NCBI RefSeq assembly: GCF_964204645.1
Contig: NC_134029.1
Span: 18,780,950 to 18,844,949, forward strand
DNA length: 64,000 bases
Direction: 5' to 3'
Origin: Tubulanus polymorphus
Taxonomy: Eukaryota > Animalia > Nemertea
In this document: positions 1 to 64,000 of the stretch, one piece after another
How positions within the stretch are numbered: position 1 is the stretch's first letter
Layout of the letters: each line of letters opens with the position of its first letter
Position numbers and translations under genes: made by a program
Notes under the pieces: generated by a model
The model's input: the letters and a program-made list of their open reading frames with translations, nothing else
Databases searched by the model: none
Told to the model about the DNA's origin: nothing

Positions 1-863
1 CAATTGCGAGTATGAACATGACACATCTGAGCGCTCACTTCAAATCCAAGTAACTTTGGGTGAATTTCGGGGGCCAATAGGACATGATTTTGGTGGCCTA
101 CCTCATCAATCTTACATGAAAGCCTTTACTATTTACTTCCAAATAACACAAACTTGTAATGCATGGAAATTATCAGCAAATGAGCTATTCAGTATCGTGA
201 TGAGCTTGGATTTTACCTTGAATTTTCTGAGGAGTAATTGACACTACATAGTGCAATTCCTGAGTGCTAATGGGTTAATGGAATTATATGTGTATGTCAC
301 ATAGATAAATAAATGAACAAATATATTATTTGATGATTTCTCTTTTCAGATGTATAACCAAAAGAATTGTAAAATACGTAGGGTAGTTAGCGAATACAAC
401 AAGAGAATGGGTGTAAAGTATGTACATGTACATCGAATGATCGTATTAATAATAAAAACATCGAAGAAATCATCATCGCGGTGGTGGTATCAAACGTCGC
501 GACTTTTTACCTCCGAAAGTATCCGACGACGGAATTCATCGACGTATAATAGAGACGTCACTCGTTGAATAGTTGTAACGAGGAAACAGTAAAATACATC
601 GGGAAAAATTGCGGTTGAAACGTTGCGAATCGTGGCTATTTGCGATTGGACGTTGATGACGGCTGGTGGAGACGGATTGTTCATAGCTGAATTATACAAT
701 TAACGCAATGTGCCGCTGCCTGGCTTTACTATTAATATTATTATTGCCTCGGAGCTGATGAAGCCGAGTATGCGTTAAATGCGTATGTGTTTTCGACTAA
801 CTGCGCGCTGTTCGTTTTGAATCTGTCATTCGTTGGATGACCACTATAGCTGCGATCCCGCGA

Positions 864-1085
864 GCAGGGCTGCCAACGTCTGAAAAGTGCTATCGGTAAC
901 AAATTGAATATTTTTGTTAACGTGTCATTGACATATGAAAGAAAATGCTCCCATTAATTGGTAATCAACAGTAAGACCCTCATTAACATCTTTCATATTT
1001 CTGTATGCATCAAAGAAATCAAATCAGTATTTCTCATTATAAATTAGTAACAAATACTGAAAATCAGAAACTGTTGCCAGCTCTG
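864..1085. mobile_element. MITE with CAGGGCTGCCAAC...GTTGCCAGCTCTG termini (hAT-like)
   Basis: Imperfect terminal inverted repeats (TIRs). Related termini at ~26632-26752 and ~61690-61702. Superfamily is inferred. Confidence 0.5.
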
Positions 1086-1091
1086 CACTAG

Positions 1092-1373
1092 TGCTTTTTG
1101 GCCCGTGCCAGATTGGATCCGGGCCAACGGCGGTTCAAACAGGTGCCAAATGGGCCCTGTCTGTTAGAGATATAAGCCACGATCACACAAGCATATTTGG
1201 CATGACCAAAAACGTCAGATTACCCTTAGACGCAGACATCGCATGCCACTGCATCATTTTGATAGCATTTTAGTAAGAGTTAATGATTAGCGTGTGAACA
1301 CCCTCTGTTATAAAGCACGGGGCTGTTCCGGGCCATTTTGACCCGCGCCGAATTGTGCCATGTGATCGCGGCT
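1092..1373. mobile_element. Degenerate copy of the AGCCGCGATCAC-TIR MITE family
   Basis: agccacgatcacac at ~1175 and tgtgatcgcggct at ~1361-1373. Internal ttggcccg/gtgccaaa motifs are shared with the copies at 33127 and 58790. Confidence 0.6.
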
Positions 1374-2117
1374 TTGCTTCATCGACCTCATTGTGCTCAA
1401 TCATACATGCAAAATATCTTGACAAGAATGAATTTTCAATCGAGTTTCATCAAAAATTCATGAACTTTTGATATCATGTAAATGTATGCATGTATACCGC
1501 ATTCTAGGTTCAGGTTCTGGTCTGTCTTTCTTAGAGATATTGTATATATTACTCTATGATTGAGAATTTTATGGCGTGTCATCTACAACTTTGCGTGATG
1601 ATTTAATTTGAAGTACTCGAATTCCGTTCACATTACATCGTTTTCAATACGTATCGATCCATGTCGGAGTCGGATATAAATCCGGCCGGTGCATTTGAAA
1701 AATTTCGAAACGATTACAACCGCTGTCTATCAATTCGTCGATCAAAATGAAAGTGTCGCTCGGATGCAAATTATTTCTTTTTTCATTCGTCGAGATCGAT
1801 ATATCTCGCGCGCGAGAGACGACTTTTCGATTGATCGAATTTTAAATCTATCATCTGTACGAACAGCCTATCGAACGCGCGACGTAGTTAAACCCCGATC
1901 GGAATTTCGCGAAGTTTCGGCGCCAGATCGGAAAATCGAAAGCCGGATTTTACCGTTAGATCCGCTACGACAGAAGATGGATCGATCGTTACGCGTGCGT
2001 ACGAAAGGATGCAGTTTCACAATCGGGATCATTGAGGATTAAGAAAGTTGATTACTAGCACCAGGTTCTTACACTGACTTTGTGATTTTAAGTTCATTCG
2101 AAATTAAGCCGAGTTAA

Positions 2118-2273
2118 AGCCCATCGCACAGGTCGCATGGAAACTTGAAAACAGAAACGTGTTTCTAAGCGTTTATTGTGCTGTGTTGGTTGATGAGAAA
2201 CAGGAAACGCGGTTTTGGGAAAAACGTTTCTGAGATTAAACGTATTTGTTTCCCTGTGTCTTGTGCATGGGCT
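2118..2273. mobile_element. Small MITE (agcccatcgcaca...tgtgcatgggct)
   Basis: Terminal inverted repeats. A second copy begins at ~3383 and is interrupted by another MITE. Confidence 0.5.
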
Positions 2274-2575
2274 AACGAAACTGAAACAATTTCTATTAAA
2301 AGTTTTCTGCTGTTGGAAATCTTATGCGCTCTCTAACTAATCAAAATCGAGGTAACAGTACAGAAAGCACAAATACAGAAAATCCTGTTGATCTAGATCC
2401 TTGCCCAACTCAAGGGGCTGTGAGTAACTTCTCATCAGAAATTAATCAAGATATTGCCGATTTATAGATTTACTGCATTTCTGTTCCTGTATATGAAAAC
2501 AATATTGTAGTCATTTGTATCCCCATTCATCATTAAGTTATTTGATATTTTAAAGTACTTTCTTTGTGAGATATA

Positions 2576-2643
2576 ATGTGAGTAGCCAGCTGTAGCGCCA
2601 TAAAGTTACATGTGAGTAGCCAGCTGTAGCGCCATTAAGTTAC
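2576..2643. repeat. 34-bp direct tandem duplication (x2)
   Basis: atgtgagtagccagctgtagcgccataaagttac repeated with one mismatch. Confidence 0.9.
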
Positions 2644-2744
2644 AACAAGCAAACTCTCTAAACGGGTTTAGGGTTTTTTCTCTATAAATTGTTTTCCCAA
2701 TCCATGATTTGTGTTTGTCAATGTGTTCAAAATCAAATATATAT

Positions 2745-2875
2745 ACAGTCAACCCCTGATATACCGCCCGCATCAGTGCAAACGATTTTGCATATAGAGA
2801 GTATGGCGGTATATCGGGGGTGTTTTACTATGTATTTGTATAGGGATGTACAAAGAGACCTGGCAGTCTAATCGA
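2745..2875. mobile_element. Tc1/mariner-type MITE fragment (TA-CAGTCAACCCC terminus)
   Basis: The same terminus appears in reverse at ~39700-39720, and the internal tatggcggtatatcgggg segment is shared with 39551-39719. Confidence 0.55.
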
Positions 2876-2972
2876 ATTGGCCCGGGTTGGTTTTTGTAGC
2901 TATCGTTTATCCTTAATTGATGTGTAAATATATGTTGACAAGTACAAAACATATATGAATATAATGTTGTAA

Positions 2973-3052
2973 ATATATATATATGTATATATATATATAT
3001 TATACGAAGTCCTTCCTATTAGATAATGATGACGATGATAATGATGATGATG
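2973..3052. repeat. (TA)n and (GAT)n microsatellites
   Basis: Seen directly in the sequence. Confidence 0.85.
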
Positions 3053-3428
3053 TAAGGTGTAGTGTGTGCGCGTGATAAAAACTATCCCAAGATTATTTTG
3101 CGTAATGATGTGCAAAATGATTATCAGTTAGTTCACCAGTTTAATGTATCTCTCCGATGCACGACGATGATGATGATGATGGCAGTTGTCTCGCCATTGT
3201 TGGCAAAATGTCAATCTATGAATTATCTAATCACGTTTTGGACGTTATTTTCTCATTAGCAGCCGATTCGTACGTACCACCCGCGCTCGCTGATTAGTGC
3301 CAAGGTACGAGGTACGATTAGAATGAATTATCGCCTTAGGTATATAGAATGAAGACAGGGTCCCCTAGTCCTGGAAAAGTTGAGCCCATCGCACACGATG
3401 CAGGAAAACACTGAAACATATTTCTGTG

Positions 3429-3680
3429 CAGGGGCGGATCTAGGGAGGATGTCGGGGTGTCCGGACCCCCCCCCCCCTCAACTTTGAAGTGCCCTCAAAA
3501 ATGTCACCCACAAATTTTTTTGGCCAAGGTTTTCCACCTATAATATTTTTTCAACGCATGAAATGACCGAAACCACCCCCTAAAATGTTGTAGAAGCATT
3601 CGGAGTACATGGTGTTTCGTAAAAAGTGCCCCTTTTTCTTATTGGACACCCCCCCATGGAAAATCCTAGATCCGCCCCTG
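3429..3680. mobile_element. MITE with CAGGGGCGGATC TIRs and 5-bp target site duplication (TSD) CTGTG
   Basis: caggggcggatctagg...cctagatccgcccctg with ctgtg on both sides. Related copies at ~13552-13680, ~34600-34959, ~50689-50922; degenerate ones at ~30677-30891 and ~37735-37945. Confidence 0.75.
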
Positions 3681-6600
3681 CTGTGTTTCCCTGTATCGTG
3701 CGCTACAAACCTAATCTTTGTGAATTTAGTAGTAATGGAGAATTGGGTATGTTTGGCCCTGGAAAAGGTACGGAAAATCAAATACTGCTAATAGCATTAA
3801 CTTTGGAAAGATTTTCTTGCTTGGTTGACAGAACTAGTGGCCATTCTGTCAGTATACTGGAACTTACTGTAGGTCCCTCAGGCTCACGAAAAAGTTTGGT
3901 TAGGCCTACTTTTGGTAACTACATGTTTTCAGCGAGGACAAAAATTCAAACTTTATCACGAAACTGAACCCTTGTGTATAAAATCTGGCTCTAATTCAGC
4001 ATATGCTCAATAAATATGACAGTGATTGTTTTGGCGTTCCAAGTGATGGTCATTTGTATGCAGGAGCAGCAAGCATTCACAGCTTAAATCTACTACTAAT
4101 CAAATTGAAACCAGATGATCATTTCTGATGCGATGAAGCCTTAAAAGCATTTGCGATATCACATTAATCGAATTTAAAGAATTTTCTGAGAATCACTGGC
4201 TGTTGTCTTCGGCGCTCTGATTAGATTACTGACTCGTCTGTGATGAACGATATTAAGTGCCTGTTGAGAAGTGTTTCTTTTTTTTCTACTTGTACAAATT
4301 ATATTCAAACGTCAGTCATAGCAGACGCCATGTTTGTCAGTCTGCAGTGCTTTACCTATTAATGATATAGGGTGGTGGATGAGGTTTAATTATTATCTGA
4401 ACAAAGCTATCTCGCGGGTTTGAGGTTCACAATATAATCTTTCAGTTTAACTGTGGTATATTGGATATTGTAACCGAAAAAAAAGTTTTATTTATCTATT
4501 TGTGTTGAATTAAATGATGAATGTAATATATTGAAAACAGAGATAAATATTTGTAATGGTGTTTGTATCGTTTTTATTACTAAAAGTAAGGAAAAATCCC
4601 AACTGGTTACAACCAGTATTTAAATTTGACCAGAATTTTTCTCTTAGTTTGTACATTCCAGGAAGAACTGTACTATTTTGATTATTCTTATTTGTAAGTA
4701 CAGAGATTTTTTTTACGAAAGTTCAAAATCGGAACTTGGAGATGCAATGTAAATGTTTTGCCCAGAATCTGTCAAAATGTTTGTATTTCTGATCATTGAA
4801 TAAAATCTAAATTTCTTGAACAATTTTCGTAGTTAGTCAATGACTTGCTTGCAAGAGGTAGTCTGGTTTCTCCTCATGAGTACATGTAGTTGGACACCTT
4901 GTTGGTGTTGGTTTGGTAGAACGAGTCAACATGCATTCCTATCATCTCAATAGAATGGAACCTTCAAATCAATGCCCGCACCAAAAATCAGTTTTATGAA
5001 ATGCATGTACTTCATGAACAGTTTTCCAATTGAGCCACAAAACTGGTTCACATGGTCATGACATTACAAAAAGAATGGCACATCAAGTTGATTGTGACTG
5101 TCCATGAGGATTGACTGGAAATTCCAATCATGATACAACAGTGCTAACTCATGCCGGTCACCACTGCCTTCAGGAAGTCATAGATATACAGTCAAGCCCA
5201 CTTAAAGTTGAATTTTTAAACCAATTTTCTGCAGAAGCCAGTTTCGATTGTCTCCACACTTGCTATTTAAATTGTGCTCCCCGAGTCTGATTTTCACTAG
5301 TCAGAAAAAAATCCCAAAACATTCTAGAAAGATCTGATTTAAACTTTACCGTAGTTACTATACCATTAGTATGAGTACAGATCGTTTCTTAAACCAGACC
5401 CTTTGATAATGTTCCATTACTCCGAAAGAAGTGTAAGAAGCCAATTTTTCTGAGATTGCAGGCGTTTTGAATGCAGCTCCCACAGAGTGTGACAAACCCC
5501 TAGGGTGACTGAACACTAACAAATTTCTACTTGTGCAATACTGACCCGAGTGATTGAAGACAGAATCAACAGGATACCGTACATAATCGATTCTTTGTAT
5601 ATTCAGCTATAAATCAATTATGTATCTATTCAACCTTTTTCCAATCGCTTGTGGTCAGCTTTGCGCAAGTAGAAATCTGTTAGTGTTTAGTCATAATCTG
5701 TTTCTCCCTACATGTTCATGACGCATCGATTATTTTTGTGGATGGCCTTCAAATGCCCCCTCAGCAATCTCAATAAAATTTGCCTTCATATTCTATATCG
5801 ACCTCAACTGAAGTTATGGGCCATTTTCCGAGGGTCTGGTTTCTTACGAAACACTCTGTAGTGTCCTATGAATCTATACGCGCAAGAAACATTTGACGGT
5901 TTATGAAAAAGATTTATTCCAACGTTGTGAACATCGTCATCATCCAGACATGTGTAAGATCAATATTAACACAATTAATTCCAGTCTGGTTGAGACATAT
6001 ACTCATATACAAATAAATCAATATTAAATGTAAATCGCTTGGATGGAACCCAACACACACACCATACGTCGGCAGATATATATCTATATCAATCAAAATT
6101 TCTTCCACATTCCCTATCAGTCTAAAGAGTGTAATCGACACCAGATTTGTGATTCGAGCTTCTTATTTTCAAATCTTATTAACAGCTTTTTAAGAGAACA
6201 GGATGCAATTTTTTCCAGTCCTCGTCCTTTGCCTAATAAAAATTTTACGTGACAACTCATAACCTAATACATACTATGTATACATATTAAGAAGACCCAC
6301 ACAGTTCAAAAATCATTTATACAAACGGATTATACGAAAAAAAAACCTTCAAAACTAAATTCTTTTTTTTTCAAAAGCGTACAAGTAACCATACACGAGA
6401 TAACATACATTCTTTCTAAAAGGAAGCACCGAAAACATCCGAACATAAGCAAATTTGAGCCTATAACAGATTAAGTGATTAAAATAAGGCGGCTATTCCT
6501 TAAAACGCGTAGTAGTAGAACAGGGTAATCAAAACATCGGCTAGATCGCCTTTCCAACTTGATACGAGCAATCATATGAAAATCATAGAAAAATAAAATT

Positions 6601-7222
6601 CAATTTTTGCTCCCTTAACAGACTGAAATAGGTGATAATTTCGGAGGCAATTCAAAATTCAGTCAGAAACATGTTGTAATACACACGTACAAGAAAAAGC
6701 AAATATCGTCGTTCTGTTGTGACAAAAAATTGTGTATTTCTAATTGGAATGAGCTACTGGCATCATGGCACTTTCCTTTCCAAGAAAGGTGATGCCTTGA
6801 AAATATTCCGACAACCCATATTCTGAACACACCATATTCTGAGAATAACTACATATTACCCGACTTGATTTCTCACAATTGCGAAACAAACAGGTAATTA
6901 CTCGGTGAAAAGAAAGCATTACTCATTCATTATAATCTGAAATCATCCAAAAATTGATTGGTCAATAAATTATAATCAAGCTAGATATGGCCCGCCGCCC
7001 TTCTTCTAAAATTGATTCTTATTGCAGAGAAAATATATACACACAAGTAGTGTTTTTCTGTAATTCGAAAAAAAAATTGGAGCTCGAGGAGAGGTGTACT
7101 ATTGTTCATATCCATCGCACCATCCTTCGCTACGGGCCTAATCGACGTTCATCTCACGCGTATTGAGGGTCCTTTTCTGAATTCAACGATAAACAGTCAC
7201 GAAAAATCGATCGTCGTCGAGT

Positions 7223-10200
7223 TCAAAACTTTTTCGATCCAAAAATTGCGTCGGCATCGGGCGCGCCTTTCGGGTGTTGGAATTTCAAACGGCGTTCCCG
7301 GTTCAGGTTTACGGGCGGCGGTCGATTCATTCCGGCGAGCATCTCCTGGTAGTCCTCCTCTTCTTGGCGTTCGTGTATGTCGAGAACGACGCGTTTCAAA
7401 CGATTCTTCTCGTCGCGTTCAGCCTGCTCGCGTTCGATGAACTTCGTCGCGAACGTCGCTGACACGGGCACGTTCACCGGCACGAACTGTGGCTTGTTGC
7501 CTTTCTTCATCATCAATGTGAAGTTGATCGAGTTCATCGTCGTCACGACCGCCGATGCCGGCGCGTCGTCCGCCGCGTCGTCGGGCGGCTGCAATATTCC
7601 CGACGCGTCTGAATCGTTGTTCGCGCCGTACAATTCGGCGGCCATCGTCGACGTGATGACGCCGCGCTTTTTCGCCTTGTTGCACCCCTTCAGGTGCATC
7701 GGCATCGCGATGTCGACCGGCGGCGCTTTCATCGCCTCTTGCGCGCGCGCTTGCAAACTGTCGATCATCATCTTGTCGAACGCCGACATGAAGTCGTCGT
7801 CTTCCGTGCACTTCATGTGCTTCGGCCCGCCGGTCAACACGTGACAACGATCGTCGTTATTGTCTTCCCCGGCCGACAGGTAATCATCGTCTACCCCCTC
7901 GTCGTCGCCGTGTTCGTCTTCAGCTGTCAAACGCTGCTCAGTCAGCGATAAACTCCCACTCCGCTCCTCCGTGCTTTCCTGCGTGCTGCCCTCGTCATCA
8001 GACGCAGTCGCCGCCGATGAACGAGGTTCGCCGATCTCGTCGGCTTCGTCGGTCTCTTCGATCGGCGCGAGATTACCGTCGTCCGAAAATGACAATCGCT
8101 CCGGCAGGGCCTCGTCGAGTTTCGACTTGAATTCGTTTTCGATTTTGCCGACGGCTTCGTTCGCCTCGTCGAGCGTTTCGAACAACGCGATCTTCGCGCG
8201 GATCGCCTCCAGCGAGTCTTTCACCATGTTGTCGACGTCCATCGGGAACGGTCGCTGATCGGTCCAGATGGCGCGCGAACGTTTGTACAAATAGTAACGC
8301 TGAAAATACGTCAGGAAATAGTCGAGTTTCTTCCTGCTGCTGCCGCGGTCGAAGAACTGTCCGCACGTGTCCAACAACACGCACACGAGCCGTATACGGA
8401 ATAGATGTTCGGGCTGATCGAGCGGGGACGGCACGCTTTCGTCGAGCGATACGCCGAACGTGATGAATGAGTACAACGTTTTAAAAACGACCGCGGATTC
8501 GACCATGCGATAGTTGTACAGTTCGCCGAGGTACTTCGCCGTGCTCACGCGACGCTGGTTGAACTTCGGCGCATTGATCTCCATGCCGACGCGCACGTCT
8601 TCGAGAACGCCGTCGACGACGAGCACGGCGATGTTCTCGTGAAACGGCGCAAGACCGGCGAGCAGATTCGCGAGGCAGTGAACATTGTTGAAGCGCACAT
8701 TCCACACCGCCGTCAAACACTTCGCCGCATAGTTGCGCAAGTCGTCGTCGTCCCAGTCGAGTTTACGCATCTGCCGCAACATCTTCTCGACCGTGTGCTT
8801 CGTCAAGTCGTCGTAGAGGATTTTGCGGATGTACTCGTGCATCGGTGGTCGCTCCTTTTTCGTCGTCTGCACGGTGTCCGGCGGGTTGCAGTAGTAGTAC
8901 GCGTTTTCGATCATCGCCGTGTAGCGACTGTCGAGGTGCAACGCCGCTTTCTTGCGCACCATCACATCGAGGTAGACTTTCGTGCGTTGATGCGAATCGG
9001 CGCTGCGATAGAGAAACCGGCCGCACGTGTCGAGCAACGAACACGCCATCTCGATGTTGTGGTGGCTGAAATCGTACATGAGCATGCGCAGGAAGTGCAA
9101 TGCGTCCGATTTCGGAAACATGTTGAACTTGACGAGTTCGCCGATGAATCGCACCGTCTTCAACTTCGACTCGATGTTTATCTGGTCCTTTTTGCGTACG
9201 TGCCATCGGAAGTCGCTGCTGAGCAACTGCGCGAGTTCTTGCGACACGTCGGGCATGCACGGGTACAGAATCGCGACTAACCGCGAGTAGAACGGCAACA
9301 GGTCGTAACGCGTGCGCTGCACGGTAAACAAAACGCGCACGAGTTTCTTGCGATTCGCCTTCGTGTTCAGGTTCATGCAGAAATCGATCGCCGCCTTGTC
9401 GATCAGTTCGCGATTGACGCAATTCGGCAGCGATTGAATGAACGCTTCGAAAATCAACTTCATACAACCGCTCGTGTCGTCGTCGTCGATATCGGCTTCG
9501 ACCTCGACGTTCACCGGTTCCGGTTCGTCTTTTTTGCTACCCTCCAATTCCATCTCTTTTTCGATTTCTTTTTCGACGTCTTCGACGTTCAGGCTTTCGT
9601 CTTCGACCGTTGTCGTCACTCCGCCGCCGTCGCCCGTCGCAACCTTATCCGACGTAGTCTGTTCGCTATCCCTGTACAGTATCCCCGGAACCATCGCTTT
9701 CAAATCGGGAAACGTTATGTAAAACGCCTTCGTTTCTTCGTCCTCGAAAAGTTCGACGTCCGCATCGAACGGATATTCGGCGATCTTGTCGCCGAACGCG
9801 TCCAAACCGAGCCCGTCGTTTTCGGCGTTCTCTTCTTCGGCGAACTCCGGCAAATCCTCGTCGAGTATGTCGGCGAATTGCGCGGCGTTCGATTGCAATT
9901 TCTGCCACGCCGACTGCGCCGCTTCGAACTTCTCTTTACGTTCCGTAGTCAATTCCCCTTTCATATGCAGCGTTTTGCGATTCTGACGCTCCATGTTCTT
10001 CAGGTTTTTGTGCTCGGCGACGAGGTGTTTCGACAACGACACGTAGTAATCTTTGATCAGATTGCGACACGCTTTTTGCCGATCGGCGACGAGGACCTGA
10101 CTGCGCGGCACCGGCGTCGCAAACTTCTCCGACAACATGCGAATCTTCCGCGCCAAAAGTCCGGCCCAATCGTCGCCGCAGTGTCGACAGAAACTGAGAA

Positions 10201-10834
10201 TAATCGTCAGATTGTTGTGCTCTTCTTTGTCGGTGTTGATCAGCAAGCTGAGCTGCGTCGACAACACCGGCAATCCGACTTTCTCCGAGAACACGCGAAC
10301 GGCGACGAGGTCAGCGAAAAATCGCAAATCGACGCGTAGCTTACTGGCGTTGATCGCCTTCTCCTCTTTCTTCGACGGCAGAACCTTCAACCAATTCTCC
10401 AACAACGCCGGCGAAAACTCGACGTACCGCTGGTGGAGCAGGCTGCAAATATAGACAGCGCAGCCGACGTCGGTCATCTTCAACTTCGCCTCGGTGATTG
10501 CCGATGCCACCTCGCCGATGTACTTCGTCAAATTCAACGCGTTGAAATCGTTCACCAACGTTTCGCGTTGCGCTTCGCTCAGCGAGTGCACTTTCTTCAC
10601 GAACGCGCGGTTCTTCTTCAAACTCGAATCGAGCTTGCCGAAAAACGACTCCGAATCGGGTCGATTCTCGGCGGCGTTTGAATTTTTCGCGCGTAGCTCC
10701 GCTTTCAGTTTAATCTTCTCTTCGACGTCTTTGATATACGCGATTAACGTTTCTTTCTCCTCCTTTTCGATCAGTTCGATGTTCTTCCCCTCGGAGCCAT
10801 CATCCGGTTGTTTAACTTCTTCGTTTTTCTCCAT
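7223..10834 (-). CDS. UPF2: Regulator of nonsense transcripts 2 (UPF2), intronless, 1203 aa
   Basis: Uninterrupted ORF with UPF2 hallmarks: LDSSLKKN..FVKK, LNLTKYIGE, LPNCVNRELID, ESKLKTVRFIGELVKF, MIENAYYYCNPP, KYLGELYNYR, CGQFFDRGSSRKKLDYFL (three MIF4G domains), an acidic region, a UPF1-binding segment (EDDDFMSAFDKMM) and the C-terminal HPKGAPDADAIFG. Start context is AAAACATGG with an in-frame TAA 6 nt upstream. Confidence 0.97.
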   Translation of the reverse strand: MEKNEEVKQPDDGSEGKNIELIEKEEKETLIAYIKDVEEKIKLKAELRAKNSNAAENRPDSESFFGKLDSSLKKNRAFVKKVHSLSEAQRETLVNDFNALNLTKYIGEVASAITEAKLKMTDVGCAVYICSLLHQRYVEFSPALLENWLKVLPSKKEEKAINASKLRVDLRFFADLVAVRVFSEKVGLPVLSTQLSLLINTDKEEHNNLTIILSFCRHCGDDWAGLLARKIRMLSEKFATPVPRSQVLVADRQKACRNLIKDYYVSLSKHLVAEHKNLKNMERQNRKTLHMKGELTTERKEKFEAAQSAWQKLQSNAAQFADILDEDLPEFAEEENAENDGLGLDAFGDKIAEYPFDADVELFEDEETKAFYITFPDLKAMVPGILYRDSEQTTSDKVATGDGGGVTTTVEDESLNVEDVEKEIEKEMELEGSKKDEPEPVNVEVEADIDDDDTSGCMKLIFEAFIQSLPNCVNRELIDKAAIDFCMNLNTKANRKKLVRVLFTVQRTRYDLLPFYSRLVAILYPCMPDVSQELAQLLSSDFRWHVRKKDQINIESKLKTVRFIGELVKFNMFPKSDALHFLRMLMYDFSHHNIEMACSLLDTCGRFLYRSADSHQRTKVYLDVMVRKKAALHLDSRYTAMIENAYYYCNPPDTVQTTKKERPPMHEYIRKILYDDLTKHTVEKMLRQMRKLDWDDDDLRNYAAKCLTAVWNVRFNNVHCLANLLAGLAPFHENIAVLVVDGVLEDVRVGMEINAPKFNQRRVSTAKYLGELYNYRMVESAVVFKTLYSFITFGVSLDESVPSPLDQPEHLFRIRLVCVLLDTCGQFFDRGSSRKKLDYFLTYFQRYYLYKRSRAIWTDQRPFPMDVDNMVKDSLEAIRAKIALFETLDEANEAVGKIENEFKSKLDEALPERLSFSDDGNLAPIEETDEADEIGEPRSSAATASDDEGSTQESTEERSGSLSLTEQRLTAEDEHGDDEGVDDDYLSAGEDNNDDRCHVLTGGPKHMKCTEDDDFMSAFDKMMIDSLQARAQEAMKAPPVDIAMPMHLKGCNKAKKRGVITSTMAAELYGANNDSDASGILQPPDDAADDAPASAVVTTMNSINFTLMMKKGNKPQFVPVNVPVSATFATKFIEREQAERDEKNRLKRVVLDIHERQEEEDYQEMLAGMNRPPPVNLNRERRLKFQHPKGAPDADAIFGSKKF

Positions 10835-10890
10835 GTTTTAACTCTTTTCACCTTCTTTGATGGCAATTATAACTAATATTCACTCGCGTA

Positions 10891-13415
10891 CTAATTGAAC
10901 GATTCCACTGCCTGCTTTTGTTGGTCGAAACGACTCTTGTGATTTTTTGCCATGTAGATGAAATACGTCAGGGCTTCTTTCTCCACAACTGGGATCGTTT
11001 TGAAGTGTCTCGCAACAGTCTGAAATGACACAAACGTCACGATATTCAGATCGCATCAGAAAAGATCAAATCACAAGATTTAGGTTCGGAGGGGCGACCA
11101 TCCTTTCATTTTTACATCTACCTTCTGAAAATCTGCCACCCCTTATAAAATATCTTCTGCCCCTACCAAAGTGGATTCCAATATTCTATCAAAGCTCATA
11201 ATTGAGAGCGTAATGAGCTTACAAATTAAACTTAATTTTCTGCATTTTCGCGGATCGTTAAGTTTTGCTACTTCAGCGGCCACGATGCCATAAACTTAAC
11301 AATGAATACAGCCTCCTTAGAATTCTGTGCATATCAAATATTGAGTTGATATTGGTTAATTTTCAATGAATTAACACTAAGGACTGTGGAACCGAGTCCT
11401 ACGTTAATTCGGATTGGTTGAATTTCATAGACCAGATGAAGAATTTTATCAGTCCAAAATGCGGTGTTAACATAAACAACAGTACAATACAACCACACAC
11501 ACCATCATCGAAAACAGTGCATAGGCCCCTAGTAATCATATTATTTGTTTACACAAAATCTACGAGACTTATAAAGGTTCAGGGTTAGTTGTTCCAAAGT
11601 TTGTCGATATTGGATAAATACTCTTAATTACAATGCAGTTTCAACGGTTGCGCTATGTTAGTAAATCCACTGATAACTTAGACAAACTTTCGAGCATTTG
11701 GAATGATATTACTCAACAATGTCACGGTTTTTTGCAAGAAACATCAACAAAAATCAGAACTTACATCGGCTAATTGAGCTTTATTCAATCCAGGTCGCGT
11801 TTGTAATTTGTAGTAGCGCTTGTATCTTCTCAACGTGTTTACAGGCATTTGTAAGAAGTCAATCTGGAATCAATTCAATCATAGAAACAAATAAAAACAA
11901 ATAGAAATTATGGGAAAATGAGTGCAGGCCAATGTTTCAAATGAAGAGATTATTACACAAATCAGTTAAATTCAAATTTTCAAATTAAAGACTCAATTTT
12001 CAAACTTATTCCAATTTATCTATCATCTATTCGCAATTCAATTGAACTTGCCAAGTTCACGGTTTTAAACAGTACTATTTCTCGAAGCACGGTTTATACT
12101 TTTTGGTCATTCAACGATTTGATTAATTAATTAATAGAATCAGGATACTTCATACAATACATCGATTCAGTATCCTGATTAGATATGGCAAGAAAATGCA
12201 CCGCCATCATCAGGGGCCAGTTGTGTAGTCACGGCTTAGATAAACAGTCTCAGAACATCTTAGCTGATTCTAAAGATAATCAAATAAGTTAATATTCCAG
12301 ATAAGACCAGTCTATGGATTAAAGAAGTAGAACATTTTTGGACTTACGTCATGACTGTGCAACTGGCCCCAGGACTAATTAATTCAAGTTAAGTATAAGT
12401 ACCTCTAGTCTAAGCCTAATCAGTATTTCATATATAGTGCCCGCTTCAAAATTAAGAGTCTAAGGGCACCATACTGATGAGGCTAGGTAATAAGATAGCC
12501 TTAAGAGAGTAAGGTATAATGTCATTGACTGAAATATATTTGATTTTTAGGACTCTTCCAAATTCAAGAAGTTTGTCGAGTAATTTCACAAATTTAGAGG
12601 GAGATTCGAGATGTTCAATTCAGACCGAGTTTCCAAGCAGTAGTAAGACGACGAGGGCAGCTCGTTGGATTCATACCTCGGGTAGATCGTTGTCCCTGTC
12701 TGGTGTATCACGATCATCACCGCTATCTTTTCGTTTTCTTTTGGTTCGTACACTTTGAATCATCGTCTTGTGGTAATCACAAATGTAGATGTGGCGTACC
12801 TGCACACGAAATAACAAGTAGATTTATATTCACTTATATCCCAGGTATTAAAAACAGATAGGAAACATCCCACACCACTGAGGCAAGTGCCCTACTGTTC
12901 TGTGTTCTTCCCTACTGTTTAAATCCCTCAACCCACTTAGTGCTACACCGAGCATTATGAGGGACCATGTATTTACTTAGTTTGTACGCAAAAATCTGCC
13001 AATTTCTATGAAACCCCTCCCCTTATACGCAGCTGTACTTTTCGCTTTACCCTCACTCCCAGTATGTACGCAAGAATGATATGTTTGTATAAATTATTTG
13101 AGATTTTTTTTTAAATCATAAAGAATGCGATAGAGAATATAAAGAATCCTTAAATCGCGACACTTCATTTTTTTAAGTCGCCCATCCTAATTGTACGAGT
13201 TCCTCATTTCAAGGTTTGTATGAAAAAGACAATTTTAAAAAACGTACGTTTGTATCGATATTAAGCTTTAGTTTTCTCTGAAGTACGATCTTTTGGATAC
13301 GTTTGCTGTAACTGGCATTTCCGGCGAGACGAACGCAACGTGTACCGGACTCTAATAAACAGCAGATTTGATCTTGTGGTCCTCGGCTATCCTCTTCAGT
13401 ACTAACACCGTTCAT
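10891..13415 (-). CDS. SAP30L: Sin3/HDAC complex subunit SAP30/SAP30L, 172 aa, 4 coding exons
   Basis: Exons 13415-13248 ([32 protein letters not shown]), 12799-12677 ([24 protein letters not shown]), 11863-11765 ([33 protein letters not shown]) and 11019-10891 ([28 protein letters not shown]). All junctions are phase-0 GT/AG. Contains the SAP30 zinc finger, NLS and Sin3-binding domain. Confidence 0.95.
12214..12369. mobile_element. MITE with GGGCCAGTT termini (PIF/Harbinger-like)
   Basis: gggccagttg...caactggccc flanked by cag. A related copy at ~41089-41229 shares the taagaccagtc and tttttggactta segments. Confidence 0.55.
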
Positions 13416-13765
13416 ACCACCACCACAGCCACCTCAGCCTCTCCTGAAATACACAAACCCCAGCTGAACAGATCAAGCGAATAAGAGGCTAGCAAAAACG
13501 ATCTGTGTTTTTCGGACATGTCATATTAATCAAAGTAGAGAGGTACAGTAGCAGGGGCGGATTCAACCAAAGAAAAGTATGTTGGGAGCCTTCAGACATC
13601 CTCGGATGGGACCAATTTTTTTACAGGTAGGGGGGCCAACTGAAAATCTAGAGGGTAGCAACCCCCTAGATCCGCACCTGTGTAGTCTGTAGAATTGTGG
13701 TGAAGGCCAGTGGATTGGCTGCAGTAGGCCTAGGTCTAGCTAAAATAGGGGCTGTCAAATGTTAA

Positions 13766-14389
13766 AGCGCAGATCCACACCTTTTCATATGGTTCGATCA
13801 ATTTTATCAAAGATCACCGTTTCAGACTCAGAATATCATCAGGAATTCAGTGCAGTTGTTTATTTTATGATATCACCACTAGAGAATAGGTAGTTGCCCA
13901 GTTTTTGTCTCGAAATCGTCACGATTTTTCAACCGGATGCCATATTGGATTGAATGGTGAATCTGAAGTGGAGATCTGTCAAAAGTATTTGCTGAAACTA
14001 TGTTTTGTGATCCAATCAATTTGAGAAAGAAAAATAAAATTTTCTTATCAAGTTAAACAATTATAGGCCTATCAGACAATTTAGCTAGCATTAGAAACCC
14101 AAGTGACAGTTGACAGAAATTTGATCAACTTAATTGTACTGATAATCGACACATTGTTTCAGTAAGGATTCGTAAGAAGTCTGCATAAGAATAACGAAAT
14201 CCAAGATGGCATCCAGTTAAAAAATCGTGATGATCTTGAGATAAAAACCGCGCCAAAATTCGGATTTCTAGTGAAAATGACATGAAATAAATGATTACAT
14301 TGGATTCCTAGAAACATTCTGAGGCTGGAACAGTGATTTGTAACTCTTAATTTAGATTGTGTCAGTCACGAGAGGTGTGGATCTGTACT
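13766..14389. mobile_element. Non-autonomous DNA transposon with AG(C/T)(G/A)CAGATCCACACC TIRs (Kolobok-like)
   Basis: ttaa-agcgcagatccacacct ... aggtgtggatctgtact-ttta, plus internal inverted segments. Superfamily is inferred from the termini only. Confidence 0.55.
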
Positions 14390-15198
14390 TTTACAGCTAT
14401 GGCGCTATAAATATAATTAGTTAAGTGGAACACTGTCTTATCGCCAGTCCTTTTTTCACTCAATGCTCTGCAAAAACTAGAGGCATTAACAATTAACAAC
14501 CTTTGTCACCGTTCCGTTTTCGTAACTACTGTCTGTCACACCTCCTCTCCGTGCGACGTTTTGGTCCGTAATTTCGTTAATAAACAGCTTATCTACCTTT
14601 ATTACGCATCAATTTGTTCAGTGAGGACTTTGCATTCAGAAATAAACAACATTTTTTACTAAAGTTGTATTTGTTTTCATTTATGAGCGATAGTTTACTC
14701 GGCATACGCTCGCGTAATGCTGAAAAATCCGCTCCGCGGACGCTCGGAAACATTACAGTGATGTCATCACCTGCTCATTAGGCCCGGAACTATAGCAGAA
14801 TCAGAGAGACTCAAAAGAAGACACGTTGACGCAATGGTTTCTATACTATAACTGAAGATACTTTATTTCCACTAACATACAGAATGGCGGGTTGCTGGGA
14901 CGCACATGTGGTCCTAATAAGCTACTCTAAACTGTGGCAGCGTGAGAACGCGGAGAGAATGAGGAGAGCGCGAGAATTATCGACAATTAGCATATCAAAA
15001 CACAGTAGGTGGCGCCACGTGATGGGCCATAAAAGCCGATTTTCAGAATTATGCGAGCATATGCTAGGTAAACTATCGCTGATAGATGAAAACACAAACA
15101 AATCTATGCCAGATCATGATTTATTTCTGAATGCAAATTCCCTACTGAACAAATTGATGCATAATATTTAGAGATAAACCGATTATTAACGAAATTAC

Positions 15199-15829
15199 CA
15201 CAGGCACTTGAATATGGGCTTTGATAATGGATAAATATCAAATAATTCACCAGCGATACGTTGTTCCTACTTCGATAATCCGCCATGTTTTATAATAATT
15301 TACCCATGATGCAACGCGCGCCCGTCGTTTAACTATACTACACAGAAAGGCTGGAAACGATCCCATCTCCGTAGTGCTTAAATCTACCCGCAATTATCGG
15401 GACAGCCGAACACTGCCGATGATTGCCGAAGTACGTCCCAAGTGTCAATTTTAATCCTGAAATATAATGAGCGCCCATAATTTCAATTGTAGATGATTTT
15501 TTGGAAACATTGACACTGTTTTAGCTCCATTAAAGATTTGAACTGGCAACAAAATTGATTTTTGAAAATTTGTGATGCCTCTTCGGGATTGCTGTGACGT
15601 CATCAGTCCCGATATTTGCAGGTAGATTTAAGTATTACGGAGATAGGTGCGTTTCCAGCCTTTCTGTATAGTATAGTTAGACGAGGGATGCGCGTTGGAT
15701 CATGGGTAAAACATTTGCATCATGGATAATTAAGATGGCAACCCCGTTGGTGTTTTTATCGAAGATTACGATAAATCTTATCATTTTTAACACACCAACA
15801 AGGTCAAAGCCCATATTCAAGTGCCTGTG
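15199..15829. mobile_element. Foldback MITE, CACAGG termini, 8-bp TSD GAAATTAC (P-element-like)
   Basis: cacaggcacttgaatatgggctttga at 15199 and its reverse complement ending at 15829. GAAATTAC at 15191-15198 and 15830-15837. Inner arms ~15300-15405 and ~15605-15710 are also complementary. Confidence 0.8.
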
Positions 15830-16062
15830 GAAATTACGGACCAAAACGTCGCACGGAGAGCAGGTGTGACAGACAGTAGTCAACTAAGCCAAGGTGGGAA
15901 GTAACTGAACGCCCTTTTTGTTCAGTCGCAACGTATTTCAGTATCGGCCATTTTGGAATCAGGCTCAACAAAATACAACGACCGTGCTCAATTGTGTGGT
16001 AAATTTCCGGACCACAGTTCCGACTAACTGACATTAGGTTTCATCTATTTCGACTTACTATA

Positions 16063-16220
16063 AGGGGTCAATTCATTTATTACGTACGCAGGGGAGGGGT
16101 AAGTGCAATTGCGTACTGTAATGCTTAATGTATATGAAAAAATGGTCGATTTTGCGTACAGAGGGGGAGGGGGGTTGAAAAATTCAAATTTTATGCGTAC
16201 GTAATTAATGAATGATCCCT
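16063..16220. mobile_element. Small MITE (agggg..cattt attacgtacgca / tgcgtacgtaattaatgaatgatccct)
   Basis: TIRs with TAA-like flanks. A degenerate relative lies at ~12960-13205. Confidence 0.55.
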
Positions 16221-16899
16221 AAGTCTAATCGAATCGACGTAACGAACGGAAACCACCCAGACTAGTTTTATCATGGTCTTTCAGCTTAACAATTTAAACA
16301 CTATTTAAAATTTAAATCATGAAGTATTCTACTTTGAAGCACGCTTCAGCTTACCAACAAGTTTCCCGACGCAAAAAGCGACAGAATACACCCGTTCTTT
16401 GAGGATTTGGCTCAGAATGGTACAACAAAACTAACGACGTTACACCAGAAATTTGTGAGGAAGCACCGGCACCGACCGAAGTGAGAATAAGATGACGTCA
16501 CATAAATGAACACGATCTATCCGGGCTTAGGTTCGAACCCCAGCGTGACACTACCATGACAGAAGGGTAAACTACGCAAACTAACATAGCAAATGCCAAA
16601 TATATAACACATTCTTCAAGATTAAAACCTCAAATAACAAAAAGGTGGCTTACTCACTTTTAAAAAAATTATCTTTATTTGAGTTGATCAAACAGAGGGC
16701 TGAAAATTGGCATATGATATTTGATACAGGTGTAATAGCCATCCATACAACTATTCCATTGTTTAGCTTCTGCAATGTGGTTTAGGCATAGCTGTGTTTT
16801 TGCCACCTCAGCTCGGATGAGCGGTTCATTATCGCATCATTACAGTCGAATTAAATATCGGAGAGCGTGCTCTATTGTTTTTCGCGTGACGTAATGGCA

Positions 16900-17125
16900 T
16901 ATTTAAACGAATAGCGATTGAGAAACGTGATTGGCTGCTACGTAGGCAGATAATGATATGAACGGCGGCGACGGACTCTGATTCGCCACGATGCCGACGG
17001 TCTGGCGGGAAATCGACCAATGGGCGCTTGTTTTGGCGGCATAACTCATCGGGATAACTCGGTCTGCATAAGTAGCGTGTATGTGCGGGCTCCGTGCTTT
17101 GAATATACGCGGATATAGAAGGTAT
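16900..17125 (+). promoter_or_regulatory. Probable promoter and first non-coding exon of HMGB paralog 1
   Basis: CpG-rich, with CCAAT boxes (gattgg ~16929, ccaat ~17017), E2F-like ggcgggaaa and a donor AG|gtatgt at ~17121. Confidence 0.45.
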
Positions 17126-18322
17126 GTTTACATTCAAATATATCTGTATGATTTATATTTACGAATTTATCCAGTTAATGCGACATCGTTCTGAAAATAT
17201 TCTAATTATTAGCGAGGAGTTTATGTCGTATTTCGGTGTTGTTCTTCATTAGAAAGCGTTTCTGCGCAGCGTTGATCTCACTTGTCGAATCTCTTAGCGC
17301 TGTGTGCATGCATTAGATATGGCGGCCGTGTGTATGTATGTATGAACTCGAAGAAAAAAATTCTTACGAATTCATTTTTCGTCGATCGACAAAACATTTC
17401 GAGATAGCCATTTCGTATGGTTTCTGTATATGATTAAAAATGTATATTGAGCAGGTTCTCGAAGTTCGTTTTTTGCCTGTGAAACCGATGCAAAATGCCA
17501 GGTTGGCGCTACACTACGAGGTTGGCATATGGCTGCGTAGTATACAAGGCACCCTGTACGTTTTACATAGGAAGCCAGAGCCCTATCCTGGTGTACTAGA
17601 CGCGTATAAAAGCATAGCGGATGGTGCGCTTGTCACAAAATCTTTCCTAAACATTTCTATTTTCGAATGTTAATCGAAATATGGTTAGGCGACGTTTAGA
17701 TCACGCATATTAAGGGGGACTTTCATTCATGCGAAGTAGAAATGATGTCGACAAGGTGAATTTGAGGGTCATCAAAGACAAAATGTCGGTTGTAGGCAAA
17801 TGAACTACCGTCGTATACTACTCACTACTACGTTGTAGTGTAACGCATAAAACATTTTAATGGACTGTCACTTTTTGCTACCAATCTTTTTCAAGCCATA
17901 CGATTGCAAAGATAATTTTATGGTACGGTAATAATGATTATACTATGTATGAATATATTTCTATCGAAAAGTTTAATTTTTATCAATAGCCTATTCAATT
18001 TATCTATTTTAACCACAAAATGTGGCTGTTATTATTTCTATTTTGTAGAGTGTGGACAAGGACCATTGATTGAATTAGTCTTATGATTTTTGATAAATCC
18101 ATAAATGATTAAAAATTGACAAAAAGTCATTCAATTTTCAAATTTCGTCATTAAATCTGATTTTGTATCTTGCAATCAAATAATCTTTCACAGAAAATGC
18201 GATTGATAGGCCTATCATTCAATTAGCCTTGAATAGAAAATAAATCGATTCAAAATTTAAGTTTTACGAATATACTGCTATTTACATATGTAGCCTATCT
18301 TTTTTTAGATACGACTCCTAAT

Positions 18323-19906
18323 ATGGCTTCAATGGGAATGGATCCTGTTGCCGTGATGCAGATGCAGATGCAGATGAGACAGCAAGCGGGTAATGTTACT
18401 ACTGCTGCTGCTACTGCTGCGGTTAGTTCTGGATCTAGTAAAAAACCAAGAGGGAAGATGACACCGTATGCGTGCTTTGTTAAGGTGATCCGTGCTGAGC
18501 ATAAGAAAAAGCACCCGACTGAACATATCGTATTTGCTGAATTCTCTAAGAAATGCGCGGAAAAGTGGTCGGTAAGTGCAACGTAATTCCGTGGTCCTTT
18601 TTGGTTCAAGACTTCGCTATTAGATAAGACGTCACATTCTCAAAAATATTATCATTTTCTTCTCCTTTGCAGCAAATGAATGAAAAGGAAAAGAAACGAT
18701 TTCAAGAAATGTCGTTGAAAGACAAAGAGCGCTACGAACGCGAAATGGCCGAATATGAACCGCCCGCAGGGGAAGCACCGAAGCCGAAGAAGAAAAAAAG
18801 GACCAAAGATCCGAACGCCCCAAAACGAGCGCTGTAAGAAATCAACTAGTTATTTAGATTTGAATTATCTACTCGTTCTTTTGCCTGTTCGAAACAAGTT
18901 GGGGGGGGGGCACATGGTTTTAAGCATCAGTAAACATCTTCCCAGTTCTTGCCAACTCGGAGCAGCGATATTAGTCAGAAAAAAGGATAAGAAAAATGAG
19001 ATTATTATTTTGTTTTTATCAGAGTAAATAAAAAAAGTTTGATTTGGGCATGTTGTACTAAGCCACAACTGCCCCTGAAATATCCATCATAAACACGGTT
19101 TTAATTTCAGGTCGGCGTTCATGTGGTTTTGCAAAGACGCGCGCAAGGATGTTAAAGAGGCGAGTCCTGAACTGCGAATGGGCGAAATCGCCAAGGTTCT
19201 TTCGGTCAAGTGGAAAGAATGTCCAAATCGAGAAATCTACGAAAAACAGGCTGACGAAGATAAACAAAGATACGCAGAAGTAAGTCGATCACTCAAAAAT
19301 TTCCGTTGTTGGTTGAACTATTACCATTGTGTAAACAGTAAACTTCTGATTATCTTCTTGCTTCCCTTGTGACCAGTTCCTTTTCGTTGGTTAGTTTTGA
19401 TGGTCTAAACTGAACATATTAATTATTATGACCAATTTATGGAAAAAATCTGATTTGGTATTCAGAAGCGTATAATTGAGAGTTGAAACAATTTCAATCA
19501 TCAAATCACCATCCCTCCTAACAACTTGTTTGCATTGCATGCTCGATGAATGAAGGCTTGGATATAACAGAACTATATAATAATTGCGGTTCAGATATGG
19601 ATTATGGCTTGTTTGAAAGACAATTGCATCAGATATTTCTAACAATGTTGCAATGTTTTTTTTTATTCGCCGGTATATATCGCTATTAACGATCTCATTG
19701 TTTTACAGGCGATGAAAGTTTACAAAAGCCAAAAAGCAACCGGAAAAACGAAACCGATGATCGTCGGTAATCAGCAAAATCATCAAATTGCCGCGATGAT
19801 TCCACAACAACAACAGCAGCTACACCACAAACAACAAGGTGGCGCTGAATCTGAGGAATCAGACGAATCTGGCTCTGAAGATGATGATGAGGACGATGAG
19901 GCTTAG
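18323..19906 (+). CDS. HMGB/DSP1-type double HMG-box protein, paralog 1 (~258 aa)
   Basis: Exons 18323-18571, 18673-18833, 19111-19279, 19709-19906 (GT/AG, frame-consistent). Box [27 protein letters not shown], linker KDPNAPKR, box [19 protein letters not shown], a Q-rich segment and an acidic tail. Confidence 0.93.
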
Positions 19907-22900
19907 GATGGTGTAGTCTGCTACCATTGTTGGTTGTCTTTGATCGTTGGCTGCCGTCTGAATGAGCCGCCGATAATCCAAGTTTTGTACAGCAATTGTT
20001 AATCCGAGTGTCCAAACACCTTCGATTGATACATCGAACGGATCTGCATTTCAAACAAACGACTTTTCAATGTTTTTATTTTTGAAAACATTTTAAGTTG
20101 TCACGTTTCTTCCATTTAAGGCCTATATAGGCGCGGACCTATGTATTGTGTGTGTACGTACGTTGACGCTTATTGTTGTTAATTGATTCTTCGATCGAAT
20201 TGAGAATTTTCTTGTTGTTTCATTATTTGTAAAATGTTGATTAGAAAGAGAGCTATTATGATGATTTTTGATTTGTCTAACGTGTAAAAGTTGTTAAGTA
20301 TATCGATGTAACATGAAAATAAAGTATATACCTAGTGTAGATCTAGCTTGCAACTGATATACGTGTATTTTTGTGTGTTGCGAATGATGACAGCTTCATC
20401 GCTATTCTCTATTGTAAATATTTCGTGAAATTAATTTGTTTAGTCATACTGAAATGAGTTTATCTCTTTGACGAATGATACGTTGAAAAATGTGCAATGT
20501 TTCATAGGTCGCTGAAAAATGTCATAATGTAACATTAATGTACCTGTGATGTGCGGATCTGGTTCATTTTCTGCTCAATTTCAGACTGGCTCAGCAGTTG
20601 CTTGAGCAGTATTTGATTGAAATAAAGAAAGAGTAATTCATCAAATACTGAATACCGCCCATTGAAGTTAATTGTGTAGCATTAGAGATTCATGTAAGAA
20701 AAGTTTTTGGCAATACCGTTAAACACTAACTCAATGTATGGTATATCATATTCTGTGCTTTTTGCTGTAGTTTAGTGAGGTTGCAGAATGGCTTGTTTCA
20801 TTCATGTGATTGTAAAAAAAATCCCCATTGCAACAACAACATATTTTTGGTGGTTGTTGGAGCTTGTCAATTGTAAGATATGGTAACATTCATTAGTAAG
20901 GGAATTGGGACTAGTTCTGTTTGGTAAGTAAAGTGTAAGAACTCAACTTGATGAGATTGGAACTAAAATTAATCAGTGGTATCAAGTAGACTGCCAAGTG
21001 ATATGGCGATTCAAGAAGGAAAGATAGTTGTGTATTCATCTGTAAATAGTCAATGAATGTCACTGTATGATAACTTCGAATGTTGTTACAGAAAAACATT
21101 TTATCTACTATATTAACATTGTATTTGATATGAATGACCCCTGTCATTAAATAAAATACATAGATTCATTTAATTTTTGATTAATTGTAGTATATTAGAA
21201 ATATGCTTCCGTACCACTAGTCTTGGCGCACTTTGTTTTTCTTTGAAATATCGTTAATTACTAATTACTACTAGGAATTCAAAAATACGTCCAGGAATTG
21301 TTATGATTTTGATATGATTTTATTTTCCAGTCTAATGAGTATTAAACATCCACATTGATTGATTAAATTGATGGTCTTAATTGAACCTAGTTGAAAACGT
21401 TAATATGTTTTAGCAAAGTATATTCTTTTATGTGTAGTTCAATATTATTTTCTATCATCAAAGAAAATGAAAGCTATTGAATAAAAAAAAACTATTACGC
21501 TGAAAACGTCTTTATTAGTTAAGGGAAATTGGTCAGTTTTAAATCAAAAATGGGCCCCGTTTTGCGCCGTCTGCCGGTAGGTCAGCCAAACTCAAAACAT
21601 TCGGTAGATGGCAGCACTGTGTAGATAATGGCGATCCTTCATTGACCGTACAATAAGATATCTAGCTAATGTTTGCCGCCTAATTTCACCATCAAGAAAT
21701 CTCCGCGGGTAAGGTTTATCTAAACGATCGAATTCGTTGCGAATCGTAGACGACTATGACGGCCAGTTTTAGTCGATGCATTCGTGAATTCGCTTCAAAT
21801 CGCCTTTCAAATTCGGGTGTTTTAAAAGTTCGATCCTCGTCGGTTTTTTCATTCTTTCTTCTCTTCAATTTTATTGTGTAAATAAAGGCTCATCTCGTCG
21901 AAGCAATCGTGTCGTCGATTGAGTGCGACTTAATTGGCTTTTGGTTGCCGTAATTGCAATTTGCCTTGAATATTGTCTCTCATTGTTGAAGTTAAGATCC
22001 CTATTTGTATATTAAACTGTATAGAGATAGAATAGAATACATTTAAGTAATGTATTTTTAGTTCCGAAATGAATTTCCAGATGGCGCTTTCCATCAGGGA
22101 AATATTTGATTACATTGTATTCTATTTTTCTACATATTGAAACAATGTAACGACTAAATCTCTCAACTGTTGGCACAGGTAAAATCAATGAAATCTTCCA
22201 CAACCCAGAAATACCTTATGGTTTTGTGTTTCAGCTTATTTATATGATCAGAATGTCTTTGGTTCTTTGTTATCAAAAAATATTTTATTAGAAACACACA
22301 TTTCGTTTAGATGATATTCATTTAATAACATATTCAGAAATGATTAACTTTACACTTGTTATACAAGCACTATCATCTCAGACCCGATATGAATTTGGTT
22401 AAGTGCCATTCTTAAACTTACGTGCACAAGAAATGGTGAGATCATAGATTATGCTACATAATTTCAATTCGTGTACTGCTATCTTTTTGAGCCCGGCTAC
22501 TTAATGTATGCAGGATTTTGGTTTTGATTTCGATAATGAGCCTAAAGCTCATTTCAAAAAGCTAGATATTTTTCAAGACTTTGTCTAGCAACCTCACAGT
22601 GGATCTCAATGAATTCAGAGAAATTTGGATATATTATGGAGCAATCATCCACCAGCACCCAGTTCCTAAGTGGTCATTTAGGCCTGTAAAGGTTCAAATT
22701 TTTTGGGAGTCCATTATCTCAAGGTTTGAATTGTTATGTCGCGCAATTCACGATTTTTACTAGTAAGCATTCTTCCTTGCCCGAGCTGCCATGTTTGTTT
22801 TGAAAATAAAGAGCCATGAGATCTATTCGATATCAGGCAAATGAAATAATAGTGAGAATGTTAAATCAGTCTAAAACGCTCGCAGGAGTGAAAGGCGCAT

Positions 22901-23390
22901 TGAAATATACCTTGGTCCCTCAAGCGATGTGTTAAAATCTTAAGCTCAAAACCCATATTTTGTTCATCATCAAAGCTATTTGATTAAACTGGTTTCAGTT
23001 AACAAACATTTTTTGACGTTACATCAACCCTTTAATGACTTAAAATTTTACCTAATAGACTTAAAAGGAAAGCGCAGTGATTATTTCATTGTACTGCGCT
23101 ATATAGAAAAAAATATTATTAAAATATTTGGAATGAACTAATTTTAACTGAGTGGTTAAATTTTATTGACAACTTTGGACTTGATTCAAGCATATACAGA
23201 ATCCAGCTCCATTCAAATTCTAGGGCACATAAATTCCAACGAAAATACAATTATCTCAAAATGTATGTTTGGTTCCAAGTAGTACTTACGATTTTGTACC
23301 AAATTAAAAATGAGATGTTTTTTTTTCCGATTTCAGGAAATTTGTGTTTTCTAGCATTGTCGTACTTACGAATAACAACAGTGTGTGGCC

Positions 23391-25707
23391 ATGATGATGC
23401 AAATGCCAATGAACCCTATGGTAGCTCCCGGGCCCGCTCCTGGACCGCCTGCGGGCGCAAACAAAAAACCGAAGGGCAAAATGACTCCTTACGCCTGTTT
23501 TGTGAAAGTTATCCGGGCTGAACACAAGAAGAAACACCCCAATGAACATATCGTTTTTGCTGAGTTTTCGAAAAAATGTGCAGAGAAGTGGTCGGTAAGT
23601 GTAATCATGGACGTATAAACTAGATCTAGTTTATACGTCCAATGTGTAATAGAACGTAAACAGTAAAATCTTTATGAGAACTATTCGTCAAAATGTTTTA
23701 TGTTATTTAACTTTTCCTGACCCCTTAATTCGGAGATGCCTTCCGTAATTGGGATATGATAGTAATGCAGATTCTAGCTCAAAATTCTCTACTTTATAAA
23801 CTTTTTGTATTCAGGAATGACTGATCTGTAATGGGGACCCTGTTACATTAGGCTATAGAAAGTTGAGACTATTCTCAGTCTGGATTATAGTTGTTTCATC
23901 CACTATGTAAATTAAAAAAGACAATTGTTATTTTTGTTCTGACGTTTCGGGAGTATTACTTCCACCCATCTTCAGAGATTATTTATACATTAGGCTATCT
24001 TCTGAACTTAATAATTGACGTTGCGTATGGACATTCTCTTCGTTTTAGCAAATGACCGACAAGGAGAAGCGACGATTTCAGGAGATGTCGTTAAACGACA
24101 AAGAGCGTTACGAGCGCGAAATGGCTGGCTACGAACCGCAACCCGGTGAAAAACCGAAGCGAACAAAGAAGAAGAGAACAAAGGATCCAAACGCTCCCAA
24201 ACGAGCCCTGTAAGTTTTGAGTCGCGGCTGGTGCACTGTCGACTACGGTGGTCGCGCTAAACGTCCCAAAGCATTGGGTAATTCTCGGTGCTATTTTTTC
24301 CTGAGCAAAATTCTGCCCTGTTTTCCTGCAAAGGTTGCAGATGATACCAGTGCGTAAAAGATAAATGAATTGCCCTAAGACTTATTGCTGTATATAGAAG
24401 TATACTACAGTATTCAGTATTTGGGCATGCGTCTGGTAGGAAACAACAAATGTATTTCAACATGCTAGTTAGGTAGCGTTTTAAAACGGAAATACAGTAC
24501 AATGTTTGGCTGCGCCGTGCACCATGTATTTCTATGTATAGGCACCCTTTTGAAATCTCTGACTGCCATGCATAACAATGAATAGACATGGTCAGTCGAA
24601 TTTGGGAGGACTTGAAGACTCAAAAAATTACTTAAGGGCTGTTGAGGCCAGGGGTTTTATGAAAAGAAAAAAAAAATAAATTATCTGAATCGGGCTTAAG
24701 TTTATTTTCTCTCATTGATTTACTATTCTATTCAGCTCCGCGTTCATGTGGTTTTGTAAGGACGCTCGTAAAGACGTGAAAGAGGTCAGTCCCGAATTGC
24801 GTATGGGCGAAATAGCGAAGGTGCTGTCGGTGAAATGGAAAACCTGTCCGAACAAGGAGTACTACGAGAAACAATCGGATGAAGACAAACAGCGATACGC
24901 GAATGTAAGTTCTCGCTGCTTTCAACTCTAGTTTCGAAAGATGGCTGGTATCAATTGAGACGAAACATCAACATAGTTGTTCTTAACCCTTTCAGCGCAT
25001 CAACACCGCAGTGCGGTGTATAAATCGGTACTGAACTTTGCTAGAACAACACATTGATGTTATTAGAAACTTGTTATTATCTTTACGAAAGATGGCTACA
25101 CATGTCAAACTTGTTGAAATAGTAGTAACTAACGACCCGCACTAAACTAGTGGTATACCCGCTAAACGAGGTATTCGGGTGGACTTGTTAAAATTATCTC
25201 CAGCATTTAAGGGTAATATTTAGGGCCAAATTCGGTTTTTCTATCTAGTCGACTAGTGATCGGTACCAATAGCCGAATGCACGTAATTTCCAAACTATTG
25301 CCGAAATATAGTTTCGACTAACTGAAATTCGGTTTCACTTAGTTTAACTAACTGCCTTCTCCTTGGCTGCACTGAAAGGGTTTAATTTTGCGGGTTTAAG
25401 TCTGTTCATTTGTAATAATGAATGTCGGAAGGGGTGGTTCCAGATTGAAGATTGAAAATCAAAATTCATCAATATTTTCCAGGCAATGCGGATATACAAA
25501 AGCCAAAAAGCTGGCAAACCGCTGCCGGCGACGACGATTCCTCCCCAACAACCGACGGTGATGCCGATGATGGCGCCGATGTCACAACAGCTTCAGCCGC
25601 CGCCGCAGCCGCATCATCACCTGCAACCGGCGAAGGGTCCCGACGAATCGGAGTCGGAATCGGACGAATCCGGCTCCGAGGACGACGACGACGACGACGA
25701 AGCCTAA
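23391..25707 (+). CDS. HMGB/DSP1-type double HMG-box protein, paralog 2 (~252 aa)
   Basis: Exons 23391-23594, 24049-24209, 24736-24904, 25483-25707. Same intron phases and internal exon sizes (161, 169 nt) as paralog 1. P/M-rich termini and an acidic tail. Confidence 0.93.
23608..23641. repeat. Perfect 34-bp palindrome
   Basis: tggacgtataaactaga|tctagtttatacgtcca, checked base by base. Confidence 0.9.
24987..25380. mobile_element. piggyBac-type MITE (TTAA-CCCTTTCAG...CTGAAAGGG)
   Basis: TTAA at the left end and CCC/GGG termini. The acaccgcagtgcggtgta motif is shared with the copies at 43176, 56380 and 59547. Confidence 0.75.
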
Positions 25708-25863
25708 ATATCTAGAGATAGACTGTGAATGCATTTGATTGCCAATTCAACTGGTAGTACATGTAATAATAATTATCATGGATCTGCGTTTGTACTGTTG
25801 TAAAGATTAAAAACACAAAAAAACCATTCTTAGCTCATTCTTCCATAGGTGTATCTAACTAAG

Positions 25864-25918
25864 CTATTATTATTATTATTATCATCATAATGATTATTAT
25901 TATTATTATTATTATTAT
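25864..25918. repeat. (ATT)n microsatellite in the HMGB paralog 2 3' UTR
   Basis: Seen directly in the sequence. Confidence 0.85.
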
Positions 25919-28900
25919 TTAAGTTTACAATTCTTCGGTTGTTGACGGATTGTATTTTGTGTAATGCTGGGTATTACTTCATTGAATACTGAATGGGTTA
26001 ATTCGGAGATAACGTTAAGAGGTGTGCCGGCTGCTAATCCGTGTTGCGGTGTTTTGATAATCGCGATACCAGCGAAATGATTAGCGAAAAACGGAAGAAA
26101 CATCGGAATGTACTGATTACGAACGACAATTTTATGCATGGCCCATTTTCTAATTAAGTATATCGCGTGTTGTAATAGTGCCGAGGTTTTTGGTTATATT
26201 GTCTTTTTTAACCGATTGTCTTACTCTTCTATCGCTTAATAGTGCTAAGATTGGCGCAAAAAATCGAATATTTCGGGTTGGCGGTGTATAATGGATATGT
26301 AATAATGTCGAATCTAAATCGAACATAGATTATAGCGTGTATATTTCTGAAACCAGTAGTAGCTAGTGAGTTAAGGCACAGTTCTCGAAAAGGAATTCGG
26401 TCGAATCTACCCCTAATTTGGCGATGGTCGATGCCGGATTCGGTGAATTCGAATCAGGTAAACGTGTTGTAATTGCGTAATTACCCCTGATTCTCGATTC
26501 AGTACTCGGATGAAAGATTCGTTAATAGTAGTCCCGACGCGACATCTATTGCTGGTTTAAAAACCGTATACATGTACATATGTAATGTGCGTACATAATA
26601 GCTTTTATGTATTGTTTCATTCGAAACGGAACAGAGCTGCCAACTGTTGCCGATTTTTTCGAGAACATGTCCCGAATTTGAATCGTTTCTTACTCGCTTA
26701 TCACGTCGATAGAAGTTACCTCGGTCGTGTTTTGTTCAGATGGTTGGCAGCGTTCCTGTTTTCGTTTCTCGTCGAGAGACCGAACGATACTTCGATGAAA
26801 AAAAATTCGAAAGTAAGTTTAATCGCTGTGCCATATCATCATAATATTTAGGTTTGTATTTTACAAAAAAAATAAAAAATGGTTGTATGGTAAGCTTTAT
26901 TCTCGATGTTGTCAATTCATCCATCGATGATTATGGTCATAATTGTAAATGTATAATTTGGTGTGGGGTATATATCGGTCGGGGCTTTCCCCGCTCGCCG
27001 CAGCCTCTTCGATAGAGATTATTTCCTCGTTCAGTTATGCTACGGCGCAACAACAAAAAACTCGGATCGGAAAAAAAAAACCGCTTTAAAAGTCGGCTTC
27101 GTTCTGTTGAACTCTTGTCGGGATGGAAGAACGAATATCTAGCGCGGTTCACATTTAGGTTTCACTCGAATGTTCGTCGGAAAAGTGTTGAATTATCCGT
27201 GTCGATTTTCGTTGAAATTTTTGTTAATATTCTGTTTCGATTTGAGATCGTCACAGTTTACTATATGACAAATTTATCGTATAACCAATGCCTGCGTATT
27301 GACTTTGATGAAAAGACTTAAAAACGAATCGGTGATTTTTACCAGAGCTCTAGATACGCAGTAGACCCGACCTTCCAGAAAACGTCGGTTGTCTGCAATG
27401 ACGCTGTATCTAGAACCTCGTTGTTTTCAAGACTTTCCAGAAAAAGATGGATGGTTTCGTAGATTCCCGTAGTACCATCCTCCCTGGCAGGGATTCAAAT
27501 CGATGGCATCGCTGGTCTCTGGTCACGGCGCGAAACTCCGCTACACTTGAGGACCGGGTGCCGAGGAGGTTGTCTTTTCTGGAACGGCCGGGTCATGCAG
27601 TTTTTCACCGATTAGCGAATATACAGGATACACTTGTGTTAGATATTTACGAATTGTAGTCGTGATCGCTTTTACATATCGAAAATTGCTTCTTTTTTTT
27701 TTCTTAGTCGAATCACCAGCAGATAAAATGGCCAAGTACCATTAGGTATATATATATATAAATTATTGATTGAAGTCGACGTACCTGTTCCGAAGAAGAA
27801 ACGCGTATGGATTATTTACATAACAATATCGCCCATCCGACAGTTCAGTTCAACTTGTAAATATATCCCTTGTACGTAACCTTAGAAAGAAAAGTGTTCA
27901 ACTAATTCCAGTTTCGTTAAGTTTTCTCTGGTCGCTAATCAATCGAAAAACAGTAACAACGCGATGTTTTTTTTTTTACCAGGTTTCAGTTCCTTTTCTC
28001 TTCTCGAATTTTGCTTCCTTTTTTTTCGCTCGTCGAAAAAAATCGCACTTTTTTACGTAACCATCGTTTGTAGTTAAGTTTTGGAAAAGCAGTGAATGCG
28101 CGAAAAATTCAGGATCAATCCATGGATAAATCTATCGGAATTCATTTATGTAAAGTTTTTTGTGACTATTTTTTGAAGAAAAAAAATGCTGTATAAATGT
28201 ATTTTTTTTTGGTTTGCTGATTATTTGCTTGGAAATACATGCTCATTTTAACATCCAGGCTCTTTGTATAGTGTGTATGTTTTAGCAAGAATATATTCTT
28301 TTATGTGTAGGTCAGAAAAATTTTGTATCATCAAAATTAAAAAAGCATTTTAATCACAAACAAAACATTAGTTTTTAGTTGGTCTCGTGAACGGATGCGT
28401 AAGCCAGGAATGTTGTGCTGTTTTCTGTGTATAGTTAAGTCGTTACTTCCCATCACGGTTCATAGCAGTCCTTGAATGTCTGTTAGAGTTTTGAAATGGG
28501 AATCCTGAAATCATTGTCATGGTCCTTGAATGGCATCAAGTCATTAGTTATTGTCCGCAGATCCAAGATACAGCTCTTAAAATCTGATTAGACCTGGATT
28601 CATGGCAACAATACGTCCTGGAATCGGAGTCCTTGAAAAACCCTTGAAAGTCATTAAATGAGATAGGTCACGAAATGAATCCTGGTTATAGAACTGGTAA
28701 TTTCATTGAATTTGAGTTAGATTGGACAAATTTGTTCACTGAAAAAAGTTGCGGGCACTGGCATCAAAAAGGATGACTTCATAACGGACTTGGACTGTAG
28801 TTATTCAGACGCTTTAAACTTACCAAAGTGTAAGGATACATTCGATTCCATTACAGTAAAACCTCCCATAATGAACATAATGAAAATTTCATTTAGTTCA

Positions 28901-29670
28901 TTTCCGATTAAGTTAACCTGTAAAGTTATACTGTATTTCAGAAATTAAAAGATAATTTCATTTCATGGGAATAGAATAGATGTGTGCCTTGAAACATCCA
29001 GACTGGTTGCTGTCACTGAAATACACGTGTCAATCTGCTGCCTGGACCATCTTAATTTCCATACGTTAATCATTTTCTTAAAATATATTCATTGTCTAGG
29101 GCTATAAACACACTTGATCGGACATAAAATTCACTACAAATGACAGGAATTATAGTCATTTTTCACCATGATTGCTTCCAGTTAACACTCGCACTTATGT
29201 TTTATAAAATTAGACAATCTAGAACAAAAACCTCCCTGATTGCCGCTGATAGATATATACAATCTTCAAAACGCGTAACAGGTATTCAAATTATTAACAA
29301 ATCCATTGTTTATTTATTACAAGGATACAAAGCATTATCCAGATGTACACATTTATAAAGAATCATTAATATTAAAGCACTCCACGTTGAAAGACAAGGC
29401 ATAACTGCGTTGAACGGAATTCAAATGCGCCATCAAGTTCGTTAGGCCGTAAAAAGTCCAGTAAAATTATCTCATTCGAACAGAACTTTATCTCGAGTGA
29501 GATGTGACTATACAAAACATTAAAACAAAAATACAATCTGTAGAAATAAAAGAAAGCTACAAATAAAACAGTTAAACAGCGCGAACATTTCGAGACGCGT
29601 TAGAAAAAAAAACAACATTCTGTGCGGGAGTTAATCTTCGAAAAAGATGAGCGAAAATGAAATTTTCTTC

Positions 29671-32600
29671 TCATCCGTTAAACCATCGGATGACGACAAC
29701 TTTGCCGTCGCTCGTGCCGACAGCAATCATCGGGCCGTCGCCATCGTCTCCGATATCGATGCACGTTACTTGAGCCGACGTAATCTGTTCGCTGAAACTC
29801 GGATTGGTAATGTCTATTTTCTGAAAATCTCTGTAGGATTCCACGTGATAAGCATGTATCTTACCTGTCAAAAGAAAATAAAGTACATGATTAAGCAAAG
29901 AATATTTTTCAAGACTTAAAGACTAGTCTACTCAATCGATCCACCCCCTTGATCCGTCCTTGGATTTTAAATTGTTCATTAAACGATCTTATGTCATAAG
30001 GTAAATTGTTTCACTATCCGGGCCGCACTGAGAGAACACTAGATCTCAACATTCTCATACGCCTTATGCAAGTTGAAGATCTAGTGTTTTCAGCATGTCC
30101 TGATTTTTCAGAGCACCAGTTTTTGTTACTTTATCTGGACTGAGCAGCAAGTTTCATAGTAACCACTGAATGCAATTCACATTGGATACATCTAATTTAT
30201 ACTACATGTTGATCAGACTGTGACCTTAAGAAATGTGAAAACTGTTAACTACCTGCCGTAGTTCCAATCACAAATAACGAGCCCCATAATGCCGCTAATA
30301 CTGCATTTCCACCAAGACTCTCCCATACATTATGTTTGACAAAGTTGTATCCATGATTAGTTGACATAAACAGCAGTCCAGAAACTGAAAACATTATTGA
30401 AAACAATGCTTGATCTCGACACAAAATCCACATTCCTTCTTCAGGGGTGATTGCATAACTTAAAATTTAGGACTACAATGTACGGTGCCGGCATTTACAC
30501 AGATATCCGTTTGGAGTTCTTAGTTCTTACTGCAACTGAACCCTAATAAAAATCCTTAAAACAATCGATACTAGTCCGTTAACAAAAAGATTATCTTTCT
30601 GGGTAAATGTTCATCAATCAATCAATTGCTTATTTACGGAAAAAACAAATAACCAATTGCAACTAGACCAGAACAGGCAGGATCTAGGAAAATTTGAAGG
30701 CAAGGGGCCAGAAGAAATGAAGAGGCGTTTCTTGGATAAAGCAGCTAGTTCAAAGGGCACTATAGAGGGGTCCCACCCTCAGTGTTATAGATAAAATAAT
30801 TAACTTATATATTCATCTGAAAAGATGTAATTTCCGTGGGGGAGATTGTCAAATTTTCAGGTTTTGACAATCCAAGTCTTGGCAAATAGAGCAACCTCAC
30901 ATGGAAGGCAGGTGTCTGGACCCCCAAGATCATCCCCTAAATCCACCCGTGCAGAAACGTGTTCTCGCACTTTTTCTTGAAACTGCACTTTCAGCTTATA
31001 TACAGAGCCTTTCAATTACCTGTCACACAAATGATTATGTCAGTTCGTAATATCAAATTATGCACGACTTCCTCGAACACGTTAATGACCTCGTGCGCCA
31101 ATCCTGTTTGCAAACCCACGACATCATCGCCAACATCAGCAGTCGATTTGCCTCGACTCAAATCCCACACCAAGAGATCACCTTGCGAGCTTAATGACAT
31201 CACCTTCAAACAGAAAAAATAATCCTGAGACTGGACGAAATTAACATTTTTCCTGGCTAGCCATTTTGAGCTGACAGTTTTAACGAAATCTTAGGTGCAC
31301 ATCGGTAGTAAGGCGTTTTATTTAGCACTACAGGGGTCATAGTAGGGCATAGTAAGCACTTTTTGATAATAAAAGTACCTGTGTAAGTGACACTTTTTTA
31401 TTGCCCTAGTCCTAATGCAACACATAAATTGTAAAAGCCCTAAATGATATTAAACACTGGACAGGCTATGGATAATATGTTTAAACAGGCATAAATATTG
31501 GCATGAATGAATAATTGTCCCACAGAAATCAAAATAAAGCACTTTTAGAACTTTTTGTGAAAGGCAAGCGCTTTTAATGGCTTTGCCCAATTTTTTTTCA
31601 AAAGTAACCACGGTTGAGTAAGAGACTCACTATGAAACCTGGCAAATCGTCTATAGAAAAGATCAGAAGAACTTGTAGAAAAGATGAAGAACATTCCGAG
31701 TCACTGCCTTTGAGCTCACCTCATTTTTCCAAATCTTGACGACTAACGGTGGTTGAGCGTGTCCGTAGAGATTATATCTCAATTGTGGTTTAAGATGGTC
31801 GGCTGCTAGTTCGACCACTCTGTGCCCGCTAATAACATGATCTGCTGCTGCCATTACAACCCTATTTCCGAAAGCGCTGAAACTAAACCAACCATACACA
31901 AAATGTTAAGTTTTCTGAACACTTTCCCTCCATTCAATGACTCAACTGAACTTGAAAAAGTCTGATATATTAAACAATTTTTGGTTCTGTTACGAGACCC
32001 TAATTTTTTTACTGTCTGTCTGTGTGTCTTTCAGTTACTTAGCGTTGTTAATAGTGGGTCCATCTTGATCAAACAATGGTAGTATGGGGGTCAAGTTGTA
32101 CAGTGCAAAGAAAGGGGCCCAGCAGCTGAACTAGGACACTAAAAATCTTTTTTTCAGTGACATGACCTTGAAAATGACCTCATAACTGAGGCATGGGGCT
32201 GAAATCTAAAAAGTTGTCTTGACCACATTTAGTTATTGGCCCTAGATACAACGTATCCAAAATGCAATGGGAACCAATGCATGGAAGTTTTGGATTTCCA
32301 GATTCACCTGAGCCAGATTACCGATGTCGCATGTGGCTTGTCCAGTCACAAAACAGCTGACTTAGGAATTAGTTTGGTCTACAATAGGCTCACTTCATTA
32401 CTGAGAAAGTTATACACAATTCATTTACCTCGGATTCTTTCCTTTGATACAAATGAATTGTCGTCTGTTGTCTTTTTTGAAACAGTTGTACAGGTCCGTG
32501 AATACGGCACCCATTCGATAGCAGATGAGACAAGCGCGGAATGGCAGATTAATATCTAGAAACTCTAACATCAATTCTTTGTTCACGTTGCTCAATTCGT

Positions 32601-35364
32601 CGCCATCTAAATCTGCGGAATGTGCAATTAAAACGATAAAATGAAAATCGATTCTAATGAACGAGCCGAAACAATAACTTTCTAGAAGAATACAATTAAG
32701 GGTTCACGGATAGTCCTTAATGATTGGACCATCTCAAATCGATTCAAAATGAAGTGAAATTTGATTCAAAAAGTAAGTAAAGATACTATTACCAGGTAGT
32801 TTAATTCATCATCTGTGCGCCACTATGTGACATGTGTTGTCTACCTGGTAATAGTGGGCAGTGGATAAAAATATTTGCCATTAATTGTGCCTACGTATTA
32901 TGAAAGTGGTACATGCTTAAAACTAAGTACATAGTAGTAAGGAGAAGCAAGAAAAATGGGTAATATAATTGATTTTAACGTGTCTACTATACGCACAAAT
33001 ATGAAGTGATATTAAAAAGTGGAGGGTTAACCAGTAAAGCGCAACATAACTCCCCTGGTAAGCACAGTGCACAATTTTGTATTCAGTAAACCAATACCGT
33101 GAGATTCATGCTAGGAGTAAAACTAAAGCCGCGATCACACTGAGATGATTTTGCCCTGACCAAATTGGCACGGATCAGGCTCGAACCAAATTTGGCCCGT
33201 GTCTAATCAGAGAGCGCGTTCACACGCAAACCATTCACTCGATACTAAACAATTTTCAAACAAAGCGAAGTGGGTCATTTCCGGTACCAGTTGCGCTGCT
33301 TCACTGTCTCGTGCTAAATTTCGGCTCGTACCTGGTCCGACATTTTTGGTTGTGCCAAATTTGGCTAGGGCCAAATAGGCTCGTGCCCATTTGGCACCTG
33401 TGTGAACAGCTTGTTCCAGGCCAAATTTGGCCCGGGCCCAAAGTGCTCATATGATCGCGGCTTAAGATGCTGCCAAATTAGAACACATGCAAAATATCAT
33501 GTGTTCTGGTAAGCAACATCCCAGCATGTGTAAAAGATTGGGTGCTCTATTCAGTGAAATTCAAACAAGGCTTTAGGTCAGAAAATGTTTTTCAAAACAG
33601 AGCCAGGGATTTGTTATAGAAAGGATTTGTTTCTTCCCATAGAAAATCTAGGACAAAAAGAGACTTCTCTGGCCCTCATCAGGGCCCACTTTTTAATGGA
33701 TTTAACTGATTTCTTAGCAATGTTTGTATCAAAACTAAAATTGAGGGGAACTTACTCTGATAAGTTTTTACGGCGCCAAACCCCCTAACTACAGACTTGA
33801 GAGCTAATAACTGATTGTGAATGAAGTGATTATCAAAAACAACATACCACACATAGTATGACACACGTTTTCACCTGAAACGTTGGAGTTTTGTTGATAG
33901 AAAAGTTGAATATCGGTGACGCCACACGCCGTTTTACCGGGAACGGTCACCACATCAACGAGCTCGCAAGTCAAGTGATTCCAAATCGACACATTTCCAC
34001 AATTCATCGATCCAGTGAAGAGGAAATCTCCTGAAATCCAATAATAATCATTCATTTACAGCAGACTCCGCCCAAGTCATATCCAACCAACTCTGATAAC
34101 CATTCGACTCAGATGGTTTTTGAAAGATTTTGTCAAGAAATTAGTAGGTACATTAATCAGAAGGACAACCCCGCAACCTCAAATTTCTCATAAACTGAAG
34201 GCCCATTATATCCTCAACGATCATCAAAATTCAAAATTTCAAAGATGAAGAGCTGTTGATCTTGTTGAAAGTGGAGGGATCACCCATAGACACCTGCAGA
34301 GCGGGTGGGGCACGAATGAGTAAAGTGAGTCATTTTCAGAATCAGTAAGTATTCATACGCAATGATTTGACCCTTGCTTGAATTTGGTATGGGCCCGGTC
34401 GACGTTTTTGGTTGGGCCAAACAGACGAACAGCCCATTTGGCACCCATGTGAATGGTTGGTCTGGGCCTAATCTGACACTGGCCAAAATCGCTCAGTGTG
34501 ATCATGCTCATATCATTTTTTTTTGTGTTGTCTGTATTGCGATAGTTTTATGCGAGAACAGCTGAACAATCACGTACCATCCCTGATATCGATCATACAC
34601 AGGGGCAGATCCAAAGGGCTATAGACCTATTATTAAACTACCCTCCAAATTTAGAAGGGCCTGAAAATTGAGGTCCTGAGATGTAATCTAAGGGGCTCCA
34701 AGTAGCTTGAAACACTAAAAAATCAAAGTGGAATTTTAAGATTAGATTCTCCGAAAGTTTTTTTGCCCTTTTAAAAAATTTTGATTTAATGTGGCCTTTT
34801 TAATTGGATATGGTAACCCTTTTTATCTGTCCTCACCAATCTTCTCAAAAGAAAGGTTGATTTTCTTCATAAAATTCTACTACTTTGATTTTAAAGGGGC
34901 ATTTTGGAAATTTAAATTGCCTTCCAGAAGGCATGGCAGGTAAGCTGGATCCACCACTGGTAATACACACATTGGCTCAGAGAAATACCGTTGAATTTGA
35001 CGGTGAAAACGCGAGCCTGCTCTTCGCAACACGGAATCTCAGTGCGTATCTTCTTCCACGTTTTAACACGCCGCATACGGTACCACTTGACGTATAACGT
35101 TTTCCACGCGAAAAACGGGTGAATATCTGACGCGATGTGTGCCGCGATTTCATTGAGATCGCGACATGAGCTGATATCCAGTAGTATGTCCTCGTCGATT
35201 TCGTTTGCGCAAAATTTTGTCCACGCGTCGTCCTTGGCAGTGAGCTCGCGTAAAATCGAGTTCCACTTGTGACAAACGGTCCTCGATCGCGCGGAATCGT
35301 AACCAGTCAAGTTGCGAAATATCCGAATTAGAATTTCGTCGGGAATGTTCGTTACGGTGGCCAT
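29671..35364 (-). CDS. F-box protein with divergent WD40-like repeats (~7 exons)
   Basis: N-terminal F-box (NIPDEILIRIFRNL..SRTVCHKWNSIL) in exon 35364-34989. Further exons at about 34030-33850, 32612-32428, 31876-31720, 31204-31020, 30388-30252 and 29864-29671 carry WD-like strings (FLFTGSMNCGNVSIWN, LYGHAQPPLVVKIW, SLSSQGDLLVWD, IAVGTSDGKVVVIRW). Some boundaries are approximate. Confidence 0.8.
31980..32341 (-). mobile_element. Helentron-associated (HINE/DINE-1-like) non-autonomous element
   Basis: A (CTGT)n tract next to gttacgagaccct, with tgacc motifs. The same end occurs in the opposite orientation at ~55960-56030. Family assignment is inference. Confidence 0.4.
33127..33462. mobile_element. 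PIF/Harbinger-type MITE, TIR AGCCGCGATCA, TSD TAA
   Basis: taa-AGCCGCGATCAcac ... atgatcgcggct-taa. Homologous copies at ~58790-59085 and ~1092-1373, and a partial one at ~34300-34508. Confidence 0.8.
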
Positions 35365-35859
35365 TTCACCGGTCTCTGTTTTAGAGTTCGACTTAATGAT
35401 ATCAACCCGATTCGGTGCACAAATCTTTTATAGATTGGTATAAATCTTTACGATTCAAGAGGTTTTAATTTAGTGAAGGCAATTTATCATCGATTGCTTA
35501 ATCTACATACGTCCTTTAGTAGAATAATTGTAGCCTAAGTAGAATATAATTAGCTCTGCCCATCGTTGTAGGCCTAACAAAATTTCGGGAGCTGTTCACA
35601 ATAGCATAACGCCATCTTAAAGCCATATCATGCAATCCAGTACCACTGGTCGGTTTTGTTACCACTCCCCGTTAGTTATTGTTTATCTGCGTTGTTACCG
35701 CGTTGTGTTTAAAAATCAGTTCAAAATCGACGAAGCACAGCAGGCTCCCTCGAGGCGAGCAGGTCAATCAAATACACACAGAGTTCACCCTCTGACTATC
35801 TTCGTCTGTCCTTTATAGCGCACCTTTACCCTCGGACACGGTGTAGCGACGAATAGTTC

Positions 35860-36497
35860 CATGACAAAGTCATGCGGTGGTACGTAAGGACATACAGGCA
35901 CGGCTCGACCCAAAAATCAAAAATTGAATGTGACATGGCATCAGACCACAATTAGGTTAGTAGCTCGAAGATGCGTAGGGCCGGACCCCAAAAATAGTAC
36001 CTAGAGTGAAGAAGAGGTCCCCCATAAATGTTGCCATAATTTCTGCAAATGGGATAGGTAACGAATTTCGGTTATATGTATGAAATCCATTGATCCTGAG
36101 AGACAGATCGATGATGAAATAAGGGATTCCCTGGACTTTTTTTGCTTGGAGTAAGGGTACCAAACACGGTGGGGGATTCCCTTAGATATTTGGCTCGGAT
36201 GTACTGGCATACCTGTACTGGGATACCCCTCCTTTCTAAAGGTTTGATTATTTCAAAAGTTAGGTTGGGTACGTGGGGCGAAAACCACTTCAATGCGTAG
36301 CTAAGATGCTGGCCTATGAGCCATAAGCAGGATTTCCCCTGAATTTACGCGCTTATATATGAACTAAACTCTCGAATTTCTTGTTTTTACTATAGGATAT
36401 AGAAGATTTTGGAATAGTGGTCTGAGCTCACATTTCGCATTTGTCAAAACTGGAGGGCAACGACCTTGAGAAAACTTACGCAATGTCATGGCGTTAC
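35860..36497. mobile_element. Probable decayed DNA transposon between the divergent F-box and RPL21 starts
   Basis: Imperfect inverted segments: ccatgaca..cgtaag versus cttacg..tgtcatgg, and aatgtga..tcagaccac versus gtggtctgagctcacatt. Confidence 0.35.
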
Positions 36498-36677
36498 CGA
36501 ATTTCTGAAAAAGCCGAAAAAATCCTGGAATTTTTTTCGATGAAATAAAATAATCGTTAAGAAGATAATCTTAAACGAATAAAGTAGTATTAGTGATATA
36601 AATTAAAGGTGGTTTAAAGGTGATTCTCGCAACTTCTCTAGGGATCTCGCGAAGCCTGCGTGATCTCGTCCATGCTG

Positions 36678-36711
36678 CTTCCTTTTCTCGTGGCGAAAAA
36701 TTAATTCCGAG
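36678..36711 (+). promoter_or_regulatory. RPL21 5'TOP/TCT initiator and non-coding exon 1
   Basis: Pyrimidine tract cttccttttctc, followed by donor GAG|gtgagt and preceded by the palindromic tctcgcga motif typical of ribosomal protein promoters. Confidence 0.75.
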
Positions 36712-37473
36712 GTGAGTCGAGTTTTCTAGCATTAATTAGTAAAATACTGTTAACATACCGCGTAATCCCCGTACTTTTAACGATTTACTTGTATCTTAAT
36801 TCATAGCGGATAACTTAAAGCGGTAATTTCGATTGTTTGAATCGCGGGATCAAGGTTAAACTGTTTTAATTTGTGAGGCCAGGCCTTTCTCGGTACAAAT
36901 TGAATTCAAATCAATCGAGACTTTATTGCTGTCACACAGGCACTGGCCCTTGGTTTTGGGACACAGTTCGTGGGGTTATTGATAATGTATCTGAGGATGG
37001 TTGTTCATAAATAAATCAGAGAAAAAGCATCTTGCTTCTTAAGTTTAAGAAGTAGGGCCATTGGCCGCTGCAGCTTGCTCCACGACCACCACAGCCTCGC
37101 AGTCACACAGGTCCACGGGACTACACAGGGGCTTGTAAATTTGAACTGGAAATGAATTCAAAATATCACAGAAATACCTTGTGTTGACATTGTTTACACC
37201 CGCTATAAAGTTTGGATAAACAATCGGTCGTTTAGGATCTATTATCAGATGGTCACGAAGCCTTAGGCCTACTATAAAATAATAAGGGATGAGACGGCTT
37301 TGCTTTTTGCCCAATTTTTGCCTGTGACTGTATTGCAATGTGGCCTAGGTTGTAGTAGTTTGATGCGTGGGCCATTTGGCCCTTATGGGAACTCTTCTCG
37401 CCTCTTCTCTTGGCAGTCTTAAGTTCCTTCGTAGTGAAATGTTCATGATGTTTTGTTCCTATTTTCAGTCACA

Positions 37474-40334
37474 ATGACGAATCCAAAGGGATACAGGCGG
37501 GGTACCCGTCACATGTTCTCCAGGAAGTTCAGGACGAAGGGTTACATCCCGCTGTCGACTTACATGAAAGTGTACAAGAGAGGTGACATCGTAGATATCA
37601 AGGTTCGTCAGGGTTTTTTAGGTGTTGCTTTGTTATTGTCAATACTGTATATCAGTTTAGTAATTTGCTGGGTAAAATAACGGTTTGGAAATATTTAAGA
37701 ATTTCCTCTTATCAGTGGAATATCTTGGATGTTCAGGGTACTGAAGAGCACAAAGGGTACCCCAATGCGGCTAAGCTATAAAAGGGGGTTTGGGGTCCTC
37801 CCCTTGGAACATTTTGGTGTTCTTCAAGGCCATTCAATGGTGTAATGGGAGGGAATAATTCATATTTCCTCAAAAAAAATTTTCCTCAACATTTTTGAGG
37901 GTGCCTTTGAGAATTAAGGAGGGGGACAGTCCCCCTGGATCCGTGTTTGTTTTTCAAGCGATTACCGTTAAAATATATCCCTGTTGTATGACGGTAATTG
38001 TTCATTAACACAAATCATCCATGAAATACTTCAGGTTTTTTAATTCATCATAAGAAATTGGGAACTATGGGTATTGGTAAATATGGTAATTTATACACAT
38101 ATATCTTCTTCCTATCACAGGCTAATGGTGCCGTTCAGAAGGGTATGCCGCATAAAGTGTATCATGGAAGAACTGGCAAAGTGTACAATGTTACTCCACA
38201 TGCTCTGGGAGTGATAGTCAACAAGCGAGTGAAGTAAGTGATAGGTCGAACAGACCTCAGTTGAGAGAAACCATTGGCATCCTATAGCTTAATGCAATGC
38301 GCGGATTCAATGAGGGGTACACTCCCCTCAGAATATTAAGTTTCCCCGAAATTTACGAAAAAAGTATATATAAAATATTTTACCATTATCTGAATGTTTC
38401 TGAATTGAAGGCTTGTTCTCTATATTTCTGAAAATGAGTCAATGTCTTTTTAAGTCTAAAGCTATAGAGTCAGTTGCATAAAAGTTGGTTAGACTGGAGT
38501 TAACCAGTGGATACTTGACATGGTGACGAAGTCCATTGTTGCTCGGTATTTATCCAGCGGTTATCTTCAACCAACATTTTTGAGCCGCTGGCCCCGGCCT
38601 ATTTAAAGGGGTGCACTCCTCGAATCTGAGGACTCGATCCAATGCAGATGAAATATAAATCGATGTTTAATTCCAGGGGACGAATTCTGCCGAAACGTAT
38701 CAACGTACGAGTAGAACACGTCAAACATTCGAATTGTCGTCTGGATTTCTTGAAACGCGTGAAGGAAAACGAACGCATCAAGAAGGAAGCCAAAGAGCAG
38801 GGCATCCAGGCCGATTTCAAACGAAAAGTGAGTTTGGCTATGAAATGAATATGTGTGAGAGCCACTTGGTGGCAACTGAGGATCTGCCATGATTGCATTA
38901 AATTTCTCAGTTATTGCACTAGACAATTTCTATTCTGGCTTTTCTTTAATCTTATGAGCACATAAGTTTTCGATAAAATTTTCATCACAGAGAGGGAAAA
39001 AAATATCAATTTCATATATATTCAATTACTTGTTTAGTCGAAGTTGTCATTGCTGGAATGATCATTATATTGACGACTTATCGAAATGATGTATTACATT
39101 AAGAACAGGGTCCCTACAACTCCTTGAATCCTTGAAAACTCCTTGATTTTTGAAAATATTTTTCAAGGTCCTTGAAAATCCTTTAATTTTGAGAAATATC
39201 CATGAACTCCTTGAAACTCCTTAAATTCTGGGAAAGTCCTATTAAAAATTTTCAAAAGGTCCTTTTCAGAAGACGGTGTATTCTATTATTCTTCATTATG
39301 TGACTTGTGAGTGAAAGTTGTTTCACTTTGAGATTTAAAACATTTAAACATGTAAAACCAAAACGGCACACACAACAACTGATCAAAATCTGAGAAAAAC
39401 ATGGATTTTGTTTTTGAATTTTCGACTTTTTTCCTTATATATGACCGCGTAAACCTCCTTAAATTTTGAAAATTACTCCTTAAAAATTCCTTGAATTCTG
39501 GATACCAGGAATTGTAGGAACCTTGAAGAAAGTTAATTCAACTGGAAATACAGATAACCCCGCGTATATCGCCCACATCGGTTCAGAACTATTTTGTTGG
39601 TACACAGTATGGCGGTATATCGGGGATGTTTTACTATGTATTTGTATTGAGAAATTGTAAAACCTGGTGGTATGCGGGTATGGCGGTATGTGAGAGGGCA
39701 GTATATCAGGGGTTGACTGTACATACATTATTAGGGCCTAATATGATGGAATAATATGACAACTTGACCAAGAGTTCGGTTGTATTCAGAATTAAGAAGC
39801 TAAAAATCCAGTTCAAATTTCATTGAAAATTGATACAATTTTGTAACTGATTTGCACTACGTATAACTGTACGTATTGTGGTATGCGGTGTGTGCTGGTA
39901 CTCCTTCTTGGATGACTGTGCAAAATTTATATATTTAATCCTCAAAATACCTTCCGTGCTCAAGCCCAAGATTTGAAGTATCATCTGGTGTAGATGACGG
40001 TCGTGAGATGCAGTCAATGAACATGATACATTACCCCTTAGTTGAAAATGAATATAATCGACTTCCTTTGTTTTCTGTCCGTATTCTCTCAATTGTCGAT
40101 TGTGATATTTGGTTATTCGCTACCCTTCAGTTTTTGATTATCCACCTCAAGTGTGGCAGATAATCAAGAGTTCTTTCTTCAACTATGCTCACTGCATGCC
40201 GAAATTGGCGTATGTTAATTTGTATTTCGTTTCTTTCTTTGTAGCCTGTAGGTCCGAGAGAAGCTCATTTCGTGCGAACGAAGTTTAACAAACCACAAGT
40301 CATTGAGCCGATACCGTACGAGTTCATCGCATAA
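37474..40334 (+). CDS. RPL21: 60S ribosomal protein L21 (eL21), 160 aa
   Basis: Exons 37474-37602, 38121-38233, 38677-38827, 40245-40334 give [38 protein letters not shown]../[18 protein letters not shown]../..[15 protein letters not shown] at ~40359. Confidence 0.97.
38401..38579 (+). ncRNA. Candidate intronic H/ACA snoRNA in RPL21
   Basis: Hairpin 1 (tgaattga..ctctata / tatagag.tcagttgca), H box ATAAAA at 38478-38483, hairpin 2 (tggtt..aaccagtggata / tatccagcggtt..aacca), then ACA at 38574-38576 plus 3 nt. Folded by eye only. Confidence 0.45.
39106..39527. mobile_element. MITE with CAGGGTCCCTACA terminus and tccttgaa sub-repeats (hAT-like)
   Basis: cagggtccctacaa ... ttgtaggaacct. Related sequence at ~28440-28690 and ~3356. 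Confidence 0.55.
39551..39719. mobile_element. Tc1/mariner-type MITE
   Basis: ta-cagataacccc ... ggggttgactg-ta; homologous to 2745-2875. Confidence 0.6.
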
Positions 40335-42177
40335 ATTTCTATCGTGTATAAATGAATGAATAAAAAAATCATGTTAAGAGAATTTATAGGTCGTCTGTCG
40401 TGGATTATTTTATTGGTCAGCAGTTGATTTCTGGAAAGAATTTAAGGTTTCTTGGATATATTGTATTAAGATTATCTCTACCGTGGTTCAGATGTTGTTT
40501 TCCCAAGGCTAACCCTATTGGATTGTTCATAACCTCATGCAGGATGGCTTAGGTAGTGTGCCGAACACGGAAAGCGGCATTTTTTTAATGAGGACAACAG
40601 TTAGAAGCTTAAACTTAGTGATGAAACAACTCAAGACTCGGACCTGCTTGTCACTCTAGGCTGGTACTCAATGCTAGTAGGTTTTGCAGCTGGACCAATC
40701 CCTCATGACAATCATTGCTCATCCAGTCAAGTTCTAAGTATTCATTTGGAACCCAAATAAGTTTTAGTGGACTTAAGATGCCAGACAAGTGACATTTAAT
40801 TTTATCAACGCACTTAGGTATGGCAGAAGGTCCATCATGTAAATCTCGACAGGTAAGGGAGCATTCGACTTAAGGCCAATTTAGCAATTTTTAAATCCGC
40901 CTTACCTCATTCCATCTATGTACTTATTTCATTGACCCCTATCTGTTCGTCTGCAAGTCCCCCACTTAAAACACTGTATCTCGATAACCCACGGTACACC
41001 GAAACAATTGAGCCAAGCTCCGCTCGACGCTTTCACTGACCTAAGGATTTTTATTAAGGAACTAGGAGAAGACAGTGTTATGATATATGGGCCCAGTTCC
41101 ATAGTCATGGCTTAGACTTAAGACCAATTTAAGACTATCTTAGTTCTATGACCAATCTAACAACTTAAGACCAGTCTTAAAATTTAAGACCATTTTTGGA
41201 CTTAAGTCTCAACTGAGGAACCAGCCCCGTACTGTAATTAAGTCACCCCGGTAGAGCGGGTACATGATCAAACTTACTTATTAAGCACAAAAATCCTGAA
41301 TTTCAAGACTCGATCACCCTTATTAAGGTTAACAGCCAGAGATCTGTAATGCTTGTTGTGGAATAAGACGATTTCGATGAAAAATTTTATTGACAATCAA
41401 AATATATACAATATCATTCTTTTTGTACAACTACTTAATTATATATTATATTATAAAAGATTACTAGCAATTAAATTATATAACTTATCATCAAATTACC
41501 CCTGGTATATAAAATTTACAAAAATAATCATTGAAATTTCTTGTTAATCCCAGTCAGTTACACTATTACCGTATCTCAATATAAGTCCTATGAACCATGA
41601 ACATTCTTCGTTATTAAAATCGATTAACTTGCATAAATGTGACTAGATTTGCACATTGCATTGAGCACCATCAGAAATATGAGTATATAAAAGCAATTAT
41701 TATGTTCCTCCTATTTAATAGATATTATTCGATCATTCAAATATGACAATAAGTATAAGTATTTATTCACATAATAGATTTATACAAAGCATTTAGGTCG
41801 CGGGGTATACATGTGTAATAGAAAACAATGTAGCAATAAATTATGCTAGGGGTTAGGAAAAACCAAATCAACGGCTTAAACGAGTCCTTTCCCCTCGACA
41901 ACATACACACCTCACAATAAACCGTGGTCAACTATGGAATACACGTACCGGTATATAAAATATATGCAAAGCAGATGATTGTAAATTTCTATGAAATGAT
42001 GTACATGTATATAAAATAAAACGGTAACATGAAATGACTGAACTACAGCAGTTGTCATTCTGCTGTCTGTACCCACCTTCTCAGATGATCACCTTTTGAA
42101 GGGCGAAGTTTGGACGAACACATTTTTCAACAAATGGTGACTATTAGTCAAAAAATTGATGGTTCACGCATGACACC

Positions 42178-45100
42178 TTAATTCTTTTCAAAGAAATATG
42201 TGCGGGGTATTGGCACAGTGGTGGTGACGCCTGGGCGAACATGTTTTGGGAAAGTAGGGAATGTCTGTCGAATGTCTGAGGGTAGTGTGCGTACAGACAA
42301 CGGGCGGGTTGATAGCTGCATTGAATTATATAGATTAGATTCCGATAACTATATTCTAAGCAAAACTAAATCTCAACCTTTTGTACACGACTCTCAAGTA
42401 TGAATGAATACAAATTCATTTGATATAATCTCCTGTAAACAGAGCCCGGGCTATGCGTTCAGCTCATCGAAGATCTCAAATCGTTTTCGCAATCATCGAT
42501 TTGACCAGCAATTACGATGTACCAAAATTAACAATAATACCAATAACGATAAATGTTTGAACGATTATTTACATTCTACGACATAGTTATAAGCGTAAAT
42601 ATACAACCAATGTATGAGAAATGATTTTTCCGGAAGATGAGCATACATGAAAATGTTGAGCGTGAACAAACGGCTTGATTGGAAAGAACTTCAAAATCGC
42701 TCTTCGAGACATTGAGAGACAGAGGGAGATCATGTCCTGAAATGATGGACCGTGGTAGCAGTAGCAGTCGATGCATCCTAAAGTTTATTCGTTCTGTTCG
42801 CACGAAATCACTCGCAGTTCAACGGAATCACTTTCGTTTGTATATTTTCGATATAGTTTTACCTAATTTTGGTGAAGACGTTCTCTGTAAAAGTAATTCG
42901 TACACGCATTAATTACGAAAGCTGATCGAAGAACCGATCGACAACCAATCAGTTTACTTACCACGCCCTCTACTGTTTGTAGGGAAGTTCGTCTGACATT
43001 TGGTATCGTCGTATGACCTTCAGGGTATAATCCACCTGGGTGCTACAATGAACAAAACGGTTGTTTGTAACATGAAACAAATATTCCCATGGATATATCA
43101 TACAAGTAGAACCCACTTCATTCTGATCATTTGGAACCAAGGAAATTAATCCAGTTAATAAGATATCTGGATTAACCTCTTCAGTGCTAACTAATTAATA
43201 CCCGAAACAGCTAAAGATAATTTGAAAATATTTTCTAAGATTCCGCCCCAGTGTATTGAATAACAGGCATATCGCGTTAGTGTGTATACACCGTGATGCG
43301 GTGTATCATTAGTTGCTAATATTGCACAATGTTTGACAGGTGCTGCAATCTTTCAATAGAGATAAAAGACAATTACTAATAGCATCAATACACCGCAATG
43401 CAGTGTACTAGCAAAGTTCATCACTGATTTATACACGGCACTGTAGTGTAGATGCACTGAAAGTGTTAAACATGATATTTTACATAAATTTATGTATAGA
43501 TGCCGACTTTATTGGGATTAGATCAAAGTGAAAATTAACAAAAAGCAGGTTTGAATGTACAACCTTGCGACCAGTTGTGTATTAGTTTCAAAGATTTTCA
43601 GTGAAAGTTATATCGATATGAGCATTAAGATGCGGCAACAAATCAATCCCATAGACACTCACAATCTTTCATAAGACGTTCGCGTGAACTGTGACAACAT
43701 ATGAATATACATTGATATGACACATTGGTTTCATGCCCTACCTGAGCAGAAATCATTCCAGCTAACCACTTATAGAATTCTTCGGCATTGTTGCAAGCGA
43801 TAGTTCGACCGAAGAAAGGGCTGTCTCGACTTTTAATGACCCGTTCTAATTTCTCTACGAACGTGAAACAATACCTAAAAATACGATTTTACAAAAAGGG
43901 TGTCATTTTCAGTTTAATATGACAACTGCATGAGAATTGATTCATTTTTAACCTGGCTTATATGAATAACTTATCAGTCTTAAGACATTTCAGGCAAGAC
44001 CCCGCCTTCTAGACCTTTCATGCTCGCAAAGGGAGTAAATAACCTACAGACCTACAGCCAGCAACTGAGCTACTAAGGGGTTTGTTATACTGGTACTTAA
44101 AATAGCAAAGACACTATGGCCAGAAATCAGATTCAGAGCACTGATATGTACCCTGACTAAATGGCATGGTTTAACTGAAATTTGCCCGCACCATCTATCA
44201 ATGAATATGTGCTGAAAACACCATTAGACAAATTATTTGCAGCAATAAGGGAATCTTACTTGGTCGGTGGGGAACGTTTGTGTTCTGTGCCAACGTACAC
44301 CAACAAGTCTTCAACATTCCACGACGATATTACATTAGTTGCCTGTATATAAAAGAAAATATATAATTTCATGTAGGGATGAATTTTTCAAAATCCAACT
44401 CAATAATCTTCATTAAATACATATAATACGGTGCATATTACGTTTTTACCTGTGGTGATTTGAAATAACTGAGTTTCGACTGCTTGAATTCGAAGCAGAA
44501 TTTTTTGAAAGCCTTTCGCTCGCTGAGTTTCAGTTCACTAAACATCGGTGATGCTGTATCCATCTGTAAAATACAGGGGTAGAACCATTGCTTAAGGTAC
44601 TGCTGAAACGTATAGTATAGTTAGTATACATCGATGTGGGGGGCTTCATTAGCCCTTGCATCAGGACAGGAGAGTTGCAGAGAAGCAGCGTTAACCTGGT
44701 GTCGAATCAGATGAAGACAGATAGTACTTTGATGGTTACCTAGATTTACTTAGAGTACAAACTGTCGCTACTAGTACATAGCAGCTTCATAAGGTAAGTG
44801 ACTCATTTACCATATGAAGCTACTATGCACTAGCAGGGAAAGTTCAAAATCTAAACAAATCTAGTTAACCATCAAAGTACTACCAGTATCTGTCTTTACG
44901 TTTTAGTGCAAGGAAGGCGAGATTAATTCCGGACTAGACATCAGAGTTACTATTGGTTATAAGGTCCCCAGAAATGTGCTCAGCGCCGCATGGGGTATAG
45001 CAATGCGTTCAGTTGTTTTTCTTCCTACAGAGAGAGGCCGGATGATAGCTATCAACTGAGAAACACTGCCATCGCCAGTATTCAAACCTGGACCCCAGAT

Positions 45101-48100
45101 TGATGAGACCAGTGAAACACCTACGTTCAAACCACCTAAAACTCAGCTTGGATTACATCATACCTTTTTTCAATTCTTAAACACTCATTTGCGTTTGAAA
45201 TAAGAGAATTTACGTACCACCAGTTCGATGTTTTCATACAAGACATTCTCTTTGACGCAAAGATAATTCTGAACAGTGAAATCAGCATGCCAGTTTACCC
45301 AGTTCATTAGAACTTGCAACACATTCTCGCCGTGATGGAGAACTCGTTCTAGAAAGAGAATTGTAGATCTTCACCGTTTAAAAAGTAATTCGTAAATTTC
45401 TTTTAGGATGAAAGACTTAACTATTGAAATATTACCAAGATCGCCGTGACAAATCATCTCATGTAAGCCCCAGTTATCTGGTGCCAGATGAGCCTTGTTG
45501 ACCACTTGGTCAACAACTTCTTTCGCTGTCATTTGCGCTGCAACTTTGATATTGACGCATTGTCCCTCCCTGTTCCCGACAAAAACTTCAACAATGAAAT
45601 CTTCAGCATTTCCCGGACTCTAAAATCATAATTACGCCTATCAACGATTCATGCGATTCTATCAATAAACATGTCAAGGTATCATCGTGTTTCTAAATCT
45701 AAAACTGTACCTTTTGTTTCATTGCCTCTTCGATATCCTTCTTTGCTTGTTCAATTTTCATTTCCGTTTCCATTTTGGTATCTCTCAACTCGAACAAAGC
45801 TTCGTGAAACGCTATCAAATCGACCATCACGCGTATTTCGCTGTTTGTGTCTCCGAATCCGAGCGCTTCTTCCTTCATTTCAAAAAGAAAAAACACTTTC
45901 AACAACGGCTTTAATCTTTATGGTTCAAATATCTATTCGGCGAAGATCTCGATATTGCTTACATCATCCAATTTCATAGTTGTTGGTCCGAATAACGAAG
46001 CAAGGTTTGTCGCAGACATTCTATTCTGAGGTTCTTGTTTAGCCACGCTATATTTGACAATATGGAAAATAATGCCATTGAGATAATCATCTCGAGCAGT
46101 AATGCCTAGCGTACATCGAACTTGCAACTGATCATATCCAGTTGCTAGTGAACGAGTACCCCCCCCCTCACATCGAAAATCTAGCAAAAACCAGCAACTG
46201 TGTGGTTCATGCCAGTCTCTAGGTCCATAGCGCGTACATCGACAGCAACTGGGATGCGTTAACTAACAAATATTTTTGAGGGCATCTTAAGTGACGTGTC
46301 ATTTTGCTTTGTTTTAGTCAGTTGCAACCATGTGTCGTTGATTATGGATTGCACACATTGGAAGACATGACAGTAACTAAGTAAAACTAGTTGCTCAAAA
46401 GTAGAACATGGACATGGAACTGGAGATCGTCGCTTACCAGTCATAAGCTAGCTAACATCGACGAATACTAGCAACTGATTGTATCCAGCCAGTTCCTCTC
46501 ATACGCCAAAAACTGCCTTGCAACTAGTAGTCCCCAATCGCAGTGTCGATGTACGCTAGGCTTGAAATTTCAAATCAAACCGCAAATGAATAGAAGATTA
46601 CTTACTCTTTGAGATGAAGGACTAGTTTCTTTAATGTGCAGTAATTTATCTCTGGTAACTCCTTTAACAAGTATTTGTACCACTGAAGTTTTGAAGCATG
46701 ATCAGCAATACCTGAATAAAAAGAATGTAAAATCGTGGTGAATTCTGATTTATATGAATTTAAGTCGTATTTTCATAAGTGTATCTATTATTGATCTCCA
46801 TAGGTTTTCCTAGCACGGCAAACAGGAGTGCACACATTCGTTTTAATAACAAAACCCACCGAGAACAAATATAACAACGATCGGCCAGTTTAGTCTGCTC
46901 TTCTAGTGGGATCTCACTCATTATGTACAAGAATCCTTGTTGCCATCAGATTTCAACTTGATCGGGCTTGACTGTAGTAAACAAGTACTTACCTGCGGTG
47001 TTGACCCACTTTTCATGAAGGCTAGACGTCAGAAGAGGATCCGACAGCGTACGCAGGTAGCGTTTCATACAATTAGTTATATCGTGCACTTCATAATCTT
47101 CTAGTTTCAAATGCACTGACCTTGAATCTGCACATAATAAGAGAAGCTTTCATTTTTAACTAGCCTTACAAATTGTGGAATTTTAGTAGCGTGGCAAAAC
47201 ATTTAATACTCCATTTGGAGAGCCAATGAAAATGGGTAGGCATGCAATCGATATATTAATATGAAACTATGTACCAGCTTCTGTCACTGTGGAGAAGAAA
47301 TGGGCCTTGATATTTGGTGCGGTAGTCAATCAATGTATAACTAATGACACGGCTAGAAGTGGGTGTGAAAATATTCATAGGGGGCGGGGCCAAATTGAGG
47401 CAAACAAAATTTCAGCCAATCTGTGAATTTCAATTATGGACTATCATTGTATCAAAACAATTTTACAGTGTAGTACTGAGACGTCACATGGTCTCCACGA
47501 GCATGGGCATATACCACATAATTTTTGAATGGTCCGACGAGATTTCATGGCCAATAAAATCGAAAAAGGATCAAGTTTTTATCATGGCATTAAATCGGGT
47601 GTTATTGTAATACATTTGTATAAGATTGGCCTAGGAGATAACGGTGGTGGTGGCAGAATGCGAGGGGTGGTAAATCGGGGTTTTTCCTGTACATTTTAGA
47701 TACGAATGTTGGTGGTGAATTGGGGCGCCTTAAATCGAGGTACAACTGTACTTCACAAAGTCTGGCCTATTACCTTCAGCAAATTCAGTCAAAAGATTAT
47801 TTATTTTGCTGTTTGTTCCACTTCTCCTGTAAATCCCTTCTTCCTCCATTCCATGAGTTGCGACAAATTCGATACATTTGTCGATTATAACCGGTATATT
47901 TTCGTGGGTCAGTTGTTGCTCGTCCAACGCCTTACCGCCCTCCTGGAAATAATAATTTTTTCCAAGATTTCCGAGGAGAAAACTTTTAAAAACAGGTTGC
48001 ATTCATTTTAGAATACTAGACATACCGAGACAGTTTTCTTGATCCAATTCCACCATGATTCCGTTTCCACCCGTGTGCATCCTTGCATGTACAGAGCCCT

Positions 48101-51100
48101 TCGATAACAAAACAACAATAAGTTACAAGTAAAACCAAAATTCACATTCACCATCTATCTTAGCTAAAGCTCAAAAATTTTCACCAGCGAAAAAAGATCT
48201 CGGCTCGAGAGTAGACTCTACTCTAGTGTACGCAAAATTATTACTTAAGTCAGACTTATGAAATCCGACTTAATCGTACTTTTTGTACCAGCTTATTCCT
48301 AAATGGACTGGGGCTTCAGAAATTGACTGACATATGCATATATCTGAGTTAAGCGTATTCAACTTATCCGTACTCCACTGTACTTTATACTCCACTGGGA
48401 CTGCTTTTGAATTACGAAGTGTGATCATCTGTGGAAGTAACGAATGTCCCATATTTTCTGTCCATGGCAGCTACTCCCCCCCCCCCCCCCCCATTTACAA
48501 ATTCCGAGTCTTCCCGATTTTCCATGTTATAACACAAAATAGTGTGAATGGACAGGTGAATGGAGAAATTTCTTGGTATCGATGTTACAATTCATTCATT
48601 TTTCACGAATCGTGTATTGATAAATCAACGCATGTTCAATAACTTATCCAAATTTCCTGAGTTTTCCAGGTTTTTCTTTTACAAAATTGAGTTTCCCCCA
48701 ATTTTTCTAGATTTTTCAGATTCCCTGAGTGTCAGTGGCCACAGTGCTGTAGGTTTAGTAAGGACACACGTACCTTCCCCCGGGTAAATCAATGATGAAA
48801 TTCAGTCCACCCTCAACTGCCAGTGAACAGGTTTCTTCATCATCTTCGTGCTGTGCTGTAAAACCAGAAATATTGATGACAGTGTTTTTACAATGCATGT
48901 ATTCTTATTTGTAATCACGGTATCTGTAGTTCTTTGGGGTCTATATGTAAAAACTTACTCAAACCGGAAACTTTTCGAAGGTCAACTGTACTAATCTCAT
49001 TCAAAACCTGAAAATAACAAGATATTATAAGAATTTTATCAAGAAAAGACCAATCATACCACAGTTGATGCATTCCAGGTGCAATATTTCAATTTTGAAT
49101 ACTAACTGAATCAAAGATGAATAAATGTTTTCCCTTCACTTGTAGGAAGCATTGGAACCAATCCTACAAAAAAAAACATCCAAATCATTATTGATCAAGG
49201 TTAAGTATTTATCAAAGAAAATCTAATACTTTTTGAGGTAAAGCTCATTTATGGTAGGGGCTATTCAAAATAAGCTTACCCTTTATCGTCATGCTTAATC
49301 TATTTTTTGATCTTGAAATACAGAATTTTCCCTCAGTGTTATTCATTTAAATCGAAGTACTTAATTGGAAATTTCCAACCAGTCTGAACCGCATGAGACT
49401 GGTTGAGGTTTGATTTCTTAATGGACTATATTGGCATTAAAGCGTGTTAGATTATTCCAGTCATAGCTACAATTTTCGGATGCGAATCTTGGATAACCAG
49501 AAGTCAAATTGTTAGTGTTGCTGTCACACCTGTTAACATATAAACTACATGTATATTAGTTGTAACTTACCCCTGTTTTCCCATGTTTTATGTAAAGATT
49601 TCCACACCTGTCGAAGTCCGTCAGACTCGAGGCTACATCGGGAGGGCAGAAGCTCTGAAATGAATAACTAAAATTTGATAAAACACAGCTTTAACGAGAG
49701 TACTTCTGGGTAATAAAAGGAAGCTGTCAAAACTTGAAGAAACTTCAGTCTATGTGATCTCTCATTACCTTGGCAATAGCTTTCATCCAAGCCATTTTTT
49801 CCTCTTCGGTATCAGCGGCGAATAAATAAACGCGGTTGTCGCATTTCCTAGTACCGACCTCAAAGCAGTGCTCATATCTGCAAAAGTCGGAGCGAAAATT
49901 CAACAGGGCACACCAACAGACCTGTCTGGTATTCAAGGGTGTCTCTTCGTGCCAAGCCAGAAGCAGGGAAGCAAAAAGAAGGTAAACCTGTCCAAAACTA
50001 AAACTACTGGCAACACACTAGTACATACAGATTACATACTACAAAACATGAACCCACCACTTATTTTCTCATCAATTCATTCATTTTAAAGTTTGATGTG
50101 ATACATAATAATATCATAGAGAAGTCTGTTTAAGACTACTCTTGTTTATATATAATGGTACAATCAAGCATGTACATGCAGCTCCCAGCCATTACATCCT
50201 TTTCAGTGAGACATATGTCACACAGCTAAAACCCCTGTAGGTTTTCCTTGTCCTGACAAAAAACTTTCTACTCAAAAAATCAAGACATATCATTAGCAAG
50301 ACAGTTATGACCTATCTACATTCTCGGTTTCCCTTTAGCATGAAACTTTCCTGCATGCTGTTAAATGGTATGACGAGACTAGGATTTGGCTCTAGTTGTC
50401 AACAGGATAATAACGGGTGATCTCAAACTTTCTTTGTCATGCGTACGTCGTAAAATATAAGCCGAAACGAGACGAAGCAAACATGATGATAGACACGAAT
50501 ACAAATATAGCTGCAACATTAAGGCCATGCATCGAGAACACGCCTACCTCGCGGTATAAGAAATCGGTCGCAACACGTTGAATCTGAATAGAATTTTTTT
50601 CAAGATGAAAAGTGTTTAGACTTCAAAGTTTTCTCATATAAGAGGCACAGTAATGTTTATATGTTTACTCATGATGAATAGCTACGGTCAGGGCGGATCG
50701 AGGTGGAGGGTGTAGGAGTGTGCTAAAAATGTCAAATTGCCCTAAAATTTTACGGGAAAATGAAAAATATTAAACTGATACCTAAAAAGTTTAAATTCAT
50801 CAGTTGTTCTCCGTATTTCTTGTAGTGAATGTTTTCTGTTGATCTTTTTTTTCTCGATGCTTTCATTAATCAAATGTTATGCCCTTTTTTTGGGGGTACA
50901 CCCCTCCCTAAATCCGCCCCTGTCAGCATGTATTGTAAAACTTTCCTTTGTTAATTTGCACCATTGTAAGCTTAACTTATGTTATGAAACACAAAATAGA
51001 ATCGATTCTAGCTTTAACCAGCGGCTTGTTTTGTAGTCCAGTTTTAACTTCAACCCCGGGGGTTAAAGCAAAACCTGATCAATATGATCGGAATCCAGAT

Positions 51101-54100
51101 CGAACTTAGGTTAGCCATATTTACCCCGTCCTGCGGGGATTCAAACCTGATGGCAAATTGAGACTGACCAATAGTATATTATTGCACCTTAAAAGGGCAG
51201 GGGTTCGAATTTTGCCTCCTATGCCATAAAGCCTCAAATCCCTGCCAGGGAAAGAAATGTCATATTAATAGTGTGTTTAGTAAACCATGCAAATATAGAA
51301 ATTGATAATGATTTTACCGTACCGAGATTTCAATCTAAAACAAACAAACGGAAGTCATCTTATTTGTGGTTTGTTACACAGAATAATAGCATTTGATGTA
51401 TTCAAAGGTCGTGCTTTCTCGATTACCCGGTTACTTGTACATTTACTTGTAGATTCATATGCATATTTTTATATCTTAAAATTTGGCGAGTGTTTCGAAG
51501 AACTTACTTTCCAACTCTGTCTGATATTCCAACATTTAACATCTCACGACATTGTATAGTGTCTTTAGCGGTACTCGACTGAAAAATATGAAATCATAGA
51601 AAGAAAAATTAACGCTCCTTTGAATGAGAAATGTTGCACCCAAATATTGATAACGTATCATCTTATTTTGGAAAACAAATGAACATACTCCAAACCCACC
51701 TTGTCATCTAGATAGTAAGAAAGCGAGCCCCGTTCCAATATACACCATCGACGATGGAAATCTGAAACAGTGCATAGTCAGATTATCTGAATCCATTATT
51801 TGGAAAATAGTTAACATGCACTCCGGAGAGGGATCAGGCAAGAAGTAAAATGGGAACACGGCAGAAAATGCGTGAGGGTTCCCTTACCTTTCATGTTGCT
51901 GCCCGTCTTGTGAAGAAATCCTTTGTGAGAAACTGTCCTACGCGAGTAATCGTCCAACTCCTAGAAATACATACCGCATACATTCAACTCAGCCAGTTAC
52001 CATGTTGAAAGAAAGAAATTGAATTGTCGTCCGGGATAAAATTCCATCGAAAGTAGAAGTAGAAAAGAAGATGAATCCGACGCCAGACGCTAGATGAACT
52101 TACTTCGAGTTGGCCTCCGTTTTCTAGAACCTCAGCACCATTATGACCTAAATAATCCATTTGAAAACGCTTGCCAGAGGCTTCCGCAAGCTGATATGCT
52201 ACGATGAAAAATATTGAGATTAACTCATCAATTGACATTACAAATTACGTAATCCACAAGTGCTGGACGATGAAATTTAACTTAATGAAGTGTATTACTA
52301 TTACCTGTCATTGGCAATTCGCTGTATTTCTCTGTTGTGTACGTCATCTGCAATGAGACGAAATAACACCATATAAGGAAATAAATATTTCAATCCACCT
52401 CCGGTCCGGTAATTGCAGGCGACGTGACCTACCTCTGCACCAGAATATAGCAGTATCATCGTTTCAACTATGTCGTCAGTTTGAACTGAATGACACAATG
52501 CCTGTAACGAAAAAGTTTTGCCAAAACTTAGATACCTTAGTTTACATCCCGTATTTGCATCTTCTATGGACCAGTAAAACCTGTTAGACCTAGGTGAAAT
52601 AGGACTTTTGACCGAATAACTCATCTCCACATACATGTAGAACACGTTCATGTACACAGAATAGGCATACATCGCCGATATCGAGTTCTAATATATATCA
52701 TAATAATAATAATAATAAATTGTCATTTATATAGCGCAAGGCTCCTTAAGAATATAAGTTCAAATGCGCTCCTCTAGAAAATATAAGTAGCTGGCACGGA
52801 ATAGAACGGTTTTGAGTGTTCGCTTGAATGATTCACAAGACAAAGACATGGGGTCAGGTATGTCCGCAAGAAGGTTATTCCACAGTCTGGGAGCATATGT
52901 GGAGAATGTTCTGCCACCATATGAAGACAAGCGGAAAATAGGAACAACCAGTCTCTCCTACTTCGAGTTGGCCTCCGTTTTCTAAAACATATATATATTC
53001 TCATAAACCGTGCTCTCAACTTCATATTACAATGTAATATACATTGTACTATCATACGGGAAAACAAGCAACTGACTACTTACTTCATCCAAGACATGTT
53101 GATTTCCATAGTGATGATGAAATCTGCAGAATTTCTTATTCACATACTTATCTTCTATGTGCTGTTGGCGAGACAAACTGCAAAATACGTACGGTAAATC
53201 AGCAAAATACTTCAATGTTATTTCCATCCACCTTTCAATCGATTCCAGTTGTTTATACATTCTTTTAATTCACATCTGCTTTTCTGTTCAGCGTATGGGC
53301 AGCAGATGCAGTTTTCACTAACCAATAAGGTTGCACACTTTTAATATGTAATGGGCACTATACAAATCTACAGATAATCATTATCATTTTCAATATAGCA
53401 AATCGAGTTATAACCCAGGTTTGAGTTCAAACTTGCTTTACAGAACCAGTCCTAGAAATCTATCTATCCTGTACGAACCACAGCGGATCGTGGCATTTTT
53501 GCGAATGCTTAACATCGAATCAGTATCAGAAACTACCTACTACCATTGTCTACTTTGAAGGATCTGTTTTTTTTTTGCTTTTTCTATGAAATAAGCTCAT
53601 AACTCACCTGTCCGAGTCGGGATAGATACGATCAAATTCGCTGAGATTTCCCGCCCAAAAACTGTTGGCATTCGCATTTCCGATTTGAAGAAATAACTGC
53701 AATATAAATGGATTAGTAAAAAATCAAACGCATTACACGGTACGTTGCTGTTTAACTCTATAGTTTTGTCGTCAAATCAAACAATATTTGCCAAATACCT
53801 TTATGTTAGTCGGTGTCCAAATCTTAATATCGAGAGTTGCTGAACGTACTTTCGGAGCGAGAACATGCTTATGAATTGTATTTCCAGGCAGATTTCGATG
53901 AATACCTGGAAAGATGAGCAAGGTTTGCGATGGGTACTTAAATATAGAAAAGCCTTTCGGGAGGTCAGCTGTTTGCGATAAATACTACGAGAATTAATCA
54001 GCTATAAAAATCATCTAGATGAAGTTTTAGAACAAAGGCTTACCTGCACATCTTTTACAAATGACAATTCCGAAGTTAAAAGAAACCCAGGTTGGATCTG

Positions 54101-57100
54101 AAAATAAAGAAGGCATCAATTGGGACAACTATGAAAATGCATTGTGCAAATTGATAGGAAATATAAAACTGTTTCTAATGCACAATCTTTTTTAGCAAAC
54201 CAGATCAATGAAAAGGAAACTTGCTATGGTAAGTATTTTACAACAAAAACCAATTAACCTGAGGCTAAGCTGACAGAAATGAAATAACCAGTGCCATCAA
54301 CTAAACAAAACCAGGTACAACACCACTGACCACATTACAACAACAAATGATAAATGAAAATGGGGAAAAATTTTGGGTTTTGATAAAAACACAAAAAAAA
54401 TTGTTATGGACACGGGGAAGACACTTTACGATATTGTATACACCGTACTTGAATACTTTGAAACAACGAAATGTGGAGAAACTTAGAAAGTCAAATGTTT
54501 TGCCTAATAATAAAAGGTGTAAAAAGACGGAACTATATTGTATAAAGTTACCTCATCAACGTCAGGAAAACCTGATGTAATAAGACAATGAAAGACTAAT
54601 TATTCAATCAAAAATACAGCAAGGAATTTTGCTTTGTTGCAAATGAATTGATAAACTTACTATCAGCTCCGCAGTCAGCGCATGTTTTGTTGTCCTCATT
54701 CTCGTAGAGTTGTTTCACATACTTTTTCGAAAAAGAAATTGAAAAAAAAACTTCCGATTAAAATCGATTGAATATTACGTGACCAACACTCAGTTTGGAG
54801 ATAAAATGAGTAAACATGTAACTGAACTATAGTGAGTATAGGAAAAAAGTTATTTGACTGGACTATACAAAAAGCAATTTGACTCGACTACAATTTAACA
54901 ACCGAATTTCCTGGACTACTTTACAAAAACCAATTTTACTGCACTACTCAACAAAAATCAATTTTACTGGACTACTATCAAGTGACGTACCCTACATACA
55001 ATGTATATGGAAAGTAAATCACTCACGTAAATAAATATCAAATAGAATATACAACAGATATATGTAATAACTGATTTGTTCATTGAATATATAACTATCA
55101 AACAACAGTTGTGTGTAAGCAAACATTTGTAATGAATTAACGAGCAGTGATAGATAATACACTTAACTAGGAAAACAAAACACAAACTATGAATATGACA
55201 AATGACAAATACCTACGTATGAAGTTTTATGTATCACAACCAGGAAACTTTAACCAGGATTTTCTAAGCAGCATTAGATGCGACTGATCATATTTATGCA
55301 ATATATTCATCATCGGATGTGAAAAATGGAAGATTTATTGCGGAGGTGGGCGGGAATTACCTCGCGTCACAGATATCTCATACGTGTAAATAATAAACAC
55401 AGGCATTAGGTGAAAGTGGTTCTCAGGCTCGATCACCGAAATACCCATGCTTTAGTGATCTTTGCATTTTGGATATGTCGTATCTAGGGCCAATAGCTTA
55501 ATCTTGTCAAGACAATTTTTCATGAGGAAAAATGTCCAGTGCCTAAATATTTCTACCGCTAGGTGGCGCGATTTTTGCCATTCTTAGCGCTGCACAACTA
55601 GACCCCCGTATTAACATTGCACCCATTTTAATCAAGGTCAACCCACTATTAACCCAATAGACCGAACATCTGTTCGACTTGTATCTTGTATCTCTGCAGA
55701 ACGTCTGCTGTACTATAGCGCCACCTATAGTTTGAGAGGGTCAAGGTCAAACTTTTAACCTTTCATTGACCAAATCTATACAGCGATAGAAAGCCTGTAT
55801 AATTATCTTCAAAACAACCAATGGTTGTGATGCATCATTTTCAGTAGTCTTCACACTGCATCTCTACCTTATCTTTATATGCAAATTCATATAATCAAGC
55901 GTTTGTTATTCAGGAACATCTATATGAAGTCACAGCGTCTAATGGGTTAATGAAGCTAAGTAGCTGTAAGACAGACACACAGATAGACAGTACAAGAATA
56001 AGGGTCTCGTAACGAGGCGCGAGAACCAATAGTTACCGTATCGTCAGATATGCTTTCAGCGATCGCTTCTTCCATCGCCTTTTTCCATTGACTCATTTCG
56101 TTATTACTATCGCAGCACAATCTGTTAATTGAAAATCGCGAAAATAAACGATCGTCACAAATTTAAAGTTCGTTTAAACTACTTAGCAGCTAGGCTGTGT
56201 TCGTTAAAATGGTGAGGACACACGATGTAGTACTGTATTTATTTGAATTAAAATCAAAATGTAAATTAAAAAATGAGACAAATGTAAATTCCAGTCGAAA
56301 CACAATTATCTCAAAAGGATGACTTTTTATACATTGCGTGTCCATTAGTATTTTCAGAGTGGTTATAAACGCCGCTTAACCCTTCCAGTGCTGACTTATT
56401 AATTGATTGATTGATTTGAACACTTTATTTTTCAAATATAATTTACAGCATAGTGTACAAAGCATAATACAAAATACAGTAAATTAGACCTGGAGGGGCC
56501 TGTAGAAACTAAGGAATAGTTTGTATAAAACAGGTCCCTCAAAAGAGAAAAGAAAAAAAGAGAAATGCAATAAAGATAATAATATGCTCACAGTCAACCC
56601 TTAACACACAAAATGCAATCAAAGTAAACTATGATGACAGCTTGATTAAGATATAATCATTTAATAAGCCAGTTATTTTCTGAAATATTCCAAAAACAAT
56701 AATTTTAGTTCGAATAACTGTATGATAAAATCAAGCACAAAGTTGCTTTCTATAATTTCTTAGGAACAGTTTAGAATTTTCCATGTTTTTTAGATTTTCA
56801 CTGATGTTATTCCAAAGTAAAGGGCCGGATACTTTTACTGAAAATTTTCTTCTTAGACTATTGAAAGAAAGTGTTTGTAAATCTTGACGTCGCCGAGTAT
56901 TGTGACTGTGGATTTGAAAATTTTGGTTCCAATAATTTTCGAATGATTAATACCCTATAGTGCTGGAGATAATTTGAAAATTCTAAAAAATTCCACCCTA
57001 GTGTGTTGAACAACGGGAATACCACTATAGTGCGTCTACACTGCGGTACGGTGTATCGTTAGTTACTAGTATTTCACTATGTTTGACACATGCTGCAATT

Positions 57101-60100
57101 TTCCCAGAGAGATAATTACTAATTGCTAATTACATCAATACACCGCATTGCGGTGTACTCGCAAAATCTATCACTGATTTATACACCGCACTGTGGTGTA
57201 GACGCACTGAAAGGGTTAAAACGTTATTCGACCTCGAATGGATACGTACATGAAATTTTTGTAACTGGTCATCAGTTGAATTTTGTTTTTGCCGAGATCT
57301 TTCACCGCGCAAAGCTGCATATCTATCTGATGTATGGGGGAGCCAACTTTATAGTCCTACAAGAAAAGTATTTTTTCTAAGACATCTATACAGCATACTG
57401 GGTACCGAAAATTCTAAAAACTATTTTCAAGTTACTCATAGGTAATATTTCAGAAACTTACATCATAATTCTTGTAATAACACAGTTTATCTCCTTTGAT
57501 TGCTATAAACATTTTTCCAGGCAATCCTTGAATCTTCAGGAAACCCTAAAAATTTACAAATATTTGACAAAATTGATTTACTGAATTGATTGGGGTAATA
57601 ATATCGATTTAATGGAAAGCGCCGTTGAACATTGTATTCCAGAGAAAGAAAGTGGTGCCTTAGGAATTGAATTACTCTTACTATTATTGGACACAAAAAT
57701 CTTGACTCACCAGCACAAATTCTTAATCATCATATCGCTTTACTCACCTGTTTATCCGGATCATGCATTGTTAGACCATCGCCTAAGTTTATAATCGAAC
57801 CCTGAAATCAAAAGTCTTGCACGATCAAATGAATTCATTTCAAAAAACAAAAACTACCGTAACCCTTTCTACGGAAGCGTCCTGGGGACATATCCATTGA
57901 AAAAAATTTCTAGTTTTCTCAGTTATATTTGATTTTGGAGGTTAACTAGTTTTCTTAGTAAAATTTGAGTTTGGAATTAAGTTTATTTCGAGTAACAAAC
58001 TCGGAATAAATCTCAAAAAATCAAATTTAACTGAGAAAGCTAGTTTATTCTGAGTTACAAACTCGGAATAAACCTCGAAAATTTTTTGAAATGTCCCCAG
58101 GACGCTTCCCGCCTTTCCGATGAAATTCAATTATCTCTTATACTTGAACGGCTGTTGAAGTGATTAAAACTAAAAATGTTAGAAGAAATTATGTTTTCCA
58201 GAATGAGAAAATTGACCCTTACTCGACACGAAATGATCGACTGCATCAGTGTGCTCGTCCATAGGCTGAGGTCATCTAGAAAACAGCATACAAATAACAT
58301 GATTTTCTTTTTTTCATTAGCTACAAATTATGTCGAAATTGTGGAGTACTGTAATAGGTATAACAGATATTACTGTACTCATGCGGTTATCAATACATCA
58401 TTCTAGGAAATCATTGAATAGGCCAGTGCAAAATATTCTTGGATACCGCTAAAAAGCAATATTATCGTAGCAATTTGCACATAGAACCCCCTTTGTCAAT
58501 CTCCAACTCTTATTCCTACATCCACCTCTTTTTTGATCCATCTATTTCTAAGTTATGAGACTGGGGGTGACTGATCTTAATCGCCTCATGAAAAGAGATT
58601 ATAATATGCCAGTTGTTTCAATTCCCTTTTCCCAATGTAGCAAGCAGTAAGCACTGAGCTTCATGTGAATTTATAGGGAAATGGCATACATCGCATATCA
58701 GTATGCTATTTTTGAAAAGCTTATACACGAACAGCAAGCCAAAACATTCTATTCACCCATGGACTCGAAAACGTTTTTTAGTGTCCATAACCGTGATCAC
58801 GCGGTGCCAAATTGGCACGGATCATGCCCGAGTCAAATTTGGCCCGCGCCTAAGAGAGCGCATTCACACGTAAACCACTCACTCGATACTAAACATTGCT
58901 AAAACAAAGCGAAGCGGGTCATTTCCGGTACCAGTTGAAATTCTTGTTTCACGCTAAAATTTGGCTCGGGACTGGTCCAACGTTTTTAGTCATGCCAAAC
59001 AGACTCGGACCCATTTTGCATGCGTGTGAATGGTTGTTCTGGACCAAATTTGGCCCGAGCCAAAAATGCTCGTGTGATCGCGGCTCATGATTCACCTGAA
59101 TGCTCGTCCCTCTCAGCAAATAATAGGAATACAATAGCTTACCCACTGTGTCAGCGGCAAACACGTATACACGACCATCAACTGTAATCACCTTGAAGCG
59201 ATATTGCTTAGAATCACCGAGCTGAAGATTTAAAACAAAAGACTACCAGCAAGGGCATGCATGTACACCTCTGAGATTTCGTATATTCAGCAACATTGAA
59301 CATTTTCGCTGAATCAAACCCATCGAACAATGTTTTATCATTCTCACGCGAAACAACCGATTACCTTTATGTCATTCTCGACATTCTTCACTGTAGCCAC
59401 TGGAATTATTCTTTTCGAGACCATGCTCTGTCGTGGAAAATAAATTAATGTCAAGGTGCTTCGTTATAATTCATTTCGCCTTGTATAGAAATAACTTCAG
59501 TCGTACATTTGCCATTTTTGCATTTTGATTTACACGATTTAGTTAACCCTTTCAGTGCGTATACACCACAGTGCGGTGTATGAATCGGTGATGGATTATG
59601 CTAGGACACCGCACTGCGGTGTATTGGTGTAATTAGTAATTAGTTTTTATCTCTATTGAAAGATGGCAGCACCTGTCAAACATAGTGAAATATTTGTTAC
59701 TTACGATACACCGCGCCGCGGAGTAGACACACTATAGTGGTAATCCCGTTATTCAACACACTAGGGCAGAATTTTTTCAAAATTTTCAAATTATCTCCAG
59801 CACTATAGGGTATTGATTAGTCAGCACTGAAAGGGTTAAGCTGGTGCAAACTTATGTAGAATTTAATGTTTCAAAGATGTCACGGAATTTCTATTGCCAA
59901 GTTCCTGGTAGAATAGTGTTAATCAATTTAACGAACCATCGAAATCGAATCACGAAAATGCCTCGCGTAAAAGAATTCATCAATACAAAAATAACGATAA
60001 CTTATCATCTTCTTATCTTACCTTCTTATCCTCGTAATAACGGATATCATCTCCGTTGAATACGACCCAACGTTTCAACCAGGTCCAAGGGCTGGCGTTG

Positions 60101-62986
60101 GCGTCGTTTTTATATAGATAGCCACATCGTTCGTGATTGCGTACCTACACGAAACATACGACATATCGTTTAATAACAATAATAATTAATTAATCAATTG
60201 TCAATTTAATTAATAACCATCAATTGGCAATGGCGAGAGAAAATGTTTGTCACGTTAAGCTTTTTTTAAGTCACGGCACCTATGGTAGTCAAATTTGGTA
60301 TAAAAGAACAGGAATATGCATAGAATGTCCTGTGGGACATATTTTAATTGCCAACAAAAACCCCAAGAAATAGCGTTTTGTACCTCAGAATCACTGCACG
60401 TATAATGTATCAATGAAGAACAGGACTATCACAGGCATTTACTCATATAACAGTTTAATCTGTGTCATTTTGTTAACTTTATTTTTCAATAAATCACCAG
60501 TTAGCAGAATGACAAAATCTAGGCTAATCTTCATTGATTCACTGTGTCATATTATCGGGGTGTCATGTAAGATTTCTACCCATCATGCAGGTGAACATTT
60601 TCAAGTGATAATAATATTCATCAGTGATATATATTCATATCATGAAAAAGTCTGAAAGCTCTTTGCAAAAAAAACATTTACAGACCAATCGTAAAAAACA
60701 GTGTATGGAAAATAATGCAAAATGAATGATATAAGTGTTTTAATAGTATTCTGAAAATAAGAATCTTTACCACAAAATTACCATATATATTGCATTTTGA
60801 ATCGGTTGAAAATCACAATATCCGTGATAAGACGATGAGCAACAATTTGCACACAATATGAATAACTCTAAAAATTTAATTCAAAAATTAGAAATATTTT
60901 GAGTGGTTGCAAACAGCCTTCTTCATCCTCTCATTCTAGACTGAAGAAGGGCGGTAGCAACCACCCGATATATTACTAATTTTCATATAAACCTTTTACA
61001 TCCATTCATATATTGTGGGATCTTTACTCATATTGCATGTTATTAAATCAAATGAATAAGATTTTCTCAAGGTTCTTAAGCCAGGTTACAAAGATTTTAG
61101 TTTAGAAATAACGATTTTAAAATAGGAATTACGACTCAATTGACTCGTAAGTTGGGCCACGTCTTTTAAGTCTGTGAATCTGGTCCGAGAAGATTTGGTC
61201 TTATTGATTTCATATGTTTATAATGCTTCTAACCCCTCAGACTTGTCCACCTTAAATTCCGGGAAATTCTGTGGTCCCATGGTACGAGTTGTGTGAATGA
61301 AATACGATGAGAATTCAGAAAAAAAGGAATATCTATGCATGGAATTAATCACTAATTTTTTTCTGGTGCAAGTTCATCGTGGCAGGGAAGGTGAGCAGCC
61401 TATGGATTTTTGACGACATTGTCAGGAAGTTTGAGGAGATACCCAACCTAACCCCGAAGCTCTCATTTCAACAGGGTGACCACAATCCATCCACTTCCAA
61501 ATTCCCTGTGACAATTTTCAGGGTCGCAATGAGGAAAATTGCAGAAATTAGAAAATTTGTAGAGGGACAGTAGAAAGTTGTTTCTGGGACAGCGATAGTT
61601 TTTCAAAAGATTAAAAAAAACCACCCTATGGGACAATGAGGCATTTTCAGGGAGTGAGCTGCCGACTGTCCCTGACAATCAGGGACAGTGTTGGCAGCTC
61701 TGGCTAGCCCAGTAAATGTTTTGACATGAAACAAAGACCTTAGAGTCGTAATTTTCTGAGACGGAGAACAAAGTTCAGAAGCGATTCACATTTCATGGGG
61801 AAAACGCGTGCGCAACATAAACACAATTTCGATGCGTTTTCCAGGTATTACCGAATTCAATATCGATATATATCTCGAATTCTGAGGGAAATGGGTTCTT
61901 TGTGTTTTTCCCCGTTTTCCAGAATCGTGGTCACCCCGTTCAAGCGCTAACTAAATGATTTTTCTACGTTTGTGTTCTATGTTGGAGGCGGGGGAAGGTA
62001 GCGATTTGAAGCTCAAATAATCATATATTTCCAGTATTCCGATGCAGGTTCTAACAAAATCATTGCAAGCCAAGCGAATATTGACCGTAAGAAAATGAAA
62101 GCGACTTACATTGGCCGACTATAAAAGATAAAATCATTCATGGTAAACAAATAAAAAACCGATAAACAAACACATTGTTAACATTAGAAAAGCAGCAGTA
62201 ATGCGATTCACACTAAAAATGAAAGAGCAATTTCCTCACTAATCATGTACATATGTTCAGAGGAAATATGTAACTCATTGAGTATGGTGCTTTTCCGTTA
62301 TTGTAAATAAACAGTTTATTCTAGATTTTAAAAAGAACTAAGGCTAAAAAAGGCTGATACCATGTTTCTCCTAATCATCTGGGTCGTTTCGTAAAGTGCA
62401 ATACAATTTGTAATCCAGTTCATTTCTAAGTAACGCACGGGTAGGTAGGCGGACCAGCAGAAATGAGAAACAAGGTGTTAACTTTTCTAGCCTAATATGT
62501 ATTAGTCATTTTAGCTAAAAGCGGCAATATCTGTATGAAAAAAAAATTGGCAATCCACGAATAGAATAAGCTTCCCCCTGTAACAGTATCCGCGTGGAAA
62601 TTCCGCATAAAATCTTTATGCGCTCATCAGTTTAATTCCGCTATAACATCATCGGTCGACAAAGCGAAAGTTGAGGAGCAAACCATATCCTTTTTAACAG
62701 ATCATGATATATTGATACAGACAGTTTACAGCCGTTCGGACGGATGTTTCGCATTCACAACGAAGATCAAAAGATATTTTTTCCTCAGGGGATGAAATCG
62801 AATAATTCAGCAAAATCTAGAGTAGGTGACCCGTGGACCCGCCACACGTGATTAGCAGCCGGCTACTTACTGTCGGTGTTTTGGGAATGATCGGAATTCG
62901 TTTTTGGTGATCGACGGACGCCGCGTCGTCGTCGCCATCTAGCGGGTTACCTCCGTCGCTTAAACTCTCGCAGCTATCCAATACAC
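42178..62986 (-). CDS. ARAP: ARAP-family protein (ArfGAP with RhoGAP, ankyrin and PH domains), 5' part outside the window
   Basis: About 35 small GT/AG exons. PH1 (CGYLYK..WLKRWVVF ~60021-60144; GRVYVFAADT ~59150), PH2 (GFLKIQG ~57545; W in EMSQWKKAM ~56090), ArfGAP zinc finger CADC ~54680 / CKRCAG-IHRNL ~54045-53900, ankyrin-like region ~52100-52500, PH3/PH4 ~51960-48030, RhoGAP (IPVIIDKCIEFV..EEGIYRRSG ~47800-47900; NRMSATNLASLFGP ~46000), RA ~45440-45620, PH5 ~45220-43740. The last exon 42316-42178 is tentative. Confidence 0.88.
43176..43465. mobile_element. piggyBac-type MITE copy
   Basis: TTAA on both sides; homologous along its length to 59547-59835 in reverse orientation. Confidence 0.75.
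44712..44898. mobile_element. Palindromic MITE-like element
   Basis: aagacagatagtactttgatggttacctagattt ... aaatctagttaaccatcaaagtacta..tatctgtctt. Confidence 0.6.
46104..46561. mobile_element. MITE with GCCTAGCGTACATCGA TIRs and gcaact sub-repeats
   Basis: Perfect 16-bp TIRs. Confidence 0.7.
54842..54980. repeat. Degenerate minisatellite (~25-30 bp; aaaa.caattttactggactac)
   Basis: About five imperfect units. Confidence 0.65.
55653..55946. mobile_element. Second piggyBac-type MITE family (TTAA-CCCA.TAGAC...GTCTAATGGG-TTAA)
   Basis: TTAA flanks and CCC/GGG termini. Appears nested in a HINE-like element ending at ~56030. A similar right end (ctaatgggttaa) is at ~267-278. Confidence 0.6.
56380..57215. 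mobile_element. piggyBac-type MITE interrupted by a LINE fragment
   Basis: TTAA at 56376-79 and 57216-19. Removing ~56401-56942 restores a copy matching 43176-43465 and 59547-59835. Confidence 0.8.
56401..56942 (-). mobile_element. 5'-truncated CR1/L2/Crack-group LINE 3' end
   Basis: The minus strand encodes an ORF2 C-terminus-like peptide (NFQIHSHNTRRRQDL..RRKFSV[frameshift]GPLLWNNISENLK..KLFLRNYRKQL*), then AATAAA and an (AATC)n tail. Confidence 0.7.
58790..59085. mobile_element. PIF/Harbinger-type MITE copy
   Basis: Collinear with 33127-33462; ends cgtgtgatcgcggct. Confidence 0.75.
59547..59835. mobile_element. piggyBac-type MITE, intact copy
   Basis: TTAA-CCCTTTCAGTGC ... GCACTGAAAGGG-TTAA; perfect 12-bp TIR. 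Confidence 0.85.
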
Positions 62987-63069
62987 CTAGAAAATATACG
63001 ATAATAACAAATATCTTTAGCTGATCGAAGAGATCGAGTAGGCTGGTACAATGATATTAGTTCTATGGC

Positions 63070-63292
63070 GCAATACACTTATCCTCATTGCCTCACTCCA
63101 CCAGTAAATGGGTACCTGTCCTGATAGAAGACTCCCGAGCGCCTAGTTGCTCGCCAGGGAGAAATGACTGATACATGGAATAGAGTTATAGGCTGGGGTG
63201 ATAATACCAATTTGGAGCGCATTTGAACTAGACTCTGTTTAGGATACCTGCGCTTTATAAATAACATTATCATTATTATTACTATTACTAAT
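63070..63292 (+). mobile_element. SINE remnant with (ATT)n tail
   Basis: SINE-like core cattgcctcactccaccagtaaatgggtacc and a 3' end gagcgcatttgaac..gcgctttataaat..(att)n. The same 3' end occurs inverted at ~52700-52772. Confidence 0.5.
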
Positions 63293-64000
63293 ATTGTTTA
63301 TAAATCCTAGCTTGAATGATGAAAAAATTGAAAATCGCGAGGTTCTTTTTTGATCACAGAGCGCAGAATTCGAACTTTCCAAGAATAATTTGTTTGGACG
63401 TATGTGTATTGCCCCATCCACAGTTCCCTCTTTCATCAAAAAGTGATTCCATCTCACTAAGGGTATTTTTTTAAAATTTCTATTTCCTCCTCCGAAATGA
63501 AATTTTAATAGGTCTACCCCGTAAACCGAGCTATCAAAAAGAGGCCTAAAGACTGAAAACCATGAGTATCTCGTATTAGTAAAAAAACAACTACGTACAC
63601 GCAATGCAATGTAAACTGCTGAAAAATGGGAACAAAAACATTGAAGCGTTAACGAGAATCCTACGATAATATAAATTGACAGAGAATCATCATTGGCAAT
63701 GACTCAGCAAAAACATGATGCACAGGCCTAAAGTATCCGTATATACCTGCAACTCAGTTTCCATAACTAGTACGTCTACATTTTCAATTTGATACGGGGG
63801 GGGGGGGGGGGGGCAAGAAATAACAATCGATGAAATACTACATCCGTGTTGTGATGATAACATATACAGGCCTATGGTGGAACCTCGTTAATACAAATCT
63901 TGTGTGGGCAAAAGTGAAATCATCGTATTCGAAGGGTTTCATATTCTATCCAAATCTTGATTCATACAAATATGTTAGCCGGGGCATGCTCGAAAAAATT

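Follow-up and report, generated by a model that had tools for sequence, protein, structure and literature searches.

An intronless UPF2 reading frame of the nemertean Tubulanus polymorphus begins (ATG at 10834) 56 nt 3' of the SAP30L stop codon TAG, in the same exon, within the 64-kb stretch of NC_134029.1 that was analysed as a whole (the window). On balance, we consider it likely that SAP30L and UPF2 are both translated from one spliced mRNA, with UPF2 as a second cistron of retroposed origin. We infer the presence of both frames on single mRNA molecules, the retroposition and the loss of the UPF2 parent copy. Other gene pairs of animals with this kind of layout have been described.

Gene models and shared transcript

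The predicted SAP30L protein (172 aa; coding parts 13415-13248, 12799-12677, 11863-11765 and 11019-10891, all introns GT-AG) is identical to RefSeq XP_074649803.1 of T. polymorphus. UPF2 contains three MIF4G stretches and the Upf2 domain, shares 62% identity with its Lineus homologue across 98% of the length, and is without the long, charged extension that most relatives have at the N-terminus. Both frames are conserved, separate and not fused, with complete domains, and lie on the same strand (Table 1); their conservation speaks only for each protein being produced, by whatever route. The coordinates of a preliminary description of the locus are all correct (last-exon acceptor at 11019, preceded by AG; TAG at 10893-10891; spacer at 10890-10835; UPF2 ATG at 10834). 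In addition, the locus has a non-coding first exon (about 16470-16355), which we placed by the 115-nt loose end of a contig (X5 record 26) with a unique match at 16356-16385.

Table 1. Features of the SAP30L-UPF2 locus, in positions of the window
Feature	Position	Strand	Remarks
Palindrome TGACGTCA	16493..16500		directly upstream of the 5' end of the spliced contig; presumably CRE-like; candidate shared-promoter element
Non-coding first exon	16355..16470	-	donor GT 16354-16353; no ATG; 5' end is a minimum
SAP30L coding exon 1	13248..13443	-	ATG 13415; first half of zf-SAP30; spliced in X5 record 26
Out-of-frame 16-codon ORF in SAP30L	13268..13318	-	427 nt of mRNA between its end and the UPF2 ATG
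SAP30L coding exon 2	12677..12799	-	in-frame ATG 12763; out-of-frame ATG 12717
SAP30L coding exon 3	11765..11863	-	first half of Sin3-binding region; in-frame ATG 11848
SAP30L coding part of last exon	10891..11019	-	TAG 10893-10891
Spacer SAP30L-UPF2	10835..10890	-	56 nt, A-rich; no ATG; out of frame; little structure
UPF2 ORF	7223..10834	-	intronless, 1203 aa, ATG context TAAAAC-ATG-G
ATTAAA within UPF2 ORF	10709..10714	-	possible, poorly supported early SAP30L poly(A) signal
3' UTR	5898..7222	-	1325 nt; AATAAA 5918-5913; RNA-type contig end at 5898 (X5 record 25)

X5 is the only RNA-type sample, as judged from the GT-AG introns that its contigs skip. Its record 26 (2308 nt) comprises the first exon, the four spliced SAP30L exons, the spacer and 1.6 kb of UPF2 from its start to 9246, and record 25 covers 9139-5898, ending 15 nt past the AATAAA. 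The two are separated by a 106-nt gap (9140-9245), and the implied shared mRNA measures at least 5.66 kb. Because the spliced contig runs unbroken from the SAP30L exon 3-4 junction into the UPF2 frame, the single transcription unit proposed earlier is supported. A short-read contig across two genes is not equivalent to a single molecule, and a UPF2 transcript beginning within exon 4 would yield an identical contig. Between 11019 and 5898 no exon joint was seen in X5, outside the uncovered 106-nt gap. The depths of the two contigs are similar (13.4 and 14.3), which does not count as evidence here.

The sequence between the two frames

The spacer consists of 24 A, 14 T, 12 G and 6 C. A motif check of 10890-10835 bore out the earlier observation that it contains no ATG, AATAAA or ATTAAA; since 24% of 10,000 shuffled spacers were also free of ATG, the missing ATG is unremarkable alone. 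The spacer was also said to hold no polypyrimidine-AG acceptor. This argument is weak, given pyrimidine fractions of 0.18-0.59 at its AGs and of 0.65 at the real acceptor. A fold of 10960-10740 gave no stable structure at the spacer (z = +1.2).

A fusion protein had been ruled out, and we reach the same result: the frame of UPF2 is closed by a TAA 6 nt ahead of its ATG, and translation past the SAP30L TAG would stop five codons on. When the SAP30L coding-exon donors were joined with the 18 AGs of exon 4 and the spacer, the first ORF was at most 172 aa and never a UPF2 fusion. A SAP30L-UPF2 fusion, by splicing or by read-through, was therefore rejected.

Alternative readings of the locus

The main competitor, unlikely in our view but the one to be taken most seriously, is a pair of overlapping genes, in which UPF2 would start within SAP30L exon 4, the spacer or the end of intron 3 and have a monocistronic mRNA, and the SAP30L mRNA would end at the ATTAAA within UPF2 or read on to a shared 3' end. 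An exon-internal start would be invisible in a contig, and the problem of six upstream AUGs would be avoided. In Drosophila, some monocistronic form occurs at 114 of 159 dicistronic loci, those of the 3' gene usually arising from a downstream promoter, as described in PMC4528330. Possible signals are present in the form of TGACGT half-sites at 11039 and 10970 and of the ATTAAA at 10714, an element 177 nt past the SAP30L stop, inside the UPF2 ORF, that the preliminary description had overlooked. However, a promoter motif scan of exon 4, the spacer and intron 3 yielded neither a TATA or GC box nor a DRE, and U makes up only 14% of the sequence downstream of the ATTAAA. In none of the X5 pieces listed is exon 4 continued by intron 3 sequence, record 26 passes this point without a break, and the exon upstream of the UPF2 ATG is only 185 nt long, 129 nt of which are SAP30L coding sequence. 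Between the SAP30L stop and the contig end at 5898, there is no AATAAA besides that at 5918-5913.

Alternative splicing appears improbable. Here the first exon would be joined directly to the last exon for UPF2, and full splicing would give SAP30L. Both splice sites are real, and splice-made monocistronic forms are noted by FlyBase (PMC4528330). As had been pointed out, upon such skipping ATG 10953 alone would precede UPF2, opening a single uORF of 20 codons in the weak context TAC-ATG-G, 56 nt before UPF2. Among the X5 rows listed, though, neither this joint nor a loose end occurs at 11019, and record 26 runs unbroken through all four SAP30L exons. A further 366 loose ends lie beyond those rows, and the stretch compared ended short of the first exon, so a minor form of this kind may exist.

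Very improbable is an operon resolved by spliced-leader (SL) trans-splicing, with the leader added at an AG of the spacer. Nematode and tunicate operons have short intergenic spacing, as seen here, and the spacer offers several AGs. Yet the mature, cis-spliced contig crosses the spacer, no loose end is found there among those listed, and no poly(A) signal precedes it; this leaves the route, one of those put forward earlier, without support. Our literature search found no report of SL trans-splicing in nemerteans; the one paper listed deals with a chaetognath.

Scarcely credible, finally, is a misjoin, contamination or dead pseudogene, i.e., a GC-rich ORF foreign to the locus: the UPF2 ORF (GC 0.55, GC3 0.75, CpG o/e 1.81) does contain the only 500-nt bins above 48% GC in the 64 kb, but an F-box exon elsewhere in the window has a GC3 of 0.60 and a CpG o/e of 1.94, and the ORF is intact, with variants that are mostly synonymous (7 of the 11 listed, no stops; P = 0.003-0.011). 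The junction is crossed by contigs of X1 (5500-11164), X2 and X4 (10329-11257, carrying other alleles) and X5, that is, by DNA from two individuals and by the spliced contig of a third sample. Since the DNA contigs of two individuals span it, there is no assembly misjoin at about 10835-10890, where the preliminary description had wanted one checked for. In a tree, Tubulanus UPF2 groups with that of Lineus, another nemertean and its nearest relative (the tree carries a long-branch warning). Horizontal transfer of UPF2 was considered and found to be without support, the closest relative among the matches listed being the nemertean Lineus.

Upstream AUGs and routes to the UPF2 start

Translation of UPF2 as a second cistron is favoured over the other routes of the preliminary description by elimination only. 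Six AUGs precede that of UPF2 on the spliced mRNA: the SAP30L start, three internal in-frame AUGs and two out-of-frame AUGs. One of the latter (12717, exon 2) opens a 21-codon ORF with its stop at 11839, and the in-frame ATG 10953 in the last exon opens one of 20 codons, which shares its stop with SAP30L. The out-of-frame AUGs are not significantly depleted (2 seen vs 3.9 expected, P = 0.12), and the Met count of SAP30L, 4, is ordinary (range 2-7 among 30 SAP30 proteins). The strength of a start context is judged by the general -3/+4 rule; by it, the SAP30L start (GGTGGT-ATG-A) would be middling and the UPF2 AUG (AAC-ATG-G) strong.

Tentatively, we suggest that some ribosomes may pass the SAP30L start, translate a 16-, 21- or 20-codon ORF and reinitiate at the UPF2 AUG. 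Reinitiation following the full SAP30L ORF, as in LINE-1, seems clearly less likely, and internal ribosome entry on the A-rich spacer slightly less so again. The locus does not fit termination-reinitiation of the TURBS type: TURBS needs a UGGGA 40-90 nt before the stop and about 20 nt from stop to start, whereas no UGGGA occurs on the mRNA strand in 11019-10835 and the spacing is 56 nt.

The SAP30L stop lies in the last exon, and no exon junction was found more than 55 nt 3' of this first stop outside the uncovered 106-nt gap. An mRNA with all its exon junctions 5' of the SAP30L stop would be spared nonsense-mediated decay (NMD) of the junction-triggered kind, and this would account for an intronless UPF2 being the only form that fits there. 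According to PMC3951408, a stop triggers NMD when an exon junction follows it at a distance of more than 55 nt, and known human bicistronic mRNAs were NMD-insensitive.

Origin of the pairing

Judging from intron content and linkage, UPF2 is probably a retroposed copy that was inserted into the last SAP30L exon and replaced the ancestral gene. It has no introns, in contrast to its relatives, which share theirs: introns are present at 17 of 25 related UPF2 loci (some of them near-duplicates), and 11 of 15 intron positions are common to two or more loci. A conserved SAP30L-UPF2 order, which had been asked for as a check, is not seen, as the two genes lie on different contigs in all four species tested, Lineus (20.5 vs 21.2 Mb) and the molluscs Solemya, C. 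virginica and Argonauta. No second Tubulanus UPF2 was found among the 120 of 690 matches listed, and SAP30 stood beside UPF2 at 0 of 25 metagenome UPF2 loci, most of which are too short to tell. SAP30 proteins on contigs of 4-8 kb were considered as nemertean candidates and rejected, since they fell with arthropods or vertebrates in a 70-row tree made by a quick method. The likely origin by retroposition is absent from the preliminary description.

Comparison with known bicistronic genes

UPF2 is likely an intronless retro-copy, unlinked in Lineus and in molluscs; the locus thereby falls into a class that has been described, which makes it less surprising. The earlier remark that bicistronic mRNAs are rare in animals is overstated, considering the 159 dicistronic pairs in FlyBase, only 45 of which are exclusively dicistronic (PMC4528330). 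The stop-to-start distance of 56 nt falls within the range of the exclusively polycistronic Drosophila loci (-34 to 319 nt), and partners there are likewise usually unrelated, but most of these loci also make monocistronic forms (PMC4528330). Neither Upf2 nor Sap30 is mentioned in the main text of that paper. Among the literature titles listed, we found no report of a SAP30-UPF2 bicistron or of a nuclear bicistron in nemerteans.

STREMI-SLC35A4 and other human bicistrons also combine two unrelated, older genes; in the set described in PMC13303939, 50% of the downstream ORFs are intronless. The downstream CDS of STREMI-SLC35A4 is intronless only where linked, for which retroposition into a transcribed host has been proposed (PMC13303939). 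There, however, the upstream product is a microprotein, and the link is kept across jawed vertebrates and documented by long reads and ribosome data (PMC13303939), whereas in Tubulanus ORF1 has 172 aa and four exons, ORF2 encodes a core factor of NMD, Lineus lacks the link and the evidence consists of contigs only. Green algal leaky-scanning bicistrons resemble the locus in their short ORF1, long ORF2 and short spacer (medians of 40-183 nt); their ORF1 has the weaker start context, as would SAP30L by the -3/+4 rule, but one of their two hallmarks is AUG depletion before ORF2 (PMC11291117), and Tubulanus has six AUGs there (P = 0.12). Mammalian LINE-1 has a long first ORF, a 63-nt spacer and a long second ORF, for which termination-reinitiation has been proposed (PMC5972666); it is a retroelement mRNA, in contrast to the spliced cellular mRNA of Tubulanus.

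Implications

We regard it as doubtful, though worth stating, that T. polymorphus has a single UPF2, obtained exclusively from the second cistron of the SAP30L mRNA, and that a feedback loop on NMD is built into the pairing. In such a loop, a ribosome stopping at the SAP30L stop, with the poly(A) tail 5 kb away, would mark the mRNA for UPF2-dependent decay, and reinitiation into UPF2 would rescue it. In humans, UPF2 mRNA is among seven NMD-factor mRNAs that are raised upon NMD knock-down, with long 3' UTRs and uORFs named as triggers (PMC6680220); in Tubulanus, by contrast, an entire second gene takes the place of the uORF, and the "long 3' UTR" (4993 nt) contains the UPF2 ORF. If the loop exists, the amounts of both UPF2 and a subunit of Sin3-HDAC would be set by NMD strength, and reinitiation would be efficient after a cellular ORF of 172 codons.

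The case concerns a single lineage that offers no laboratory model, and the locus could still be explained by an internal promoter of the ordinary kind. If confirmed, bicistrons born by retroposition, so far known mainly from vertebrates and flies, would reach a spiralian phylum, and the downstream partner would be a core housekeeping gene. The locus would then be a natural setting in which to ask how ribosomes arrive at a long second ORF when a long first ORF and six AUGs lie before it, and what happens to an mRNA that resembles an NMD target while encoding NMD machinery.

Transcription of the SAP30L-UPF2 Unit

SAP30L-UPF2 emerges as a real, transcribed and lineage-restricted candidate bicistron. 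We compared the contigs of four of six listed sequencing runs (X1, X2, X4 and X5), all six lacking an RNA label, with the window over 5500-15500. Run X5, from a separate study, was taken as RNA because its 2308-nt contig skips the three SAP30L introns. Apart from 115 loose bases, this contig spans all four coding exons and the spacer and reaches into UPF2 as far as 9246. A second X5 contig (9139-5898) terminates 15 nt beyond an AATAAA, the only one from the SAP30L stop to that end. The implied mRNA has a leader of at least 144 nt, SAP30L (519 nt), the spacer (56 nt), UPF2 (3612 nt) and a 3' UTR of 1325 nt. These two contigs, among those listed, come from one sample, are separated by a 106-nt gap and are not single molecules.

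Features of the SAP30L-UPF2 unit and other observations in the window
Feature	Position	Strand	Remarks
Non-coding first exon	about 16470-16355	minus	115 loose bases of the X5 contig map here; GT donor
SAP30L coding exons	13415-13248, 12799-12677, 11863-11765, 11019-10891	minus	four exons, GT-AG
UPF2 ORF	10834-7223	minus	single uninterrupted ORF, 1203 aa, begins 56 bases past the SAP30L TAG
Indel polymorphism	12902-12917		about 13 nt, SAP30L intron 1; window versus run X1
High-copy repeats	about 12330-12375; 14520-15500		SAP30L intron 2; first intron; summed contig depth in thousands
Smaller repeats	11.1-11.3 kb
HMGB-type gene	18323-19907	plus	four exons, 258 aa, N-terminal MQ repeat
F-box gene	34912-35364	minus
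Exon-like frame	38599-38929		candidate ribosomal protein L21 gene
Exon-like frame	45632-46262		candidate RhoGAP gene

The SAP30L product (172 aa) contains both Pfam SAP30 domains and is identical to RefSeq XP_074649803.1 (Tubulanus polymorphus). UPF2 combines the Upf2 domain with three MIF4G stretches. All coordinates in the preliminary description, which had proposed a bicistronic mRNA, were correct on re-checking, and its exclusion of a fusion protein held: the spacer is out of frame, stops close both frames, and any coding-exon donor combined with any of 18 AGs gives a product of at most 172 aa and no SAP30L-UPF2 fusion. The spacer is indeed free of ATG, a weak argument since 24% of shuffled spacers also lack one. 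The case made there from poly(A) signals is weakened by an ATTAAA within UPF2, 177 nt past the SAP30L stop; no U-rich element was found behind it.

The HMGB-type gene lies head to head with the unit, its ATG about 1.85 kb from the first exon, and the promoter between them may therefore be bidirectional.

Translation of UPF2

Six AUGs precede that of UPF2: the SAP30L start, three in frame and two out of frame, the latter opening two ORFs, one of 16 codons and one of 21. SAP30L starts in the context GGT-ATG-A and UPF2 in AAC-ATG-G. In a fly study, second-cistron translation was reportedly linked to a lack of in-frame AUGs. We found no TURBS core motif (termination-reinitiation), and the region near the spacer folds as unstructured. 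AUG depletion, one of two hallmarks of algal leaky-scanning bicistrons in excerpts of PMC11291117, was not found before UPF2 (2 out-of-frame AUGs observed versus 3.9 expected, P = 0.12), which distinguishes it from those bicistrons.

According to parts of two reviews (PMC10275272, PMC5972666), reinitiation works best following short ORFs and is helped by greater spacing; LINE-1, with a 63-nt spacer, is cited there as an example in which a long ORF comes first. Therefore, we favour a mechanism in which ribosomes would leak past the SAP30L start into a short ORF, most simply one of 20 codons from 10953 with its stop 56 nt ahead of UPF2, and then reinitiate at UPF2.

Overall, we lean towards translation of UPF2 from the shared mRNA. 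An internal promoter driving UPF2 is possible but rather unlikely: a start site within exon 4, the last SAP30L exon, would leave the X5 contig unchanged, and a strong start in intron 3 would be expected to break it. A break is likewise expected from a skipped form or an added leader, although assembly may clean away minor forms; we regard exon skipping to a UPF2 mRNA as improbable and resolution of the unit by trans-splicing as very improbable. An artefact is scarcely credible, and a misjoin at the junction is ruled out by one X1 contig (5500-11164; X1 may be the source sample) and by X2 and X4 contigs (10329-11257; one sample, different alleles) that cross it.

Origin of the Linkage

SAP30L and UPF2 were both located in four species, the molluscs Solemya, Argonauta and Crassostrea virginica and the nemertean Lineus, and in each of the four they lie on separate contigs (20.5 and 21.2 Mb long in Lineus). 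The separation in Lineus means that the linkage is not common to all Nemertea. UPF2 itself is conserved, with 62% identity to Lineus longissimus UPF2 across 98% of its length; the two pair in a quick 11-row tree, subject to a long-branch warning. Among the 40 of 87 variants listed, 11 fall in the UPF2 ORF; they include 7 synonymous changes and no stop codon (P = 0.003-0.011). No second Tubulanus UPF2 appeared among the best 120 of 690 matches.

UPF2 carries introns at 17 of 25 related loci, some of them near-duplicates, and 11 of 15 intron positions are common to at least two loci; three loci uninterrupted across most of the protein may be transcripts. Residues 20-30 of the window UPF2 align with residues 209-370 of seven lophotrochozoan proteins, and it therefore lacks the charged N-terminal extension; an oyster-like form (P0009) has a similarly short N-terminus. 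The ORF forms a sharp compositional island (CpG o/e 1.81), with GC3 of 0.75 versus 0.44 in SAP30L and 0.46 in the adjacent HMGB gene. NCG makes up 72% (177/247) of Ala, Pro, Thr and four-fold Ser codons in UPF2 versus 26% in SAP30L. The first coding exon of the F-box gene is likewise raised (GC3 0.60, CpG o/e 1.94).

Being intronless, front-shortened, relocated and compositionally distinct, UPF2 fits a retro-copy inserted into the last exon of SAP30L. Excerpts of PMC13303939 describe how unrelated genes become joined through the arrival of an intronless retroposed CDS within a transcribed locus, human STREMI-SLC35A4 being an example, and SAP30L-UPF2 would belong with this class; SAP30 and UPF2 are absent from that paper's main text. 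In the fly, 159 dicistronic pairs are reported, 45 exclusively dicistronic (PMC4528330, in part). Our literature search, thin on subscription journals, found no earlier report of the pair.

Relation to NMD

Every exon junction of the mRNA lies upstream of the SAP30L stop, a layout shared by known human bicistronic mRNAs, which are NMD-insensitive (PMC3951408, in part). From that stop to the 3' end there are 4993 nt, and long 3' UTRs can trigger NMD, if inconsistently (excerpts of PMC6173133). NMD feedback acts on human UPF2 mRNA (PMC6680220, in part), and a hypothetical NMD feedback loop on the SAP30L-UPF2 mRNA is plausible.
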